From positions 64,295 through 128,294 of the forward strand of contig DATKXK010000011.1 in the NCBI GenBank assembly GCA_035529075.1: a DNA stretch of 64,000 nt. The letters are read 5' to 3'. Both the position numbers and the translations under genes were made by a program. The stretch is from Acidobacteriota bacterium (GTDB lineage: Bacteria; Zixibacteria; MSB-5A5; GN15; FEB-12). Under the pieces are notes generated by a model. The model worked only from the letters and a program-made list of their open reading frames with translations, made no database searches and was not told the origin of the DNA. Below, piece after piece: positions 1-64,000 of this stretch (positions within the stretch are counted from its first letter, which is position 1; every line of letters begins with the position of its first letter).

Positions 1-91
1 CGTCGACTGCGGGCAACCGGCCGCAGGTCAGGAGAGAACCATTAGCACCAACAAGCGACTTGACAGCCGATTCATCGGCTCCTTCTTTGCC

Positions 92-637
92 ATGGAGCAA
101 CTGCCGAACGACCGGCGCCCCCAGGTCGCCATCGCCGGCCGTTCCAACGTCGGCAAATCATCGCTGCTTAACCAGGTTCTCTCAAGCCGCAAGCTGGCCA
201 GGGTGTCCTCGACTCCGGGCAGGACCCGCTCGCTGAATTTCTTTCTCGTTAACGAGAAGTACTACCTCGTCGACCTGCCCGGGTATGGGTACGCCAAAGT
301 CCCCGGAGCGGTGAAGGCGCGGTGGCAAAAGCTGATGCAACAGTACCTCACCACCGCCGAGGACCTTATCGGCCTGATCCTGTTGCTTGATTGCCGGAGG
401 GAGATCACGGCTCAGGACAACCAGCTGGCCGCCTGGCTGGCCGAACGTGAACTTCCGGTCCTGCTGGTCGTGACCAAGGCCGATAAGCTCAGCCGGAGCA
501 GGCTCGAAGAGAGGTTGCGACGTGTCGAGAACGAACTCGGTACCGACGTGGTCGCCTGCTCCGTCGTCTCAGGAATGGGCAAGAGAGAGTTGACGGATGC
601 CGTGCGCGAACTGGTGAGGCGTCACGTGAAGCTGTGA
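92..637 (+). CDS. engB: Ribosome-biogenesis GTPase EngB/YsxC (true start probably upstream; frame open to window edge)
   Basis: GTPase motifs GRSNVGKSS, DLPGYGYA, TKADK. The same frame has no stop back to nt 2, and conserved-looking residues (FIGSFF) precede the ATG at 92. Confidence 0.85.
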   Translation: MEQLPNDRRPQVAIAGRSNVGKSSLLNQVLSSRKLARVSSTPGRTRSLNFFLVNEKYYLVDLPGYGYAKVPGAVKARWQKLMQQYLTTAEDLIGLILLLDCRREITAQDNQLAAWLAERELPVLLVVTKADKLSRSRLEERLRRVENELGTDVVACSVVSGMGKRELTDAVRELVRRHVKL

Positions 638-650
638 AAGGTCTGTAACG

Positions 651-1925
651 ATGGGTAACAATAGAGTTATAGTTGGTTGTCAGTGGGGAGATGAAGGCAA
701 GGGGAAGATAGCCGACTTGCTGGCGTCCGACGCTGATATTATCGTGCGGTTCCAGGGTGGGGCCAACGCCGGACACACGGTCATCGTTGGTGACACGAAG
801 TATATTCTTCACCTGATTCCCTCGGGCATCATCCATCCGGACAAGGTCTGTTACATAGGCAACGGGGTGGTTCTGGATCCGGTGGCGTGCAAGGAGGAGC
901 TGGACTTCCTCGTGGGCCAGGGCGTCGACTACCACGGCCGCCTGTTCATTTCGCCGGCCGCGAATCTGGTGCTTCCGTATCACAAGCTTATCGAGGCGGT
1001 TGAGGAGGAGAAGCGCGGGGCGGCGTGGATCGATACCACCAAACGAGGTATCGGCCCGGCCTACGTGGACAAAGTGGCCCGGCACGGCATCCGTATGATT
1101 GACCTGTTTGCACCCGACCGCCTGAAAAAACGGCTGGACTTCCAGCGGCAGATAAAGTCACGGTACTTGGAAGGATCGGCCGACGAACGCGCCGATCTGG
1201 ATCGGACCTATGAAACCCTGCTGGGCCTGGCTGACCTGTTCCGTCCCATGGTGGTCGACGTATCCTATCGCCTGCACCAGGCCTACCGGGAGGGCAAGAC
1301 TATTCTGTACGAGGGGGCCCAGGGGACGATGCTTGACGTCGACCTCGGCACCTACCCGTACGTGACGTCGTCCAACACTACCGTGGGCGGCGTTCTTACC
1401 GGCCTTGGTATCGGCGTGCGCATGATTGACGAGGTGGTGGGAGTGGTCAAGGCGTACACGACGCGCGTGGGCGCCGGGTGGTTTCCCACGGAACTGGTCA
1501 GTGACATCGGCGATCGCATGCGTGATCGCGGCGCCGAGTACGGCGCGGCAACCGGCCGTCCCCGCCGATGCGGGTGGCTGGACCTGGTGACGCTCCGGCA
1601 CGCCGTCAGGATCAACGGCGTGGACTCCATCGCCGTGACCAAGCTGGACGTTCTCGACGAATTCGCGGAGATCAAGGTGTGCGTCGCGTATGAGTTGGAC
1701 GGACAGCGCCTGGGTCAGGTGCCGCTGGATCTCGCGGCGCTCGGCCACGCCAAGCCCGTGTACGAAGTGCTGCCCGGGTGGCAGCGTGACACCAGCGGGG
1801 TGACCTCATTTGACTCCTTGCCGGAGAAGGCGAGGACGTACCTCAAATTCATGGCCGATGATCTCGCGGTCGGTATTTGCATGGTATCGACGGGCGCCAG
1901 ACGGAACGAAACGATCATGGTCTGA
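651..1925 (+). CDS. purA: Adenylosuccinate synthetase
   Basis: N-terminal QWGDEGKGK P-loop, GGANAGHT, TTKRGIGPAY, full-length 424 aa. Confidence 0.97.
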   Translation: MGNNRVIVGCQWGDEGKGKIADLLASDADIIVRFQGGANAGHTVIVGDTKYILHLIPSGIIHPDKVCYIGNGVVLDPVACKEELDFLVGQGVDYHGRLFISPAANLVLPYHKLIEAVEEEKRGAAWIDTTKRGIGPAYVDKVARHGIRMIDLFAPDRLKKRLDFQRQIKSRYLEGSADERADLDRTYETLLGLADLFRPMVVDVSYRLHQAYREGKTILYEGAQGTMLDVDLGTYPYVTSSNTTVGGVLTGLGIGVRMIDEVVGVVKAYTTRVGAGWFPTELVSDIGDRMRDRGAEYGAATGRPRRCGWLDLVTLRHAVRINGVDSIAVTKLDVLDEFAEIKVCVAYELDGQRLGQVPLDLAALGHAKPVYEVLPGWQRDTSGVTSFDSLPEKARTYLKFMADDLAVGICMVSTGARRNETIMV

Positions 1926-2005
1926 CGCCTCGCGTTTGAGCAACATTGGCAAAGGTTTACGGGGGAAGCTAAACGATAAGATCTGGAGAGAGGAGACAAC
2001 ACGAC

Positions 2006-2434
2006 GTGAGAGTATTCACAATCGTTCTGCTGGCGGCGTTGGCCCTGTCCTGCAAAACGGAGCAACAACAAGTCGGGGAAGTGGCCGGTACGGTCACTGA
2101 TCTGGGTGTCAGGTACGAGGAACTGGTGGTGGGTACCGGCAAACAGGCGGAAATGGGCTCCCCGGTCGAGTGCCATTACACCCTCTGGTTTGCCGATTCC
2201 GCAGGGACCAAGCTGCAGCGGTTTCAGAGTTCGAAGGACGGCGGCCAGCCGTTCCAGTGCACGCTGGGCCAGCGCCTGATCACTGGCTGGTCTGATGGAA
2301 TGGTCGGGATGAAGGAAGGCGGAATCCGTCGGCTTATTATCCCGCCCGAACTGGGCTATGGCAAGGGCGGCGGCCCGATACCTCCGGATCAGTGGCTGGT
2401 GTTCGAGATCGAGTTCCTCAAGCTGCTTCAATAG
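2006..2434 (+). CDS. FKBP-type peptidyl-prolyl cis-trans isomerase, exported (possible lipoprotein)
   Basis: GTG start after GGAGAGAGGAGA. Signal sequence ending LALSC. FKBP core GWSDGMVGMKEGGIRRLIIPPELGYG. Confidence 0.85.
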   Translation: MRVFTIVLLAALALSCKTEQQQVGEVAGTVTDLGVRYEELVVGTGKQAEMGSPVECHYTLWFADSAGTKLQRFQSSKDGGQPFQCTLGQRLITGWSDGMVGMKEGGIRRLIIPPELGYGKGGGPIPPDQWLVFEIEFLKLLQ

Positions 2435-2531
2435 CAGGGATTCTGCGCCCGTGCAGCGGCTGGTCAGCCGCTGCGGTGGCCTTCAAGGCAGGCGCGACCG
2501 GCTGCCCGGGCAAGCCAAACTGACGAAAAAA

Positions 2532-2558
2532 AGCGCCGCGTCCCGCGGCGCTTTTCGT
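2532..2558 (+). terminator. Rho-independent terminator after FKBP gene
   Basis: AGCGCCGCG-tcc-CGCGGCGCT 9-bp stem followed by TTTT. Confidence 0.7.
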
Positions 2559-2763
2559 CTCTACAGGAGGTAATGCAATCATCGCATCGGTATATGAAAA
2601 GCTGAGCCTATGATACAGGCTGTCGCTTCTCTTGTGTCACGGAAATGTCATGACTCTGGAAAAAACTGGCAAATAATGGCGCCGGCTGCACCGCGACAGG
2701 CGCCGGGCCGGCAAACGGGCTGTCGCAACGGCGACGAAGTCAGCATGAAATTACAGAATTGCG

Positions 2764-2791
2764 TTGACATCCCCGGCCGAGACGATATTTT
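2764..2791 (+). promoter_or_regulatory. Candidate sigma-70 promoter for the tRNA-Lys pair
   Basis: TTGACA (2764-2769), 16-nt spacer, TATTTT; about 38 nt upstream of the first tRNA. Confidence 0.35.
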
Positions 2792-2828
2792 GTTGTGCTG
2801 AGACACATCGCCCTTGAGAGGTTTTTAT

Positions 2829-2900
2829 GGGGGTGTAGCTCAGTGGTAGAGCATCTGCCTTTTAAGCAGGTTGTCGATGGTTCGATCCCATCCACCCTCA
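2829..2900 (+). tRNA. tRNA-Lys (anticodon TTT)
   Basis: Hand-folded cloverleaf: acceptor GGGGGTG/CACCCTC, D-arm GCTC-AGTGGTA-GAGC, anticodon arm TCTGC-CTTTTAA-GCAGG, T-arm GATGG-TTCGATC-CCATC. No encoded CCA. Confidence 0.9.
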
Positions 2901-2920
2901 TAAAAGTCTCTTGGCTAAAT

Positions 2921-2993
<73 letters not shown>

Positions 2994-3036
2994 TTTTTCC
3001 ATGCCCCAGCGGCGGGACCCGCCGGGCTTGAGCCGT

Positions 3037-3065
3037 TTGCTTTTCCGAGCGATTCCCTGTATAAA
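3037..3065 (+). promoter_or_regulatory. Candidate sigma-70 promoter of queCED
   Basis: TTGCTT, 17-nt spacer, TATAAA; about 60 nt upstream of the queC ATG. Confidence 0.3.
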
Positions 3066-3126
3066 TAAGTAGATCGGATTCGGGCCGGATGCTTCTGACC
3101 GGTCCTGAGAGAAGGGTTGTGCGGTT

Positions 3127-3828
3127 ATGTCACGTGGTAAAGCAGTCGTACTGCTCAGCGGTGGAATCGACTCTTCCACCACGCTGGCTGCGGCCGGCGC
3201 GGACGGGTACGAACTGTATGCGATCAGTTTTGATTACGGCCAGCGCCACCGGCTCGAACTTGAGTCGGCCGGGAAAATCGCCCTGGCTGTCGGCGTACAG
3301 AAGCACCTCGTGATGTCGGTCGACCTGGCGCTGATCGGCGGGTCGGCGCTCACCGACCAGATCGCCGTTCCCAAGAACCGTTCGCTCGATACCATCGGCT
3401 CCGACATTCCCATAACGTACGTTCCGGCCCGCAACACCATCTTCCTGTCCCTGGCCCTGGCCTGGGCCGAGGTCGCGGGCGCGCGGCACATCCTTATCGG
3501 CGCTAACGCCGTTGACTATTCCGGCTATCCGGATTGCCGGCCGGAATTCATCTACGCCTTTGAGTCCATGGCCAACCTGGCGACGCGGCGGGGAGTGGCC
3601 GGGGAGGGCATCGAGATCAGGGCGCCGCTTATGGAGTTGACGAAGGCCGAGATTATCAGGCGCGGCCTGGAGCTGGGGCTTGATTACGCCATGACCTTTA
3701 GCTGTTATGACCCGACGGATGACGGTCTGTCGTGCGGCGAGTGCGATAGTTGCCGGCTCAGGCACAGGGGGTTCCTCGATGCCGAGATCGCCGATCCCAC
3801 CAAATATGCGGTGACACCCCGGGTCTGA
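3127..3828 (+). CDS. queC: 7-cyano-7-deazaguanine synthase
   Basis: [10 protein letters not shown]-loop; C-terminal Zn cysteines CYDP...[10 protein letters not shown]. Confidence 0.95.
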
Positions 3829-3834
3829 GGCCGG

Positions 3835-4584
3835 ATGAAACGATCGGAACGCATTGTCCCCTGGCCAGGTCAGTCAGCCGGCAGGCTGCCGCTCACGGAG
3901 ATGTTCTATTCCGTTCAGGGGGAAGGCCGCTTCGCCGGGTTTCCGGCGCTCTTTCTCCGTTTCAAGTACTGCAATCTCGGGTGTGACTGGTGCGACGCGC
4001 GTTTCACCTGGGACCCCGATGCCATTGAGGCGGGCGAGCTGCTTGCTCCCGGCGACATCGCCGGGCGGGCGGGCCGTATGGTCGGGGAAAGGAAACTGAA
4101 CCCGGGGGGGCTCCATGTTGTCCTTACCGGCGGGGAGCCGATGCTGCATCAGCAAACCCTGTCGGCCCTGATCGCCCGTATGAATGCGGCCGGATTTGAC
4201 TTCTTTGAAATCGAGACCAACGGCACGCTGGTGCCGAGCAGGACGATGTGCGAGGCCATCTCGTGGTGGAACTGTTCGCCCAAGCTGGCCAACAACGGCC
4301 GACCGCAAGGAGAGAATATCGTCCCGGAGGCGTTGCGGGCGATTGCGGCCACCGGTCGCGCCGATTTCAAATTTGTCGTGTGCTCCCCCGATGACGTCGG
4401 CGAAATAGTCGAACAGTTCATGCCCCTTGTGCCCGCGGATCGTATTATATTGATGCCTGAAGGAACGTCGGCAACGGATCAACTCGAGGCGATGCCGTGG
4501 CTTCTTGACGAGTGCGCGCGGCACGGCTTCAAGTTCTCGCCCCGGCTCCATATTCTGGCCTGGGGGAACGAGCGAAGACGATAA
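3835..4584 (+). CDS. queE: 7-carboxy-7-deazaguanine synthase (radical SAM)
   Basis: MFYSVQGEG start region, CNLGCDWCD cluster motif; sits between queC and queD. Confidence 0.9.
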   Translation: MKRSERIVPWPGQSAGRLPLTEMFYSVQGEGRFAGFPALFLRFKYCNLGCDWCDARFTWDPDAIEAGELLAPGDIAGRAGRMVGERKLNPGGLHVVLTGGEPMLHQQTLSALIARMNAAGFDFFEIETNGTLVPSRTMCEAISWWNCSPKLANNGRPQGENIVPEALRAIAATGRADFKFVVCSPDDVGEIVEQFMPLVPADRIILMPEGTSATDQLEAMPWLLDECARHGFKFSPRLHILAWGNERRR

Positions 4585-4601
4585 CGGCGGGTAGGTAAAA
4601 C

Positions 4602-4961
4602 ATGCGCGTAAAACTGTCCAAGCAGTTTCATTTCGAGGCGTCGCATCGCCTGGATCATCTGCCTCCTGAACACCCCTGCCACGAACTGCACGGTCACAGC
4701 TACCGGGTGGAAGTCGAAGTGGCCGGCGAGGTCAGCGAAACCACCGGTTTTCTCATTGACTACCACGACCTCAAGCGCATCGTCCAGCCTGTGATTGACA
4801 GATTGGATCACAAGAATCTGAACGACGTTGACGGTCTCGAGTTGACCTCCACCGAGTACGTGTCCAGGTGGCTCTGGGAGCGGATCAAGCCCGGACTCCC
4901 GATCCTGAGCAGGATCACGGTCTACGAAACGGCCACCAGCAAGTGTGAGTACGAAGGCTGA
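4602..4961 (+). CDS. queD: 6-carboxy-5,6,7,8-tetrahydropterin synthase
   Basis: FHFEASHRL and HGHSYRVEV motifs, 119 aa. Confidence 0.92.
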   Translation: MRVKLSKQFHFEASHRLDHLPPEHPCHELHGHSYRVEVEVAGEVSETTGFLIDYHDLKRIVQPVIDRLDHKNLNDVDGLELTSTEYVSRWLWERIKPGLPILSRITVYETATSKCEYEG

Positions 4962-4967
4962 CGGCGT

Positions 4968-5366
4968 TCAACGCGTGTCGGCCGTGTATTCCCGAACGAT
5001 GGTCGTCTGAATCCCTCCCCGGGCGTGAAAGATCCCTTCCAGGCGTAGCCGACGCGGTTTGGCCGCCGCTACCACGTCCTCGGCCATCTTGTTGACCACG
5101 TTCTCGTGAAAGATGCCCTTGTTGCGGTAGGCCAGAGTGTACTCTTTGAGACTCTTCAGTTCGATGCAGTGCTGGTCCGGAACGTAGGTCAGGTGAAGCG
5201 TGGCAAAATCCGGCAGACCGGTCCTGGGGCAGACGCACGTGAATTCCGGGATCGCCATCCTGATCTCGTAGTCCCGGTCGGCGTAGATATTGCCGAATGT
5301 CTCGATTTCGGGCGTCTTCCAGTCCCGGATGTCGCCCTGCAGGTCTTCGTAGTTCGATTCGTTCAT
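4968..5366 (-). CDS. queF: NADPH-dependent 7-cyano-7-deazaguanine reductase (type I)
   Basis: EFTCVCPRTGLPDFATL catalytic-Cys region, IELKSLKEY, 132 aa; convergent with queD. Confidence 0.92.
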   Translation of the reverse strand: MNESNYEDLQGDIRDWKTPEIETFGNIYADRDYEIRMAIPEFTCVCPRTGLPDFATLHLTYVPDQHCIELKSLKEYTLAYRNKGIFHENVVNKMAEDVVAAAKPRRLRLEGIFHARGGIQTTIVREYTADTR

Positions 5367-5411
5367 AGCCCCAATATAGTGCCGACGGCATTGCGTGCCA
5401 ACTGCCCGTGC

Positions 5412-6281
5412 TCACTCTTTCAGGTACACCGTCTTTGCTTTTCGTACCACCAGCCCATCCTTCTCAAGACCTGCGACGGCTCGTTCCACCTCGGCGGCTG
5501 ACCGGCTCAGAACGCGGGCAATCGTGCCCGTGCGGAGCTGTCTGCGCGTGGTCAGGCGGCGGATGATCTCACCGCGAATCTGGCGTATCGAACCATCGAA
5601 GGCCTTCTGTCGGGCCAGCGGCCTGACCGTGCCAAGCTGCCTGGGCAGCGCCAGGGCGCTATAATCCATCAAGGCATAATGCCACTCGCGGGCCTGCTTT
5701 CTTGGCAGCAGTTGCAGCGCCACAGACTCGAGCTGGCGGGGGGTTGTCGACGGAGGCAATTGCAACTCGTGGATCAGGACCCGGCGGATGTTGATGTCAA
5801 CCGCCACAAACGGTTTGTTGTAGGCGAAAATCGGAATGGCCCGCGACGTGTACGGGCCGATCCCGGGCAACCGGATCAGAGCAGCAGGGTCGTCAGGCAA
5901 GATGCCGCCGTGTCGAGCAATCACGACGCGAGCCATCTCCCTGAGGAAAAGCGCCCTCCGGTTGTATCCCAGCCCCGACCAGGCGGCCAGCAGTTGCCGG
6001 CTCGATGCCTCGGCCAGGGCGGACCAGGCGGGCCAGCGTGCAATCCAGCTGTCGTACCTGGGCACGACGCGTTCCACCTGCGTTTGCTGCAGCATGATTT
6101 CGGCAACCGCAATCCTGTACGGATCGCGCGTCTGGCGGAATGGCAGTGAACGTCCATGCTCCCGGTAAAAAGCCCGGATTTTGCGCCGAAAACTGTACAC
6201 TTTCTCTCTTGATATGGTCACGGGAGACGAGTATACGGCATACGGGGCCGACCGGCAAGACGTTGCGCCCTGGTTTGCCAT
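5412..6281 (-). CDS. HhH-GPD base-excision glycosylase (MutY/Nth family) with C-terminal winged-helix-like tail
   Basis: AEIMLQQTQV, WSGLGYNRRA, LPGIGPYTS hairpin-helix-hairpin. The start is uncertain; an alternative GTG at 6200 would leave a normal divergent intergenic region. Confidence 0.75.
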   Translation of the reverse strand: MANQGATSCRSAPYAVYSSPVTISREKVYSFRRKIRAFYREHGRSLPFRQTRDPYRIAVAEIMLQQTQVERVVPRYDSWIARWPAWSALAEASSRQLLAAWSGLGYNRRALFLREMARVVIARHGGILPDDPAALIRLPGIGPYTSRAIPIFAYNKPFVAVDINIRRVLIHELQLPPSTTPRQLESVALQLLPRKQAREWHYALMDYSALALPRQLGTVRPLARQKAFDGSIRQIRGEIIRRLTTRRQLRTGTIARVLSRSAAEVERAVAGLEKDGLVVRKAKTVYLKE

Positions 6282-6324
6282 CGTCTGCGTTGACTGCCGT
6301 CACGCCGAGGTGTATCTTCAGTCC

Positions 6325-7818
6325 ATGCGGAATCCTCCTGCGCTCGGTCGCTCTCTGCCCGGAATCAATCCGGGCGCGGTTTCAGGATACGTGGTCACGC
6401 TGGGAATCGTCTTCGCGGCCTTCCTGGTGTACGCCTTGTTGAGGAAACCGCTCTACTTATGGGCGGCGGCCGGTTTGCCCGTGGCTCTTCTCGTAGTGTC
6501 CAACCCGCGGGTGGCGCTCTGGCAGTTTGTGTTCGTGCTCTTCATCTATGTCCCGGCCATCAGGAGCATCCCCCTCTACCTGGTGGATATCAGCGCCATG
6601 CTGGCCATCCTCGCTGCGGCACTCGACCTGTTCCTGCGCGGTGGCGGGCCGGGCCGGCCGCCCCTGCTGGCCGGTAACTATCTGGCTATTCTTGCGGCCC
6701 TGGCCATAGCCGGTCTGTTCAGCTATGATCCGTCGAGGGCCCTGCGACCACTGCTTAGAGTCGGCGTTCTGTTTGTCACTTTTCTTTCGGTGTATCGTCT
6801 GGCCGGCCGGGCCGATGTCGCGAGGATGCTCAGCCTTTTCTTCGGCCTTTGCGCCGTGTATTCGGCGTTCGTCGTGGGGCAGTTTCTCGCCGGCGGCGGT
6901 TCCGTTCGAGTGTTCGGACTTGCCCGCGTTGCTTTCGATGAATTGGCCATGCTGGCTCTGCCGGTCGGTGTGGCACTGTTTCTGTGGTCATCTGACAGGC
7001 GAGCAATACCATATTTGATCGGTTCAGTTCTGGTGGCCGGAGCCCTGGTGGCAACGCAATCCCGGGCCTCCATCCTGTTCGGCTTTACAGCCGCGTTTCT
7101 GGCCCTGGCCATTACCTTTCTGCGGGTGCGAAGAATGCGCGGAGCGACGGGCCTTGCAGGGGCGGACGCCGGGTTGGTTCTGACGGCCCGATCGGCCGGG
7201 CGGCGGTCGGGCGCCCTGGTGGTTTCGTTTTTAGTCCTGGCCGCGACCGTCATGGTTCTGCAGCAGGGACTCTTTCAGGGCGTACTGGCAAGGTTCGAGG
7301 GCTTGTTCACATCCCGACCCGGCGGGACCTTTCTGCTGCGCATCACACTGTGGAAGACAGCCCTTGCCGCCTTCTGGGATCATCCCCTGTTGGGCGTGGG
7401 TCCCGGGATGTTTCGCCGCATTTCCGACGTCTACACTACCATTCACCTCGATCCTACCTTCCTGTGGGTCAGGGGAAAGTCGGCTCACAATCTCTTCCTG
7501 CATTACCTTGCGGAAACTGGACTGGTGGGCGCTGCCGCCCTGCTGGCGCTGTTTGTCAACCAACTGCGTCTCATAAGGCGGCGGTGGGTACGGGTCGCCG
7601 ATCCGAACCGGTTCGGCCCGACTCTGGCACTGTACCTTTGCGGGCTGCTGCTTCTGGCTACCACCTTGTTGGAGGCGGGCTGGATGTGGGGCCAGACGGG
7701 TTTTATCGCGGTCTTTTTCCTGGCTGTCATCGCACGCCAGGCGGACCGTGACAGGCGGGCATCGTTGAGGTCGGTCACGGCGGCGGGGCTTGCCGAGAGT
7801 GAGAGCACACCGGGTTAA
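6325..7818 (+). CDS. O-antigen ligase-like (Wzy_C) polytopic membrane protein
   Basis: Many TM segments; SRASILFG...; periplasmic loop then HNLFLHYLAETGLVG. The ATG at 6325 was chosen because the track start (6181) overlaps the divergent gene. Confidence 0.7.
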   Translation: MRNPPALGRSLPGINPGAVSGYVVTLGIVFAAFLVYALLRKPLYLWAAAGLPVALLVVSNPRVALWQFVFVLFIYVPAIRSIPLYLVDISAMLAILAAALDLFLRGGGPGRPPLLAGNYLAILAALAIAGLFSYDPSRALRPLLRVGVLFVTFLSVYRLAGRADVARMLSLFFGLCAVYSAFVVGQFLAGGGSVRVFGLARVAFDELAMLALPVGVALFLWSSDRRAIPYLIGSVLVAGALVATQSRASILFGFTAAFLALAITFLRVRRMRGATGLAGADAGLVLTARSAGRRSGALVVSFLVLAATVMVLQQGLFQGVLARFEGLFTSRPGGTFLLRITLWKTALAAFWDHPLLGVGPGMFRRISDVYTTIHLDPTFLWVRGKSAHNLFLHYLAETGLVGAAALLALFVNQLRLIRRRWVRVADPNRFGPTLALYLCGLLLLATTLLEAGWMWGQTGFIAVFFLAVIARQADRDRRASLRSVTAAGLAESESTPG

Positions 7819-7821
7819 ACC

Positions 7822-7850
7822 TTGACAGCGTGGGTTTGATTGACTATAAT
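7822..7850 (+). promoter_or_regulatory. Perfect-consensus sigma-70 promoter
   Basis: TTGACA (7822-7827), exactly 17 nt, TATAAT (7845-7850); upstream of the 7974 gene (RBS AAGGAG). Confidence 0.6.
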
Positions 7851-7973
7851 AAAATGGATTGGGATGCCTGATCCCGTTTGGAAAGACCCTCACAATTGCG
7901 CTTCCCGCCATACGCAAGTTGCACTGAATTTGTGGCCTGCAAGAGCCACAGGTAATAAACCAAGGAGTGTTCC

Positions 7974-8363
7974 ATGATGAAAGTAGTTTTACTACTGGCG
8001 GTCCTGCTGGTATTCGTGCTCGCCCCGTGCGGAGACCTTGTCTCGAAGGACAAGCCGTGGGATGATGGGAACGACGGCGGACCTAGCGACGGCGGGCCCG
8101 AAGGGGAGGACCATCCCTGGGGAGGCGAAAACCAGACGCCCGGTGATATCTGGAATCGGCTCAGCCCACTGGAAAGCGCCACCGGTGTCTTTGTGGTCGA
8201 TGCCTTGTACCGCCTGCCGGGCATCGATACGTATCTCGAATCCCGTTTGTTCTGGGTCAGAACCGACCGGCCTTACCGCGACATTCAGAAAAAAAATCGG
8301 GGCGTCACCGACGTTCCGAGGCAGGAGAATTCATCAATCGGGAGCTACGGGGTAGAAAAGTGA
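7974..8363 (+). CDS. Small exported Gly/Asp/Asn-rich protein, unknown function
   Basis: Hydrophobic signal MMKVVLLLAVLLVFVLAPCG, good RBS. Its stop overlaps the GTG start of the downstream activator (GTGA). Confidence 0.6.
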   Translation: MMKVVLLLAVLLVFVLAPCGDLVSKDKPWDDGNDGGPSDGGPEGEDHPWGGENQTPGDIWNRLSPLESATGVFVVDALYRLPGIDTYLESRLFWVRTDRPYRDIQKKNRGVTDVPRQENSSIGSYGVEK

Positions 8364-10639
8364 AGCAGAAGAGCAATAACACAGGCACGGAGTTCTGCGA
8401 TGCGGTAGCGACGTACATATCGTCGCTGGCCCAAAAGCGGGACTGCGCCGGTGTTGTCAGGTACTACGAGGCACATCGTAGTCTCATTGACGACGCCGGT
8501 GGATCCTGGGCGGGCGCGATCCTGCTCAAGGTGTCCGACGCCTGGGCTTCCCTCACTGACTACCCTGCAGCCTTGAAAACGGCTCGTGTCGCACAGGCCA
8601 AGGCAGCCGAAGACGGAGACAGCGTCCTTCTTGCTGAGATCTTCGTCACTCTCGGAGGCATCCTGCGCGACATGGGACAGGTGAAGGAAGCGCAAAAGGC
8701 GTTTCAGGACGCGGAATCAATCTTCCGCCGTAACGACTGTCTCGAAGGTCAGAGCCGCGCGCTCAATCTCCTGGCCGGACTGTACTTCCGGCAGGCGGAC
8801 TATCGCAGCGCCCTGCGGGTACTCATGGACGCAGTGGAGATTGCGCGCAAACTCGACGACAAGCAGAAGCTGGCCTTCATGATGGGAAACATCGGCCGGG
8901 TTTACACCTTTATGGGCGATCTGGCCGAAGCCGAGAAGCACCTGACCATCAACGTCGATCTCTCCACGGAGCTTCGGGACGAGTTGGAGGTGGCGCGTGC
9001 GTATCTGTCGCTCGGTTATATTCACATCCAACAAGCCGCCTATGACAAGGCGGAGCGGGCGCTGGCGCAGGCATATCCGCGGATCATTACGGCCGCGAGC
9101 CGGCGGGACGAGGTCATTTACATGACCTACCTCGGTGAACTGCGATACCGCACCGGCCGCAACGAGGAATCCGGCGCAGTTCTCGAGAAGGCGCTGGTCA
9201 TGGCGGAGGGCATCGCGCCGGGGACGACCCTGGTCGGCCGTGTCCTCAGGCACCTGGCTGAGTTGAACTTGCGCCTGGACAACTACCGTCTGGTCCGGAA
9301 GTTTGCCGCCCAGTCCATGGTCATAATGGAAAAGACCTCAAACAAGGTCGAAACCGGCGCGCTGCTGCGTATAAAGGCGCAGGTGGCCCAGGCGCACGGT
9401 CACAAAAAGGACGCCGTCCGGCTCTACAAAAAGGCGATCGACGTGCTGGATGAATCCGGTGTTCGCTTTGAGAGGGCTGAAGCTCTGGTGGCGGCGGGCA
9501 AATGCGAACTGTTCGGTCAGCGGCAGCGCATGACCTACCTGTTCCGTGCCGAGGAGTACTATTCCCGGTGTCGGATGACTCAGCGGCTTGACAAGGTCAG
9601 CCGGTTGATCAGCTCTCTTGGCTGCACCAAGGCGGGCCCGGTAACTCCAACGAGAACCGGGACGACGGGCGGGGTCGACTTTCTGACGGCCTCACCGGTG
9701 ATTCAACGTTTCAAGGCACAGTTGCCGATGTTCGGCCATTCCGACCTTCCGCTCATGCTCACCGGTGAGACCGGTGTCGGCAAGGATCATCTGGCCCGGT
9801 ACTTCCACTCCCTGGTTCGGCCCGGCGGACCGTTTGTGGCCATCAACTGCGCTTCGGTTCCCGAGACGCTCCTTGAATCGGAGTTGTTCGGCTACAGCCG
9901 GGGAGCTTTCACGGGTGCCGACGCAAGCAAGTGCGGTCTGTTCGTAGCCGCAAACGGCGGTGTCCTGATGCTCGATGAGATCGGCGACATGCCCCTGAAG
10001 CTTCAGGCCAAGCTGCTTGGAGTTCTGGAGCGGCGGAAAGTCATTCCTCTCGGTTCTACGACCGAGGTTGCCCTTGACGTCATCCTGGTCGCGGCCACGA
10101 ACAAGAACCTCGAAGCCATGGTCGAAGACGGTACGTTCCGGCGCGATCTGTACTACCGGCTCAGCGGCATTACCTTCCGCATCCCGCCGTTACGAGAGCG
10201 CCGGGAGGACATTGCACTTCTGCTGAAGCACTTTCTGGTAGAGCATGATCTTCTGCCGGAGGACCTGGCACCGCCTGCCGAACTGGTCAGGCTGTTTCTG
10301 GCCTATGATTGGCCGGGTAATATCCGCGAACTTGACAACAAAGTCAAACGACTCCAGGTCATGTCGCAAATGGTGGCTGAGGGAGACCTGGTAGAGTTGT
10401 ACCGTTCGCTGTTCCCCCAAAGCGCCGACCTGGACGAATCCTCGGACGGCGAGAGTCTTTTCCAGCGCGTGGAGCAGTTTGAGCGGAAACTGATCACGGA
10501 GGCGCTTCTGGCGGCACGCGGCAACAAGAGCGAGGCCGCACGCCTGCTGGGCGTGCACGAGGCGACGGTGCGCACCAAGCTGAAGCGGTACGGCATTTCG
10601 GTACCGCCCACGGTCTTAAGAGGAGGTGCACCCAGCTAA
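8360..10639 (+). CDS. Sigma-54-dependent transcriptional activator (EBP) with an N-terminal TPR region of about 440 aa
   Basis: Walker A GETGVGKD, GAFTGA loop, ESELFGY, DEIGDM, Fis-type HTH GNKSEAARLLGVHEATV. N-terminus is TPR-like and no receiver domain was recognised. Confidence 0.9.
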   Translation: MKQKSNNTGTEFCDAVATYISSLAQKRDCAGVVRYYEAHRSLIDDAGGSWAGAILLKVSDAWASLTDYPAALKTARVAQAKAAEDGDSVLLAEIFVTLGGILRDMGQVKEAQKAFQDAESIFRRNDCLEGQSRALNLLAGLYFRQADYRSALRVLMDAVEIARKLDDKQKLAFMMGNIGRVYTFMGDLAEAEKHLTINVDLSTELRDELEVARAYLSLGYIHIQQAAYDKAERALAQAYPRIITAASRRDEVIYMTYLGELRYRTGRNEESGAVLEKALVMAEGIAPGTTLVGRVLRHLAELNLRLDNYRLVRKFAAQSMVIMEKTSNKVETGALLRIKAQVAQAHGHKKDAVRLYKKAIDVLDESGVRFERAEALVAAGKCELFGQRQRMTYLFRAEEYYSRCRMTQRLDKVSRLISSLGCTKAGPVTPTRTGTTGGVDFLTASPVIQRFKAQLPMFGHSDLPLMLTGETGVGKDHLARYFHSLVRPGGPFVAINCASVPETLLESELFGYSRGAFTGADASKCGLFVAANGGVLMLDEIGDMPLKLQAKLLGVLERRKVIPLGSTTEVALDVILVAATNKNLEAMVEDGTFRRDLYYRLSGITFRIPPLRERREDIALLLKHFLVEHDLLPEDLAPPAELVRLFLAYDWPGNIRELDNKVKRLQVMSQMVAEGDLVELYRSLFPQSADLDESSDGESLFQRVEQFERKLITEALLAARGNKSEAARLLGVHEATVRTKLKRYGISVPPTVLRGGAPS

Positions 10640-10786
10640 GCGATGCCACCGGACAGTGATCCGGGCGGATCACGCCTGACCTGCCGGAGCGTGTGATTGT
10701 GATAATGTGTCTGTTACAATGACGCTCCGTGAGGCCCGGTGAGAGTTATCGTTCGGTCGTACGAATCTCGCACACACTCCTTGGTT

Positions 10787-10827
10787 GCGGTAAGCGTTTG
10801 GTTTTTCAGGCGCTTACCGCTTTTTTT
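10787..10827 (+). terminator. Rho-independent terminator downstream of the EBP gene
   Basis: GCGGTAAGCG ... CGCTTACCGC 10-bp stem followed by TTTTTTT. Confidence 0.7.
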
Positions 10828-10941
10828 GTGCCGTCATTCGTATGATTGTACGGATTTGAACACCGCCGCCGGCCGCATAATTGACACCGAATGCCAGTAC
10901 GTTCATGCCGGGCAACACGATAGAGGTGCGTACCAGACCGA

Positions 10942-10957
10942 CGGCACGCGCCTTGCT
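10942..10957 (+). promoter_or_regulatory. Candidate sigma-54 (-24/-12) promoter
   Basis: CGGCAC-GCGCC-TTGCT matches TGGCAC-N5-TTGCW with exact GG/GC spacing; about 300 nt downstream of the EBP gene. Confidence 0.55.
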
Positions 10958-10966
10958 CTCATTCTG

Positions 10967-11072
10967 ATTGTCATTTTTACTCCTGAGCACTGTTGCCAGT
11001 GCTTGGTAGGTCCTCTTTTCTTTGGTGTGTGGCCGCCCGCAATTGAGGGGATTGCGGGCGGCGCGCTTTTTT
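10967..11072 (+). ncRNA. Candidate sigma-54-dependent small RNA or terminated leader (about 105 nt; 5' end inferred)
   Basis: Between the sigma-54 promoter and a strong terminator. Contains hairpin GCACTG-TTGC-CAGTGC and the C/U tract CCTCTTTTCTTTGG. No ORF with an RBS. Confidence 0.4.
11032..11072 (+). terminator. Rho-independent terminator
   Basis: GCCGCCCGCAAT-tgagggg-ATTGCGGGCGGC 12-bp stem, then GCGC TTTTTT. Confidence 0.7.
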
Positions 11073-11130
11073 GGCTCACACGATACGTTTTAAGTTGTGT
11101 TTTGAGAACCGGTTGCCCTTCTTTGACGCT

Positions 11131-11790
11131 ATGTCGCGGCCTGCCCTGGGATTGATAGAAACGAGGGGACTCGCCGGAGCACTGGCGGCAACCCGCGCGG
11201 CCACTGACGCCGGTCAGGTCGTTATTGCCTCCCTGGAGCAAACCGATGCCGGGATTGTCACAGTCCGTTTCGAGGGAGACTGGCAGGCAGTCCAGCAGGC
11301 GGTCGAGGCGGGAGCACGGGCCGCTGAAGCTCTGCACGACCTGATTTCCATGCACGTGATCCCTCGCACGGACAACGGTCTCAGTCCCATCCTGCCGTAC
11401 GGACGGTTCGTGGCCAGGTATCGCTCCGAGGAAGACAGGGGGCCGTCACCTCCGCGAACGCCGTCGCTGAAACCTGCCTCACGGCCGGAGCACCGGGAGA
11501 TCAAGCTGCCCCCCGCACAGCCCGCGCCCGCTGTACCGACAGTTGCGCGCGTGGCGCCGCCGCCGAAACCACCGGTCACGCCAGAGCCCGCCGTTATCCC
11601 CGCGCCCGCCGTCCAACCGACTTCCGCCCCGCAGCCGCTTAGTCTTGACGAACTGGCAGAGATGCCGGTGGTCAAACTCCGCAAGTATGCACGGACAATC
11701 AGGAACCTTCCGATACAGGGCCGCCAGATCTCCAAGGCGAACAAGGAGACTCTGCTGGAAGCTATCCGAAGCGTCCGCGTGCCCGAGTAG
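11131..11790 (+). CDS. BMC-H (PduA/EutM-type) shell-domain protein with a Pro-rich linker and a Rho_N/SAP-like C-terminal domain
   Basis: ALGLIETRGL...GIVTVRFEGDWQAVQQAVEAG...HVIPR...ILP aligns along the PduA fold. The C-terminal roughly 140 aa are PxP-rich, then LSLDELAEMPVVKLRKYAR... Confidence 0.85.
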   Translation: MSRPALGLIETRGLAGALAATRAATDAGQVVIASLEQTDAGIVTVRFEGDWQAVQQAVEAGARAAEALHDLISMHVIPRTDNGLSPILPYGRFVARYRSEEDRGPSPPRTPSLKPASRPEHREIKLPPAQPAPAVPTVARVAPPPKPPVTPEPAVIPAPAVQPTSAPQPLSLDELAEMPVVKLRKYARTIRNLPIQGRQISKANKETLLEAIRSVRVPE

Positions 11791-12138
11791 ATAACTTCGC
11801 GCCACCGGTCTCCATAATCTGCAATCGATCCGTCAAGTCTTCTCTCTTCCGCCGGATCGATCAACCCGGCGGGGCACGCACTCACCGACGAACCGATATC
11901 CTGCTCTGATGCGAGCTTCAGTGCGTTCAAGCTGGCGGATGATGCGGGACCGTGACGAGGTAATGGGCGGGTCGGAGTTCCCTGCGCAGGGGGCGTTTTC
12001 GGTTGATTTATCGGGTCTTACGGTATATATATGACCTCTGAGAAACCGTCGGCAAGTGTTCAACAGGGGTCGGCAAGGTAAGTGTCCGGTCCGTCGGCAT
12101 ACCCGCCGGACGGGCCTGCGCAGGAGGGCGGTGCAGTC

Positions 12139-13092
12139 ATGGAGAAGATCCTCATCACCGGTGCACTGGGCCAGATCGGCTCGGAACTGACCGTGGTGTT
12201 GCGCCAGCGGTACGGGCGGGAGAACGTCGTGGCCACGGATATCCGGATGCCGAGCGACATCAGCCTGCGCGATTCCGGTCCGTTTGAATTCCTGGACGTC
12301 CTTGATCCGCATCACATCACGAGGGTCATGCAGATCTACAAGGCGGACACCATCTACCATCTTGCGGCGATTCTGTCGGCGGTGGGCGAAACCCGCCCGA
12401 ATGTCGCCTGGCAGGTGAACGTGAACGGTCTGTACAACATCCTCGAGGCGGCGCGCCAGTACGACTGCGCCCTGTTTGTCCCCAGTTCGATAGGCGCTTT
12501 CGGCAAGTCCACGCCGCTGGACAACACGCCGCAGGACACGATTCAGCGTCCCGATACGATCTACGGGGTCACCAAGGTGGCCGGAGAGCTTGTTTGCGAC
12601 TACTATCACAAGCGCTTTGGACTGGACACGCGCGGGCTTCGCTTCCCGGGACTGATCTCGCACCAGACCGACCCCGGCGGCGGAACCACCGACTACGCCG
12701 TTGAGATCTTTTACGACGCCATCCGGCATCGGGAATTCACCTGTTACCTGCGGGCTGATACGTCTCTGGACATGATGTACATGCCGGACGCCATCAGGGC
12801 GATGATTGACCTGATGGAGGCCGACCCGTCCCGGCTGGTGCACCGCAATGCCTTCAACGTCACGGCGATGAATTTTACCCCGGCGCAACTGGCCGACGAA
12901 ATCCGGAAACACATCCCGGAGTTTGAGATTAAATACCAGGTAGACCCGGAGCGACAGGAGATCGCGGACAGCTGGCCTAACAACATGGACGATTCGGCCG
13001 CCCGCAGGGAATGGGGTTGGCGTCACGAGTACGATCTTCCCAGGATGACATCAGACATGCTGGACGTCTTGTCCCGGAAGCTGGCGGGGTGA
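12139..13092 (+). CDS. tdh: L-threonine 3-dehydrogenase, NAD-dependent epimerase/SDR type
   Basis: ITGALGQIGSEL Rossmann motif, GGGTTDYAVEIFY, MMYMPDAI, ADSWP. The ATG at 12139 follows a GGAGGG RBS. Confidence 0.9.
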   Translation: MEKILITGALGQIGSELTVVLRQRYGRENVVATDIRMPSDISLRDSGPFEFLDVLDPHHITRVMQIYKADTIYHLAAILSAVGETRPNVAWQVNVNGLYNILEAARQYDCALFVPSSIGAFGKSTPLDNTPQDTIQRPDTIYGVTKVAGELVCDYYHKRFGLDTRGLRFPGLISHQTDPGGGTTDYAVEIFYDAIRHREFTCYLRADTSLDMMYMPDAIRAMIDLMEADPSRLVHRNAFNVTAMNFTPAQLADEIRKHIPEFEIKYQVDPERQEIADSWPNNMDDSAARREWGWRHEYDLPRMTSDMLDVLSRKLAG

Positions 13093-13128
13093 GTCGGCCC
13101 GTCGCACCGTTCGCCTCGAGGCCACAGG

Positions 13129-13503
13129 ATGATTTTCGGCATCGGCATAGACGACGTGGACGTGGAAAGACTCAGGCGGCGTCTCGGTGATACCGGCGGT
13201 CTCAAGGAGAGAGTGTTCACGCCGCGGGAGATTGAGTACTGCGAGTCCAGGCGAAGCAGCGCGCAGAACTTCGCGGCGCGCTTTGCCGCCAAAGAGGCGT
13301 TCATGAAGGCAGTCGGCACCGGCTGGCGGGACGGGTTGAAGTTTACCGACGTTGAGGTGGTTAACAACGAGAAAGGGAAGCCTGAACTTGTTCTTCACGG
13401 TGTGGCGAAACGTCTTGTCGACGAGAGCGGCATCACCAACGTCCAGGTATCCCTGTCACATATAAGGGATGTTGCCAGTGCCGTTGTCGCACTGGAGAAG
13501 TAA
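13129..13503 (+). CDS. acpS: Holo-[acyl-carrier-protein] synthase (4'-phosphopantetheinyl transferase)
   Basis: MIFGIGIDDVDVERL, FAAKEAFMKA, SLSH; 124 aa. Confidence 0.9.
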   Translation: MIFGIGIDDVDVERLRRRLGDTGGLKERVFTPREIEYCESRRSSAQNFAARFAAKEAFMKAVGTGWRDGLKFTDVEVVNNEKGKPELVLHGVAKRLVDESGITNVQVSLSHIRDVASAVVALEK

Positions 13504-13517
13504 AGGGAAAATGGAGA

Positions 13518-15224
13518 ATGACTAACATCGGGTCCTACGCCGAACGAGTCAAAAACTTCGATTGGTCAATTTCCGAGAAAGAGCTGGCGTTTAAGGACGG
13601 AAACGTCATCAACATCGGCTGGTACTGCTCCGACCGGATCTGCCAGTTGGGCATGGCGGACAAGCCGGCCCTGCTCTGGGAGAACGCGGCGGGACGGGAG
13701 AAGCGTTATACCTACGACGACGTCAGGCTGACCACCAACACCATCGGCGCGTTTCTCAGGGGCCTGGGGATCGGCGACGGGGACAGGGTGTGTCTTTTCA
13801 TGGACAAAATCCCCGAGCTGTACCTCGGGTTTCTGGGGGTGCTCAAGATCGGGGCCATCGCCCAGCCGCTCTTCTCGGCCTTCGGTGACGAGGCGTTGCG
13901 CATCCGGCTCAGTGACGCCGGGACCGCGGCGATCATCACCCAGCGCAAGCACGTCGCCAAGGTCCGGAAGATGCTCGACCAGGTGCCCCATCTCAGGCAC
14001 GTTATTCTTGTCGATTACGACGGGCGCAAGCCGCTTCGGGATCGGGAGGTTGCCTTTTCCCTGGAACAGGCCGAGCCCGTGCAGGAGTTGGAGATCTTCC
14101 CTACCAAGGCGGAGTCACCGTCCGTGCTTCACTATACGTCCGGAACGACCGGGCAGCCCAAAGGCGTCAAGCACGTTCACTATGCGCTGATCGCCCAGTA
14201 CCTGTCCACCAAGTGGGTTCTGGACCTGCAGCCGGACGACGTATACTGGTGCACGGCCGACCCGGGCTGGGTGACGGGTACGTCCTACGGCATTATCGGT
14301 CCCTGGAGCCTGGGCGTCACGCAGTGCGTCCTGGATGCGGGTTTCTCGGCGGAGGCCTGGTACCGCTTCATTGAAAAGCACAAGGTCACGGTCTGGTATT
14401 CCGCGCCGACGGCCATTCGCTCGCTCATGAAGGCGGGCGATGACCTGGTGCGGAAGTTTGACCTTTCCTCGCTGCGGCACCTGGCCAGCGTAGGCGAGCC
14501 GCTCAACGCGGAGGCGGTGGTCTGGTCGAAGAACGTGTATGGGCATCCCTTTCTCGATACGTACTGGCAGACCGAAACCGGTTCGATCATGCTTACGAAC
14601 TTCCCCGGCATGGAGATCAAGCCCGGTTCCATGGGTAAGGCTTTTCCGGGCATAACGGCAACCGTTCTGGACACCAAAACCTACGAGCCGATCACGGAGC
14701 CGGGCCGGGTCGGGCTGATCGCTTTCAAACCGGGCTGGCCGTCGATGATGCGGGCGTACTGGAACAACGAGGCCACGTACCAGGCCAAGTTCAGAAACGG
14801 CTGGTACCTTTCCGGTGACCGTTCGAGCATCGACAAGGACGGGTACTTCTGGTTTACGGGGCGTGACGACGACGTCATCAATACCGCCGGTCACCTGGTG
14901 AGTCCGTTCGAGGTGGAGTCGGCTCTGCTGGAACATGAGGCGGTCGCGGAGTCCGCGGTGGTGGCCAAGCCCGATGAAGTAAACATGGAAGTCGTGAAGG
15001 CGTTCGTGACGCTCAAGCCGGGGTTTGACGCCGGTGCCGACCTCGAGTTGAACATCATGAACTTCATTCGCAAGAAGCTCTCCCCGCTGGCCATGCCCCA
15101 GGAAATCGAGTACGTTGATTCGCTGCCCAAGACAAGGAGCGGCAAGATCATGCGGCGGCTGCTGCACGCGCGGGAGTGGGGCGAAGAGATCGGTGACATC
15201 TCCACGCTCGAGGATGACGAGTAG
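13518..15224 (+). CDS. Adenylate-forming acyl/acetyl ligase, Bacillus AcsA-like
   Basis: YTSGTTGQPKG, WCTADPGWVTG, YWQTETGS, PKTRSGKIMRR; collinear with the 570-aa short acetyl-CoA synthetases. Confidence 0.85.
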   Translation: MTNIGSYAERVKNFDWSISEKELAFKDGNVINIGWYCSDRICQLGMADKPALLWENAAGREKRYTYDDVRLTTNTIGAFLRGLGIGDGDRVCLFMDKIPELYLGFLGVLKIGAIAQPLFSAFGDEALRIRLSDAGTAAIITQRKHVAKVRKMLDQVPHLRHVILVDYDGRKPLRDREVAFSLEQAEPVQELEIFPTKAESPSVLHYTSGTTGQPKGVKHVHYALIAQYLSTKWVLDLQPDDVYWCTADPGWVTGTSYGIIGPWSLGVTQCVLDAGFSAEAWYRFIEKHKVTVWYSAPTAIRSLMKAGDDLVRKFDLSSLRHLASVGEPLNAEAVVWSKNVYGHPFLDTYWQTETGSIMLTNFPGMEIKPGSMGKAFPGITATVLDTKTYEPITEPGRVGLIAFKPGWPSMMRAYWNNEATYQAKFRNGWYLSGDRSSIDKDGYFWFTGRDDDVINTAGHLVSPFEVESALLEHEAVAESAVVAKPDEVNMEVVKAFVTLKPGFDAGADLELNIMNFIRKKLSPLAMPQEIEYVDSLPKTRSGKIMRRLLHAREWGEEIGDISTLEDDE

Positions 15225-15254
15225 ACGACGGATAGAAGTGTATAGGAGACGGTT

Positions 15255-15500
15255 ATGGAAGACGCGAAGGACGTGGTCCTCAATTACATCATCGAGGAGT
15301 ATCTTGAAGAAGAGGATGACGAGATAACCTACGACACGCCGCTTATTTCCGGTGGCATCGTCGATTCCTTCTCCATGGTTTCCCTCAAGCGGTTCCTGGA
15401 GAATAAGTACCAGATAAGCATTCCCGACGACAAGGCCACGCCGGAGGCGTTTGACACCGTCAACAGCATCGTGGCGCTGGTGAAATCCTTCCTCGGATAG
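15255..15500 (+). CDS. Stand-alone acyl/peptidyl carrier protein
   Basis: 81 aa, acidic, phosphopantetheine-site-like GGIVDSFSMVSL. Confidence 0.8.
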   Translation: MEDAKDVVLNYIIEEYLEEEDDEITYDTPLISGGIVDSFSMVSLKRFLENKYQISIPDDKATPEAFDTVNSIVALVKSFLG

Positions 15501-15622
15501 GCGTGCGGACTGCCGGCTCGCAGTCAGGCGGACCGCGCCGAGTTTGGAATCCGGTCGGCGCCCGAGCTGTGGGACCCGAGGGCCGGGGCGAAGAGACCGA
15601 GTGTTGCATGAGGAGTTAAACA

Positions 15623-16870
15623 ATGGGTTACAGTGACAAAGTCAGGGCAATATACCAGGAACAGATCAAGGAAATTCAGGACGCCGGGCTGTTCAAGCAG
15701 GAACGGTTCATCCATTCCTCCCAGGCGGCGGACATCGAGGTCGAATTCCCCATCGGCTCGTCGTTGAAAAAAGTCATCAACATGTGTGCCAACAACTACC
15801 TGGGGCTTTCCAGCCACCCGGAGGTCATCAAGGCGGCGCACGACGGGCTGGAGACGCGCGGCTACGGCATGTCTTCCGTCCGGTTCATCTGCGGCACGCA
15901 GGACATTCACCATGAACTCGAGCGGAAAGTGAGCGAGTTCCTGGGCACGGAAGATACCATCCTGTTTCCCTCCTGCATGGACGCCAACGCCGGCGTGTTC
16001 GAGGCCATCCTCGGCAGCGACGACGTTATGATCTCGGATCGTCTCGTGCACGCCTCGATCATCGACGGGATGCGGCTGTGCAGTGCCGTGCACGACACCT
16101 TCAAGCACTCCAACATGCAGCACCTGGAATCAAAATTGCAACTCCACGCCGACAAGCGATTCAAGGTGGTCATTACCGACGGCGTGTTCTCCATGGACGG
16201 CGACACGGCCAAACTCGACGAGATCGTCGAGCTGTGCGAGAAGTACGACGCCATGGTGTTCGTGGATGACTCCCACGCATCGGGTTTCATCGGCCGGACC
16301 GGCAGGGGCACTCACGAAAAATGTGGCGTCATGGGCAAAATCGACATCATCACCACAACCTTCGGTAAAGCCCTCGGCGGTGCCTCGGGGGGCTGCGTCT
16401 CCGGGCGTCGCGAACTGGTGGAACTGTGCCGCCAGAAGGCGCGGCCCTACCTGTTTTCCAACACCATCGCCCCGGTGGTTGTCTCGGGCGTGCTCAAAGT
16501 GCTCGATATCCTCTCCCGGAGCACCGAGCGGCGCGACAAGCTGGAAGCCAACACGGCGTACTGGCGCAAAGGCCTGGCCGAGGCCGGCTTCGTTCTCAAG
16601 GAGGGCGACACGCCCATCGTCCCTGTCATGCTGTTCAACGCCAAACTCTCGCAGGATTTCTCCCAGGACCTGTACAACGAGGGAATCTATGCCATGGGTT
16701 TCTTCTTCCCCGTGGTTCCCCAGGGCCAGGCGAGAATACGAACGCAGATTTCAGCCGCCCACGAAACACATCACCTCGACAAAGCACTCGAGGCGTTCAT
16801 CAAAGTCGGCAGGAAATACGACATCCTCGGCAAGACGAAGCAGGAGATCATCGAGAAATACGGAATGTAG
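15623..16870 (+). CDS. kbl: 2-amino-3-ketobutyrate CoA ligase (glycine C-acetyltransferase), alpha-oxoamine synthase family
   Basis: CANNYLGLS, VRFICGTQ, DDSHASGF, TFGKALGG (PLP Lys), FFFPVVPQGQARIRTQ. Confidence 0.92.
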   Translation: MGYSDKVRAIYQEQIKEIQDAGLFKQERFIHSSQAADIEVEFPIGSSLKKVINMCANNYLGLSSHPEVIKAAHDGLETRGYGMSSVRFICGTQDIHHELERKVSEFLGTEDTILFPSCMDANAGVFEAILGSDDVMISDRLVHASIIDGMRLCSAVHDTFKHSNMQHLESKLQLHADKRFKVVITDGVFSMDGDTAKLDEIVELCEKYDAMVFVDDSHASGFIGRTGRGTHEKCGVMGKIDIITTTFGKALGGASGGCVSGRRELVELCRQKARPYLFSNTIAPVVVSGVLKVLDILSRSTERRDKLEANTAYWRKGLAEAGFVLKEGDTPIVPVMLFNAKLSQDFSQDLYNEGIYAMGFFFPVVPQGQARIRTQISAAHETHHLDKALEAFIKVGRKYDILGKTKQEIIEKYGM

Positions 16871-16919
16871 ACCGGCGAGTTGTTAGGCTGGGGCCCCTAA
16901 TCCTGAATAGGTGGTAGTA

Positions 16920-17651
16920 ATGGACAGCCCGTACGAGAACTATAACGCGGTTATCCCGCGTTTAGAGGCTAGCTTCTGGCTCACCGTTGGAGCCATCGGG
17001 GCTGCTCACGAAGCAAGAGCGGAGGAGGCCGCGGAGTTGGAACGCAAACTTGATCCGGCTGCGGAGTTGCAGCGCAAACTAGATCCGGCTGTTGAGGAAG
17101 AGGATTTGAGACAGCGGGTTGCGCTACTGTCGAGAACACTCCTTGTATACGGCGTGGTAATCCTGGAAGCAATGGTGAAGGACTATGCACGTTATCTTGT
17201 ATTCAACAAGCGCCAGCCCGCCACCTGTCGAAAAATGCAGGACAGCATGCTTCCGGTGGAACCCACTTTTTCCGACAAAATGAAGGATGCGTCCGCTCTC
17301 AAGCATCAGCAATGGCAGAAGAAACTAATAGGGTGGATAAAGCAGGTTGGCCAACAAGTTGGCGGTGATCAGGGACGGGACTCGCGCTTTCTCGCTGTCA
17401 GGGAGGCCATTATCAAGCGATGCATGGACTTTAGTCACTGGACTATCGTGTACAAATGCTGCATTATCCGGAACCTTGAGGTCCATAATAATGGGCTTAT
17501 GAACGAAAGGAATCACAAGTGCGCGCCTATTTGTGATATAGGTCAAAAGCCCAGTTGGGACTGGGAACTGGTCAGAGACCTGTTCACGGCGCTGGATCTC
17601 TTGAACGTTCATCTCAGTGAGACAGACGTTATACAAACGGGCAGTATATGA
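16920..17651 (+). CDS. Hypothetical protein with an Rx4H (HEPN-like) motif and a tandem 10-aa repeat
   Basis: AGGTGG RBS before the ATG at 16920. Motif IIRNLEVHNNG. The stop overlaps the SDR start (ATGA). Visibly lower GC: lines hand-counted at about 47-55%. Confidence 0.6.
   Translation: MDSPYENYNAVIPRLEASFWLTVGAIGAAHEARAEEAAELERKLDPAAELQRKLDPAVEEEDLRQRVALLSRTLLVYGVVILEAMVKDYARYLVFNKRQPATCRKMQDSMLPVEPTFSDKMKDASALKHQQWQKKLIGWIKQVGQQVGGDQGRDSRFLAVREAIIKRCMDFSHWTIVYKCCIIRNLEVHNNGLMNERNHKCAPICDIGQKPSWDWELVRDLFTALDLLNVHLSETDVIQTGSI
17031..17090. repeat. 2 x 30-bp in-frame tandem repeat inside the 16920 gene
   Basis: gcggagttggaacgcaaacttgatccggct / gcggagttgcagcgcaaactagatccggct (27/30), encoding AELERKLDPA / AELQRKLDPA. 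Confidence 0.9.
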
Positions 17652-18379
17652 GATCACTCAAAGACAAGGTTGTCGTCATCACCGGGGCCTCGCGCGGTAT
17701 CGGTGCCGCCATCGCACGGGTCATGGCCGGCCAGGAGGCCCAGCTGGTTCTGTGCGGGCGGAACAAGAAGAACCTCCAGAACGTGGCCTCATCGCTCAAC
17801 CTCTCGCGCGGCAACTTCGTGACCGTCACCGCCGACGTCTCCAAAGCATCGGGCATGGCCCGGATAGTCAGGACGGCGTATGACAAGTTCGGCCGGGTGG
17901 ACGTTTTCGTCAACAACGCCGGGGTGGGTATCGGCAAGCTGTTCATCAGGACCACGGAGAAAGAGTTCGATACCGTTATCAATACCAACCTGAAGTCGGT
18001 CTTTTACTGTTTCAAGGAGCTTCTGCCGCGCCTTCAGAAACAGGGCGGGGGCCAGATCATCAACGTTTCCAGCATGGCGGCCAAGCAGGGGACGCCCGGC
18101 CTGTCGGTCTACTCCGCTTCCAAGGCGGCGGTGAACGTGCTCAGCGAGGCGGTGGCCGGCGAGGTACGCAACGAGAACATCAAGATTTGCGTCCTGGCGC
18201 CGGCCTCGGTCGAAACCGGGTTCATGTCCAATTTGGCCCCGCGTGCCCGGGCTTCCAGCAAGGCGGCTCGCAAGCTCGCGGTGGAGGAAGTAGCCGACGC
18301 GGTTCTGTTTCTTGCCCGGCAGAACGAAAACGCGTGGGTATCGCTGGCCGAGATCCGGCCACTGTTCGTCAGAAAGTAA
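17648..18379 (+). CDS. Short-chain dehydrogenase/reductase (classical SDR)
   Basis: TGASRGIG cofactor motif, NNAG, YSASKAAV catalytic motif. Confidence 0.9.
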   Translation: MRSLKDKVVVITGASRGIGAAIARVMAGQEAQLVLCGRNKKNLQNVASSLNLSRGNFVTVTADVSKASGMARIVRTAYDKFGRVDVFVNNAGVGIGKLFIRTTEKEFDTVINTNLKSVFYCFKELLPRLQKQGGGQIINVSSMAAKQGTPGLSVYSASKAAVNVLSEAVAGEVRNENIKICVLAPASVETGFMSNLAPRARASSKAARKLAVEEVADAVLFLARQNENAWVSLAEIRPLFVRK

Positions 18380-18766
18380 ACACGCGGCCCGGCGGATTCG
18401 TCCCTGAAACAGAACCCGCCCCGGGCGCGCACCACAGGACGGGTTTCCCCCCTCACGCAGGGGAACAGCACACCAATTCCCCTACGTTGTCACCCACACG
18501 CAATACGCTTCCAGGCTGGCAAAGAGAGCCCTCATACAGAGTATGTAGCGGATGGATATGGTTGCTCTCTCTTCGCCTGTTACGCCTTGTCGCAGGCACG
18601 CAGCAAGGCGTTTACTACGGTGAATAGTATCGATAACATGGGTGGGGGTTCTGTATCAACTACTACAAAGTAAATATATCCGTCCCCTTGCTCGCTGTCA
18701 AGGCAAAACTTCGGCTTTCCACATAAACACTCCAAAAACGTTCCGCTGCGCTGCGTATGATCCGTG

Positions 18767-18795
18767 TTGACAGCACACGCCCGGTCCGGTATACT
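18767..18795 (+). promoter_or_regulatory. Near-consensus sigma-70 promoter of the icd-like gene
   Basis: TTGACA (18767-18772), 17-nt spacer, TATACT (18790-18795); 46 nt upstream of the ATG at 18841. Confidence 0.6.
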
Positions 18796-18840
18796 AAGAG
18801 GAATCACACGGCTTAACCTTATCCTTACAACGAGCATTGC

Positions 18841-19854
18841 ATGGCCAGACATACAGTGACCCTTATACCCGGGGACGGCATTGGTCCGGAAGTCACGCAA
18901 GCCGCCGTCAGGGTGATCGAAGCTGCCGGTGTGGATATCGAGTGGGACGTGCAGGATGCGGGGCTGGCGGCAATTCAGAAGTATGGCGTGTCGGTGCCGG
19001 ATTCGCTGCTTGATTCCATTCGCGAAAACAAGGTGGCGCTCAAGGGTCCACTGACAACTCTTGTCGGTAAAGGGTTCAAATCCGCCAACGTCACTCTTCG
19101 GCAGACCCTTGATCTTTACGTCAACTTGCGCCCGGTCAAGACGATAGGGGGAGTTCCAAGCCGCTTTGAGAAGGTTGATCTGGTTATTGTTCGTGAGAAT
19201 ACCGAGGATTTGTATTCAGGCATTGAAAGCGTTGTGCAACCGGGAGTGACGCAGGCGATCAAGATTATCACCGAGAGGGCATCCGAACGCATTGCCCGCT
19301 GGGCGTTTGAGTACGCCCGCCGGCACGGCCGCCGCAAGATCACTCTGGTGCACAAAGCCAACATCATGAAGATATCGGACGGGCTGTTCCTTCGCACCTT
19401 TCAGAGGATCGCAGTCGAATATCCGGATATAACCGCCGAGGACAAGATCGTCGATGCTCTGGCCATGCACCTCGTGATGGACCCGGGCAGGTTCGACGTG
19501 CTGTTGCTCGGCAACCTTTTCGGCGATATCGTATCTGACCTTGCGGCCGGTCTTGTCGGCGGACTGGGCGTCGTGCCCGGCGCCAATATAGGCGAAAAGT
19601 ACGCCGTTTTCGAGGCCGTGCACGGCACCGCTCCCGATATCGCGGGGAAAAACCTGGCCAACCCCACGGCCGTCCTGTTCTCGGCTCTGCTCCTGTTACG
19701 TCACCTGGGCGAGGACGAGGCGGCGGACCGTATCTGGAAGGCCGTGGTGCTCACGCTCGCCATGGGGCACTGCATGACCGGAGACCTGGGCGGCACTTGC
19801 TCCACCACGGAGTTTACGGAGGCAATCGTTAATGAAATCAGGGGTCGAGGGTAA
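18841..19854 (+). CDS. Isocitrate/isopropylmalate dehydrogenase family protein (NAD-IDH-like, 337 aa)
   Basis: IPGDGIGPEV, LKGPLTT, NLRP, ENTEDLYSG, GNLFGDI.SD, HGTAPDIAG. Confidence 0.85.
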   Translation: MARHTVTLIPGDGIGPEVTQAAVRVIEAAGVDIEWDVQDAGLAAIQKYGVSVPDSLLDSIRENKVALKGPLTTLVGKGFKSANVTLRQTLDLYVNLRPVKTIGGVPSRFEKVDLVIVRENTEDLYSGIESVVQPGVTQAIKIITERASERIARWAFEYARRHGRRKITLVHKANIMKISDGLFLRTFQRIAVEYPDITAEDKIVDALAMHLVMDPGRFDVLLLGNLFGDIVSDLAAGLVGGLGVVPGANIGEKYAVFEAVHGTAPDIAGKNLANPTAVLFSALLLLRHLGEDEAADRIWKAVVLTLAMGHCMTGDLGGTCSTTEFTEAIVNEIRGRG

Positions 19855-19905
19855 ACCGCCCCGTGGCGGCAAGAAACGGACTCGGGAAATCAGAGGAGAC
19901 TTGCC

Positions 19906-20442
19906 ATGAGTCGCGCCATACTGTACGTCGTTCTCGTATCACTGGCTGCGTGTGTCGTCACCGCCCAGCAGCCATTCAGGGTGGGTGATCCCGTGCCTGA
20001 CTTCCGGCTGCCTTACGCCACCGCGGATACAATCAATTTTGACGGTATCGGGTCGAAGGATCTGGCCGAAACGCGCTATATGCTTGCCTTCTACCCGGCC
20101 GACTGGTCCCCCGCCTGCACGAAAGAAATCTGCGGCTTCCGCGACGCCGTCAAGGAATTCGCAGAACTGGCCGTTGAGGTTCTGCCCGTTTCCGCCGACC
20201 TTGTTTTCTCGCATCACGAGTGGGCCAAACAACACAAGCTGCCGTTTAAACTCCTGTCCGATTACACCGGGAAGTTCGGCCGAAGACTGGGCGTGTACCG
20301 GCCCGAGCAGGGAATGTTCCGGCGTTCGGTGTTTGTTGTTGGACCCGACGGCCGGTTTGAGTATATCGACTTTGACTACTCGATCACGGGCGACGCTGAC
20401 TTCATTGCCCTGAAGGAGGCGCTGGCCCGATTGAAAAAGTAG
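19906..20442 (+). CDS. Exported peroxiredoxin (AhpC/TSA-Bcp family)
   Basis: Signal peptide, then FYPADWSPACTKEICGF redox motif. Confidence 0.85.
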   Translation: MSRAILYVVLVSLAACVVTAQQPFRVGDPVPDFRLPYATADTINFDGIGSKDLAETRYMLAFYPADWSPACTKEICGFRDAVKEFAELAVEVLPVSADLVFSHHEWAKQHKLPFKLLSDYTGKFGRRLGVYRPEQGMFRRSVFVVGPDGRFEYIDFDYSITGDADFIALKEALARLKK

Positions 20443-20545
20443 GACCGCCCTGGTACGCTGGTTGTAAATTGCGTTGCGCGGCCGCTTGCCGTCGCCGCAA
20501 TTCTTTCTATATTAGGTAAACAGGACAGGACTTTTAGGAGGAAGT

Positions 20546-20857
20546 ATGGCCACTGAGGGACTGCTTTGCTGGAGTTGTGGCCGCCCCACCGGTATCACCG
20601 GCAAAGTTTTCCGCAAGGATGAATGCCCCGACTGTATGGCCGCCCTGCGCTGCTGTCGCGGCTGTCGCCACTTTGACCCCATGCGGCGCGCCCAGTGCCG
20701 TGAGCCGGTTGAAACGACCGTCCGTGACAAGGAGAAGCCCAACTTCTGCGACTACTACCAGCAGCGGACGGTGGTCAAAACCCCCGGGGGGATTTCCACC
20801 ATCACGGACACCAAGGATTCGCGCAAGAAGAGCTTCGACGATCTATTCGATGATTGA
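20546..20857 (+). CDS. Small Cys-rich (zinc-ribbon-like) protein, unknown function
   Basis: TAGGAGGAAG RBS; CWSCG, CPDC, CCRGCRHF, C..FCDYY cysteine pairs. Confidence 0.6.
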   Translation: MATEGLLCWSCGRPTGITGKVFRKDECPDCMAALRCCRGCRHFDPMRRAQCREPVETTVRDKEKPNFCDYYQQRTVVKTPGGISTITDTKDSRKKSFDDLFDD

Positions 20858-20948
20858 GCTGATCCGATCGTCCGAAGTTATCCCGGAGTGGAGTTATTCC
20901 CGATCCACGTGCGGGGCGGTGGGTTCGGCGGGCAGTTGCCACGCCTGC

Positions 20949-21881
20949 TTATTGGAGACTCTCGCTCCATTGCCGCATGTTCGCCTGATCGTGTTCGGCG
21001 CGATACCCTACCGCACCGATAAGCCTGAGGCTCTTCAGTCCCGCCGCCACCGGGCCGTACTTGGGGTGCTCGAATACAGAACCGTAACCCTCATCGAACT
21101 CAAACCCCACAGCCGGTTCTGACGGCCAGCCTGACCGAGCCACAGACTCCATCAGCGACAGATACTTTGTGCCGCCGCGATCAGACGCCAGAAAGAGCAG
21201 CAGCGTGTCGCCGTCCCGCACATAGCTCGATGTGAACACCTCGTCCAGGCCGGCGATCTCAAGGAAACTCGCGGGATAGTATTTATCCGAGGGAATGATC
21301 CGGTCTGCCTCGGGGAACAGGGCAAACGCCTCCGGCACCCAACCGGAATCGCCGATCAGTGTCGAAATCGTGACCGCCAGCAGACGCATGGCGTCGGCGG
21401 CCGCTTCGCGTTCATCTTCGGCCGTCAGCGAAACAACGCATTCTCTCTGCGTGAAGTGCATGGCGTTGCCCCGGACGTATCCTTCGGCGCCGAGCCGGAA
21501 GGTGGTGATGCCGTCCGGCCTTGACGCGGCATAAAGCCCGTACGCATCGTTGCTGGTTGCGAACTGCGCGATCTGAGCCGATATCTCGATGTCGCTCACC
21601 ACATAATTTCTGGTGGAACGACCGACCAGGCCGAAGGCGAGGTACCGGGCTGCCGGTTCGCCGGGCATCTCGTGCGCCTCGGCCCGGAGAACCGTGACTG
21701 CCGAATCGGTCGGCCGAATCACCGAACTGCTGTCGGGAAGGAATCGTGCGGCCACAAAGGGAACATCGGAAGCGTCGGCCACGGATGGTTCCCGCGTGCT
21801 GTCAGCATCTTTCCTGCCGCACGAGGCGGCACACAACGTCGCTGCGAGCACGGCTGTCATGATGCAGAGCTTGCGGAACAC
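20949..21881 (-). CDS. Lipoprotein, unknown function (last gene of the exosortase operon)
   Basis: Lipobox LCAASC after a hydrophobic signal; starts 6 nt after the UbiA gene stop. Confidence 0.65.
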   Translation of the reverse strand: MFRKLCIMTAVLAATLCAASCGRKDADSTREPSVADASDVPFVAARFLPDSSSVIRPTDSAVTVLRAEAHEMPGEPAARYLAFGLVGRSTRNYVVSDIEISAQIAQFATSNDAYGLYAASRPDGITTFRLGAEGYVRGNAMHFTQRECVVSLTAEDEREAAADAMRLLAVTISTLIGDSGWVPEAFALFPEADRIIPSDKYYPASFLEIAGLDEVFTSSYVRDGDTLLLFLASDRGGTKYLSLMESVARSGWPSEPAVGFEFDEGYGSVFEHPKYGPVAAGLKSLRLIGAVGYRAEHDQANMRQWSESLQ

Positions 21882-21887
21882 GGCGGC

Positions 21888-22769
21888 CTACAGGTAATAC
21901 AGTATAAGGATTGCGGTCAACAGCCAGAGGATTACGGTCACCAGTATCGGCCTGTCACTTATCAGGACCTGCGTCGGCGAGCCGCCCCTCTCTTCTTTGT
22001 GGATCAGGTACAGGTAGCGAAAAACCCCGTAGACCACGAACGGGATCGTCAGGTACAGGTTCTCCGTGCCCAGTTTTGTCGACACTTCAGTCGAAAACGA
22101 GTAGAGCATGTACATGACGACAACGGAAGCGGTGGTCACGCCGATGCATTGATCCAGGAGGTAGGGTGAGTATCGGCTGAGAATCCTGCGGTGCGCCACG
22201 GCACCGTCTTCGAGCAGAAGGAGTTCGTGGCGGCGCTTGCCGAAGGCCAGAAAGAGCGCCAGGAGCAGCGTGTTGATCAGGAGCCACTTGGATGCCGGCA
22301 CGTCGACGGCCACCGCTCCGGCGTAGGCGCGCACCACGAAGCCCAACGCCACGGCCATGACGTCAACGATAACGACGTTTTTCAGCGCCAGCGAATAAAG
22401 CAGGTTCAGGCCGAGGAACACCAGCGCGACGACAAAGAAGTGCCCCCCGAGGAACCACCACGCTCCGACGAGGCCGACAGCTACCAGCAGGACGATCATC
22501 ACCACCGCCTGAGGAGGGGCGACGGCGCCTGAAGCCAGCGGGCGCTCTTTTTTCAACGGATGCTGCCGGTCCTGTTGCCGGTCGATCAGGTCGTTGAAGG
22601 TGTAAACGGCGGACGACAGGAGGCAGAAGATCGCGGTGGCGATCAGGGCCAGTTCGGCCGACCTGGTGTGCCCGGCCTCTCCGGCAAAGACCAGTGCCGC
22701 CAGCACCACGCCGTTTTTCAACCACTGGGCGGGCCTGGCGAGCATGATCAGGTTTTTGAGCATATGCAA
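21888..22769 (-). CDS. UbiA-family prenyltransferase, decaprenyl-phosphate phosphoribosyltransferase-like
   Basis: ARPAQWLKN, NDLIDRQQDRQHPLKKERPLASG (NDxxD motif), about 8 TM segments. Confidence 0.85.
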   Translation of the reverse strand: MHMLKNLIMLARPAQWLKNGVVLAALVFAGEAGHTRSAELALIATAIFCLLSSAVYTFNDLIDRQQDRQHPLKKERPLASGAVAPPQAVVMIVLLVAVGLVGAWWFLGGHFFVVALVFLGLNLLYSLALKNVVIVDVMAVALGFVVRAYAGAVAVDVPASKWLLINTLLLALFLAFGKRRHELLLLEDGAVAHRRILSRYSPYLLDQCIGVTTASVVVMYMLYSFSTEVSTKLGTENLYLTIPFVVYGVFRYLYLIHKEERGGSPTQVLISDRPILVTVILWLLTAILILYYL

Positions 22770-22802
22770 AGATATCAGTCGGCCGGGGCCCGGCCAAGTT
22801 TT

Positions 22803-23447
22803 TTAACCGGCGAACGGCAGTGCTCGTTCGAGGTCGAGATAAAACGTCTGAAGGTACCTGACGGCGCGGTCCGCCGTGTTGTCTATGGTTTCGTCGCTGC
22901 CTATAGGCAGATTCACGCGAACAAAGGCTACGTCCGTCGGACGCAGGAGCAGCGAGTTGACCATCAGGTTCCACTTGAGCGCAAACTCACTCCGGATCGT
23001 GCCGCTGCGCGTTTCAAACCAGTATAGCATGAGTTGTTTCTGCTCGCGGTCGCGTATTATCAGGCGGTTGACCGTCTTGTGGCCCCCGTCCGGGAGGGGC
23101 AGCCGGTACGGTTCCAGCCGTTCGATCTTCCAGCCGCTGCCCGGCAGGCAGTGTCTGGGTGAATGAATCTGGCTGCCGTATTTCTGCGATTGGAAATACC
23201 CGACGAACATCCAGTAGGCGTCACCCTCCGGTGAAACGTACAGCCGCAGGGTGGTGGTGTCGGCCTGCAGGATATCGTACGAGTAGTCGGCGAAACGGCG
23301 TTCCTGGCCCGTGTAGCCGTCGCGGGCGTACGGTATCTCGTCGAAGTGCGGCGATCCTCCCGGGGGCCTGTCGGCGTATCGCAGGTACCAGGCAAACGCC
23401 CCCCCCGCTATGATCAGGATCGAGGCGATCAGGACGTACCGTCTCAT
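22803..23447 (-). CDS. epsI: EpsI-family exosortase-associated protein
   Basis: N-terminal TM, HSPRHCLPGSGW motif. The ATG at 23447 overlaps the exosortase stop (ATGA). The track ORF extends spuriously to 24176. Confidence 0.85.
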   Translation of the reverse strand: MRRYVLIASILIIAGGAFAWYLRYADRPPGGSPHFDEIPYARDGYTGQERRFADYSYDILQADTTTLRLYVSPEGDAYWMFVGYFQSQKYGSQIHSPRHCLPGSGWKIERLEPYRLPLPDGGHKTVNRLIIRDREQKQLMLYWFETRSGTIRSEFALKWNLMVNSLLLRPTDVAFVRVNLPIGSDETIDNTADRAVRYLQTFYLDLERALPFAG

Positions 23448-24286
23448 TTGAATACCCGCCTCACCACCGCTCCTGCGACAAACAGGCAGATGAATGAAAA
23501 CACAAACACGGACAACCCCAGCAGGGAGTGCAGCGGTTCGGCGGTCACCTCGATGGAAATCGCCGAGACAAGCAGAGCCGTGACGAAAACGCGGAAGACG
23601 TTGGCCGCGACCGCGATGGGCACCGTGCTGACAAAAACGATGGCCTTGGCGGCGAGGCGACGTTGCGTCAGGTAGGCATACAGGGCGCCCAGGGCCAGCA
23701 GGGAAACGAGCGACCGTATCCCGGAGCAGGCGTCGGCCACCTCCAGCGAATTGCCCGCCAGGTGAATTATGTTCCCCTGGCGCACGACTCCGAGGCCGAC
23801 GACCTTCAGCAGTACGACCGTGATTTTCGTGGCCAGGGTTTGCATAGGGAAGGCGACGGCGTAGTACAACACGTACGGGATCGGAACCATGAACAGCAGG
23901 AAGAAAAACGCGAACCAGCTTTTTCTGATCACCTCGCGTCCGTACAGGCAATAAACCAGGCCGAACAGGCTGAGGATGAACGAGACGCGCACCGTGAAGT
24001 ACTCGGCGGCCCCGGTGCCGACAAGCAGCAGCAGCAGGCCGGCTACAAGGAGAACCAGTCCGCCCGCGGCAGGACTCGTCCCGGTGCTGCCCAGCCGGTG
24101 GCGGTTCTTCCACAGGAGATAGCCGGAAACAACGGGCACCAGAAAGCCGTGGGAGTAATTGGCGTCCTGATACCACTCCGTCACGAGATCATACAGGACC
24201 GGAAGGTAGGCGGCCGCCAACAGGAGGAACGGGGCGGTCCGCAACCAGGGGGAGTAGCGGCTTTGTACCGCGGTAACTTCTGACAT
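23444..24286 (-). CDS. Exosortase (EpsH/Xrt family)
   Basis: DANYSHGFLVP N-terminal motif, catalytic-Cys motif ADACSGIRSL, polytopic, 280 aa. Confidence 0.88.
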   Translation of the reverse strand: MSEVTAVQSRYSPWLRTAPFLLLAAAYLPVLYDLVTEWYQDANYSHGFLVPVVSGYLLWKNRHRLGSTGTSPAAGGLVLLVAGLLLLLVGTGAAEYFTVRVSFILSLFGLVYCLYGREVIRKSWFAFFFLLFMVPIPYVLYYAVAFPMQTLATKITVVLLKVVGLGVVRQGNIIHLAGNSLEVADACSGIRSLVSLLALGALYAYLTQRRLAAKAIVFVSTVPIAVAANVFRVFVTALLVSAISIEVTAEPLHSLLGLSVFVFSFICLFVAGAVVRRVFK

Positions 24287-24461
24287 GGCAAGGTCCGGTT
24301 TAATATCCCTGCGTTTGCGAAAACTGCTCTAAGGGCCTAGTCGACACAAGGCCGGGCCGCTTTAGCCGACGGTCAGGCGGCGCGGGCACGACGCGATTCG
24401 CCGCAAAAAAAACGGTGGGCTTCAGGGCCCGTTTTGCCTACATTTCGGCGGCGGTTCTTTT

Positions 24462-25406
24462 ATGATCAAGAAACGACGTCAGAAAGGCAAACAGAATCAT
24501 TACGCCCTGTTGCTCAATCGCCGGGCGGGCGGCTTCGAGCGACGGGTGGTCGAGCGGCTGACGGCGGCGATTCGCCGGGCCGGCGCCCACTATACGGTTC
24601 TCGAACCGGAGTCGGCTACGGATCTGCTGGCCATGGCACAACAGGCCGCCGGCGTGAGACGACGCCATCGCTTTCTGTCGCAGAACATCAGTCGACGGGG
24701 GCCCATCACCGCCCTGGTCGCTTGCGGTGGTGACGGGACGTTCAATCTCGTGGCCCGGGCGGCCATGGATGCAGACCTGCCGGTGGGTGTGCTGCCGCTC
24801 GGCAGCCTGAACAATATCGCGCGTTCGCTGTGCGGATCGGTCGATCCCGGCCGGGCCATCCAGAGCATTCTCTCAGGTAACTACCGGAAGTTTGACGCGG
24901 GTCGCGCCGCGACCCAGCCCTTCTTCGGCTCCGTCGGCCTCGGTTTCACGGCCGAGCTGACCCGCCTGCTAAAGGAGAAGAAACTGCCCCGTTTCGGTAT
25001 CGGCTGGGCGCAGCTGGCCAATCGCGCCGCCGCCAGCGTCTCCGTGACACCCATTATCGTCAAGGTGGACAGCTTCCGCTTTGAGGTCAGCCCGCTCATG
25101 CTCAACGTCAACCTGCTGTCGTACTCGGCGGGCCTGCCGTTCTCACCGGCCTCGGTGCCGGATGACGGTCATGCGGAGGTAATCTTTGACAGGGGAGAAG
25201 CCGTCGGAGGGTTCGGCGCCTTCGCCCGCCTCATCCATAACGGAAAGTATCTGTACGGAGATGACGTCCGAATGTACCGCGCCACTACCATCACGTGCCA
25301 GCCATCCCGGGGACGGAAACTGTACCTCGACGGTGAACTGATCGACCTGCCGACCAACGTGCTGGAGGTTCAGGTGAAGCCTCAGCAGGTGAAGGTCTTT
25401 TGCTGA
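24462..25406 (+). CDS. Diacylglycerol/lipid kinase family protein (YegS/BmrU-like)
   Basis: ACGGDGTFN catalytic-domain motif, about 310 aa. Confidence 0.85.
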   Translation: MIKKRRQKGKQNHYALLLNRRAGGFERRVVERLTAAIRRAGAHYTVLEPESATDLLAMAQQAAGVRRRHRFLSQNISRRGPITALVACGGDGTFNLVARAAMDADLPVGVLPLGSLNNIARSLCGSVDPGRAIQSILSGNYRKFDAGRAATQPFFGSVGLGFTAELTRLLKEKKLPRFGIGWAQLANRAAASVSVTPIIVKVDSFRFEVSPLMLNVNLLSYSAGLPFSPASVPDDGHAEVIFDRGEAVGGFGAFARLIHNGKYLYGDDVRMYRATTITCQPSRGRKLYLDGELIDLPTNVLEVQVKPQQVKVFC

Positions 25407-25407
25407 A

Positions 25408-25989
25408 ATGAAGCGCGCCGCTTACGTGCTTCTTCTCGCCGGTCTCCTTGGTCCCCCGTTGCATGCCGATACTACCGACGTGACCGCACCCGCACTGTCC
25501 GACACGGTGATCTTTCAGCCGGTACGGGATACCAGCCGCGCGGTCCAGGTGGCCAACCCGTCTGACTTCGAAAAGCACCTGACGCAGAACCCGACGGCAG
25601 CGCTGTTCAAGTCCATGCTGGTTCCGGGCCTGGGGCAGATCGGCAACCGCCGCTGGGTCAAGGCGGCGGTGATCATCGGCCTGGAGACGTGGTTTATCGG
25701 TTCAGCCGTTCATTACGGCCGGCAGGCCGCCGACTTCCGTGACCAGTGGGAAAACGCAACCGGCCTTCAAACCCGGCGGATTCTCTACGATCTTTACGAG
25801 GACCGCCGCGACGAGCGCAACAAGTTCACGTGGTTTGCGGGTGTCACGATTTTCGTGTCCATGTTTGACGCTTACGTGGACGCCCATCTTTCGGGATCGC
25901 CCGGGGACCGGCGTAACGATCAGGTGGACTGGGACGTGGCGCCGGACGGCCGGGGCGGGGTCCGTGCGCTCGTGACTTATCCGTTCTAA
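25408..25989 (+). CDS. Membrane protein, DUF5683-like (family name from memory)
   Basis: Signal peptide, LVPGLGQIGNRRWVKA, FAGVTIFVSMFDAYVDAHL; starts 2 nt after the kinase stop. Confidence 0.6.
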   Translation: MKRAAYVLLLAGLLGPPLHADTTDVTAPALSDTVIFQPVRDTSRAVQVANPSDFEKHLTQNPTAALFKSMLVPGLGQIGNRRWVKAAVIIGLETWFIGSAVHYGRQAADFRDQWENATGLQTRRILYDLYEDRRDERNKFTWFAGVTIFVSMFDAYVDAHLSGSPGDRRNDQVDWDVAPDGRGGVRALVTYPF

Positions 25990-27431
25990 TCGCTCAGTAT
26001 GAAGTCTGTGACGTCCAGTTCGTAACGGGACGGATCTATCTGTCGGATAATCTTCCGGGCGGCGTGTTCTTCCTGTGACAGGTCCACCCACAGCGGCGTG
26101 TCAAGCAGACCCTGCCGGTCGCCCACCACCTTGACGTACGGGCGCGCCCTGTCCACCTCGTTGTTTGCCAGCACCAGCGCGATCTCATCGGTGTTCAGCA
26201 GGACGAGGGAACCGGCCGGGTAGATGCCGATAATGTCGTTGAACAGCTTCAGGAGGAAGGGGTCAAACTTGATTTTCATCTGGTAGCGCAGTTTCTTGAA
26301 TACGACGTCCGGGCTCAGCGCCTTCTTCAGATACACCCGACCGGAGGTAAGGGCGTCAAAGGAATCAACTACCGAGATGATCCTGGAGAAGAGGTTGGGC
26401 GGCCGTTTCTGGTAGTGCAGGACCGGGTAGCCGGTGAAATCGTTGTTGATGTGGTGTTCAAACGTGCCCCGCGCGGCCCGGGCCGTGTGGGCGTCGAGTT
26501 TCAGGTTGCGCAGCACCGTCTTGGCGCCGAGGATCGGGTGGTACTGCATCTGGATCCAATCGTCCTCGTCAAACGCTTCCGGTTTGCTGATCAGGTCCTT
26601 GGGTAGCCTGACCTTGCCGATGTCGTGGAAAAGAGCCGTGAATCCGAGCTGTGACAGGCGCGAGCGGTCCAGTCCCAGCTTGATGCCGAGCGTGAGAGCG
26701 TATACGGAGACGTTCGTCGAGTGCGCGTACGTGTAGTCGTCGAAGTCCTTGATGGCCGTGAGTTCGAGCAGCGATGATTCGTCCCGGGTGATGTGATCGA
26801 TCAGCGAGTGCACGACGCGCTTGGTCTTGGAGATATTGATATCGCGGTCTTCCATGGTGTTGACAACCACTTCCTGGACCACCGCCACGGCCCGGAAGAA
26901 CGTTTTGCGTGCCATGCTGCGAAAACGGCGCCGTATCTCCTCGGCCAGCAGCGGCTCCTCGTCGTCGATGTCTTTCGCCGAAAGCAGTTCAACGCACTCC
27001 AGCCCGTTCGACTTCAGCGTGGCCGACAGGGATTCCAGGTTCCCGGTCGTCGGCTTGACCGTCGCCATGTAAGTGAAAAAGCCGGCCACCTCGTCCTTGG
27101 TGATCTCCTGGAAAAAGGTGGCACCGCCTATGCCCAGCATTTTCCATTCGGCGACTACGCCGGCGGCTCCCGACGGCCCGGCATCGTCAAACCTGACCAG
27201 CCGGTTGTTTACGAAATACCGGCTGGCCACCCGTTTCACTGTCACGTCGCCTTCGGCTTCCGACAGGGATGCCAGCAGGCCATAGAAGTTGTCGAGCTGG
27301 TTGCGAAAAGCGGCGTTGTTCTCATCGATAATGCGGGCCGTTTTGTACAGCACGAAGAAGGCGTTTACCAGCCTTTCCTCGGCCTGGCCGGCCAGCAGGC
27401 GTCCGGCGATCTGACCGACGGCCTCAGTCAT
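25986..27431 (-). CDS. HD-GYP domain c-di-GMP phosphodiesterase-like protein
   Basis: HSTNV, LFHDIGK, HH.NNDFTGYP. Confidence 0.85.
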   Translation of the reverse strand: MTEAVGQIAGRLLAGQAEERLVNAFFVLYKTARIIDENNAAFRNQLDNFYGLLASLSEAEGDVTVKRVASRYFVNNRLVRFDDAGPSGAAGVVAEWKMLGIGGATFFQEITKDEVAGFFTYMATVKPTTGNLESLSATLKSNGLECVELLSAKDIDDEEPLLAEEIRRRFRSMARKTFFRAVAVVQEVVVNTMEDRDINISKTKRVVHSLIDHITRDESSLLELTAIKDFDDYTYAHSTNVSVYALTLGIKLGLDRSRLSQLGFTALFHDIGKVRLPKDLISKPEAFDEDDWIQMQYHPILGAKTVLRNLKLDAHTARAARGTFEHHINNDFTGYPVLHYQKRPPNLFSRIISVVDSFDALTSGRVYLKKALSPDVVFKKLRYQMKIKFDPFLLKLFNDIIGIYPAGSLVLLNTDEIALVLANNEVDRARPYVKVVGDRQGLLDTPLWVDLSQEEHAARKIIRQIDPSRYELDVTDFILSD

Positions 27432-29286
27432 CTTTTCCTCCGTAGATGAGTTCCCGGCGTCGCTTTAACGCCTGTACGGCCTGCCGTTTGATATCCGGTC
27501 GCCAGCTCGACGAGAGCTTCAGCAGGGCGCGCTCGCACCGCTCGCTTCGATTGTGGCTGAGGGCCTCAAAAGCCGCGGTCCGATAGGCCCTAAGGTTCCT
27601 GTCTCGTAACGGGTTGGGTTTCGTTATCAGGTGCATGAGATATTCCACCGCCCGGTCGCCCCCGAGCACGGAGTACGCATTGAGCACCCTCTGCTGGTCG
27701 GGACCCTCCAGTTCGCCGAACGAATCGTCGTTCAGTACGTCGGTGATGGCAACGAAAGCCGCCGGTCCGCGCCGGGCCACGATAGAGTTGACCGCCTCCT
27801 TGCGAACCTCCGGATCCTTGTCACGGGCGCCACGCTTGAGCAGTTCCAGGGCCTGCTCGTGGGTGCAGTCCAGCAGCGACGACACCAGCGCCAAGCGTAC
27901 TCGCCTGTCTTCGTGGTCGACGACGTTCTTCACCTGGTTAAGCGCCGGGCCGTCGCCGATCCGGCAAAGGATGATGACGGAATTGCGCACGACGAACCAC
28001 CGTTTGTCGAACAACCCCTTGGAGACGAGCTGCAGATTTTCGCGGCCTCGCTCAGCCAGGAAGTCGCACAGTGATTCTCGGTGATTCCGCTGTGTCAGTT
28101 CACCCAGCAGGTCAGTCAGACCGGCCAGGGCCTCCCAGTCGAAGAGGTTGAGATACCGGCGCAGGTCGGCCGCAGCGATATCAGGGAGTTGATTGAGCGC
28201 CTCGCACAGGATTTTCAGGCGGTCTCGACTGCCCGCCGTGATGCGGGCATCTTTCAGCCGCTCGGACCACAGGGGCTTGTCCGGACGGATGCGTTCTTCA
28301 AGTGATCGGAAGTAGCCCAGCACCCGCCCCGCGTACACGAGTCTTCCCGCTCGAATGAACTCGCTCATGACCTTCTCGGAGACCGTCACCGCCTCGTCGA
28401 AGCTGGCCATGTCTCCTTCCTGGTGCAGTAACTCCCTGAGCAATTCGGTGGTTGATTCGTATATGTCAAAATCGGCGTCGTCCCGGGCGATTTGCTGCAC
28501 CTGCAACTCTTCTTCCTCGGAAAGCCTCGACTCGTCCTCAAGTATCAGGGTTGTATCGGGAGTTGCACGCTGGTCCGACGGATCGAGATCGGCGAATCCC
28601 ATGGCATTGGCCGCCTCGACGGTCCTCAAGCCCTCACGGTCGCCCACTTGCTCGTCAAAGACCGTCCGCCCGGGACCGGTCGGAGGTCCGCCGTCGGCGT
28701 CCTCTTGCTCGGCCGGCCTGAAAATGGCCTCGTAGTTCTCGGTTCTCTCGCTCGCCATCTGCGAACCCTCGATACCGCCGGCCTCTCGATTGCTGAACAG
28801 TTCCTGGACTCTGAAGTCACCATCGTATTCGGACAGCGCCAGGTCCTCAACGGTCGTAAACGTAATCCCGGTCAGGCCGGCTTCCCAAAGCATGTTGACC
28901 AGGTCGCGGCTCCTGTTGGGCAGGTTGACGTAGTCTTTGATCACGTTCAGGAACAGGTGAATCTGCGGGGTGTCAAGGCCTTCGCGGAACGTCAGATCGG
29001 TGATACCGGTTTCGAAGAACAGGCCGGCCAGGCTCTCCTGCTTGGAGCGGTCGATGAACGCCGTCTCACCGTCGAGGGCCAGGCGGTCACGCTCTACGGT
29101 GATCCGTATACTGCCGCAGTCCTGGACCAGCGACTCGAGCTTCTCGGCAAACGTCCGTCGCATGCACTCGGGAAGCGGGTTCCCCTCCGGGTACATGGAG
29201 ACGACCTTGATCACTTTCAGGAGGTCTTTGAGGATCAGCCGGACGTCCTGAAGGCGCTGCTCTTCTGTTGCGACCGTCGTTGTCAT
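27424..29286 (-). CDS. HEAT-repeat protein, unknown function (start 29286 preferred over 29346)
   Basis: C-terminal HEAT-like repeats (DRRVRLALVSSL, DPEVRKEAVNSI). An 8-nt overlap with the HD-GYP start indicates an operon. Confidence 0.65.
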   Translation of the reverse strand: MTTTVATEEQRLQDVRLILKDLLKVIKVVSMYPEGNPLPECMRRTFAEKLESLVQDCGSIRITVERDRLALDGETAFIDRSKQESLAGLFFETGITDLTFREGLDTPQIHLFLNVIKDYVNLPNRSRDLVNMLWEAGLTGITFTTVEDLALSEYDGDFRVQELFSNREAGGIEGSQMASERTENYEAIFRPAEQEDADGGPPTGPGRTVFDEQVGDREGLRTVEAANAMGFADLDPSDQRATPDTTLILEDESRLSEEEELQVQQIARDDADFDIYESTTELLRELLHQEGDMASFDEAVTVSEKVMSEFIRAGRLVYAGRVLGYFRSLEERIRPDKPLWSERLKDARITAGSRDRLKILCEALNQLPDIAAADLRRYLNLFDWEALAGLTDLLGELTQRNHRESLCDFLAERGRENLQLVSKGLFDKRWFVVRNSVIILCRIGDGPALNQVKNVVDHEDRRVRLALVSSLLDCTHEQALELLKRGARDKDPEVRKEAVNSIVARRGPAAFVAITDVLNDDSFGELEGPDQQRVLNAYSVLGGDRAVEYLMHLITKPNPLRDRNLRAYRTAAFEALSHNRSERCERALLKLSSSWRPDIKRQAVQALKRRRELIYGGKDD

Positions 29287-29406
29287 ACTTCCAGCCTCTA
29301 AACAGCTTAGATCGGCAGGATGCCGCATCGTATTAACCGGGATCACGGCGAATGCAGAAACGGCCGGTCGCTCGCGACCGGCCGCCTGTGGAACGCGCGG
29401 GTTCCC

Positions 29407-30747
29407 TTAGAGCAGTTCGATTTTCTGGCGATGCCTGCGGACGTGTTTGGTGGCGTTGCGGGTGTCAAAGACGGCCCTGGCGTTATCCACGATCCACTGG
29501 TAGTCGTAGCCGCTGTGGTCGGTGACAACGACGACCAGATTGACTTTCTTGATCAGTTGAGCCGTCAGCCGGCTCGATTTCATGACGCCGTCGCGCCACG
29601 CAAAGTGCGGGACAAAAGGATCGTTGTAGTAGACCCGGCAGCCCTTGTCTTCGAGCAGCTTGATGACGTCCAGGGCCGGGGACTCGCGGATGTCCTTGAT
29701 GTCTCGCTTGTAGGCTACGCCGAGGATGAGCATGGCCGACTTGTTGAGCGCCCTGGCATGACGGCGGTTCATCATGGCACCGATCCGTTGGACCACCCAC
29801 TCGGGCATCTGGCTGTTGATGTCGCCGGCCAGCTCGATGAACCGGGCGTAGTAATTGAGCGACTTGAGCTTCCACGACAGGTAGTGCGGGTCGATCGGAA
29901 TGCAGTGGCCGCCCAGCCCCGGACCGGGGTAGAACGGCATGAAGCCGAACGGCTTGGTGGCGGCGGCGTCGATGATCTCCCACACGTCGATGCCCAGCCG
30001 ATTGCACATGACCGCCACCTCGTTGACGAGACCGATATTGACCGACCTGAACGTATTCTCCAGGAGTTTTACCATTTCCGCGGCCTGGGTCGACGAGACC
30101 GCGTGCACGTGCGGGATGGTCTTTTCATAGAAGGCCTTCGCGACCCGCGTGCAGTCGCGGGTGACGCCGCCGACTACGCGGGGAGTGTTACCGGTGGTGT
30201 ACTTCGCGTTCCCCGGGTCGACGCGTTCCGGTGAGAAAGCAAGGAAGAAATCGGCGCCGACCTTGAACCCCTTCCTGTCAATGAGCGGCAGGATCAGATC
30301 CTCGGTCGTGCCCGGATAGGTCGTGGACTCCAGTACCACGAGCGTTCCCTTCCGGATATACTTCTTTACCCAGTCCATGGCGGCCAGGATGAAGCTGACG
30401 TCGGGATCTTTGGTCTTGGACAGCGGGGTCGGAACACAGATGGAAATCGTATCCATCGTCGACAGCGCTTTCGGGTTGCCCGTGGCGAGAAAGCGTCCCG
30501 AGCGCACGGCCTCACGAACGCGTTCGTCGGGCACGTCGTCGATATCCGATTTCCCCGCGTTGAGTCGCTTGATTTTCTCGCTGCTGATGTCGAAGCCGGT
30601 CACTCGGAACCCGGCCTCGACCAGGGCCATCGACAGCGGCAGCCCCACGTAGCCCAGACCGATAACACCGGCCCTGGCTTTTCGATTCTTGATCTTCTCG
30701 AGCAGCGTATCAACAGCCCTGGGTTTCCTGTGGCGTGTTTCTGCCAT
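29407..30747 (-). CDS. Nucleotide-sugar (UDP-N-acetyl-hexosamine type) 6-dehydrogenase
   Basis: VIGLGYVGLPLS Rossmann motif, catalytic GGHCIP. The ATG at 30747 follows a GGGAGAGAAG RBS. Confidence 0.88.
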   Translation of the reverse strand: MAETRHRKPRAVDTLLEKIKNRKARAGVIGLGYVGLPLSMALVEAGFRVTGFDISSEKIKRLNAGKSDIDDVPDERVREAVRSGRFLATGNPKALSTMDTISICVPTPLSKTKDPDVSFILAAMDWVKKYIRKGTLVVLESTTYPGTTEDLILPLIDRKGFKVGADFFLAFSPERVDPGNAKYTTGNTPRVVGGVTRDCTRVAKAFYEKTIPHVHAVSSTQAAEMVKLLENTFRSVNIGLVNEVAVMCNRLGIDVWEIIDAAATKPFGFMPFYPGPGLGGHCIPIDPHYLSWKLKSLNYYARFIELAGDINSQMPEWVVQRIGAMMNRRHARALNKSAMLILGVAYKRDIKDIRESPALDVIKLLEDKGCRVYYNDPFVPHFAWRDGVMKSSRLTAQLIKKVNLVVVVTDHSGYDYQWIVDNARAVFDTRNATKHVRRHRQKIELL

Positions 30748-30772
30748 AAAACTTCTCTCCCGTGCGCGCCGA

Positions 30773-31741
30773 TTATGCTTTGCCGACCTTGCTCCGCCAG
30801 TACTCCAGCGTGTCACGCAACGTCGTTTTGAGTTTATATCGGATTTCAAAACCGACCGATTGAGCCGCCTTCCGGTTGCTGCCCCTCAGGACGGGGATTT
30901 CCGCCTTACGCAGCCGGGATTCGTCAACCTTGACGGTAACTTTGCCGGTCGAAAAAGACAACAGGGCATCCAGCATCTTCTGGATTGACACCGCCCTCCC
31001 GGAGCAGAGTTGGTATACCTCGCCCGGCCGGCCTTTGAGCGCGATCAGCCGATAGCCGCGGACTATGTCGCGGACGTCGGAGAAGTCTCTGCGCGCCGAG
31101 AGGTCCCCCACTTGCACCCGCGGTTTTTGCCTGCCCGCCTCGATCAGGGCCACCTGCCGGGCGAATGACGGGATGACAAACCGTTCCGTCTGTCGGGGCC
31201 CGCTGTGATTGAAGGAACGTGATATCACCGCCGGAAGCCTGTGCTGTCGGTAGTGGTATCGGACCGCATACTCGGCGGCAGCCTTGCTGATACCGTACGG
31301 CGAGATCGGGTTTAGAGGCTGATTCTCCGTAAGGGTCCGGTTCTTCGGAGAAAAGATGCCATAGCAATCGGCGGAACTTACGTACACAAACCTGTTGAGC
31401 CGATCGAGCTGTCCGGCCGCAGCGAGCATGTTCAGGGTGCCCCGAAAATTAACCTCGACAGTAAGCGCTTCCTGTTCGTAGGACCTGCCTACCGAAGCTA
31501 CCGCCGCCAGGTGAAAGACATACCCCGGTTTCAACTTCCGCAGCACCTTTTTGCACCTGTCACCATCGAGTATATCCAGGGGCACCAGCCGCAGGTCACT
31601 GCGGATGGCGGCGATATTGTCGGTAGGTTCGTCGTCGTAAATCGAGCCGGAAACGGTAAACCCGGAATTCAACAGTTCTTCGGCCAGGTATGAGCCGGCG
31701 AATCCGGCGATTCCGGTAATGAAGGCGTGCGGCTGGCTCAT
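30773..31741 (-). CDS. NAD-dependent epimerase/reductase, GDP-4-keto-6-deoxy-mannose reductase (Rmd)-like
   Basis: [19 protein letters not shown]; immediately downstream of gmd. Confidence 0.75.
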
Positions 31742-31743
31742 CG

Positions 31744-32712
<969 letters not shown>

Positions 32713-32892
32713 TTATCCCTTTGCTCGATTTTTACTGGCTTATACACAAGTATCGGCCGTCTGCCCGGCATTCTCTCTTTCGGGCGCCGGGTCAGGCACG
32801 AATATACGGGCCCCGTTGCCGGAGGTCAAGCCGCCTGCGGCGGGGTCTCGTTCCCGATTGACTATGGCGGCCCCGTTGAATATGTTCAGAAC

Positions 32893-33891
32893 ATGAGAAG
32901 GGGAGGCGTGGTGTTTACCCGGATTGTGCCGATCATTGTGCTGCTGCCGCTCATGCTGACGGCCATTGAGGTCAGCCAAAGAGGAGCTCGTATGGATGCC
33001 GACCAACCGACCGCTGATTCGCTGCTATACAGCGCCGACGAAATCTTCCAGCAACGGGACTACGAGCAAGCCCTGCTTAAATACGAGGAAGCCCTCGGGC
33101 GGGCGCGTGAGGAGTTCAATCGATCCGTCGAAACAGAGACTCTGGCGCAGATGGCCCGGGTGAACCTGCTTCTGGGCAATATCGACGAGGGGAAGGAATG
33201 GCTCTCCAGGGCGGCCGAAAGGGCCAATGATAGCGATCCGATGGGTTGGTCGCGATATCTGGGCGTCAGGGGACGCTATGAGTGGAAGGCCGGCGACTTG
33301 GCCGCGGCGCGCAAAACTTTTGATGAGATGTTCGCCTACTGCAACACCAACGCCCTGTGGCCCCGGGCCGTCGATGCCGCCCATATGATAGCCATCGTCG
33401 CAAAGAATCCTGAGGAACAGATCGAATGGGGGCAAAGAGGGATTGAGGTTGCTGAGGCGGGCAGCGCCGAGCACCAGCTCGGCCCCCTGTGGAACAACCT
33501 CGGCAGCACTTACTACGATCTCAAGCAGTTCGACAGCGCCCTGTCCTGCTACCTGAAAGCGCGGGAATACCACTGGCAGTTCTCCGGTGAGGTCGAAAAG
33601 CTCTTCGCCGACTACCACGTCGGTATGTCTTACCGGCTGGCAGGCAATCCGGAAGAGGCGGAAAAGTGGTTGCGGCCGGTTCTGGCCTGGGCGGAACGCC
33701 TCGAACTGCATTCGGCGATCGGACAGGCCCTGGAAGACCTGGCGGAGATCCGGATCGCCCGCGGGCAGACCGCCGAGGGCCTTGAAATGCTGAAACGGGC
33801 CCGCCTGGAATACAAAGAGGCCGGGTTCGACCAGAGCTGGCCCGCCGTCTGGGACCACATCAACGAGCGCATCAAGCAACTCGGGGGTTGA
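32893..33891 (+). CDS. TPR-repeat protein with an N-terminal membrane anchor/signal
   Basis: ATG at 32893 gives MRRGGVVFTRIVPIIVLLPLML, then TPR-like repeats. The upstream part of the track ORF is antisense to gmd. Confidence 0.7.
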   Translation: MRRGGVVFTRIVPIIVLLPLMLTAIEVSQRGARMDADQPTADSLLYSADEIFQQRDYEQALLKYEEALGRAREEFNRSVETETLAQMARVNLLLGNIDEGKEWLSRAAERANDSDPMGWSRYLGVRGRYEWKAGDLAAARKTFDEMFAYCNTNALWPRAVDAAHMIAIVAKNPEEQIEWGQRGIEVAEAGSAEHQLGPLWNNLGSTYYDLKQFDSALSCYLKAREYHWQFSGEVEKLFADYHVGMSYRLAGNPEEAEKWLRPVLAWAERLELHSAIGQALEDLAEIRIARGQTAEGLEMLKRARLEYKEAGFDQSWPAVWDHINERIKQLGG

Positions 33892-34091
33892 AAACACCGG
33901 TCGGCTCACCGTCCGGGCGAATGACCGCACAGGAAACGCTTTCATTATTCCGGTGATAAACGGCGATGAATCTGATCCTTCGGCGGAGCGGCGTTGCTCG
34001 GGTGGCGGGTCAGTTTGGAAGTTGATATGCTGTTTCTTGACAGGTCGATTATGTAATGAATGGGGGCTGCGGGCGCGTACCACGCTCAACC

Positions 34092-34223
34092 CTACTTTTC
34101 AGCGGGTACTAGGAAACAGAAGCATTTGGCGTTCTTCGGATAAATCCGTTTGCCGCTACGTACAATGTAACGACAGAACACCAGCTTCATGCCACGTGGC
34201 ACTTTAATTGGCGTCTTCGCCAT
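34092..34223 (-). CDS. 43-aa basic small protein (not in ORF track)
   Basis: AAGGAGGAGGTG, 7 nt, then ATG. Translation: MAKTPIKVPRGMKLVFCRYIVRSGKRIYPKNAKCFCFLVPAEK. Confidence 0.45.
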   Translation of the reverse strand: MAKTPIKVPRGMKLVFCRYIVRSGKRIYPKNAKCFCFLVPAEK

Positions 34224-34709
34224 AGGCTCTCACCTCCTCCTTTGTTTAAACTCCGGCACCTCGTCCCTCGGTGGGAAGCCAAAAGCCCCTCACCGAGGGG
34301 AGGGCGGGAGTCTAAGCTGAAGGAGTGAAAGCCAAACGGGGCGCCGCATTGCGCCCAGCAGCCTCTCAGGAAATATAGTGGACATCTTGGGTGATGCAAG
34401 GTTATTCTCTGCCTGCTTCCTGCCTTCATAGCGCCAGTATGATATCTCCAATGCTCCAACGGTGTTTGGTCACGCCAGCACCCACATCGCCAGTAGGTCT
34501 TAGAATCACCCAAATCCCAGCAAGTTTGAATCACAGGAAATGCAGGACAACCGCATACCCAGCGTTTTCGATTGGTTTCGAAAACCGGTTGGTCAGGTGG
34601 TTAAATCGACGCATGCCCTTACGTGCCGCGAAGCGAGAAGCCCTTGAGTCGTCGCGCCTTTTTTCATAATTCTCTTGCCATAAGCAGCATAATGACCGAT
34701 ATTTGTTGT

Positions 34710-34781
34710 AGCGGGCGGCCGGACTCGAACCGGCATTTTCTGGATGGGAGTCCCAACGGTTTACCGTTAACCTACGCCCGC
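34710..34781 (-). tRNA. tRNA-Gly-like with a non-canonical anticodon loop (ACUCCCA)
   Basis: Acceptor GCGGGCG/CGCCCGC plus U73, D-arm GGTT-AACGGTA-AACC, T-arm GCCGG-TTCGAGT-CCGGC. Anticodon arm TTGGG-ACTCCCA-TCCAG reads TCC by position, with C33 and C37. Confidence 0.7.
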
Positions 34782-34788
34782 TCTGTAC

Positions 34789-34859
34789 TGGTGGAGCCGG
34801 CCGGGATTGAACCGGCGATTATCAGGTGCAAACCCTGAGATCGTCACCAGACCGGCCCC
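34789..34859 (-). tRNA. tRNA-Ala-like element (G3:U70, A73, encoded CCA) with an aberrant D region and loop GUUUGCA
   Basis: Acceptor GGGGCCG/CGGCTCC, T-arm GCCGG-TTCAATC-CCGGC, anticodon arm TCAGG-GTTTGCA-CCTGA. Only 12 nt lie where the D-arm should be. Confidence 0.55.
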
Positions 34860-34874
34860 ATGCACCACAAGTTA

Positions 34875-34901
34875 GGCTCAAGCTCTCCATGAGCTTGAGC
34901 C
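34875..34901 (-). terminator. Strong hairpin after the 34906 gene (no U-tract)
   Basis: GGCTCAAGCTC-atgga-GAGCTTGAGCC, 11-bp perfect stem, 4 nt after the stop codon. Confidence 0.5.
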
Positions 34902-34905
34902 TCGT

Positions 34906-35601
34906 TTATTCCTGCTCCTCATCTGCGGTCTCTCTTTTCTTCAAATAGAGAATGAGCGTCCACACGGCTTTCTGCTCTTCCTCTGTCATCTGGTCCGGGT
35001 CCAGGATGTCAATCAAAACGTCCTTAGCAGAAGGTTCCGCAAGCGATTGATCATACCTATTTCCGTTGGCCGGTTGTGATGGTCGCATCGGCTTGGTGCC
35101 TTTTCGCGGAGACCTCCGTTTCGTCGTTCTACGCTCACGCGACATTCTCTTGAGATACGGTGACAGCTCGGCACCTGCTTCTTTCGCGAGTGCCACGAAA
35201 AACGACCGGCATTTAGCCACCGTGTCTCCGGTAGCGCCTGCTTCTTGGAACCCATTGTTGAGTTGATCTGGCGTGGTCTGGGCGATGTCAATTCCGCTCT
35301 CACCAAGGAAACTATACGTCCGTTCGAACAGTTCTCTGTACTGCGCCCTCCTACTATCAGCATCCGCTTGCACCAGACTCCTAAGCTCCTCCGACGGCAC
35401 ACCCGCTTCGTCGATGAGTCTCATGAAACGGAGCGCTCCCATCAAGTAGGAGCGCATTCCACCTGACATGGATGGCATAACGCTTGGATCGATGCGTGAC
35501 GGCATTGCTTGCTTTAGGACATTTAAGAAGTTAACGAATGTCCGCCAAGGAACGTACGGCGGTAGGGCCTTCTTCACTCGCTCTCCGTTTGGCATTACCA
35601 T
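34906..35601 (-). CDS. Hypothetical protein (possibly DUF5343-like; family name from memory)
   Basis: AAAGGAG RBS 7 nt before the ATG; 231 aa. N-terminal PPYVPWRTFVNFLNVL...RIDPS, basic central tract, acidic tail. Lower GC than the flanks. Confidence 0.7.
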   Translation of the reverse strand: MVMPNGERVKKALPPYVPWRTFVNFLNVLKQAMPSRIDPSVMPSMSGGMRSYLMGALRFMRLIDEAGVPSEELRSLVQADADSRRAQYRELFERTYSFLGESGIDIAQTTPDQLNNGFQEAGATGDTVAKCRSFFVALAKEAGAELSPYLKRMSRERRTTKRRSPRKGTKPMRPSQPANGNRYDQSLAEPSAKDVLIDILDPDQMTEEEQKAVWTLILYLKKRETADEEQE

Positions 35602-36378
35602 AACGCGGCTCCTTTACCCTGTGGTTTATACTTGTCAGCCAAATTATGCGCTATGGGCTCTGCGGAGTCAAGTAAAAAGTTGTTCGAAAACCTAGGAATC
35701 TTAGCCCTATCTTAGTATGCGCCGTCTATTCCGGACAGAAGAAGCCGTAGGATAGCAATAGATAGATAGGCTGCCGCGAATATTGGCTGTGCTACTAGAT
35801 TCCCGCAGATCCTTGATTAAGCCGTTGCAATCGCGTATCGTATTGCTGCCCAGTAGGTTGCGTGATTCGATAAATCGATCGTCAGTTGCGGCTAATCGGG
35901 ATTCGCAAATGTTACTGATTCCAAGCGAATGTAAGCTATGATGTTACGCAAGTAGAGGCAGCAGACGGATTAGAGCAGACCGGCGGAAAAGCCGGCCTTG
36001 GAGTTCACTTTTTGCGGTTTTCTGGTCGTTGCTAGTGCTGCTGTCTTTGCCGCAGCAGGGCAGCGCCTGTCGGTAGGGCTTTTGGCCTTGGGCTTGTGTG
36101 GCTTTGATACTCCGGGGGGCAGGATTAGGGGTCGCAGAGTACTCGGGAGCGGTGTGGCTTGACGTGGCCAATAAGAAAGGTGCGGAGTTGAACTGGGTTC
36201 GGCGGGTTATTTCGGAGGTAACGGTGTCAGGGGAAACCTGCAAGTCAGGCAATGTGCTAGTCGGCTTAGGGAACTGCTCACCGTGAGCAGCTACGTTGGT
36301 GCGCGAACGGTTGCAGGCTACCGGCATTTTGCGTACCTTCTTCGTAAAGACAGGAATCAGCCAAAGGGCGAGCGCACT

Positions 36379-37335
36379 ATGGAATACCGTCGAGTAGGAA
36401 AGTCGGGCCTCAGGATTTCGGAGATCTCACTCGGTGCCTGGTTAACGTACGGCTCCTCGGTCGACGGCAACGCCGCCGGGGAGATTGTCAGGGCCGCAGT
36501 GGAGGAAGGCGTCAATTTCATCGATATCGCGGATATCTATGCCAAGGGCGAGGCGGAGAAAGTGGTCGGTGCCGCCATCAGGGATTTCAAGCGTTCGGAT
36601 CTCGTGATTTCCAGCAAAGTGTTCTGGCCCATGTCCGACAACGTCAACGACCGGGGGCTCAGCCGCAAGCATATCACTGAATCGGTCGAAAAATCTCTGC
36701 GCCGCATCGGCACCGATTACCTCGATATCTACTTCTGCCACCGTTTCGATCCGGAGACACCGGTCGAAGAGACGGTGCGGGCTATGAGCGACCTGGTGCA
36801 GCAGGGTAAAGTCCTCTACTGGGGGACGTCCGTCTGGGAAGCGGAGCAGATCGAGCGCGCCGTGGCGGACGCCCGCGAGTGGAAAGGCTATCTTCCGGCC
36901 GTGGAGCAACCGCGCTACAATATGCTCGACCGGCACATCGAAGAGAAGATAATGCCGACCTGCGCGCGGCACGGCATGGGACTGACCGTCTGGTCACCCC
37001 TGGCCCAGGGGCTTTTGACCGGCAAGTACAATGACGGCGTTCCGAAAGGTACGCGCGGCGGCGAGACGATGTGGCTGGCCGGAGATATGGGCCCGCAGAA
37101 TATCACCCGGGTCAGAAAGCTCGGCGAGTTGGCCGACTCCCTGGGCATGGCGACGGGGCAACTGGCCCTGGCATGGATTCTCCGGCGCCCGGAGATAAGC
37201 TGTGCCATCACCGGGGCCACCAGGGTGTCGCAACTCAAGGAAAACCTCGCCGCCTCCGGCATGACTCTGGACGCGGAGACGCAAACGGCCATTGACGGGA
37301 TCCTCGGGAGCGACGAGAGCAGGCAGCGGCCGTAG
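36379..37335 (+). CDS. Aldo/keto reductase (Kv-beta/YghZ-like)
   Basis: MEYRRVGKSGLRISEISLGAW, IDIADIYA, YLDIYFCHR. Confidence 0.9.
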   Translation: MEYRRVGKSGLRISEISLGAWLTYGSSVDGNAAGEIVRAAVEEGVNFIDIADIYAKGEAEKVVGAAIRDFKRSDLVISSKVFWPMSDNVNDRGLSRKHITESVEKSLRRIGTDYLDIYFCHRFDPETPVEETVRAMSDLVQQGKVLYWGTSVWEAEQIERAVADAREWKGYLPAVEQPRYNMLDRHIEEKIMPTCARHGMGLTVWSPLAQGLLTGKYNDGVPKGTRGGETMWLAGDMGPQNITRVRKLGELADSLGMATGQLALAWILRRPEISCAITGATRVSQLKENLAASGMTLDAETQTAIDGILGSDESRQRP

Positions 37336-37453
37336 AATGTGATTCCGTGTGACCCTGTTCGTCCTTACTTTTGCCTTGACATATTGAAAGGGTCGTGCCA
37401 CGGTGCCGCCGGCACGGCGCGGTCCGAACCAACTGCATACCCGGGAGGAAACC

Positions 37454-37957
37454 ATGTTTACAGCAGTTGCCGATTTCGAAAAGACCTGGGCCCAGGAGTC
37501 TCAGGGCACACAGAAGGTTCTGAACGCCCTGACCGACGGGTCCCTGTCGCAGAAGGTTGCCGACGAGCACCGCACGCTCGGGCGCGTCGCCTGGCACATT
37601 GTTACCAGCATTGCAGAGATGATGCCCCATACCGGCCTGAAAATGGAATCGGTTAAGGCCGATGCACCGGTACCGAAAAGCGCCGGGGAGATCCGGTCGG
37701 CGTATGAAGCCGTGTCGGACGAACTGGCCCGGCAGGTGAAGGCCAACTGGCACGACGACACCCTGCAGGTCGAGGATGAATTTTACGGTGAGACCTGGAA
37801 GCGGGGGCTGACCCTTGATATCCTGGTGCGGCACGAAGTGCACCATCGTGGCCAGATGACCGTGCTTATGCGGCAAGCCGGCCTGAAGGTCCCCGGCGTG
37901 TACGGCCCGGCCAAAGAAGAGTGGACCAGCTACGGCGCGCCGGAGCCCGAGGTATAA
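37454..37957 (+). CDS. DinB-family (four-helix bundle) protein
   Basis: GGAGGA RBS; HEVHHRGQMTVLMRQAG metal-binding-type motif. Confidence 0.85.
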   Translation: MFTAVADFEKTWAQESQGTQKVLNALTDGSLSQKVADEHRTLGRVAWHIVTSIAEMMPHTGLKMESVKADAPVPKSAGEIRSAYEAVSDELARQVKANWHDDTLQVEDEFYGETWKRGLTLDILVRHEVHHRGQMTVLMRQAGLKVPGVYGPAKEEWTSYGAPEPEV

Positions 37958-38058
37958 CATCACTCTTGGTGGTTAAAAAGGCTCCCGGGAGTGCCCGGCC
38001 CGTAAGTCTGTGGCAGCAATTAGTGGTTCAGATGAAATGATTCGCGGTTGCGCTCCGG

Positions 38059-39117
38059 CTACAGCCAGCGCTTGAAGAATTTCAATATACCCTGGTCCCA
38101 GCCGACGCGGTGAGTTACGCCGGTCTTGAGGTGCTTCAATTCGTCCTTGTGCTCCAGGTACCAGCGGTGCGAGGCAATAAGGGCGTCCTGGTTGGAGTTC
38201 CTGGCTTTCCAGCCGAGCTTGTCCTCGATTCTCTTGGTTGAGACGTAGGAGTCCTTGTCGGCCGTTCCGTAGACCCACTTATACAGGGGAGAGATCTTCA
38301 TGAACTCGAAGACGGCCAGCGCGCCTTTGACCAGGAGTGCCGGGGTCGGCATTACGCGCGCGCCGCTTTTTGCGAAATCACAGAGCGCACCCACGTCGAT
38401 CTTGACCTTCTCGAAGTGTTGTGCCCCGATGTTGAAGATGTCGTTGGCCATGTCCGCCGGCGCCGAGCCGGCCAGCCAGATAGCTTCGATCAGGTCGGTA
38501 ACCTCCAGAAGCTGGTACAGGTTCTCTCCCTTGCCGATAATGGGAATCCTCTTGCCGGAATCGACCCAGTCGTAGAGAATCTGAAACACGCCCAGCCGGG
38601 CCGTGCCGATAAACGTTTTGGGACGTATCACCGGGACGCACATGCCCTGTTCGCGAAACTCGGCGCACACGGCCTCGGCGGCTATCTTGCTCTCGCCGTA
38701 TGCTCCCACCCCGTCAAGGGGGTCGTCTTCAACAAGGGGGTGTTTGTCCGGGACGCCGTAGACGGCCGTTGAACTGATAAAGATCGTCCGCTCGACGTTA
38801 CACTTGCGGGCCTGCTCAAGGGTCGTGCGCGTGCCCGAGATGTTGGTGGACATGATCTCATCTCGCCGCCAGAGGGGCAGAGCCGCGGCACAGTGGATGA
38901 TGATATCGATCCGGTTGTCGTGGATCAGCCGGTACATGGCCTCGGTGTCGCGGACGTCGACGTTCACCAGGAGGCAGTCCTCGGGGTACTCCGCCCTGAT
39001 GAACGGGGCGATGTCGTTGAACGCCATGAAGGCAACGCCCCGCCTGGGAAGGTTCTGCGCCAGGTGATAGCCAAGAAAACCGGCGCCGCCGGTGACAAGA
39101 ACGCGTTTGTCTTTCAT
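38059..39117 (-). CDS. NAD-dependent epimerase/dehydratase family protein
   Basis: VLVTGGAGFLGYHL, YGESKIAAE; ATG at 39117 (MKDKRVLV). Confidence 0.85.
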   Translation of the reverse strand: MKDKRVLVTGGAGFLGYHLAQNLPRRGVAFMAFNDIAPFIRAEYPEDCLLVNVDVRDTEAMYRLIHDNRIDIIIHCAAALPLWRRDEIMSTNISGTRTTLEQARKCNVERTIFISSTAVYGVPDKHPLVEDDPLDGVGAYGESKIAAEAVCAEFREQGMCVPVIRPKTFIGTARLGVFQILYDWVDSGKRIPIIGKGENLYQLLEVTDLIEAIWLAGSAPADMANDIFNIGAQHFEKVKIDVGALCDFAKSGARVMPTPALLVKGALAVFEFMKISPLYKWVYGTADKDSYVSTKRIEDKLGWKARNSNQDALIASHRWYLEHKDELKHLKTGVTHRVGWDQGILKFFKRWL

Positions 39118-39297
39118 AACCCTTGTTGTTACCGTATCGCCACTTGCTACAAGAAACAAAGGCCGCCGGGGAATGCCGCCCGGGGCCCGCAGCATACAGA
39201 CGCCCGGACAGTATAACAGGTTTTCATGAAAAGGCAAGGGGCACGGCAAGGCTCGGCCGGATGGCTGCCCCGGGTTCCCGGGCGCGTATCATCCGAG

Positions 39298-39879
39298 TCA
39301 GACTATCTCGCAGGCAGTCTTGCAAACCGCCGTCATTTTCTTCCTGAACTTCGCCCTGAGATCATCGTTGGACGGCTCCAGCAGGTCGGCGGCATACTTT
39401 TCGAATTCGCGCACCAGTGTTTCGTGAAAGGCCTTTCGGTTCACGACCAGACCGTTTTCGTCGTCGGTGTATTCTACCAGCGGGATGTCGTCGTCCAAAA
39501 GGATCCTGGAGCTGCCCCGGACTTCCGCCTGGTGCAGAATACCGCAGCGGATCTGGCGATAGAAAAGCTCGGCCATGCGGTCAGTAAAATGATCGCCGAA
39601 GCCCGTCTCGGTCAGGTATCTGACGAAGTAGAGTTTTGACTTCCCTGAGGGAGTTTTGTTGACCCCTTCCCGAAACTGCTGAAGCATCTCTATCAGGAGG
39701 CAGTCCAGGGCAAGAACGGCGAACCCCGCGTACGCGCAAGGTTCGATGCGTGATATCGGGTCGAGAAAACGCTGCCGGATACGGTCGTGCAGCATTTCAA
39801 CCGCCTGCCGCCAGTCGTCCTCCGCCTGGAAAGTCAGGCGCTGCCAATCCTCGGACGTGAATCGTGGTGATACGTGCAT
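39298..39879 (-). CDS. Hypothetical protein with an Rx4H (HEPN-like) motif
   Basis: 193 aa; FYRQIRCGILHQAEV. No other recognisable domain. Confidence 0.6.
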   Translation of the reverse strand: MHVSPRFTSEDWQRLTFQAEDDWRQAVEMLHDRIRQRFLDPISRIEPCAYAGFAVLALDCLLIEMLQQFREGVNKTPSGKSKLYFVRYLTETGFGDHFTDRMAELFYRQIRCGILHQAEVRGSSRILLDDDIPLVEYTDDENGLVVNRKAFHETLVREFEKYAADLLEPSNDDLRAKFRKKMTAVCKTACEIV

Positions 39880-40097
39880 CCAATCATCCCTCCGTCCCGG
39901 CCGGACCGTCCGTGCCTGCCGCCAGGGTGGCGACCGGGCCGAACGCCGGCGTCGGAAACACCGATATCTCCCCGGGCCGTTGTCATCTGAGTCGCCAGGA
40001 AATTAAGGCGCCGGCGGCGATCATGTAAAGGGCAAACAGAGCCCGGTCCGGCCGCTTCTCAGGCCTGCGGTCTTTCGGGCCGTCTGATGGCGGGGGT

Positions 40098-41186
40098 TTA
40101 CAGGTCGGTCGGAGCCGTCGTGCCGGTTTCCGGGTGAAGCGAGAATTCAAACGTCTTTAGCAGGGTCATGAAGATGGCGCCGATCATCGGCCCCAGGACC
40201 ACCCCCAGCAGGCCGAACAAGTAAATGCCTCCCATGATGCAGAAGAAGAGCAGCAGCGGGTGCATGGCCGCCTTCCCGGAGATCAGGTACGGGCGGATGA
40301 CGTTGTCAATCTGACTGATTACGAATACCCCGGCCAGGATGACAATGAACCCTTTGATGTAGAAGCCGCTGATAACCAGTATGATGCCGGCCGGTACGTA
40401 GATGAGAAAGGCGCCCAGAAACGGAATGACGGAGAGAAACGCCATGATTGCCCCCCAGAAAACCGGCGACGAGATGCCGACGGCGAAAAAGAGGATACCA
40501 CCCAGCGTGCCCTGGATCAGCGCTACCACTATACTGCCGTACATCGTGGCCAGAATGACGTCGCGCAAATGGGTAAAGGTGACGTTCACCTGCTCGGCCG
40601 GCAGCGGAATCAGGCGCTTGACCTTGGCGACAATCCGTGATCCTTCCTTGAAAAAATAGTACATGGTAAAGATCATGAGGAAGAAGAAGAACACCGCCTT
40701 GGTTCCGTTGGTGATAAGCCAGGTTGTCTGGTCCACCACCACTCCCGTGACTCTGTTCATAGCGTCCCGGACCATCTCATCGAGGTTGATCTTCGATATA
40801 TCATAGTATTCGGCGAGCTTCGCTTTCATGGTGGTCAGCAGGGGAACGTCTATTTGAAGCATATCCTCCAGCTTGCCGTTCTTGTACATCTCATTGACAC
40901 TGGAAACGGCTTCGACCGCTTCCTCGACCAAGGCCACGAACAGGTAGGTGACAGGGCCGATGATCAGCAGCACGATCAGGAAGCAGACGATGAGCGCCGA
41001 TCCCCCCTTGGTCCTGAGCCGACCGAGGATTTTCTCGTAGAGCGGGGAAAAGAGAATGGCAAAGACGGCGGCCCAGCAGATCGGCACGAAAAACGGAATG
41101 ATGATCTCATAGAAGAGATAAATGAAAAACGCCGATATGACGAAAAACAGTACTGTTAATACGTGTTCTCTTTTCATCGCCGCCAT
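40098..41186 (-). CDS. AI-2E family transporter (PerM/YhhT-like)
   Basis: 8-TM profile, 362 aa, typical central loop and C-terminal GxxGxxxGP segments. Confidence 0.9.
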   Translation of the reverse strand: MAAMKREHVLTVLFFVISAFFIYLFYEIIIPFFVPICWAAVFAILFSPLYEKILGRLRTKGGSALIVCFLIVLLIIGPVTYLFVALVEEAVEAVSSVNEMYKNGKLEDMLQIDVPLLTTMKAKLAEYYDISKINLDEMVRDAMNRVTGVVVDQTTWLITNGTKAVFFFFLMIFTMYYFFKEGSRIVAKVKRLIPLPAEQVNVTFTHLRDVILATMYGSIVVALIQGTLGGILFFAVGISSPVFWGAIMAFLSVIPFLGAFLIYVPAGIILVISGFYIKGFIVILAGVFVISQIDNVIRPYLISGKAAMHPLLLFFCIMGGIYLFGLLGVVLGPMIGAIFMTLLKTFEFSLHPETGTTAPTDL

Positions 41187-41795
41187 TCTCGTGTAATTAT
41201 CAATCCAATCTACCGTCTCTGGAATGCCGCCGCAAGAGATATCCCCCGCCGTATGCTCGGGCGTCAGCGGCCGGCTTGAGCACCCCCGGCGCGGGTGCCT
41301 GCGGCTGCTGAGATTTGTCGACTGACCGGCGACAGTCTGTACCGCGCCGAAAACAAAACAACAGTTGCCGGCCGAGTTGCCGCCCGTGCCTGCAGGATGG
41401 TGCGGTGCAGCGGCTGAGAATCAGGCAGGATGTCGCCGACGGCGTGCACGGACCAAGCCCCCGGCTCTCCGTTCGCGCGCTGCGAATCCGTGGCGCATGG
41501 TATTGTCGATTAGCGGGTTACGATACGAGGGGTGGGGTTTTCCCCATAGTCGTTCGTGCGGGTTGATCAACGTGGCGTGCATGGGGTGTTCTGATGACGC
41601 TCATGCACGCGTCATGGATGAACGGTCCGACGAACGATCGGCCACGTGATTTATCAGACTAAAAATCTCAAGCACCTGGTATCAAGTATTTTATGATTTC
41701 GTCGATCTGTAACACATGAATACTGTTTCCGGTGGGCAGGGGCGTAGCCATCGTCTCTTCTCACAGTACCTAACAACTCAAACAAGGAGTTGAGA

Positions 41796-42194
41796 ATGGC
41801 TTACAGACGTACCAAAACAAGGACTCGTCGCTCAATGCCCCGGCGTAAGGTGACCCGCCGTGTCACGACACGTCGCGCTCAGAATGGCGGCAATCCGTGG
41901 TCCCGTGAAGAGATTGCGTTCATGCGCAGCTACTATCGGAATCACGACACAGCGTGGTGTGCTCGCCAGCTCGGCCGTACGGTGTATTCAGTCCGCTACA
42001 AGGCATCGGATCTGAACATCAAGAAGGCCAATCCGTCAGTCTGGAAAGCGAATAAGCCGAGCGCGTTTGGGAAAGTCACTCGGCGCAACTCCACCACGCA
42101 GAAGAAGCGTTGGGCTACCCCGAAGCGTCGTACCAACCGTCAGGCGATTTCTCGCAGAAGCACTCGTCGTGTGACGAGGCGACGCAGCCGGTAA
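41796..42194 (+). CDS. Arg-rich small basic protein with a central Myb/SANT-like (GcrA-N-like) helix-turn-helix
   Basis: AAGGAG RBS then ATG. Core PWSREEIAFMRSYYRNHDTAWCARQLGRTVYSVRYKASDL is flanked by R/K/T tails. Two terminators follow. Confidence 0.6.
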   Translation: MAYRRTKTRTRRSMPRRKVTRRVTTRRAQNGGNPWSREEIAFMRSYYRNHDTAWCARQLGRTVYSVRYKASDLNIKKANPSVWKANKPSAFGKVTRRNSTTQKKRWATPKRRTNRQAISRRSTRRVTRRRSR

Positions 42195-42234
42195 TAGGAC
42201 ATCCAGGCCCTTCGCAACGAGGGCTTTATACTTA

Positions 42235-42268
42235 GGACCCGTTTTCATCCTGAAGGCGGGTCCTTTTT
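42235..42268 (+). terminator. Rho-independent terminator (second of two hairpins)
   Basis: GGACCCG...CGGGTCC stem then TTTTT; preceded by GCCCT-tcgcaacg-AGGGC at 42207-42224. Confidence 0.7.
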
Positions 42269-42319
42269 CTGCCCTGCCTGCCGATCCCCGCGTATATTGT
42301 CGGGCGAAAGGAGGACCGA

Positions 42320-42664
42320 ATGGCAGTCATAAAGCAGAGCGACATCGAATTCGGCACGGTCCCCGGCGACGACGTCTCGGGGGTAGTCAAGGCCAACGTA
42401 ATCGGACCGACTCAGGGCTGGCAAAGCCACGTCATGCGCGTCTTCAGGATTGAACCGGGCGGTTATACCCCGCGCCACCGGCACGCCTGGGAGCACGTCA
42501 ACTATATCATTTCCGGCAGGGGAAGGCTGCGCCTGGCCGATACCGTTCACGAAGTCCGGACCGCGGATTTCGCCTTCGTGCCGCCGGATACGGAACATCA
42601 GTTTGAGAACCCGTCCGATGAGCCGTTCGAGTTCATATGCATAGTGCCGCAGGAGGTAGCGTAA
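42320..42664 (+). CDS. Cupin domain protein
   Basis: HRHAWEHVNYIISG and FVPPDTEHQFEN cupin motifs. Confidence 0.85.
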   Translation: MAVIKQSDIEFGTVPGDDVSGVVKANVIGPTQGWQSHVMRVFRIEPGGYTPRHRHAWEHVNYIISGRGRLRLADTVHEVRTADFAFVPPDTEHQFENPSDEPFEFICIVPQEVA

Positions 42665-42724
42665 CCGCTTGTGAGCGCAGCGGCGGCTGCTGTTGAAGCA
42701 CTCGGGCGGTCAACAGCCGGCAGG

Positions 42725-43921
42725 TCATTCTTCGGGCGCGGCGGAATCGACCCCGCTGGTGGAATCACCCGAAGGTTCGTTGTACCACAGGGAGTCCTCG
42801 AAGTATTGCCAGTAGTCCGGCTCGTCGAGCGACGGCAGTTCGACCGGCTGGATAACCAGGGACTCGATCTGATTCTCCCGGGAGACCTGAAGGGTGGCGC
42901 CGCCTTCCTCCAGCGCCGCCATGACTTTCTCGATCAGGTCCTTGTGCGTGCGCGGCCGGGCACCGTTGACTCGCCGAATGACGTCTCCCGCCCGCAGCCC
43001 GCAGGCGTACGCCAGCCTGAATACGTCTATCTGGTCGACCACCAGGTAATTCGACTCACCGGCTTTCACGGAAAATCCCAATTGGCCCTTGAGCGGCAGG
43101 TCCTCAATGTACACCTGTGGCCGATGTTGCCCGGCAGGTCTGGTTATTCGCGGCGGACGCGTCGCCGTCACCAGCTTGGACATTGTCGGTTCTTCGGCGA
43201 TCCAGACGGCCAACGGACGCTCGGGAGTCAGAATCCACTCTCCGAGGAGATAGTCCTGCAGGATCTGCCGTCCGACCGTGCGTTGCTGCCAGAACGCTGA
43301 CTGGAACGCCTCGTACGTTGAATCCAGCCCCATGACCTGTTGCGCCGTTACCAGGGCCAGCAGCATCGCGAGGTTGTCCCGCCGATACGGACCGGGTTGC
43401 ATGAGCGCGTGCGAGGCAATTGACGCGTGCAGCGAATCTGCCAGCCAGTCTGTCTGGGCCAGATTCCGATGGGCCAACTGGTAGATCAGGTTCAGTTTCA
43501 GTTTGGCCCCGGTAGGGGCTGCCTCCATAAGAACACCGCGACGAATACCGCCCACCGGAAGTATCAGCGGCTGGGATGCCCCCATAGTGGGGTAATAACG
43601 GACCAGGAATATGTCGAAATCGGCCTCGAGCCACGGTATGCCTGAATAGCGGGCCAGGGTTTCAAGGATGAGATTCCCGGATTCCTCAAGGAAAGCGGCC
43701 AGCCCGCTGTCGTTGGCCTGCACCCAACGCAGGTCCCGGGCCGGCGAGCTCGTCTTGTACAGATCGGGAAAAAGACCGGCCTGCAACGAGACCGACCGGT
43801 CATTCATGCTCACGAACGGGATCGTGACATCGCCTGCCGGTTCGACCAGGTAGCCCGACTGCGAGTAGACACTCGCGCCTATCGTAAGGCACCCGAACAG
43901 CAGCCATCCGACTTTGTTCAT
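42725..43921 (-). CDS. Exported PDZ-domain protein
   Basis: Signal MNKVGWLLFGCLTIGASVYS; C-terminal PDZ GLRAGDVIRRVNG. Confidence 0.7.
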   Translation of the reverse strand: MNKVGWLLFGCLTIGASVYSQSGYLVEPAGDVTIPFVSMNDRSVSLQAGLFPDLYKTSSPARDLRWVQANDSGLAAFLEESGNLILETLARYSGIPWLEADFDIFLVRYYPTMGASQPLILPVGGIRRGVLMEAAPTGAKLKLNLIYQLAHRNLAQTDWLADSLHASIASHALMQPGPYRRDNLAMLLALVTAQQVMGLDSTYEAFQSAFWQQRTVGRQILQDYLLGEWILTPERPLAVWIAEEPTMSKLVTATRPPRITRPAGQHRPQVYIEDLPLKGQLGFSVKAGESNYLVVDQIDVFRLAYACGLRAGDVIRRVNGARPRTHKDLIEKVMAALEEGGATLQVSRENQIESLVIQPVELPSLDEPDYWQYFEDSLWYNEPSGDSTSGVDSAAPEE

Positions 43922-44130
43922 ACGGGCGAAAGTATACCGTTTTGGCACTCCCTGGCAAGGCAAAAAACCATCCGGCGGGTCATCCGGCCCGGCACATTAC
44001 GGGCGGTTCCGTGACGATGTTGTCCTTGCTTTTGAGCCTTCGGTGTGGTACCCAGAGAAAGTTCCGTCAACGCCCCGGCCGGGCTGCCGCCGTACCGTGC
44101 TGGACCCCCGGGATTATCGGGAGCCGAACA

Positions 44131-44508
44131 TTGCATTATGTCTCACGATCTGCCTGGTTCGTATATGCCGGGCTGGCCGTCGTACTTGCGTTGCTGGCGG
44201 GCTGCGACTCGTCCGGCAAGGCAGACCGCACAGCCACGGATCGCCCCTCCGACAGCGACAGTCTCGTGATCGAGTTGGCCGGCGCCGATTCGGTCTCTGT
44301 CTTCGACCTGCTTGAGGCCGGCCACGAGGTGGGTTTCACCCGCACGGCCCTGGGGGTTTTTGTCACGAGAATTGACTCTGTCCGGAACGGGTCCGGGTGT
44401 TTCTGGATTTATTCTCTTAACGACACCATGCCTTCGACGGCGGCCGACCGGTGTATCACGGTTTCGGGCGATCGGGTGCGCTGGCACTTTCGGCGGACGG
44501 CGAATTAG
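44131..44508 (+). CDS. Small lipoprotein, DUF4430-like (TTG start inferred)
   Basis: GGGAG RBS, TTG at 44131, lipobox LLAGC, then the FWIYSLN...WHF region. Confidence 0.55.
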   Translation: MHYVSRSAWFVYAGLAVVLALLAGCDSSGKADRTATDRPSDSDSLVIELAGADSVSVFDLLEAGHEVGFTRTALGVFVTRIDSVRNGSGCFWIYSLNDTMPSTAADRCITVSGDRVRWHFRRTAN

Positions 44509-44581
44509 CCCGGGCCGCGCCGGAATCGGTGGGCCGCCGCGCCGGTTGCTCCGGGCAGACCAATGGTTTATATTCAGACTC

Positions 44582-45379
44582 GTGGTAAGCGACGTTCTTG
44601 ACAGGCTGGAGCGGGGCGAGTTCTTTCTGATCGCCGGCCCGTGCGTGATCGAATCGGATGCAGTCTGCTTCGAGGTAGCCGAAAAGGTGGCTGGACTGGC
44701 CCGGGAGTTCGACCTGCCGTTCATCTTCAAGGCCTCCTACAAGAAGGCCAACCGTCTCTCCGCCGGATCCTTCACCGGACCCGGTCTGGACGAAGGTCTC
44801 ACGATACTCAAGCGCGTCAGGGACGAGTTGTCGCTGCCGGTGCTGACCGATGTTCATGAGACGGCCGAGGTTGACCCGGTGGCCGAGGTGGCGGACGTGC
44901 TTCAGATCCCGGCGTTTCTGTGTCGCCAGACGGATCTGCTGGTAAAGGCGACGTCCACGGGCAAGTGGGTGAATATCAAGAAGGGACAGTTTCTTGCCCC
45001 TGAAGACATGGCCGGGGTGGCCGGCAAAACGGAATCCCGGAAAGTGATGTTGACCGAGAGAGGCACTACCTTCGGTTATCGCCATCTGGTCGTGGATTTC
45101 CGCTCGCTGGTGATAATGAAGGAAACCGGTCTGCCGGTCGTCTTTGACGCCACCCATTCGCTGCAGCTTCCCGGCGGCGGCGGTACGGTCTCGACCGGAC
45201 AGCCGCAGTATATCATTCCGATGGCCAGGGCAGCGGCCGCAGTCGGTATCGACGGGCTCTTTGTGGAGACCCATCCCCGTCCGACCGAGGCGCTTTCCGA
45301 TGCCGGTGCCATGCTGCCGCTTTCGAAGATGCGGGAGCTTCTTGAGTCGGTGATCAGAATTCGGGAATCATCACGGTAG
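44582..45379 (+). CDS. kdsA: 2-dehydro-3-deoxyphosphooctonate (KDO-8-P) aldolase
   Basis: LIAGPCVIES, LPVLTDVHE, LQIPAFLCRQTDLL, KKGQF, DATHSLQLPGG. GTG start at 44582 is inferred. Confidence 0.9.
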   Translation: MVSDVLDRLERGEFFLIAGPCVIESDAVCFEVAEKVAGLAREFDLPFIFKASYKKANRLSAGSFTGPGLDEGLTILKRVRDELSLPVLTDVHETAEVDPVAEVADVLQIPAFLCRQTDLLVKATSTGKWVNIKKGQFLAPEDMAGVAGKTESRKVMLTERGTTFGYRHLVVDFRSLVIMKETGLPVVFDATHSLQLPGGGGTVSTGQPQYIIPMARAAAAVGIDGLFVETHPRPTEALSDAGAMLPLSKMRELLESVIRIRESSR

Positions 45380-45386
45380 GCGGAAG

Positions 45387-45917
45387 ATGACCACCCTTAC
45401 CCGCGAGCAATTTATCGAACGGCTGAAGACTATTCGGTTGCTGGCCATTGACGTCGATGGTACCCTCACCGATGACAGCATCTTCTTCGGTCCCGACGGC
45501 TTCGAGATGAAAAAGTTCAACGTCTCCGACGGCTTCTTCATGGTGCTGGCTATGCGGCAGGGGCTGGAACTGGCCGTCGTTTCCGGCCGCAATTCTCCCG
45601 CCACCGAGACGCGCATGAAAGACCTCGGCATACAGCACGTCCTCCAGGGCCGTCGTGACAAGTGCGATATGATCGAGCCGCTTTTGAGCGAACTGGGCAT
45701 CACCTACAGCCAGGTGGCTTTCGTCGGGAACGAGCTTCTGGACATCAAGCTGGCGCAGAAAGTGGGCCTGCCCCTGGCGGTGGCTGACGCCAACGACGAA
45801 CTGAAAACCGTTGTCAGTTACGTAACGGCCAGGAAGGGCGGCGAAGGTGCGGTGCGGGAAATTCTGGAATGCTATTTTGAAGCTATCGGCGTTGACCCCA
45901 AGAGTCTGGTGATCTGA
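45387..45917 (+). CDS. kdsC: KDO-8-phosphate phosphatase (HAD)
   Basis: IDVDGTLTD, VVSGRNS, GNELLDI. Confidence 0.88.
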   Translation: MTTLTREQFIERLKTIRLLAIDVDGTLTDDSIFFGPDGFEMKKFNVSDGFFMVLAMRQGLELAVVSGRNSPATETRMKDLGIQHVLQGRRDKCDMIEPLLSELGITYSQVAFVGNELLDIKLAQKVGLPLAVADANDELKTVVSYVTARKGGEGAVREILECYFEAIGVDPKSLVI

Positions 45918-46879
45918 TGAACGTACGTGACTACGGTCGGGAAGTTATACGGATGGAAGCCGGGGCGATCGCCGGACTGGCGGAACGCCTGGACGAGAAC
46001 TTTGATCGCGCCGTGGAGCTTATTCTCGGCTGCAAGGGTCGGGTGATCGTGACCGGTCTCGGAAAATCCGGCTTGATCGGCAAGAAGATTGCCGCCACCT
46101 TCAACTCCACCGGCATATCCTCGTTCTTCCTGCATCCGACGGAAGCGATGCACGGCGACCTGGGCCTGGTGCGCTCCGAGGACATTCTCATGGTTCTCTC
46201 CAAGTCCGGGCAGTTTGCCGAGATCGAGGCCGTGATCGCCGCGACCGGGAGGCTCGGCGTCAAGATGATTGCGCTGTGCGGAACGACCGCGTCGCCCCTG
46301 TTCCATCGAGCCGACATTGCCCTGGACTGCTCGGTGGAGGTGGAAGCCTGCCCCAACAACCTCGTGCCCACCTCGTCGTCGACGGCCACCCTGGTCATGG
46401 GGGACGCCCTGGCCGTCGCCCTGCTCAAAGCGCGCGATTTTTCGGCCTCCGATTTCGCCGTGTTGCACCCGGGCGGAGTCCTGGGCCGCCGCCTGCTCAA
46501 ACACGTGTACGAGGTTCACCACGCCGCCGATGAGATCCCCCTCGTCAAGCCCGAGGCTACGTTCTCCGAAATGATTCTCGAGATGACCTCCAAGCGGCTG
46601 GGGTGCGTGCTCATGACGAACGAAGCGGGCGAGGTGGCGGGCGTCTTTACGGACGGTGACCTGCGGCGCCTGGTTCAGACGAAGAACGATGCCTTCAGCC
46701 GGAAAGCTTCGGAATTGATGATGACGGACCCCAAGACCGTCTCGGCCGACGCCGTACTGGACGCCGCGCTGGCGATCATGGAGAAACATGCCATCACGCA
46801 ACTGGCCACGGTTGACGAAAACAATCGGCTGGTGGGCATCGTTCACCTGCATGATATTCTCAAAACCAAGCTCGTGTGA
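45917..46879 (+). CDS. kdsD: Arabinose-5-phosphate isomerase (SIS plus CBS pair)
   Basis: VTGLGKSGLIGKKIAATF, two CBS motifs at the C-terminus. Confidence 0.92.
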   Translation: MNVRDYGREVIRMEAGAIAGLAERLDENFDRAVELILGCKGRVIVTGLGKSGLIGKKIAATFNSTGISSFFLHPTEAMHGDLGLVRSEDILMVLSKSGQFAEIEAVIAATGRLGVKMIALCGTTASPLFHRADIALDCSVEVEACPNNLVPTSSSTATLVMGDALAVALLKARDFSASDFAVLHPGGVLGRRLLKHVYEVHHAADEIPLVKPEATFSEMILEMTSKRLGCVLMTNEAGEVAGVFTDGDLRRLVQTKNDAFSRKASELMMTDPKTVSADAVLDAALAIMEKHAITQLATVDENNRLVGIVHLHDILKTKLV

Positions 46880-46914
46880 CGCCGGTCGGACGATCACGTG
46901 ACCTGCCGGTACCT

Positions 46915-47823
46915 ATGAGAGTTCTCAAGAAGCTAAAGAGGAGCACGGTCTACGGCGGCACGCGCCTTTTCATCTCTCTCTGCAACCGGGTCCCCCGGCG
47001 AGTGGCTGTCTTCGTCGCCGGCTGGCTGGGGCTGGCCGCGTGGAAACTGCTGCCAAGGGACCGGTACCGCGCCCACAGGCATCTTTGGCTTGTCTACGGC
47101 GACCGGCTGAGCTGGTCCCAGAGAGAGAACCTCGGCAGGACGATGTTCGTCAATTTCGGCAGGAATCTGGCGGACATGGCGAGGATGCGGCGGCACTATG
47201 CCTCTGAAATCCGGCCGCTTGTCACGGTCGAGGGCCTCGAACATTTCGACGCCGCTTACCGGCAAGGCAAAGGTGTCATCGGAATCACGGGTCATATCGG
47301 CAACTTTGAACTGATGGGCGTTCACGTGGCCTCGCTTGGCTACGACATTGCCGTGATCGGCCGCAAAATGTACGATGCGCGGCTGGATCAACTGCTCGTG
47401 GAGAACCGCCGGGCGCTGGGGCTGACCAATTTCGCCACCACCGATTCCCCGCACAAAGTGCTCTCGTGGCTGAGAAGCGGCCGAGCAATCGGAGTCCTGA
47501 TCGACACCGACTCCCGGCGGGTAAGGAGCATGTTCATGCCGGCCTTCGGCCGGCTGTCCAACACGCCGGTGGGGCAGTCGATCATCGGACTCAGGGCGGG
47601 GGCGGCGTTTGTGCCGATGGCCTGCCTGCGCTGCGGCGGTGGCCGCTACCGGATCGTCATTCGCCCCCAGGTCGAAATTACGGCCAGCGGTGATCTCCAG
47701 GCGGATGTGCGCCGCCTTACCCTGTTGTGTACCAAGGCCTTGGAGGAAATTATTCACTGCCACCGGGATCAGTGGATATGGTTGCATAATCGCTGGCGGA
47801 CTCCGGCAGGAATTGCCCCTTGA
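46915..47823 (+). CDS. Lipid A biosynthesis (LpxL/HtrB-like) lysophospholipid acyltransferase
   Basis: GHIGNFEL (HX4E/D acyltransferase motif). An alternative GTG start at 46876 overlaps the kdsD stop. Confidence 0.75.
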   Translation: MRVLKKLKRSTVYGGTRLFISLCNRVPRRVAVFVAGWLGLAAWKLLPRDRYRAHRHLWLVYGDRLSWSQRENLGRTMFVNFGRNLADMARMRRHYASEIRPLVTVEGLEHFDAAYRQGKGVIGITGHIGNFELMGVHVASLGYDIAVIGRKMYDARLDQLLVENRRALGLTNFATTDSPHKVLSWLRSGRAIGVLIDTDSRRVRSMFMPAFGRLSNTPVGQSIIGLRAGAAFVPMACLRCGGGRYRIVIRPQVEITASGDLQADVRRLTLLCTKALEEIIHCHRDQWIWLHNRWRTPAGIAP

Positions 47824-47857
47824 CAGCCCGGTATTTTTTGGCATCTTAGACACCGAT

Positions 47858-48448
47858 ATGCGTACAAAGGCCGCGGCAATATCTATGCGCTACAGCATGC
47901 TTCTGATTCTCGTCTCATGGGCGGTCGGCTGGCTTGTCGGCTGCAACGGTGAGGACATCGCGAAAAACAGCGAGCCCGGACTCGTGGACAGCGCCATTCG
48001 CCCGGATTCCGAGGTCGCCGGGGCACGGATACTGCTTTATGACCGGGGCCAAGTAACCAGTGAAATCCTCGCCGATAAAATCTACAAGTTCGAGGCCAGA
48101 GACTCCACGGTCGGCCACAAGCTCGATATCGTCTTCTACGACTCGCTGGGAGAAGTCAACTCCACGGTGGTGGGCGATTCGGGCATTATTCGCGAGACCC
48201 GGGGCCTGCTTGACATTTACGGAAACGTGGTCGTCGTTGATGAAAACGAGTCTCGCCTCGAGACCGACTACCTGTTCTGGAACCAGACCACGCGGAAGAT
48301 GCGCACCGACGCCTTTGTCAGAATCACCTATACCGATGGCAGCGTTGTGACCGGCTGGGGGCTGGAGGCCGACCGGAACCTCAGCACCTACAAAATCCTC
48401 AACCAGGTTTCCGGCACGGTCAAGGATACGCGAAAAAAGCGCCCGTAA
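47858..48448 (+). CDS. lptC: LptC-like LPS export protein (lipoprotein-type signal)
   Basis: Signal with LVGC, OstA/LptC-like beta-jellyroll repeats; located after the Kdo/lipid A genes. Confidence 0.7.
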   Translation: MRTKAAAISMRYSMLLILVSWAVGWLVGCNGEDIAKNSEPGLVDSAIRPDSEVAGARILLYDRGQVTSEILADKIYKFEARDSTVGHKLDIVFYDSLGEVNSTVVGDSGIIRETRGLLDIYGNVVVVDENESRLETDYLFWNQTTRKMRTDAFVRITYTDGSVVTGWGLEADRNLSTYKILNQVSGTVKDTRKKRP

Positions 48449-48644
48449 CGGTCCCGGCGCGTGGCCGTCTTCCCGCGCAAAATAATTCTGCAATCTGCTG
48501 AATTTTCTCACCTTCAGTCGGTAAGCATTTCAGACGGAACATGGCGCCGGTCTGCCGGAATTCCTTGGATTATGGCGCGAGCATGCATATGTTTTGCCGT
48601 GGCCGGTTCGGGGCGAGCCGGAAACGCGCTTTTACGGAGGACAC

Positions 48645-48983
48645 ATGGAGCCACAGGTAAAATACAGAAACATGTGGGGGCAGGTCGGGCTGATGATAAT
48701 CACGCTCGGCATTTACTCGATCTACTGGTTCTACCAGACCGCTGTTGAACTGAAGGGCCTGGCCAAGGCTCACAGCGCTGAACCGGCGCTCTGGACGATT
48801 CTGCTGTTCATCCCGTTTGCCAACCTTTACTCCTACTACAAGTACAGCGACCTGTACGAGTTTGTCAGTTCGGATCATTTCAACCGCTGGATAATGTGGC
48901 TGCTGTGGATTTGCTTCTCTCCGGCCGTCTGGCTGATTGTGCAGCTTGAGCTGAACCGCCGCGCCACCTACGACCGCCCGTAA
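48645..48983 (+). CDS. DUF4234-like small membrane protein
   Basis: GLMIITLGIYSIYWFY signature, 3 TM segments. Confidence 0.6.
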   Translation: MEPQVKYRNMWGQVGLMIITLGIYSIYWFYQTAVELKGLAKAHSAEPALWTILLFIPFANLYSYYKYSDLYEFVSSDHFNRWIMWLLWICFSPAVWLIVQLELNRRATYDRP

Positions 48984-49159
48984 TAGCCCGCACGGCGGCC
49001 GACGTGCAATCAGGTTGCCCGGGCCGAGGTTTTTAGTTGCCCCGGTGCCCGCGCCGTCGTTACATATATCTCCGGTATCCGGATGACTATCCTTTGCCAA
49101 CGGCACTGCCCATCGGTTACCACGCAGGAGAAATCGCAAACTGCACGAAGGATATCGGT

Positions 49160-49708
49160 ATGACCAACAGATACGCGCAGATGAACTGCTATGTCCTGGC
49201 CGGCGGCAGGAGCAATATCAGGGACGATTTCAAGGTAGACGGCGAGTTGACGCGGCTTGAAAAAGGTTTCCGACGGTACGCCGCCGTCTTTGAAAAAGTG
49301 TGCCTCGTGCTCAAAAAGCAGCAGGCCCGCGAAGGGTATCTGAATTACCCTCACGTATGCGACAGCCACCCGGAACATGCGGCCGTGGCCGGGCTGGTGG
49401 CGGCGTTGCGCGACGCCGATTCGGAGGCCGTGTTCATCGGCTCGGCCGACATTGCCGACTTCCCCCTGGAGCTGGTTGTCCGCCTCATGAGGAGCTACCG
49501 GGGAGAACCGTTCCTGGGTTACCAGGACGCCCGGTCCTCCCAGGGCCGGTACCAGCCGTGGTTTGGCATCTATCGCCGGGAGTTTGCAGCCCGGCTCGAG
49601 GGTGTACTTGACGGCCGGGAACCGGATATAGCACATCTGCTGGCCCGGGAGGGCAGGTTTCTGCCGGTCCCGAATCATGCGGCCGCCGGCAGCCTCTGCA
49701 TGAACTGA
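49160..49708 (+). CDS. MobA-like NTP-transferase family protein
   Basis: NCYVLAGGRS nucleotide-binding start; IGSADIADFP. Confidence 0.6.
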   Translation: MTNRYAQMNCYVLAGGRSNIRDDFKVDGELTRLEKGFRRYAAVFEKVCLVLKKQQAREGYLNYPHVCDSHPEHAAVAGLVAALRDADSEAVFIGSADIADFPLELVVRLMRSYRGEPFLGYQDARSSQGRYQPWFGIYRREFAARLEGVLDGREPDIAHLLAREGRFLPVPNHAAAGSLCMN

Positions 49709-49799
49709 CAGTGCTGTCAGCCCGGCGACCGGCCGTGTCGGAAGTCGCTCCGCTGGTGCCGGGCAGTTGATTTTTTCCCGCACCGCGCTATATTGATCG

Positions 49800-50195
49800 G
49801 TGTTGGGGAATCAGGCAGTGGATAGAATCGGTCAGCTTTTTGCGTTCTCACCCGGGCAGCTCAGGCTCCTGTCGCTTCTAAGTGTGACGGCCTTTCTTAT
49901 GGGTACCTATCTCCTGGTGGAATCTTACGCCCGCCAGACTGATCGCGGTGCGCAGCTGCCGGTGTTCCTCGGCGAGAACGACCGTGTTTTCACCGGCCTG
50001 TTCCAACTCGATCCCAATACCGCCCCGGTTGACTCCCTGGAACTGCTGCCCGGCGTCGGTCGGGCCATCGCCGACCGCATCGTGGCCTATCGCCGACAGC
50101 ATCGCTTTGAAAGGGAAATAGACGTCACCGACGTCAGGGGCATCGGGCCAAAAACGTTTGAACGATTGCGGCCCTATCTGAAGGTGCGGCGATGA
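49800..50195 (+). CDS. comEA: ComEA-like helix-hairpin-helix DNA-binding protein
   Basis: N-terminal TM, then LLPGVGRAIADRIV and VRGIGPKTFERL HhH motifs. Confidence 0.75.
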   Translation: MLGNQAVDRIGQLFAFSPGQLRLLSLLSVTAFLMGTYLLVESYARQTDRGAQLPVFLGENDRVFTGLFQLDPNTAPVDSLELLPGVGRAIADRIVAYRRQHRFEREIDVTDVRGIGPKTFERLRPYLKVRR

Positions 50196-51043
50196 ACCGG
50201 ACTTCGGTAGTCGGCATTGATTGTCGGGACGGTCGGCTGTATCTCGCCCGGGTGGTTCACGGGGGGGGCCGGCCCGAGGTCGACAGTCTGAGTACGCTCA
50301 GCCGCGACGAGATCTCTGAAGGCTGCATCCGTGATGGTGACCGGCTGATATTGTCGGTTCCCGACAACATGGTCCTTGTAAAGGCTCTGCATCTGGATCG
50401 CACCGATCCCGTTGCCCTTGATCGACGCGTGTATTTCGAGCTGGGCCGTTCCGTGCTCGAGCCGGAAACCGAGTTCCTTTTCGACGCCCTGATCCCCGAG
50501 GATCTTCCGCTTCAGCTGGGTCTCATTTATCGGCGTGAGCGGCTCAGGGATCTTCTGGCCGAGTGCGGATGCAGCGGGCAGGACAACGTGGGCTACCTGG
50601 TCCGGGCGGCCGCCCTGGGTCGGGGCTACCTGACCTTTTGCCGACCGGCCTCCGGGGAACTTGTCGCGCTGGTTGATATCGCGCCGTCGCTGGTCTCGAT
50701 CTGCATTCTCTACCGTCGTCGCCTTGTCTGCCTGGCCCACCTGGCGGACAGTGCCGGCCGGCAGGCGACCGATGAAACGATCAACAAGCTGGCCATCGAG
50801 TGCAGGACCATCGTCAACTTCAAACTTGCCGCGTTGGCCGACGTCGGGATTACGCTGCCCCTGTCATCCGTCGTTCTCAGCGGGGCTGACGCAGGTGAAC
50901 GCGTCCGGGACGTGTTCAGCCGCCGCTTCTCTGCGTGTGTGAGCGGGCCTGAAATCAACCGTGCTTTTTTCACCGAAAGCACGGCGGGCGCCGATGTTGA
51001 CCCGGAACAGTACCTGGTTGCCCTTGGCCTGGCGGTCAATTAG
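50192..51043 (+). CDS. Hypothetical protein (weak PilM/actin-fold resemblance)
   Basis: 4-nt overlap with comEA; N-terminal VVGIDCRDG resembles the phosphate-1 motif of actin-like ATPases. Confidence 0.45.
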   Translation: MNRTSVVGIDCRDGRLYLARVVHGGGRPEVDSLSTLSRDEISEGCIRDGDRLILSVPDNMVLVKALHLDRTDPVALDRRVYFELGRSVLEPETEFLFDALIPEDLPLQLGLIYRRERLRDLLAECGCSGQDNVGYLVRAAALGRGYLTFCRPASGELVALVDIAPSLVSICILYRRRLVCLAHLADSAGRQATDETINKLAIECRTIVNFKLAALADVGITLPLSSVVLSGADAGERVRDVFSRRFSACVSGPEINRAFFTESTAGADVDPEQYLVALGLAVN

Positions 51044-51115
51044 CTTGCCAATACTGGCGCCGCGGCCTATGTTTGCCTACACGATGAAACCCGGAACATG
51101 TAGTCCGGGGTCCGT

Positions 51116-51631
51116 ATGAATATGGTGCAGAAGAAAATACATCGAGCCGTGTATCCGGGCACGTTTGATCCCGTGACCAACGGGCACGTTTCCCTGGTCG
51201 AACGGGCCAGCCAGTTGTTCGACGAACTTGTCGTGGCCGTGGCCAGAGACGGCGGCAAGAGTCCCCTGTTTGACTTTGAAGATCGCATCGGTTTCATGAC
51301 GGCCGCCGTCGGCCGCCTGCGGATGGCTCAGTCGGTCAAGGTCATCGGCTTCGAAGGCCTCACCGCCGAACTGGTCAAGAAGTTGAAAGCGCAGGTGATC
51401 GTCAGGGGGCTGCGAGCTGTCTCCGACTTTGAGTACGAATTCCAGATGGCGCTCATGAACCGCAAGTTGGTTCGCGACGTGGAGACCGTATACCTGATGC
51501 CGTCCCTCTCATGGGTGTATCTCTCGTCGTCGATCGTCAAGGACGTGGCTCGGAACAGGGGGGACGTCTCGGGCCTGGTGCCGCCCGAGGTAAACGATGC
51601 CATCACCGCCAAGTTCCCCGGGCGCCCCTGA
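51116..51631 (+). CDS. coaD: Phosphopantetheine adenylyltransferase
   Basis: YPGTFDPVTNGH, RGLRAVSDFEYE. Confidence 0.93.
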   Translation: MNMVQKKIHRAVYPGTFDPVTNGHVSLVERASQLFDELVVAVARDGGKSPLFDFEDRIGFMTAAVGRLRMAQSVKVIGFEGLTAELVKKLKAQVIVRGLRAVSDFEYEFQMALMNRKLVRDVETVYLMPSLSWVYLSSSIVKDVARNRGDVSGLVPPEVNDAITAKFPGRP

Positions 51632-51730
51632 GTCCGTCGCGACCCGGCGCGGTGTGTTTAGGTTGGCTTGAGAACCTGCCGGGCATGATCGGCGGCGGGC
51701 CGTGGCTGACCGGTCTGGAAGGAACTCACG

Positions 51731-53314
51731 ATGGACAACAACAAACGAAGCGAATCTGCAGACAACCAGGGACATCCCGAGGCGCAGCCGCCGCTGGCAG
51801 ATATGATCAGGACCCGGCGGGAAAAGGCAAGAGAGCTCATCCGCAGGCACGCCGATCCCTATCCGTACCGTTACGACTGGAGCCACTACATACGGGACGT
51901 GCTCGGCGATTTCGACGCCCTGGCGGCCGGCGAGACCGCGGTGCGCATCACCGGGCGAATCATGCTCAAGCGGAAGATGGGCAAGGTCTTCTTTGCCGAT
52001 CTGCGCGGCGCCAGTGAGCGCATCCAGGTGTACGTGCGAAAGGATGCCGTCGGCGACGAGGCGTTCGCCGTCTTTGACCTGCTCGATCTGGGTGATATTA
52101 TCGGGTGCGAGGGCGTACCTTTCATCACCCGCACCGGCGAGCGCACTGTGCGGGTCACCAGTTTCGACGTGCTGACCAAGACGCTTCATCCCTTGCCCGA
52201 CAAACACTCCGGCCTGTCCGACAAGGAAATGCGGTATCGCCGACGGTACGCTGACCTGATAGTCAACCCCGAGGTCCGTGAAACGTTTCTCATGCGTACG
52301 AAGATCATCCGGACGCTTCGCGATTTCCTGAACGAAAAGGGTTTCATGGAGGTTGAGACTCCCATCCTGCAACCCCTTTACGGTGGAGGCATGGCCAAGC
52401 CGTTTGAAACGTACCATGAGAAACTCAGCATGCCCATGTACCTGCGGGTCGCCGACGAGCTGTATCTCAAACGGCTGATTGTCGGGGGCTATGACAAAGT
52501 CTGGGAATTCTGCAAGGACTTCCGGAACGAAGGGCTTGACCGCGCGCACAATCCGGAATTCTCAATGATCGAACTGTACTGGGCCTATGCCGACTACCGC
52601 GATATGGCCGAGCTTTTCGAGGAACTGGTGCGCCACACCGTGTATGCCGTGCACGGGAAGTACAAATTACCCTACGGCGATCACGAGATAGATTATGAGC
52701 CGCCCTTCCGGTGGGTCACCATGATCGGCTCGATCAAGGACGTGACCGGCGTCGATTTCACGGATCTTGACCTGGAGCAGGCCAGGGCCGAAGCCGGGAA
52801 GCTCGGCGTGGACGACGGCGAGTTGACCAACCGAGGTAAGGTAATCGAAGCAGTATGGGAGGCTACGGTCGAGCCGACGTTGATTCAGCCGACCTTTATC
52901 GCCGACTTCCCCGTGGAGATATCGCCGCTGGCCAAGAAACATCGACGGGATAAACGCCTCACCGAGCGCTTTGAACTGTTCATCGCCGGCCAGGAAATCG
53001 GCAACGCCTTCAGCGAACTCAATGACCCCATGGACCAGTTGGTGCGGTTTCTGGACCAGGGCAAGGCGATCGAGGCCGGCGACGAGGAAGCACAGCCCCT
53101 GGACGACGACTTCATTACCGCCCTGGCTTACGGCATGCCGCCCACGGCCGGGCTCGGCTTCGGTATCGACCGGCTTGTAATGGTGCTGACCAACCAGCAG
53201 AACATTCGCGACGTTATTTTCTTTCCCCAGATGAAGGAAGTCGGCGAAGGCACCGTGCCGGTCTCTCAGATTCTCAGGCAGATCCTCGAAGATGAGGGCG
53301 GCGAGCCAGAGTAG
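51731..53314 (+). CDS. lysS: Lysine--tRNA ligase, class II
   Basis: OB-fold N-domain, FRNEG, class II motifs 2 and 3 (GLGFGIDRL). Confidence 0.95.
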   Translation: MDNNKRSESADNQGHPEAQPPLADMIRTRREKARELIRRHADPYPYRYDWSHYIRDVLGDFDALAAGETAVRITGRIMLKRKMGKVFFADLRGASERIQVYVRKDAVGDEAFAVFDLLDLGDIIGCEGVPFITRTGERTVRVTSFDVLTKTLHPLPDKHSGLSDKEMRYRRRYADLIVNPEVRETFLMRTKIIRTLRDFLNEKGFMEVETPILQPLYGGGMAKPFETYHEKLSMPMYLRVADELYLKRLIVGGYDKVWEFCKDFRNEGLDRAHNPEFSMIELYWAYADYRDMAELFEELVRHTVYAVHGKYKLPYGDHEIDYEPPFRWVTMIGSIKDVTGVDFTDLDLEQARAEAGKLGVDDGELTNRGKVIEAVWEATVEPTLIQPTFIADFPVEISPLAKKHRRDKRLTERFELFIAGQEIGNAFSELNDPMDQLVRFLDQGKAIEAGDEEAQPLDDDFITALAYGMPPTAGLGFGIDRLVMVLTNQQNIRDVIFFPQMKEVGEGTVPVSQILRQILEDEGGEPE

Positions 53315-53353
53315 AGGACGCGGCCCGGGGACCGACCGGTCTCAGGAGGAGTC

Positions 53354-54607
53354 GTGAGCGAAATCAGGAACCTGACCGAGGAGCACTTCAGCGAGTTTGT
53401 GCGTATCTCCACCGAGGCTTACCCGGGGACGCGGGTCTTTACGCCGGAAGGCCGCGAACGGGCCAAAGAGGTCCTCAAAAAGTGGTTAAAGGACACGCGC
53501 CGAACGCTGTACGGCGCTTTCCGCAACGACACCCTGGCGGGCGTGATCAGTCTGCATGACTTCATGATGAACGTTCGCGGTGCAAAGGTCCTTGCCGGCG
53601 GGGCTGGGTCCCTGGCCGTGGAATTGGCGCACAAGAAGCAGCACGTCGCCCGGGACCTCATGGAATTCTATCTCGATCACTATTACGAGATGGGCGCGCC
53701 GATGGCCGTCCTCTGGCCCTTCCGCCCTGACTTCTATCGCCGGATGGGTTTCGGTATCGGCGCCAAGATGCACCAGTACCGGTTCAAGCCGGAGAGCCTG
53801 CCCGTCGCGCAGCCGGGGGAACACGTCCGGTTTCTCAAGCCTGAGGATATCCCGGCGCTCAACGATTGTCACAGCCGTCTCTGCGAGCGGCGCACCGGCA
53901 TGGTTGAGGAATCACAGATCGGCTGGGAAAACCAGTTCGAACTGCGCCCGAATCTCCGGTGTGTCTGCTACGAAGACGCCGGCAGGATTCAGGGATATCT
54001 TATTTACCGATTCCGATCCAATAACCCCGACAACTTCCTGGACAACGATATCATTGTTGACATCCTGCTGTACGAGTCCCGCCAGGTGCTGGCCGAATTG
54101 CTGACTTTCCTTCGAATCCAGGGTGACCAGGTGAACCGCGTCGTTCTCAGCACGCCCGATGACGACTTCTACGTGCTTCTGGAGGATCCCCGCAACGGCT
54201 CCGGCAACCTGTCCAGGCCAGTGTTCCATGAGTGCCACGTCTCCGGAGTCGGGATCATGTACCGCGTACTGAACGTCCGGAAAATGTTTGAGCTTCTCGC
54301 CGACCACGACTTCGGCGGTGTGTCGGTCAGCCTCAGGCTCAGCCTGACGGATATTTTCTTTCCCAGGAACGCCGGATCGCTTATACTGTGCGTAACGGAG
54401 GGCCGGCTGGCCGTCGCGGATTCCGGACCGTGCGAGGTCGATGTCGCCATGGATATCGCGGACTTCTCGTCCCTGTTCATGGGAGCGGTGGGCTTTCGGT
54501 CCCTGCTGACCTACGGCCTGGCCGAGATCTCTGATGCTGGCTATGCCGATACGGTCCATCGCCTGTTCGCAACCGAAGACAAACCGCTCTGTCTGGCTGA
54601 CTTTTAG
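53354..54607 (+). CDS. GNAT N-acetyltransferase with an SCP2-like C-terminal domain (Eis-like)
   Basis: GTG start; GNAT core VAVELAHKKQHVARDLM and FYRRMGFG; about 417 aa tripartite layout. Confidence 0.75.
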   Translation: MSEIRNLTEEHFSEFVRISTEAYPGTRVFTPEGRERAKEVLKKWLKDTRRTLYGAFRNDTLAGVISLHDFMMNVRGAKVLAGGAGSLAVELAHKKQHVARDLMEFYLDHYYEMGAPMAVLWPFRPDFYRRMGFGIGAKMHQYRFKPESLPVAQPGEHVRFLKPEDIPALNDCHSRLCERRTGMVEESQIGWENQFELRPNLRCVCYEDAGRIQGYLIYRFRSNNPDNFLDNDIIVDILLYESRQVLAELLTFLRIQGDQVNRVVLSTPDDDFYVLLEDPRNGSGNLSRPVFHECHVSGVGIMYRVLNVRKMFELLADHDFGGVSVSLRLSLTDIFFPRNAGSLILCVTEGRLAVADSGPCEVDVAMDIADFSSLFMGAVGFRSLLTYGLAEISDAGYADTVHRLFATEDKPLCLADF

Positions 54608-54872
54608 TGAAGGTACCGGATGATCACATTCAAGACGGCAATATCCCCTTGGGTCGAGCGCCAGGTGAACCGTTCGGGACATCCATCAGCGGTGGTGTCC
54701 CATATGGTACGCGGGGGACTGACGGGACGGTGGGCCGAATCGGCGATCCCGTTGTCACACTTCGGCTTGGATCCGGACACCCCCACGGCACACTTTTTGA
54801 AGGTAGCATGTGACGGAGTAGAAGCAGATTCGTCAGTGTTTCAAACAGCCCACTAACAAAGGAGCCTTAGTT

Positions 54873-55244
54873 ATGCGAAGAGCATCAGTCCTGGTAACGG
54901 TTCTTGCTCTCCTGATCGCTTTCGGCGTGACCCCGGTTCAGGCCGGTGGCCCCAATGGAAACGGCCCGGGCGACGGCACCGGAGACGGCAACTTCTATAA
55001 CTGGAACTACGGGTGGTACTACAACTGGTACTACTTCTGGCAGTCGTGCACCGGTTGCGACAATGCAGGAGGCGGTGAGCAGGCCAAGCCGTCCGATCCG
55101 CCAGTTCAGGGAGATGGAGACAACGGCAACAACCACGAGTACCAGTGGAAGTACAAATGGCAGTACAAGGTGGACAAGGAGGACTGCTGCACGGGCGGTG
55201 ACCGCGATCAGACGCGCCTGAGAGACGGCAGCTGTCAGCCGTAA
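54873..55244 (+). CDS. Secreted Trp/Tyr/Asn/Gly-rich Cys-containing small protein, unknown function
   Basis: AAAGGAG RBS, signal peptide ...PVQA/GG. Two 31-aa modules, GDG...aromatic alternation...CTG[CG]D. A terminator follows. Confidence 0.65.
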   Translation: MRRASVLVTVLALLIAFGVTPVQAGGPNGNGPGDGTGDGNFYNWNYGWYYNWYYFWQSCTGCDNAGGGEQAKPSDPPVQGDGDNGNNHEYQWKYKWQYKVDKEDCCTGGDRDQTRLRDGSCQP

Positions 55245-55279
55245 CCCGGACTTTTCAGACGGTCCCGAGATCAAACGTA

Positions 55280-55323
55280 CCCCGTGTGGAACCCGGCGGC
55301 GCCGGGTCACACGGGGCTTTTTT
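55280..55323 (+). terminator. Rho-independent terminator
   Basis: CCCCGTGTG..ACCCGG-cggcg-CCGGGT-CACACGGGG then CTTTTTT. Confidence 0.75.
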
Positions 55324-55422
55324 GTCCTGAATCTCACACCGAAAATGATTGCCCTGACCGCCGGCCCGGCTGTATAATTATTTGTCAAATAACTAATTAG
55401 CTCCTTTTGACGGCGGCACGGC

Positions 55423-56649
55423 GTGAGTTTTGAAAGCTACATTGCGCGGCGGTATTTTAGTTCCGGGAGATACTTTATATCCGTCTCGACCTGGATTACG
55501 ATAGTCGGCGTGACCCTTGGGGTCGCCGTGGTGTGCTTTGTCATGTCCATGCACAACGGGTTTGAGGCGGAGATAAGGTCCCGTCTTCTCGGGACAACGT
55601 CACACATCTCGGTGTTCCCCCTCGGTGATCCGTACATTACGGACTACCGGCAAGTCGTTCGACAGTTGGAGACGGCCGACGGCGTACTGGCGGCCTCTCC
55701 CTTTATTTACTCCAAGGCGGCGATTCAATCGGCCTCGACCGGAGACGGCATTATTGTGCGGGGCATTGACCCGGACCTGGAGCGCCGTACGGCCAACATC
55801 GCCGACGATATCAAGCTCGGCACCTACACCTTCGAAGAGAAGGTCATCAACGGTGATACCCTGCCCGGGATCATACTCGGCCGGGGCCTGGCCGGCCGGC
55901 TGGGTGTCTTTATCGCCCAGCCCGTGGTGCTTTATTCCATGAGCGGCGAGGATCTGCAAAGGAACAGCCGCCCCCGTGTAAAGAAGTTTTACGTTTCCGC
56001 GCTCTTTGAAACCGGCATGTTCGAGTTTGACGGCCAGCAGGCATACATTTCACTGACCGACGCGCAGGAGCTGTTCCGCGTGGGTGATGCCGTGACTGCG
56101 GTTCACCTGAAGCTTACGGACATCTACCGGGCGAGCGAACTGGCCCCCGTCATCGATTCGTTGCTCGGGTTTCAATACGACATCGTGCCCTGGAACGTTC
56201 TGCATCAGAACCTCTTCTCCTGGATCGCCTTCGAAAAAAAGATTCTCTTTCTGGGGTTTATTTTGATTGTCATTGTCGCCGCCTTCTCAATTATCTCCAC
56301 CCTGGTCATGCTGACCATGGAGAAGCGGGCGGAGATCGGAATACTCAAGACCCTGGGCACGACTCCCCGGTCGGTGCGGCGGATTTTCGTTTACAAGGGG
56401 CTTTTGATAGCCCTCCTGGGAATGCTGGGAGGCTGGGGCCTCGCCCTGCTGGCGGCCTACGTTCAGAACCGGTTCCGGCTTATCTCTCTGCCGGCGGACA
56501 TTTACTTCATCAGCTACCTGCCGATCGAGACCCACCTGGTCGATTTCGTTCTGGCCGGGTTAGCCACGTTCCTTATCTGCTACCTGGCGGCTTTGTACCC
56601 CGCCGGTCAGGCGGCGCGGCTGTCGGTGATAGAGGTACTCAGGGAGTGA
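55423..56649 (+). CDS. lolE: Lipoprotein-releasing system permease (LolC/LolE, FtsX family)
   Basis: IARRYF start, MacB-type periplasmic domain, C-terminal FtsX 3-TM with MEKRAEIGILKTLG. Confidence 0.85.
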   Translation: MSFESYIARRYFSSGRYFISVSTWITIVGVTLGVAVVCFVMSMHNGFEAEIRSRLLGTTSHISVFPLGDPYITDYRQVVRQLETADGVLAASPFIYSKAAIQSASTGDGIIVRGIDPDLERRTANIADDIKLGTYTFEEKVINGDTLPGIILGRGLAGRLGVFIAQPVVLYSMSGEDLQRNSRPRVKKFYVSALFETGMFEFDGQQAYISLTDAQELFRVGDAVTAVHLKLTDIYRASELAPVIDSLLGFQYDIVPWNVLHQNLFSWIAFEKKILFLGFILIVIVAAFSIISTLVMLTMEKRAEIGILKTLGTTPRSVRRIFVYKGLLIALLGMLGGWGLALLAAYVQNRFRLISLPADIYFISYLPIETHLVDFVLAGLATFLICYLAALYPAGQAARLSVIEVLRE

Positions 56650-56721
56650 GTTTGTGAAACAGGCCGGTTTTGCTAAAACTTTGGGCAAATGTGGCGAAAT
56701 TAGTAGTGTGGGTAGTAATAT

Positions 56722-57429
56722 ATGGGATATGCTCAGCGACTGAACATGGAACGTACTGACCCCATTCTGTCCGCCGAGGACATACACCGTGAGTTTAAAA
56801 CCACCGATGGGATTCTCCCGGTGCTCAAGGGGATCACGCTGGAGGTGAAAAGGGGACAAATGGCCGTGGTGACCGGGGCCTCCGGGGTGGGGAAATCCAC
56901 CCTCCTTCACATCCTCGGCGGCCTGGACCGGCCGACAGAGGGCTCGGTCCGAATCGGCAACGTCTCGTTTGGCGGGAAGTCCGAAGAGGTGCTGGCCAGA
57001 TTCCGCAACGAAAACGTCGGTTTTGTGTTTCAGCACCACTATCTTCTGGAGGATTTCAGTGCCCTTGAGAACGTGATGATTCCCTTGCTTCTGGCCGGTT
57101 ACGCGCGGTCCGAGGCCTGCCGCAGAGGGGAACAACTACTGCAAGACGTAGGTTTAATAGATAGAAAGTCGCATCGTCCGCGGGAGTTGTCGGGTGGTGA
57201 GCGACAGCGGGTAGCGGTAGCGCGTGCGCTGGCCAATGACCCCGAGATCGTTCTGGCTGATGAGCCCTCGGGAAACCTTGACAGTGCCACCGGCCGCGTT
57301 CTGCACGAGCTGCTGTGCCGACTCAACGTCGAGAAAGCGACGAGCCTTCTGATTGCCACCCACAACCGTGAACTGGCCGACATGTGCGAGCGGGAATTCA
57401 GGATGGTGGACGGGCGGCTGGCCGAGTGA
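56722..57429 (+). CDS. lolD: Lipoprotein-releasing system ATP-binding protein
   Basis: GASGVGKST, LSGGERQRVAVARAL, LADEPSGNLD; possible later start at 56746. Confidence 0.88.
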   Translation: MGYAQRLNMERTDPILSAEDIHREFKTTDGILPVLKGITLEVKRGQMAVVTGASGVGKSTLLHILGGLDRPTEGSVRIGNVSFGGKSEEVLARFRNENVGFVFQHHYLLEDFSALENVMIPLLLAGYARSEACRRGEQLLQDVGLIDRKSHRPRELSGGERQRVAVARALANDPEIVLADEPSGNLDSATGRVLHELLCRLNVEKATSLLIATHNRELADMCEREFRMVDGRLAE

Positions 57430-57450
57430 CGATGCGAGGGTAAGAGAAAA

Positions 57451-57978
57451 ATGCTCTGTCAGGACTGCAAAAAACGAGAAGCGACGGTTCACCTGACGCA
57501 GATCGTGAACAACGAGAAACTGGCCCTGTCACTCTGCAAGGAGTGCGCGGCGGCTCGGGGTTTTCATTCGCCCCTGGACAACGTGCCGTTTCCCCTGGCG
57601 GAGATACTGTCCGGGCTGGCCAAGAACATCGCGCCCGCCCGCGCAGGAGAGACGGCCGAAGACCTCGTGTGCAAGTCGTGCGGCCTTTCGTTCGACGATT
57701 TCACGCGCCAGGGCCGGTTCGGCTGCGGCGAATGCTACGCCAGCTTCCGTCCCCGGCTTGAGTTTATCATGCGCAAGATTCACGGTGCCTCGCTTCATAG
57801 GGGAAGAAACCCCGAACAGGTTGCCTCGGCCGAAGAGGCGGCCCTGCCGATCAAGGAAGAGGAACGGCTCGAGACCGAACTGAGAAAGGCCATTGAGTCG
57901 GAAGAGTTCGAACGTGCCGCAGAGTTGCGTGACAAGTTGCAGGCGGTTCGTGACAGCATGGCGGCTGGCACCAAGTAG
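57451..57978 (+). CDS. mcsA: Protein-arginine kinase activator (UvrB/C-motif protein)
   Basis: CQDC...CKEC and CKSC...CGEC zinc-finger pairs; C-terminal UVR motif EEFERAAELRDKLQ. Confidence 0.85.
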   Translation: MLCQDCKKREATVHLTQIVNNEKLALSLCKECAAARGFHSPLDNVPFPLAEILSGLAKNIAPARAGETAEDLVCKSCGLSFDDFTRQGRFGCGECYASFRPRLEFIMRKIHGASLHRGRNPEQVASAEEAALPIKEEERLETELRKAIESEEFERAAELRDKLQAVRDSMAAGTK

Positions 57979-57998
57979 AGGGTAGAAAGTTGGGAACG

Positions 57999-59054
57999 AT
58001 GTTTGAGGAAATGGCCAAATCACCGGCCGCCTGGCTCTCGGGCAGGGGGAACGAAGCCTTGGTCGTGCTCTCGACCAGGGTCCGTCTCGCCCGCAACGTG
58101 GCCGGTTGCAGGTTCCCCACCACCGCGGACAGCGAAACAAGGAAACGAGTGGTCGGCTACTTCGATTCTACGCTTGCCCGCTCCGAGTTGCTTTCCGGCT
58201 CGCAGACGTGCAACGCGAGCGACCTGGACGAACTCGACCGCGATTTCTTGGTGGAACGTCACCTGATCTCGCCGGTGTTTTTCGACGGCGACTCGTCCAA
58301 GGCCCTGCTGATCGGGGAGTCGGAGCGGTTGTCTATCATGGTAAACGAAGAGGATCACCTTCGAATCCAGGCTCTTTCGGCGGGCCTTGACCCGGAGGGC
58401 GCCTTCGACCTTGCCATCACGTACGAGTCGGAAATCGGCCGGTATATCGAGTTTGACTACGATCCGGATTTCGGTTTCCTCACGGCCTGCCCGACCAATG
58501 CCGGTACCGGTATGCGGGCCTCGGTGCTCATTCACCTTCCCGGCCTGGTTCTCACCCGGGAGATCGAGAAGGTGGTTTCGCGCATTACCCGAAGCGGCCT
58601 CATCGTGCGCGGCTTCTACGGCGAGGGCTCCGACGTGCTGGGCAACCTGTTCCAGGTTTCCAACCAGAACACGCTGGGCGTGACGGAGCAGGACATTATC
58701 GGCCTGATCTCGCGAATCACGCATGAGATTATCGAGGATGAGGCGATGGCGCGGCAGCGTCTCATTGACGAGGCCCAGGACATGATCGAAGATAAGATCT
58801 GGCGGGCCTACGGTATTCTCAAGCACGCGCGCGTGCTCACGTCCGACGAGGTTATGAACTTGCTCTCGGCGGTCAGGCTCGGCCATGCCATGAAGATCAT
58901 TGATTTCCTTGATATCGCCCTGATTAACGAGATTCTGCTGGTGTCACAGCCGGCCCACCTTCAGAAGTATTACGGCCACGAGATGGATCACGGCAAACGC
59001 GATTTCGTCAGAGCGCAGATGGTGCGTGAAAAATTCCGGAACACGGAGCAATAG
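57999..59054 (+). CDS. mcsB: Protein arginine kinase (ATP:guanido phosphotransferase)
   Basis: NEEDHLRIQ, CPTNAGTGMRAS, RGFYGEGS. Confidence 0.9.
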   Translation: MFEEMAKSPAAWLSGRGNEALVVLSTRVRLARNVAGCRFPTTADSETRKRVVGYFDSTLARSELLSGSQTCNASDLDELDRDFLVERHLISPVFFDGDSSKALLIGESERLSIMVNEEDHLRIQALSAGLDPEGAFDLAITYESEIGRYIEFDYDPDFGFLTACPTNAGTGMRASVLIHLPGLVLTREIEKVVSRITRSGLIVRGFYGEGSDVLGNLFQVSNQNTLGVTEQDIIGLISRITHEIIEDEAMARQRLIDEAQDMIEDKIWRAYGILKHARVLTSDEVMNLLSAVRLGHAMKIIDFLDIALINEILLVSQPAHLQKYYGHEMDHGKRDFVRAQMVREKFRNTEQ

Positions 59055-59126
59055 GCGCGTGTTTTGGTTCTTGCAGGAATTGTGCGTCGATATTATATTT
59101 TTACAGAGGGAAAAAGGTGATTTGAG

Positions 59127-61574
59127 ATGAATGAGATGTTTACGGAGGCAGCTCGCAAAGCAATCGAATATGCCCGTGATGAGGCCTCGCGTCTGAGGCA
59201 CGATTATATCGGGACGGAACATCTCCTGCTGGGGCTCATTCGACTCGGTGAGGGCCACGCGGTGGAGATCATCGCCAACCTCGGCCTGGACATCGAGGAT
59301 CTCAAGGCGTCCATCGAGGAAGTGGTGCAACCCTCCGGCGGCACCATGACGATGGGTCAGCTCCCCCTGACCGCCCGGGCCAAGAAAACGCTCGAGGTCT
59401 CCGGGCAGGAGGCCCGCGCCCTGAAGTCCAAGGACATCGATACCGAGCACTTGTTGCTGGCCCTGCTCAAGGACGAGGAGGGGGTTGCCGCTCAGGTCCT
59501 TTCCACGTACGAGATCGACTACAAGGAAGCCTATGAAGAGCTGAAGAACATCCAGGGCGGCAAACCGTCAGCCTTCAAGAAAAAGCGCAAGAAGTCCAAG
59601 ACACCGGCCCTGGATCACTTCGGGCGGGACCTTACGGAACTGGCGCGGCGCGGGAAACTTGATCCCATTATCGGTCGGGAGAACGAGATTGAACGCGTCT
59701 GCCAGGTGCTCTCGCGTCGCAAGAAGAACAACCCGGTGCTGATAGGTGAACCGGGCGTCGGCAAGACCGCCATCGCCGAGGGCCTGGCCCAGAAGATCGT
59801 CGAAGGAAACGTGCCGCAGACGCTGGAGAACAAGCGCGTAGTTACGCTTGACATGGCCTCGCTGGTGGCCGGGACCAAGTACCGCGGGCAGTTCGAGGAG
59901 CGGCTCAAGGCCGTCATGAACGAAATCATCAACGCCGACGACGTGATCATTTTCATTGATGAATTGCACACCATAGTCGGCGCCGGCGGTGCCGAGGGTT
60001 CGCTTGACGCCTCGAATATCTTCAAACCGTCGCTGTCCCGAGGGGAGTTGCGCTGCATCGGCGCTACCACCCTCAACGAGTACCGCAAGTATATCGAGAA
60101 GGACGGCGCCCTGGAACGGCGCTTCCAGACGGTGATGGTGGAGCCTCCCTCCGAGCAGGATACCATCAACATTCTCATGGGCCTGCGACCCAAGTACGAA
60201 GAGCATCACAAGCTGCACATATCGGATGAAGCGATCGAAACGTCGGTGCGACTTTCGAACCGGTACGTCTCCGGGAAATACCAGCCCGACAAGGCGATCG
60301 ACCTGGTCGACGAAGCGGCCTCCCGGGCGCACCTGTCCACCTACACGCGCCCGGACGAGTTCGCCGAGATAGAGAGCCGGCTGACCGAGTTGCAGGGTCG
60401 GAAGGAGCAGGCGGTTAAGAACCAGGCCTTCGAAACGGCTGCCCAGTTGCGTGACGAAATCAAGGCGGAAAAGGAGAAGCTATCGGCGCTTCAGAAGGAC
60501 TGGGAAGAGCAGCGGGAGAGGGACAAGGTCATCCTGACGGCCGATGACGTCGCCTGCGTTCTGGCGAAGATAACCGGTATTCCGCTGTTCCGGCTCGAGG
60601 AGAAGGAATCCCAGCGCCTGCTTCGCATGGAGGACGAGGTTCGCAAGATGATCGTGGGTCAGGATGAAGCCATCAGCCGGCTGGCCAAGGCTATACGTCG
60701 AGCCCGCGCCGGGCTTGGCGACCCGCGCCGACCCATCGGCACGTTCCTGTTTCTCGGCCCCACGGGCGTTGGCAAGACCGAGCTGGCGCGGACGCTCGCC
60801 ACGTTCCTTTTTGACGACGTTGAGTCGCTCATTCGGATCGACATGTCCGAGTACATGGAGAAGTTCGCCGTTTCGCGTCTCATCGGCGCCCCGCCGGGCT
60901 ACGTCGGGTACGAGGAGGGCGGCCAGTTGACTGAAAAAGTGCGCCGGAAACCGTACTCGGTGGTGCTTCTGGACGAGATCGAAAAGGCACATCCGGACGT
61001 GTACAATATTCTGTTGCAGCTGTTTGACGACGGGGCCCTGACGGACTCGTTCGGTCGCAGGGTCGATTTCAAGAATACGGTCGTGATTATGACCTCGAAT
61101 ATCGGCACCAAGCAGTTGCGCGACGGCAAGACGGTCGGCTTTGACGCCGATAAGGTCGACAGTTCGTTCGAAGGTATGAAGAAGAAGATCATGGACGAGG
61201 TGCGGAAGATCTTCAACCCGGAACTGCTCAACCGGATCGACGAGACGATCATTTTCAACCATCTGGACAGAGAGCATATCAAGCAGATTATCGCTATACT
61301 GGTTGTCGACATTGCCCGGCAACTGGCCGAAAAAGGGATCAGTTTCAGTCTCTCCGACGAGGCCAGGGATTTCCTGGCCGCAAAGGGGTACGATCCTTCG
61401 TACGGCGCCCGGCCGCTGAAACGGGCGGTGCGGCGGTACCTGGAGGACCCGCTGGCGGAGGAAATCCTTCGCGGTCAGTATGGCGGGGACTGCGACCTCG
61501 TCATCGGTGCGGCCGAGGACAAGCTGGTCTTCACCTTCAATACCTCTTCTCAAGAGAGGGAAAGAGTCGGCTGA
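59127..61574 (+). CDS. clpC: ATP-dependent Clp protease ATP-binding subunit ClpC
   Basis: Two Clp_N repeats, GEPGVGKT and GPTGVGKT Walker A motifs, UVR linker [10 protein letters not shown]; 815 aa. Confidence 0.95.
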
Positions 61575-61780
61575 CCGGCCGCCGGGCGGGGATAACTTGC
61601 GAGCGCGCACGGTCGGATCGTCCCGGTCCGACCGCTTGCTTTTGGGGTTCGGCAGGCCCGGCCGGAGAGAACGGGCAAAAGGTGTTGCGAAAAATCCGAT
61701 ATGTATTATACTTGGGGCCCGGCCGGAACCGGCCGGCTGATATGCAGTTTGTGTCAACGTGCTGACGGTAGAGGTTTGAT

Positions 61781-62062
61781 ATGGCTCATAAAAAAGGTGT
61801 AGGTTCTTCCAAGAATGGCCGCGATTCAAATGCCCAGCGACGGGGCACCAAAGTTTACGGCGGCCAGGCCGTATCGGCCGGTTCAATCATTGTCCGCCAG
61901 CTCGGCACGCCCATCAGGCCCGGCCTCAATGTCGGCATGGGCTCGGACTTCACCCTGTTCGCCAAAGTTGACGGCGTCGTGACGTTTGAGCGCGTCGGTC
62001 GGAGAGGAAAACGGGTGTCCGTATACCCGGCCGGAGAGGCAGCTCTCCTGGCCAGAGCCTGA
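61781..62062 (+). CDS. rpmA: 50S ribosomal protein L27
   Basis: [16 protein letters not shown]...RQRGT-like core, 93 aa. Confidence 0.97.
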
Positions 62063-62194
62063 GCCGGGCGGTAAATCAAGTTTGCCCGTAAGCGTCGTCG
62101 AGCGCGGAATTCGACGGCGTTTTCTTATTGCCTGCCGGACTGAACGCGCACATATTTGACCAGTTCAGGCACATATCCAGGAGAGGTTCCGGCA

Positions 62195-63502
62195 TTGTAT
62201 ATCAAACTGGTTAGATCGATTATCCTGCTTTCGACGTGGACAGCTCTTGGCATCGTCGCGTTTTCACCCGGAAGCAGCGCCCGGGCTCTCGGCGACAGCG
62301 CCGGCACGGCCGACCGGCCGGCAGCCGTTGATACGGCAACCGGAGCGGTGACGGCCGAAACGCCGGGAGAGCCGGCCTACCCCCTGTCACCGGAACGGTA
62401 CGAGAAGCTGGTTTCGTATTCGCGCCTGAATCAGGTCTGGCTTTTTGTCGAGTTTCTTGTCGGCATAGCTACGCTGGCCATAATCCTGGTCAGCGGGTTG
62501 TCGGCCAGGTTTCGTGACTGGGCTTCACGGCTTCGGCTCCGCTTCTTCGTGATCTGGGCCTTCCTTGCCCTGGTCCTGGTCGCTGACTACCTGCTGGGCT
62601 TTCCCGTACATGTATACCGAAGTTTCTTTGTGGAGAGCGGCTACGGTTTCATGAACCAGACGTTTCTTCAGTGGTTGACGGATGATCTCCTGCAACTGCT
62701 GGTCCTGATTGTCGTGGCCGCGGTGCCGGTCTGGTTCTTTTACTGGCTGGTGCAGAAGACCCGCATGTGGTGGCTGGTGTTCACCATTGGCGCGACTCCG
62801 ATACTCGTGTTTGTCATCGTGATTGCGCCGCTGGTGATAGATCCCCTTTTCAATGAGTTTACGCCCCTGAAGGACACGGTGCTGGAATCGGAAATCATGA
62901 CACTGGCCGAGCGGGGCGGGGTCGAGGGGTCGAATATCTTTGAAGTCAATGCTTCGCGCCAGTCTTCCAAGGTGAGCGCCTACATGACCGGGCTGTTCGG
63001 TTCACGACGGATAGTCCTCTACGACAACCTGCTGAAGAATCTCAGCCACGACGAGATTCAGTTCGTGGTGGGTCACGAGATGGGGCACTACGTCATGGAC
63101 CATCTCTGGCAGGGCATCGGGTTGCTGATCCTCTTTCTCCTGTTCACGTCGTGGCTGGTCAGCAGGACGATTCACCGGGTTATCGCCCGCTTCAGCAGTC
63201 GGTTCAGGTTCGACCGCCTCTCGGATATCGCCTCACTGCCGCTGGTCCTTATTTTTCTGCTGGTTATCTCCTTTGTGGCCCAGCCGGTTACGAACGGGTT
63301 CGGAAGGTACGTCGAATCTCAGGCCGACAAGTACGCCATGGACATCACGGGCGTCTCCGGCGAGACGGCCGCCGTGGCTTTTGACAAGCTGGCGGTCTAT
63401 AATCTGTCGGACCCCGACCCACCTTCCTTCATAGAGTTCTGGTTCTACAATCACCCGTCGCTGAAAAAACGGATGGAGTTTGTCCGGAACTACCGTCCGT
63501 GA
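62195..63502 (+). CDS. M48 (Ste24-like) zinc metalloprotease, membrane
   Basis: HEMGHYVMDH zinc motif, multiple TM segments. A TTG start at 62195 after GGAGAGG is inferred; the track start is 62156. Confidence 0.8.
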   Translation: MYIKLVRSIILLSTWTALGIVAFSPGSSARALGDSAGTADRPAAVDTATGAVTAETPGEPAYPLSPERYEKLVSYSRLNQVWLFVEFLVGIATLAIILVSGLSARFRDWASRLRLRFFVIWAFLALVLVADYLLGFPVHVYRSFFVESGYGFMNQTFLQWLTDDLLQLLVLIVVAAVPVWFFYWLVQKTRMWWLVFTIGATPILVFVIVIAPLVIDPLFNEFTPLKDTVLESEIMTLAERGGVEGSNIFEVNASRQSSKVSAYMTGLFGSRRIVLYDNLLKNLSHDEIQFVVGHEMGHYVMDHLWQGIGLLILFLLFTSWLVSRTIHRVIARFSSRFRFDRLSDIASLPLVLIFLLVISFVAQPVTNGFGRYVESQADKYAMDITGVSGETAAVAFDKLAVYNLSDPDPPSFIEFWFYNHPSLKKRMEFVRNYRP

Positions 63503-63647
63503 AGCCTCGGGCAGTCCGGCAATACATCGGTCGGTCGCGGCCGGCCAGATCCGCGTCCGCACTCCCGAATCTGACTTGAACTCTTAAGGAGAAAGTGTAT
63601 ATTTAGCCGACGTATGTGAAATTCGTAACAAGCTGGGAGGGTGTGCG

Positions 63648-64000
63648 ATGGACTTCCGTATAGAGACGGATTCAATGGGGGAAATCAAGGTTCAGGCGGA
63701 CCGGTACTGGGGTGCTCAGACCCAGCGGTCGCTGCATCATTTCAAAATCGGCGGTGAGAGAATGCCCCGGGAGCTAATCCGGGCCATGGGGATTCTCAAG
63801 AAGGCGGCGGTGCTGGTAAACCACGACCTGGGACTCCTGCCGAAGGACAAGGCTGACCTGATCGTCAAGGCGGCCGACGAGGTCATAGAGGGTAAACTGG
63901 ACGATCACTTTCCGCTGGTCATCTGGCAGACCGGTTCCGGCACCCAGACCAACATGAACAGCAACGAGGTGATTTCCAACCGGGCGATTGAGCTTGCCGG
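63648..64000 (+). CDS. fumC: Fumarate hydratase class II (3' end truncated by window)
   Basis: [25 protein letters not shown]...[12 protein letters not shown]; the frame runs to the window end. Confidence 0.9.

Follow-up and report, generated by a model that had tools for sequence, protein, structure and literature searches.

A UbiA-superfamily phosphoribosyltransferase gene conserved beside exosortase and EpsI in Zixibacteria-like bacteria

Background

Why would a gene for an enzyme of lipid-linked sugar synthesis stand directly behind an exosortase gene and its EpsI companion? To our knowledge, the attachment target of exosortases is still unknown, and attachment itself is not settled. A compact and conserved block in which exosortase and EpsI are joined by a single lipid-linked-sugar enzyme offers a concrete and testable candidate for the partner molecule. 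The locus lies in a 64-kb window (the whole stretch of DNA that was analysed). Its first-pass annotation proposed that the enzyme makes a polyprenyl-phospho-sugar, which could be the acceptor or anchor of sorted proteins or a carrier for the associated EPS; this interpretation is partly supported by the analysis below. In the literature we found no relevant link between an exosortase and UbiA, between an exosortase and polyprenyl, or between Zixibacteria and exosortases, and the cyanoexosortase B paper describes a scytonemin/ebo link without any UbiA-exosortase connection.

Results

The minus-strand block consists of four tightly packed, co-oriented genes for an exosortase (Xrt), EpsI, a UbiA-superfamily enzyme and a DUF6599 lipoprotein, and is bounded on either side by plus-strand genes (Table 1). 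The ATG of EpsI lies inside an ATGA, sharing bases with the TGA stop of the exosortase in a 4-nt overlap. UbiA may start at TTG (21888-22769) or at ATG (21888-22763), the latter being used by public gene calls, and the gap behind EpsI is accordingly 33 nt or 39 nt; from the UbiA stop to the GTG start of DUF6599 there are 6 nt. All four ORFs, their compact packing, the ATGA overlap and the spacings of 33 and 6 nt had been read from the sequence in the first-pass annotation and were seen again here, and the identities given to exosortase, EpsI and UbiA agree with curated HMM cut-offs, which all three pass. From the gene spacing alone we infer that the four genes would be co-transcribed. The GC-rich hairpin in the EpsI-UbiA gap (GGCCGGGCCCCGGCC) has no T-run after it in the operon direction and is not convincing as a minus-strand terminator; no convincing internal terminator was found in the block. 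The stretch that separates Xrt from the divergent lipid-kinase gene is presumed to hold the promoters; no sigma-70 consensus was found in it, and an Rfam scan gave no match. Around the operon, nothing convincing was seen in the way of riboswitches or regulatory RNAs, sigma-70 promoters or terminators.

Table 1. Features of the exosortase locus and its upstream neighbourhood (positions in the window)
Feature	Position	Strand	Models and remarks
DUF6599 lipoprotein, 310 aa, extracytoplasmic	20949..21881	-	PF20244; GTG start
UbiA-superfamily polyprenyl-phosphate phosphoribosyltransferase (Rv3806c-like), 291-293 aa	21888..22769	-	NF008977
Hairpin, GC-rich, in EpsI-UbiA gap	22781..22795	.	
EpsI (DUF3485), 214 aa, 1 N-terminal TM and periplasmic domain	22803..23447	-	TIGR02914 / PF11984; HSPRHCLPGSGW motif
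Exosortase (Xrt), 280 aa, about 8 TM	23444..24286	-	TIGR02602, PF09721; motifs ANYSHGFLVP and ACSGIRS
Divergent intergenic region, Xrt vs lipid-kinase gene, 175 nt	24287..24461	.	
DAGK_cat (YegS/BmrU-type) lipid kinase, divergent from operon	24462..25406	+	PF00781; GGDG motif
DUF5683 protein, travels with kinase	25408..25989	+	PF18935
HD-GYP-type (HD_5) putative c-di-GMP phosphodiesterase	25986..27431	-	PF13487, PF01966; conserved in 33 loci
HEAT-repeat protein, paired with HD-GYP gene	27424..29346	-	PF13646; 31 loci
NDP-sugar dehydrogenase	29407..30849	-	TIGR03026, 428 bits (cut-off 189.8); recurs in 14 loci
NAD-dependent sugar epimerase/dehydratase	30773..31741	-	PF01370, PF16363
GDP-mannose 4,6-dehydratase	31744..32706	-	TIGR01472, 434.9 bits (cut-off 415); family recurs in 28 loci

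Which type of exosortase is it? Xrt scores 191.4 bits against TIGR02602 (cut-off 105.55), 227.2 against PF09721 (cut-off 25.7) and 65.9 against the exosortase/archaeosortase signature TIGR04178 (cut-off 23), and thus belongs to the family; a hydropathy scan gives the TM count in Table 1. The subtyping by TIGRFAM/NCBIfam HMMs that the first-pass annotation had proposed as a check assigned no curated subtype. The score against the XrtA model TIGR03109 was just under the cut-off (196.8 vs 208 bits), and none of the XrtB to XrtZ and cyanoexosortase models reached theirs. Xrt is therefore a generic, XrtA-like exosortase below every curated subtype cut-off. Cys187, Arg191, Arg232 and His253 are invariant among 25 homologs, and the catalytic roles of the exosortase Cys and Arg go back to ArtA mutagenesis, as cited in PMC9263693. 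EpsI, adjoining the exosortase, is a member of its family at 105.4 bits against TIGR02914 (cut-off 42.8); it matches best to the C-terminal part of fused XrtD, and its HSPRHCLPGSGW motif is invariant in the homologs. No PrsK, PrsR or PrsT regulator was found in the window, whose lone sigma-54 activator reaches 256.5 against PEP_resp_reg (cut-off 502.6).

What does this exosortase sort? The statement in the first-pass annotation that the 64 kb hold no PEP-CTERM substrate stands, as our search for a PEP motif, a TM segment and a basic tail in all six frames of the window found none. A further 17 kb or so of the source contig (about 81 kb in total) likewise yielded no PEP-CTERM tail, and within 10 kb PEP-CTERM genes accompany 2/6 exosortases of the classical clade vs 0/74 of the other, non-classical related loci (hypergeometric ~0.005). 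With no sorting-tail substrate in about 81 kb of the contig or beside about 74 loci, this Xrt is a presumptive sorter of PEP-CTERM proteins only. One explanation is that Xrt is not a PEP-CTERM sorter at all, but acts on an undescribed signal or another substrate in a different pathway to which UbiA, DUF6599 and the kinase would belong. The contrast between the clades suggests it, as do the place of Xrt at no curated subtype and the absence of the Prs regulators from the window. We nevertheless consider it unlikely, for Xrt keeps its whole catalytic signature and scores near the XrtA model, and the search covered the surroundings of the loci, while exosortase substrates are commonly dispersed in genomes.

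Is UbiA really a phosphoribosyltransferase? It scores 275.1 bits against the equivalog model NF008977 (decaprenyl-phosphate phosphoribosyltransferase, cut-off 234), carries NDLIDRQQDRQHP and matches PDB 8J8J (Rv3806c) over its full length (E=5e-36, residues 5-284). With residue roles taken from PMC10994848, we mapped the Rv3806c residues that contact Mg2+, ribose, 5'-phosphate and pyrophosphate of PRPP onto an alignment of 52 sequences, the window protein and 51 exosortase-linked homologs. Six of the eight are identical to Rv3806c, and the PRPP/Mg2+-binding equivalents of Lys28, Asn73, Asp77, Asp81, Tyr138 and Lys143 are invariant or present in 51/52. The remaining two set the locus enzyme apart from Rv3806c: Asn stands for Gln135, and the position of Lys208 is variable, with Arg or Lys in about half. 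By this comparison UbiA very probably has genuine polyprenyl-phosphate phosphoribosyltransferase activity and would place ribose phosphate on a lipid carrier in the membrane. Its description in the first-pass annotation as decaprenyl-phosphate phosphoribosyltransferase-like is borne out by the model, the structure match and the conserved PRPP residues.

The last gene of the block had been annotated as a 310-aa lipoprotein of unknown function. The ORF, a signal peptide and the lipobox AASC are all there, and what had been overlooked is the family: the protein scores 83.3 bits against PF20244 (DUF6599, gathering cut-off 27). In most homologs a Cys occupies the lipobox position at the end of the signal peptide, and 25/33 follow the strict lipobox pattern. 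The structure model reaches a mean pLDDT of 58, with confidence for residues 40-185 only. A Foldseek comparison with PDB gave E=2e-3 at best, and the TM-scores with the PknH sensor, TP0453, TiME and RseB were 0.29-0.44; such weak fold matches may serve as a lead only. The idea of a diverged EpsI was rejected at an hhalign probability of 1.4%.

Is the block kept in other genomes? The comparison set was 80 species-representative genomes, all uncultured and of one phylum, with exosortases 46-64% identical. EpsI follows Xrt in 66/75 loci, mostly with the 4-nt overlap, and UbiA follows EpsI in 48/70. DUF6599 stands directly after UbiA in 22/66 loci and within 5 kb in 26/56. The first-pass annotation had named beforehand a lack of synteny of UbiA and the lipoprotein with the exosortase elsewhere as what would refute its proposal; by these counts the synteny holds. 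Searching in the reverse direction, indexed searches for DUF6599 homologs returned only 2 and 5 proteins and a metagenome scan with a narrow DUF6599 alignment only 7 loci, and the full block was present in 4/4 informative loci. In median identity UbiA is the most conserved (60%), with Xrt at 55% and DUF6599 at 32%. Because the four-gene arrangement recurs across many uncultured Zixibacteria-like genomes, it is probably functional. Judged from gene order, the conserved core is Xrt-EpsI-UbiA, and DUF6599 and the lipid-kinase/DUF5683 pair are frequent but variable additions.

Upstream, the linkage of kinase and Xrt holds in 46 loci, or in 55 when counted by BLAST clustering; the kinase is divergent upstream in 35, where the median spacing of the pair is -175 nt, and co-directional downstream in 7; it matches NF009604 and TIGR00147, both below cut-off. 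DUF5683 occurs in 44 loci and always adjoins the kinase. The genes for GDP-mannose dehydratase, epimerase and NDP-sugar dehydrogenase lie farther upstream, co-oriented and recurrent. The kinase/DUF5683 pair and these GDP-/NDP-sugar genes, which are within the conserved neighbourhood, had been overlooked in the first-pass annotation.

Discussion

Is the adjacency of UbiA to the exosortase more than inherited gene order? The genomes compared all belong to uncultured members of a single phylum, so that some of the synteny could be a matter of inheritance. On a stronger version of this argument, the two are not mechanistically coupled: UbiA would work for the envelope glycan in general (an LPS or capsule side chain, for instance) and would have kept its place beside Xrt only by inheritance within the phylum. 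All loci do come from one lineage, the HD-GYP, HEAT and kinase neighbours are conserved almost as often, and UbiA is absent beside Xrt in 14/45 loci with complete context (about 30%; present in 31/45). However, Xrt, EpsI and UbiA keep this order in deeply separated exosortase clades and between changing flanks, spanning five clade types on the tree, and the intergenic gaps are short or overlapping. The downstream flank of the operon turns over freely, being kept in only 2-9/80 loci, and the adjacency outlives loss or rearrangement of both flanks, as in the EUD clade, which keeps it despite having no kinase and different downstream genes. We therefore doubt that the adjacency is only inherited.

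What then might UbiA contribute? In Gram-negative bacteria, Rv3806c-like enzymes are a source of the lipid-linked pentofuranose donors used in periplasmic glycosylation (PMC11127046). Our preferred reading, which we hold tentatively, is that the locus is a lineage-specific variant of exosortase/EpsI sorting in Zixibacteria-like bacteria, and that UbiA would make a lipid-linked pentose to be donated on its surface-glycan or glycoprotein side. Once brought to the outer face by a flippase that is not encoded locally, the pentose would be passed from its lipid to a surface glycan or onto the sorted proteins. In favour are the compact block, the recurrent sugar-nucleotide genes upstream, and the glycan enzymes that stand after EpsI where UbiA is missing. 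Xrt/EpsI would cleave the C-terminal sorting signals of proteins encoded elsewhere and deliver these to the glycan layer, and DUF6599 may be an extracytoplasmic accessory protein, possibly ligand-binding. UbiA would thus occupy a slot held after the exosortase in related loci by a polyprenyl-phosphate glycosylphosphotransferase or other glycan enzymes. All support for this is purely comparative and the hosts are uncultured. As for the carrier for EPS in the first-pass annotation, the term is chemically imprecise, for polyprenyl-monophosphate sugars are donors for periplasmic transferases and not polymer carriers (PMC11127046).

The known systems resemble the locus in part. Like the XrtA/EpsI PEP-CTERM system (Haft 2006, 2012; TIGR03109, TIGR02914), it has an exosortase of 8 TM segments bearing the Cys/Arg signature, an EpsI encoded separately with a 4-nt overlap, and sugar-precursor genes and a putative HD-GYP-type c-di-GMP phosphodiesterase nearby. 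It differs in the Xrt score below the XrtA cut-off, in having no PrsK, PrsR or PrsT and no PEP-CTERM gene nearby, and in its UbiA, which sits where the classical XrtA clade, sister to the others, has a polyprenyl glycosylphosphotransferase-like gene after Xrt. That clade also has PEP-CTERM proteins and is the only one with PrsK. With M. tuberculosis Rv3806c (DPPR synthase of the decaprenyl-phospho-arabinose pathway) UbiA shares full-length homology and the PRPP-binding residues, but the conserved neighbourhood has no Rv3807c-like phosphatase, DprE1/DprE2 or arabinosyltransferase. In the three-component systems for pentofuranose glycosylation (Kelly et al. 2024, PMC11127046), which likewise belong to a Gram-negative envelope, the first step falls to a polyprenyl-phosphoribose synthase from the family of UbiA; their HAD phosphatase module, MATE/GtrA flippase and GT-C (GT136) are absent locally, and exosortase/EpsI are found instead. 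Among the 80 loci, no 5'-phosphatase (HAD or PAP2) is fused to UbiA or recurrent within 10 kb, and no flippase (MATE, GtrA, SMR) or GT-C transferase is among the recurrent neighbours. Kelly et al. identified, in every case they examined, candidate systems in which none of the three components was missing (PMC11127046). The local absence of phosphatase, flippase and GT-C counts against the donor reading, as does the lack of a glycosyltransferase in the core block, though a phosphatase may exist elsewhere in the genome.

Could the UbiA product instead be the acceptor itself? A thioester of Xrt/EpsI with the cleaved substrate would then be resolved onto polyprenyl-phospho-ribose(-5-phosphate), leaving a surface protein with a polyprenyl-phosphoribosyl anchor. 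Because the core has no glycosyltransferase, phosphatase, flippase or GT-C, Xrt would be the sole local polytopic enzyme able to use the UbiA product; UbiA is also more conserved than Xrt, and the lipid kinase stays linked in two arrangements. There is a precedent in archaea, where the juxtaposition of artA and pssA rightly predicted a lipid-anchor pathway (PMC7157517): in archaeosortase ArtA with PssA/PssD, too, a sortase-family enzyme adjoins a membrane-lipid headgroup enzyme. The families differ, however (a CDP-alcohol transferase in archaea, UbiA here), and so would the chemistry. Sortase-type anchoring, characterised or proposed, as in the archaeosortase model and rhombosortase, goes through an amine nucleophile (PMC7157517), the one proposed for archaea being the ethanolamine amine, whereas the headgroup here would be phosphoribose. 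Ribose-5-phosphate offers hydroxyls only, and attachment through these would give a labile ester. Moreover, ordinary glycan enzymes replace UbiA in related loci (GT2, GT4, sugar-nucleotide enzymes or GNAT after EpsI), and about 30% of the full-context loci have no UbiA beside Xrt-EpsI. With no amine nucleophile evident, the acceptor role is less likely than the donor role, and the anchor proposed in the first-pass annotation now seems improbable to us. More improbable still is its extended form, a new polyprenyl-phosphoribosyl class of exosortase anchor whose lipid cycle would be serviced by the DAGK-type kinase and DUF6599.

The exosortase of the locus represents a type that lies outside all curated models, and Rv3806c-like enzymes, known from mycobacteria and from the three-component systems, are seen here in a further context. 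DUF6599, with about 4,650 cluster representatives, gains a first functional context.

Two other regions of the window should be noticed. A gene with a Wzy_C domain (6181-7818) is present in 1/80 loci and is not conserved. The acyl-ligase/ACP/aminotransferase/SDR cluster (12082-18379) was considered as an exosortase-A-associated or sphingolipid-like pathway and rejected, as no exosortase-associated model matched its annotated genes and the conservation of the operon does not extend to it; its ligase and Kbl-like genes pass cut-offs of their own, as acetate-CoA ligase and glycine C-acetyltransferase.

Structure and origin of the exosortase operon

The operon consists of four packed minus-strand ORFs, for an exosortase (Xrt), EpsI, a UbiA-superfamily enzyme and a lipoprotein. 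They are real at the coordinates listed below, every motif quoted for them in the first-pass annotation was found, and its gene family assignments agree with curated models. EpsI is above its curated cut-off, and UbiA scores 275 against an equivalog cut-off of 234 for decaprenyl-phosphate phosphoribosyltransferase. The lipoprotein had been described as of unknown function; the ORF is present, and its family can now be named, DUF6599 (PF20244). Subtyping of the exosortase with curated models, proposed in the first-pass annotation, gave a divided answer: the exosortase family model and the exosortase signature model are both above cut-off, but none of the curated subtype models is reached (XrtA, 196.8 vs 208). 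The block is bounded on both sides by plus-strand genes, and no convincing internal terminator was found on the operon strand.

From which organism does the operon come? Here the labels conflict. A protein identical to the exosortase is labelled Acidobacteriota in NCBI, whereas most of its nearest neighbours and of the syntenic loci bear the label Zixibacteria: the 120 closest exosortase homologs (54-66% identity) are, where labelled, mainly Zixibacteria or GN15, and the best 80 loci, drawn from species-representative genomes, lie overwhelmingly in MAGs of Zixibacteria. Because of these homologs and loci the window is treated here as Zixibacteria-like. Among the binned MAGs there are also many with the label Ignavibacteriales, and a single one with Deferrimicrobium.

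Coordinates of features in the window and in related loci (L-numbers are handles of related loci)
Feature	Locus	Coordinates	Strand	Remark
Exosortase (Xrt)	window	23444-24286	minus	280 aa
EpsI	window	22803-23447	minus	ATG inside ATGA, bases shared with exosortase stop
UbiA	window	21888-22769	minus	TTG start, 33-nt gap
UbiA, alternative start	window	21888-22763	minus	ATG start, 39-nt gap; ATG is the choice of public gene calls
DUF6599 lipoprotein	window	20949-21881	minus	start 6 nt past UbiA stop
Extended operon	L015	12340-16702		also in L016, L021, L023, L024, L026, L027, L032, L037, L042
Extended operon	L040	12316-17587		
Classical XrtA-like locus, same phylum	L085	8347-18726		PEP-CTERM proteins end in PIPEPSTLALLGFGLLGLGGISRFRFRK
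Classical XrtA-like locus, same phylum	L072	19447-20076		PEP-CTERM proteins end in PIPEPSTLALLGFGLLGLGGISRFRFRK
GNAT acyltransferase	L053	11458-12033		~191 aa, directly after EpsI
GNAT acyltransferase	L068	10388-10963		~191 aa, directly after EpsI
GNAT acyltransferase	L049	5679-6263		~191 aa, directly after EpsI
GNAT acyltransferase	L050	12016-12738		~191 aa, directly after EpsI
Protein with sorting-like tail	L006	10509-11564		351 aa
Type IX sorting-domain protein	L039	8059-9669		
Type IX sorting-domain protein	L092	8172-11060		
Wzy_C/sigma-54 genes	window	6181-7818, 8360-10639	plus	
BMC-domain protein	window	11071-11790	plus	
Acyl-ligase/ACP cluster	window	12082-18379	plus	
GC dip	window	34000-36000		
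tRNA gene	window	34710-34781		
Unannotated ORF	window	34906-35601		231 aa

Conservation of gene order

Gene order was counted with iterated HMMs against all ORFs of the 80 loci, with the loci having enough DNA as denominators. EpsI follows the exosortase in 66/75 loci, usually with the 4-nt overlap seen in the window, and UbiA follows EpsI in 48 of 70 (median gap 37 nt). DUF6599 comes directly after UbiA in 22/66 loci and lies within 5 kb in 26/56. The downstream flank of the window (peroxiredoxin, isocitrate dehydrogenase, acyl-ligase/ACP cluster) is retained in just 2-9 of the 80. On a neighbour-joining tree of the exosortases, the Xrt-EpsI-UbiA order is spread across several deep clades with sporadic losses, with or without DUF6599, with or without the kinase, and also with added genes. 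Median identity is highest for UbiA (60%), followed by Xrt (55%), EpsI (50%) and DUF6599 (32%). A small reciprocal metagenome scan starting from DUF6599 recovered Xrt-EpsI-UbiA-DUF6599 in 4/4 informative loci, at identities of at least 33%, while two distant homologs (24-29%) were without Xrt-EpsI-UbiA. The first-pass annotation had named a lack of synteny as evidence against its reading; since the block order holds across loci, tree and reciprocal scan, UbiA and the lipoprotein are indeed syntenic with the exosortase in other genomes. That UbiA and the exosortase are co-located by inheritance, with no coupling between them, seems to us improbable.

The DUF6599 family is large (4,650 cluster representatives at E <= 1e-3), and the tie to the operon is limited to this subfamily. 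In most homologs a signal peptide runs up to a Cys placed as in a lipobox. Only residues 40-185 of the structure model are reliable, and its weak fold matches (among them PknH sensor, TP0453, TiME, RseB) recurrently hint at a likeness to extracytoplasmic domains of sensors and of ligand-/lipid-binding lipoproteins, which should be taken as a lead only. Note that hhalign shows no relation between DUF6599 and EpsI.

UbiA product and wider neighbourhood

UbiA matches M. tuberculosis Rv3806c, whose structure is solved (8J8J), along its entire length (E=5e-36). In Rv3806c the PRPP-contacting Lys28 binds the 5'-phosphate, Asn73 and Asp77 serve Mg2+, and Asp81, Tyr138 and Lys143 the pyrophosphate (PMC10994848). 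Residues were mapped on 52 sequences, the window UbiA and 51 exosortase-linked homologs. All six equivalents are identical in the window UbiA and invariant (or 51/52) across the set, whereas the Gln135 equivalent is Asn, and at the Lys208 position about half have Arg or Lys. From this residue pattern we predict with high confidence that the product is polyprenyl-phospho-ribose-5-phosphate. Because polyprenyl-monophosphate sugars are donors and not polymer carriers, the earlier suggestion of a carrier for EPS fits the chemistry less well.

In mycobacteria the synthase is followed by a phosphatase, the DprE1/E2 epimerase and GT-C arabinosyltransferases. In the three-component system of Gram-negative bacteria the synthase comes with a phosphatase module, and the other two components are a flippase and a GT-C transferase (Kelly et al., PMC11127046). 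When every ORF in the 80 loci was clustered without bias and recurrent clusters were annotated, no phosphatase, flippase or GT-C was among them. As far as local genes go, the operon falls outside the three-component system. An extended operon in 11 loci, Xrt-EpsI-UbiA-DUF362-NapH/NapG-like polyferredoxin-DUF6599-DUF3108-like-kinase-DUF5683, places DUF362 and the membrane polyferredoxin between UbiA and DUF6599. Such a redox module beside a lipid-linked ribose synthase could conceivably stand in for DprE1/E2-type epimerisation.

A DAGK_cat (YegS/BmrU-type) lipid kinase and a DUF5683 protein are linked to the exosortase in two differing arrangements. In 35 loci the pair has the layout of the window, divergent and directly upstream of the exosortase (median spacing 175 nt); in 7 it is co-directional and closes the extended operon. 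This linkage outlasts rearrangement, which argues for function. Further upstream, in 31-33 loci, stand a co-oriented HD-GYP phosphodiesterase and a HEAT protein, and past them an NDP-sugar dehydrogenase, an epimerase/dehydratase and a GDP-mannose 4,6-dehydratase. These neighbours give the operon the context of a regulated surface glycan.

Sorting substrates and the role of UbiA

Six loci form a separate clade on the tree, without EpsI and UbiA. After their exosortase come a polyprenyl glycosylphosphotransferase-like gene and PrsK (350.8 vs cut-off 300), and in two of them true PEP-CTERM proteins (TIGR02595 passes) lie within 10 kb; this clade is the classical XrtA system. PEP-CTERM genes are thus near 2/6 classical loci against 0/74 others (hypergeometric probability about 0.005). 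For the window, a six-frame search for PEP, TM segment and basic tail bore out the first-pass annotation, which had seen no PEP-CTERM substrate there. It is rather unlikely, in our judgement, that the substrates of this exosortase belong to a non-PEP-CTERM class.

What takes the place of UbiA when it is missing? It is missing from a sister clade that keeps Xrt-EpsI, mostly with the kinase, and from a few loci scattered elsewhere on the tree. In the slot after EpsI, 4 of these loci have a GNAT acyltransferase and others GT2, GT4 or sugar-nucleotide enzymes. Glycan-building enzymes therefore habitually trail this exosortase/EpsI pair, UbiA being one option. Our preferred reading, held tentatively and at a little under an even chance, is that UbiA would supply a lipid-linked pentose for extracytoplasmic use, serving the glycan or glycoprotein side of the sorting system, and Xrt/EpsI would process substrates from genes elsewhere. 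The compact core and the missing GT-C speak for the idea of the first-pass annotation that the UbiA product is the acceptor or anchor for sorted proteins; but where sortase-type anchoring to lipid has been characterised or proposed, the nucleophile is an amine (PMC7157517; Haft's preprint), and ordinary glycan enzymes can take UbiA's place, so we give this idea a low probability.

Our literature search returned no link between an exosortase and UbiA or another polyprenyl-phosphate enzyme, and nothing on Zixibacteria exosortases or DUF6599. The family of every component is known; new are their combination and an exosortase type outside all curated subtypes. For the old question of what, if anything, exosortases attach their substrates to, the operon of these uncultured hosts offers a concrete candidate for the partner molecule, whether as donor or as acceptor.

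Other features

Two genes past DUF6599 in one related locus (L006), a protein ends in VPSLTTWG, a TM helix and QRKKG. This tail, seen in that single locus, looks like a sorting tail of the IPTL-CTERM type, though the protein has no NCBIfam match. Some proteins of related genomes carry C-terminal sorting domains of type IX secretion, so T9SS is probably also used for surface proteins.

In the window itself, the gene for a membrane protein with a Wzy_C domain (O-antigen ligase-like), followed by a small ORF and then by a TPR plus sigma-54 activator, recalls accessories of PEP-CTERM systems; their scores are under cut-off and they are not conserved near the exosortase. A lone homolog of bacterial microcompartment shell proteins has no obvious microcompartment enzymes adjoining. 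The acyl-ligase/ACP cluster encodes an epimerase-family reductase, a holo-ACP synthase, an acetate-CoA-ligase-like enzyme, an ornithine-lipid-ACP-like ACP, a Kbl/BioF-type acyltransferase, an unknown 246-aa protein and an SDR. This cluster, whose conservation does not follow that of the exosortase operon, may be an amino-lipid or similar pathway. Lastly, GC content dips to 0.52, against a window mean of about 0.60, next to a tRNA gene and an unannotated ORF, and this region may be a small integrated element.

Follow-up and report, generated by a model that had tools for sequence, protein, structure and literature searches.

Irregular tRNAs and allo-tRNAs have been known since 2017 and serve as chassis for genetic-code engineering, and we know of no natural role for them. 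The main text of Mukai et al. (NAR 2017; PMC5389517) describes allo-tRNAs and polycistrons of irregular tRNAs from acidobacterial metagenomes and metatranscriptomes, with irregular tRNAs (tRNA0/1/2) lying near toxin-antitoxin systems and a transposon-related ORF; one pseudogene of an allo-tRNA(UAU) overlaps a transposon ORF. The same text reports that allo-tRNAs carrying G3:U70 insert alanine in E. coli, some of them being lethal on induction, and that HisRS charges a G-1 tRNA holding GUG at 35-37, which goes unused at its positional codon (PMC5389517).

In this work we analyze two abnormal tRNA-like genes in a window of 64,000 nucleotides, by which we mean the whole stretch of DNA under analysis, from a metagenome-assembled genome (MAG) that NCBI labels Acidobacteriota bacterium. 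Both lie on the minus strand, gene 1 (Gly-type) at 34781-34710 and gene 2 (Ala-type) at 34859-34789, with a 7-nt spacer (34788-34782) between them. The pair matches the allo-tRNA/irregular-tRNA class described from Acidobacteria and further soil bacteria: as in the published polycistrons, irregular tRNAs stand in tandem on one strand of an acidobacterial-labeled MAG; they share with the class a D stem with tetraloop, Ala-identity variants with G3:U70, an identity uncoupled from the triplet at 34-36 and a transposon-related neighbor (here an IS1-family remnant, with intact copies in relatives); and they hold an identity triplet at 35-37 (CCC in gene 1, UGC in gene 2), comparable to the GUG that the main text gives for the HisRS-charged tRNA1 (PMC5389517). 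Instead of the 8/4 or 9/3 split of allo-tRNAs, the window genes have a 7/5 split, and they lack the long variable arm; the D stem of gene 2 has only 3 bp where that of allo-tRNAs is long and closed by a tetraloop, and gene 1 departs from the class in being Gly-type with an invariant CCCA. In the main text of that study we did not find irregular tRNAs linked with a DUF5343 protein and an IS1-family transposase (PMC5389517). An earlier note on this DNA had mentioned neither the conserved upstream protein, nor the transposase, nor the published class (PMC5389517), a context that proved decisive.

Gene 2 also recalls the tRNA-like domain of tmRNA (RF00023), with which it shares a GGGG acceptor, G3:U70, A73, CCA, a canonical T arm and a reduced D region with UCUGG. 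Where tmRNA has a pseudoknot/mRNA-like body of ~310 nt, however, gene 2 has 21 nt forming a 5-bp hairpin, and since only these 21 nt separate the ends of the tmRNA model it has no tag reading frame; its D-hairpin motif is shared with allo-tRNAs rather than with tmRNA. In a permissive Rfam search its best match, at 37 bits, is to both ends of the tmRNA model, which beats the tRNA model in clan competition, and the same model scores 31 and 27 bits on the gene 2 orthologues of loci L058 and L057; ARAGORN calls no tmRNA. Membership of the tmRNA family was rejected, the mRNA-like domain being missing and the 27-37 bits falling below the gathering score of 47.

Among laboratory mutants of housekeeping tRNAs, sufD, a form of tRNA-Gly(CCC), has one additional C, and SufJ carries a C31.5 insertion. 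Gene 1 resembles both in bearing an extra nucleotide 5' of its U-CCC-A core, but in gene 1 this feature is natural, conserved and borne by a mobile element, and the loop in the window has 7 nt. In SufJ, with its extra nucleotide 5' of the anticodon, positions 33-37 still decode in the A site, after which a +1 shift takes place (PMC4238358). Like plant-virus TLS elements and MALAT1 mascRNA, the pair presents a tRNA shape directly 3' of an mRNA and a structured element left at the mRNA 3' end; unlike these viral and eukaryotic cases, it consists of two separate, complete tRNA-like genes with bacterial aaRS identity sets. The non-proteinogenic tRNA-Gly of staphylococci lacks G18G19 and has altered T loops and weak EF-Tu T-stem pairs. 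Gene 1 is like it in its Gly identity and presumed poor fit to ribosomal decoding, but keeps G18G19, the T loop UUCGAGU and the T-stem pairs G49:C65 and C51:G63, with no Fem gene nearby.

Layout of the cassette and its surroundings

The two RNA genes belong to a small, mobile cassette on the minus strand, in the order promoter, DUF5343-like protein, hairpin, gene 2, gene 1 and IS1-family transposase. A sigma-70-like promoter (TTGACT-17-CATAAT, 35643..35671), a consensus match only, at 10/12 positions, lies upstream of the DUF5343-like ORF and is the probable start of a transcript spanning the ORF and both tRNA-like genes, co-transcription being suggested because no U-tract terminator precedes the RNAs. 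The ORF (34906..35601) encodes a 231-aa protein, and immediately 3' of its stop codon stands a 12-bp hairpin (34874..34902; -22.7 kcal/mol, z -5.0) with no U tract on the minus strand; a post-stop hairpin keeps this position, with differing sequence, in all close relatives (L001, L004, L011, L055, L057 and L058). Eight nucleotides past gene 1, direct reading gives the motif ATATCGG (34696..34702), which recurs at most ~25 nt from the last tRNA-like gene in L001, L055, L057 and L058, has the variant ATAATCGG in L004, and in L055 precedes the promoter of the transposase gene. Past the transposase remnant, the transcription unit probably ends at two hairpins (34286..34356) that resemble terminators and have U-rich tails. 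At 34092..34223 lies an ORF for a basic 43-aa product, preceded by a strong Shine-Dalgarno sequence (GGAGGAGGUGAGAGCCU-AUG); membership of the cassette is uncertain for this ORF, and small basic ORFs or mini-ORFs occupy the same position in other DUF5343 loci.

The cassette coincides with a dip in GC content (52% vs 60%) amid housekeeping genes, with exopolysaccharide/exosortase genes nearby. No classical toxin or antitoxin domain was found in it, and for the small neighboring proteins (80 aa, a 93-aa KGG-type protein, the 43-aa product and others) neither Pfam nor NCBIfam yielded a meaningful match; in two neighbors there were weak, sub-threshold DUF matches only. Lys-UUU and Lys-CUU (2829-2993), the host tRNAs of the window, show the canonical loop CU-NNN-AA, in which position 33 is U and position 37 a purine, so that the lineage does not generally tolerate odd loops, as the earlier note had allowed it might.

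The 231-aa protein is a distant member of DUF5343 (Pfam PF17278): its own match falls below threshold (E 0.036), and its homologue P0006 scores above the gathering score. Homologues number 93, and 4486 clusters at 50% identity match among 1.84 billion representatives. NCBI annotates only 172 aa of the ORF; a conserved N-terminal PPYV..RTF motif favors the 231-aa start. In the AlphaFold2 model (pLDDT 88.6) the N-terminal domain is all-alpha, a disordered linker rich in Lys and Arg (~155-190) follows it, and a conserved helix stands at the C-terminus; searches of PDB and BFVD returned no fold match for this model. Because the fold matches nothing known, RNA binding by this protein is a guess, and its helical domain could equally bind DNA. 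A PADLOC match to PDC-M34A is weak (E 2e-3 to 2e-6), tblastn against annotated phages and plasmids gave no match, and no papers were found under 'DUF5343' or 'PDC-M34'.

Starting 78 nt past gene 1, the transposase remnant (34408..34632) corresponds to residues 206-280 of the intact 282-aa transposase of L055 (tblastn, 43% identity, E 2e-12); its N-terminal ~200 codons are gone and its translation contains an in-frame stop. The L055 protein itself matches the NCBIfam IS1 model with E 8e-17, below the cut-off, in a mobile-element context with HTH_17, HTH_3 and SLT domains. A transposase gene of the IS1 family, or what is left of one, follows in L055, L057, L015, L013, L014, L053 and the window, and IS1595 transposases adjoin L005, L180 and the viral contig L098. 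No terminal inverted repeats were found around the IS1-like genes, so we do not propose insertion of a discrete IS at a tRNA hot spot. Across phyla, the RNAs accompany the DUF5343 gene and transposase, not envelope genes, and the core of DUF5343 protein and RNAs outlasts the transposase, a trait of addiction modules.

Structure and conservation of the two RNAs

Reading of the minus strand bears out the earlier description of gene 1 as a Gly-type cloverleaf with U73 and the loop ACUCCCA, carrying C33 and C37. From 5' to 3' it consists of the acceptor strand GCGGGCG, UA, a normal D arm (GGUU / AACGGUAA / AACC) with GG in its loop, G, the anticodon arm UUGGG ACUCCCA UCCAG, a 5-nt variable region (AAAAU), the T arm GCCGG UUCGAGU CCGGC with its canonical loop, the acceptor strand CGCCCGC and U, with no encoded CCA. 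From the E. coli glyU sequence, we take this acceptor stem to be that of tRNA-Gly(CCC). The anticodon loop (34745-34751) holds CCCA at 35-38, which places the U-CCC-A core one nucleotide 3' of the normal register, with CCC at 35-37; it has only 7 nt because its 3' U pairs with G31 (G31-U39), and the gene 1 orthologues of L004 and L055 have 8-nt loops (CUUCCCAU and CUACCCAU). The Rfam tRNA model (RF00005) detects gene 1 at 54 bits (E 8e-9; gathering score 29 bits), and ARAGORN calls it 'tRNA-???' with the two-base anticodon 'cc'.

Gene 2 likewise proved to be as first described, with Ala identity (G3:U70, A73), encoded CCA, perfect T and anticodon stems and the loop GUUUGCA. Its elements are GGGGCCG, the D hairpin GUC-UGGU-GAC (34843-34852), GAUC, the anticodon-like arm UCAGG GUUUGCA CCUGA (34822-34838; loop 34827-34833), UAAUC as a 5-nt variable region, GCCGG UUCAAUC CCGGC, CGGCUCC, A and CCA, again in a 7/5 arrangement. 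U33 is present in the loop, but with G32 and C37, and UGC is displaced to 35-37. The D region had been described as 12 nt unable to form a normal D arm; this is so, and the U8 connector is also missing, yet the region is not shapeless, forming a 3-bp stem with a UGGU tetraloop. Among gene 2 relatives, this mini D arm (3-bp stem, UGGN tetraloop) is maintained by covariation. Neither ARAGORN at default settings nor Rfam at the gathering threshold detected gene 2, which scores 81 bits with its own covariance model.

Orthologous RNAs, in pairs or singly, were found 3' of DUF5343 homologues (44-59% identity) in L001, L004, L055, L057 and L058, that is, in at least five other distinct loci after the same upstream gene; all relatives compared are metagenomic. 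Gene 2 may precede gene 1, follow it (L055) or stand alone (L057), and tandem pairs are also seen in L001, L004, L018, L055 and L058. The gene 2 alignment (10 sequences) is 92% paired, with double changes at 13 pairs, and the gene 1 alignment 91% paired, with double changes at 11; 0 of 500 shuffles matched the observed covariation score. Both identity sets are fixed while neighboring stem pairs covary: G3:U70 and A73 are invariant in 10/10 gene-2-type RNAs, in which G1-G4 are also held, and G1:C72, G3:C70, U73, C35, C36 and CCCA are invariant in 5/5 gene-1-type RNAs, C2:G71 being kept in 4/5 and replaced by U:A in L058. The displaced U-NNN-A core, present in 7/9 of the seven-nucleotide loops listed, is a feature of the clade. 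This recurrence, together with the held identity sets, upholds the earlier argument that a register shift common to both genes is not random decay. The central bases of the core differ among gene 2 orthologues (UG, UA, CU, AA). Both RNAs are better conserved than the ORF or flanks: identity is 54-87% across gene 2 and 62-75% across gene 1, compared with 54-65% in the ORF and 46-63% in the flanks. Single-sequence folding gave modest z values (-2.7 and -2.1) and minimum free energy folds that did not reproduce the cloverleaves, so covariation was used instead, and the claim of more-than-chance structure is based on the comparative data. Inspection by eye revealed no convincing complementarity of the two loops to each other or to nearby leaders.

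Among 48 DUF5343-like loci, ~20 have an irregular tRNA-like element just downstream, counting both manual and covariance-model calls, and tRNA-like calls show an enrichment of ~10-fold within 600 nt downstream of DUF5343 genes (10/28 kb vs 6/167 kb). L016, L019 and L039 carry an 8/4 allo-tRNA(UAU); in L016 the acceptor branch reads GGAGAGCG...GGGG UCCGAUC CCCC CGCUCUCC and the D hairpin GUCUGGCGAC is identical, with a variant in L019, and the motif GUCUGGYGAC is common to the D hairpins of gene 2, L016 and L021. Many DUF5343 genes have no tRNA-like neighbor, for example L040-type loci and the gyrA-linked L178 and L179. Conversely, a scan of viral contigs with the pattern GGGGNNNGUCUGGUGAC gave 117 matches, nearly all by chance, of which only L098 is credible, a gene-2-type RNA scoring 42 bits with the gene's own model; it has no DUF5343 neighbor, and hhalign found its upstream 296-aa ORF unrelated to the DUF5343 protein.

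Proposed role and alternatives

The explanation we favor, tentatively and at somewhat less than an even chance, is that both RNAs are chargeable tRNA effectors, translation-perturbing or non-decoding, of a mobile, addiction-like cassette. Gene 1 and gene 2 would share a transcript with the DUF5343 mRNA, from which RNase P and RNase Z would excise them; the mRNA would presumably then end 3' in the conserved hairpin. From the fixity of the identity elements beside covarying pairs, gene 2 would be charged by AlaRS and gene 1 by GlyRS. Neither would be an ordinary decoder, with the core shifted 3' by one in both, C33/C37 in gene 1, and G32/C37 and a mini D arm in gene 2; given these shifted cores and the mini D arm, the RNAs would be effectors acting on the translation apparatus on behalf of a selfish, addiction- or defense-like module. 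The pair thus probably acts on translation rather than serving it, possibly through aberrant decoding (missense, or +1 frameshifting of the kind known from SufJ/sufD-type loops) or by keeping tRNA-binding factors occupied, and the likely RNA-binding partner or controller would be the DUF5343 protein, which combines a helical domain with a Lys/Arg-rich tail. The loops may be read at 34-36, at 35-37 or not at all, the sequence alone being compatible with each.

A broader conjecture, which we consider doubtful, is that DUF5343-tRNA-like cassettes form an unrecognized and widespread RNA-protein conflict module for addiction or defense, in which aminoacylated, register-shifted 'poison' tRNAs would cause missense, nonsense read-through or +1 frameshifting, or jam ribosome rescue, with DUF5343 as an SmpB-like escort or antidote; in long-form relatives these tRNAs would stand alongside CreT-like mini-ORFs made up of rare Arg codons in tandem. 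The locus and its relatives provide a genetic frame for the natural role of irregular tRNAs, supplying a family of conserved partner proteins that forms thousands of metagenomic clusters at 50% identity, a transposase as recurrent neighbor and a clade-level rule whereby the U-NNN-A core moves one step 3' as Ala or Gly identity is kept. A three-part construct can address the choice between decoder, poison, decoy and processing signal. Translation-perturbing effectors, if confirmed, would represent a novel type of RNA toxin or defense component and a natural source of frameshifting or orthogonal tRNAs.

The decoy role that the earlier note had raised alongside pseudogenes and integration-site relics is still a live rival, possible though clearly less probable than the effectors we favor. 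Charged or uncharged, the RNAs would be non-decoding mimics that protect the mobile element by titrating a factor directed at tRNA-Gly, tRNA-Ala or tmRNA, which may be an anticodon or acceptor nuclease, SmpB/EF-Tu or a modification enzyme, of the host or of a competitor. The best Rfam match of gene 2 and its orthologues to the tmRNA tRNA-like domain suggests such mimicry, even though all these scores are below the gathering score, and identity elements retained beside loops unfit for normal decoding, in a mobile-element context, are consistent with it. The G-1 tRNA of the main text of Mukai et al. offers an example of a tRNA charged yet not translated with (PMC5389517). Against this stands the conservation of a 5-bp anticodon arm and of a U-NNN-A core with varying center, which a decoy for an acceptor-end binder would not need, and no nuclease or target was found.

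That the RNAs are instead working tRNAs of the mobile element is rather unlikely. They would decode cognate GGG (CCC) and GCA (UGC) from 35-37, or recode from 34-36, inserting Ala at CAA, and their odd loop geometry might evade anticodon nucleases. The ribosomal elements are indeed present (GG/T-loop pair, 5-bp stems), the U-NNN-A core is intact and merely displaced, and ARAGORN and Rfam both accept the gene 1 orthologues of L001 and L058 as tRNA-Gly. To our knowledge, however, C33 and a pyrimidine at 37 are near-absent among functional elongator tRNAs, the host tRNAs of the window are canonical, and gene 2 has no normal D arm. Its Ala-identity orthologues carry non-Ala triplets in either register (UAC, CUC and AAG, or UUA, UCU and UAA); since UUA, UCU and UAA stand at 34-36, no single codon is targeted, which weakens the Ala-at-CAA recoding proposed earlier, as the mini D arm and C37 also speak against an efficient decoder. 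SufJ-type loops bind the A site normally (PMC4238358), and G3:U70 allo-tRNAs translate in E. coli, but the HisRS-charged shifted tRNA in the same main text did not decode its positional codon (PMC5389517).

Less probable again is a role as tRNA punctuation, in which the RNAs would recruit RNase P and RNase Z to part the DUF5343 mRNA from the transposase mRNA, aminoacylation being irrelevant. Precedents exist in MALAT1-mascRNA and in mitochondrial transcripts, and the RNAs do lie between two ORFs with no U-tract terminator, with a conserved hairpin exactly at the expected protected 3' end of the mRNA and with order and number that vary among loci (L055, L057). An acceptor/T minihelix would suffice for processing, however, and punctuation leaves unexplained the invariant G3:U70, A73, G1-G4, Gly set and CCCA and the conserved anticodon arms.

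Aminoacyl donation to cell-wall, lipid or peptide synthesis, the first proposal of the earlier note, is very improbable: the RNAs do appear chargeable and poor decoders, near an exopolysaccharide/exosortase neighborhood, but they sit in a low-GC mobile cassette with DUF5343 and an IS1-family remnant, travel with these rather than with envelope genes and lack the staphylococcal hallmarks, and no Fem, MprF, CDPS, L/F-transferase or PEARL-type domain occurs in the 28 window ORFs scanned. Pseudogenes, or relics of integration in tRNA or tmRNA genes, which are frequent targets of integrative elements, are disfavored to the same degree. The decayed state of the adjoining transposase would suit such an origin, as would the allo-tRNA(UAU) pseudogene overlapping a transposon ORF in the main text of PMC5389517; every stem, though, is perfect or wobble-paired, compensatory changes recur across loci, the RNAs exceed their coding flank in conservation, 5' and 3' halves are both intact, unlike att duplications, and lie inside the cassette instead of at its border, and orthologue identities of 54-87% exclude recent copies of one sequence.

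The tRNA-like pair and its conservation

All the features listed in the earlier note for the two tandem tRNA-like genes are present when the minus strand is read. Gene 1, of glycine identity, spans 34781-34710 (GCGGGCG UA GGUU AACGGUAA AACC G UUGGG ACUCCCA UCCAG AAAAU GCCGG UUCGAGU CCGGC CGCCCGC U) and lies 7 nt from gene 2, of alanine identity, at 34859-34789 (GGGGCCG GUC UGGU GAC GAUC UCAGG GUUUGCA CCUGA UAAUC GCCGG UUCAAUC CCGGC CGGCUCC A CCA). Gene 1 scores 54 bits (E 8e-9) against the Rfam tRNA model and is returned by ARAGORN as 'tRNA-???' with a two-base anticodon. Gene 2 was called neither by ARAGORN at default settings nor by Rfam at gathering thresholds; in a permissive Rfam scan it is best matched by the tmRNA model at its two ends, scoring 37 bits where the gathering threshold is 47, in an alignment where 21 nt replace 312 model positions. 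Single-sequence folding is only slightly above shuffled sequences (z of -2.7 and -2.1), so the case for function rests on comparison.

Homologues of the DUF5343-like open reading frame (ORF) upstream of the pair, with 44-59% identity, occur in other metagenomic contigs, including a candidate division Zixibacteria MAG, and RNA of this kind lies downstream of every one. Both types are found in L001 (gene-2 type, then gene-1 type), L004, L058 and L055, where their order is swapped, and the gene-2 type stands alone in L057; a hairpin of divergent sequence follows the DUF5343 stop codon in every one of these loci. Single gene-2-type RNAs also accompany more distant homologues (L011, L017, L021, L030). 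In an alignment of 10 gene-2 sequences, 92% of cells are paired and 13 of the 20 pairs change on both sides, giving a covariation score of 0.58, against 0.16 for shuffles (none of 500 reaching the observed value) and about 0.10 for slid registers. The pairs G1:C72, G2:C71 and G3:U70 are invariant (10/10), and pairs 5-7 vary freely. The five gene-1 sequences behave similarly (91% paired cells, double changes in 11 of 21 pairs, no shuffle in 500 matching the score). Identity between the window and four relatives is 54-87% for gene 2 and 62-75% for gene 1, compared with 54-65% for ORF DNA and 46-63% for the flanks. Conservation and covariation across relatives thus indicate that both RNAs are under selection and are not relics; the recurrence of the register shift in orthologues, with the identity sets kept as neighbouring stem pairs covary, upholds the earlier argument against random decay. 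The pair is genuine and unusual, and ordinary tRNA decay does not account for it.

Displaced anticodon triplets and their precedents

Gene-1 loops of 7 nt are found in the window (ACUCCCA), L001 (CCGCCCA) and L058 (CUUCCCA), and loops of 8 nt in L004 (CUUCCCAU) and L055 (CUACCCAU); all five keep CCCA, and position 34 varies freely. Aligned linearly, they share one architecture (three nucleotides, CCC, A and a final U or G); that final base yields a 7-nt loop when it pairs with position 31 and an 8-nt loop when unpaired. The acceptor and body match tRNA-Gly(CCC), E. coli glyU, with its loop UU-CCC-AA, relative to which the U-CCC-A core is displaced one step 3'. Gene-2 loops (GUUUGCA in the window and L001, GUUUACA in L057, GUUCUCA in L058, GUUAAGA in L004) follow the pattern G-U-U-N-N-(C/G)-A. 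In a list of nine 7-nt loops of this kind, which takes in L024 (UAUGGGA) and L018 (UUGGUCG), seven carry U34 and A38, that is, a displaced U-NNN-A; the +1 shift first noticed in the two neighbours is therefore a property of the clade. At a relaxed threshold, the register assigned by ARAGORN differs among orthologues (Leu-UAA, Val-UAC, Arg-UCU). Two canonical tandem genes on the plus strand of the window, tRNA-Lys(UUU) and tRNA-Lys(CUU) at 2829-2993 (72 and 68 bits), serve as internal controls: their loops are textbook CU-NNN-AA, which contradicts the option, raised in the earlier note, that the lineage simply tolerates odd loops.

The 8-nt gene-1-type loops of L004 and L055 are of the sufD/SufJ type. 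The frameshift suppressor sufD is tRNA-Gly(CCC) with an extra C. The additional base that SufJ carries 5' of its anticodon tilts the stem and gives rise to a +1 shift; positions 33-37 can still pair in the A site (PMC4238358).

The main text of Mukai et al. (NAR 2017, PMC5389517) describes allo-tRNAs with 8/4 or 9/3 splits of acceptor and T-stem pairs, a long V-arm, and a D stem with tetraloop, carrying 35 different anticodons, UAU being the commonest, together with 'polycistrons of irregular tRNAs' in acidobacterial soil metagenomes and metatranscriptomes. There, G3:U70 allo-tRNAs insert Ala in E. coli, induction of Leu-anticodon species (GAG, UAA) causes growth arrest and killing of E. coli, and allo-tRNA(UAU) species do not translate, two of six variants causing cell death. 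HisRS charges a G-1 tRNA that has GGU at 34-36, the probable determinant being GUG at 35-37, and this tRNA does not decode ACC; the displaced triplet of the window pair is the same phenomenon. The pair fits best within that class, with differences in its 7/5 split, the lack of a V-arm and its Ala-mini and Gly-CCCA forms, and a linkage to DUF5343 and IS1 was not found in that main text. A later review and later papers on allo-tRNAs add no natural function. The pair extends a published, unexplained class and is thus not categorically new.

The DUF5343-linked cassette and its possible role

Directly upstream of the RNAs, on the same strand, lies the 231-aa DUF5343-like ORF (35601-34906, minus), a distant member of the family whose Pfam match is sub-threshold in the window and above the gathering score in its homologue P0006. 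NCBI annotates the same gene (VMY05_06005, 34906-35601, minus) as 172 aa; because the N-terminal motif PPYV.WRTF (residues 14-22) is common to all homologues, the 231-aa version has the true start. A profile search retrieved 4486 clusters at 50% identity among 1.84 billion representatives (E up to 1e-3). The AlphaFold2 model, built on an 88-sequence alignment, is confident (pLDDT 88.6): residues 10-160 form an all-helical domain that includes a small beta hairpin, and beyond it come a disordered linker rich in Lys and Arg and a helix at the C terminus. Foldseek gave the model no significant match in PDB or BFVD, and the PADLOC candidate PDC-M34A matches the protein weakly. Given its basic tail and its linkage to the RNA genes, the protein may bind RNA.

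A promoter-like site (35671-35643, minus) precedes the ORF, no U-tract terminator separates it from the RNAs, and the first terminator-like hairpins lie beyond them (34356-34286, minus), all of which points to a single predicted transcript. Immediately downstream of the pair is an IS1-family transposase remnant (34632-34408, minus; residues 206-280, the C-terminal 75, with an in-frame stop). Such transposases follow the RNAs in L055/56, L057 and L015, with intact 282-aa homologues at the same position in L055 and L057; the match to the NCBIfam IS1 model (E 8e-17) is below cut-off. L013 has the gene in inverted orientation, L014 has it frameshifted, L053 keeps a remnant, and L001 and L004 lack it; IS1595 transposases adjoin L005-8, L180 and the viral contig L098. 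The neighbours in L055 (HTH_17, HTH_3 and SLT genes) are typical of an integrated element. The window cassette shows a GC dip (52% vs about 60%) and is inserted among chromosomal genes (purA, lysS, clpC, DAHP synthase, exosortase/EPS-type genes), and its RNA-protein core has outlasted the decay of the transposase.

Structure, conservation, retained identity elements, linkage and mobile context are shown. In the mechanism we propose, the RNAs would be co-transcribed with the ORF, released by RNase P/Z and charged by AlaRS and GlyRS, and would decode poorly or aberrantly. We tentatively favour their being effectors that act on translation for a cassette that is selfish, addiction-like or defence-like, DUF5343 being their partner, given the SufJ precedent for +1 shifting, sufD, and the L004 and L055 loops of that type. 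That they are pure decoys is rather unlikely, and that they work as supplementary or recoding tRNAs somewhat more so; a role as processing signals is improbable, and one as envelope donors highly so. Pseudogenes or att relics are just as implausible.

Other DUF5343-like loci and neighbouring genes

Among 48 distinct DUF5343-like loci having downstream sequence, ARAGORN at default settings called 10 tRNA-like genes on the same strand within the first 28 kb of downstream sequence in total and 6 on both strands of the 167 kb lying elsewhere, an enrichment of about 10-fold; adding relaxed, manual and covariance-model calls brings the loci with an element to about 20 of 48. These elements are heterogeneous. 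Some are Ala-type minis with a 7/5 split; those of L016, L019 and L039 are split 8/4 and combine a long variable arm with a 6-bp anticodon stem, a D stem capped by a tetraloop, and the loop CUUAUAA. L015 carries a class-II species whose anticodon is UUA, L018 has a GGU and GUC pair, and others occur in L024, L053, L059 and L180. A D-hairpin motif is common to L016 (GUCUGGCGAC), gene 2 (GUCUGGUGAC) and L021.

A gene-2-type Ala mini RNA (42 bits with our own model) also occurs at 1799-1870 (minus) of L098, the phage-like contig IMGVR_UViG_3300048998_000250, directly 3' of an unrelated 296-aa ORF and beside the IS1595-family transposase, so this RNA type is not strictly tied to DUF5343.

In 'long-form' loci, a GGAGG Shine-Dalgarno-like site lies between the stop codon and the tRNA-like element, and after it come a start codon and AGA/AGG codons in tandem (L013 3099-3300, L014 3157-3300, L016 3148-3330, L030 970-1130, L059 1204-1370; also L005 4790-4810, L029, L021 and L050), as in GUG AGA AGA GUA GUA GCC UGA (L016) and AUG AGG AGA UAA (L030). 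RTG-AGR-AGR occurs there in 8 of 46 loci (0.76 per kb vs 0.022 per kb elsewhere); the short-form cassette of the window lacks it. In their tandem AGA/AGG codons these mini-ORFs resemble CreT, tRNA-sequestering RNA toxins with mini-ORFs of consecutive rare AUA or AGA/AGG codons (PMC8501985).

Two further conserved small genes lie upstream of DUF5343 in L001 (2796-3328), L055 (4296-4845) and L004 (1323-1845), one encoding a divergent protein of 80 aa and the other a protein of 93 aa that is rich in Lys and bears a GRLGGLKGGKARA motif. Pfam gave no match for either protein, and tblastn did not find them in the window. The window encodes a 43-aa basic ORF (MAKTPIKVPRGMKLVFCRYIVRSGKRIYPKNAKCFCFLVPAEK; 34092-34223, minus) with a very strong Shine-Dalgarno site and without family match, and another small basic ORF (..HVCAYTRxRKGxxEYVxxHWRSPP) is similarly placed in L005, L028, L029, L032 and L034.

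Window positions 6181-33891 resemble an exopolysaccharide/PEP-CTERM-exosortase region (Wzy_C O-antigen ligase-like protein, TPR and sigma-54 activator, AMP-binding ligase, EpsI-like DUF3485, UDP-glucose/GDP-mannose dehydrogenase, GDP-mannose 4,6-dehydratase, epimerases), with no sign there of linkage to the cassette. In a DUF5343-like subgroup without the downstream RNA (L040, L043, L046, L051), a convergent gene is followed by a canonical tRNA-Ser(GCU) about 1.4-1.7 kb downstream, on the opposite strand and at a fixed distance, a location that may be a conserved chromosomal site.
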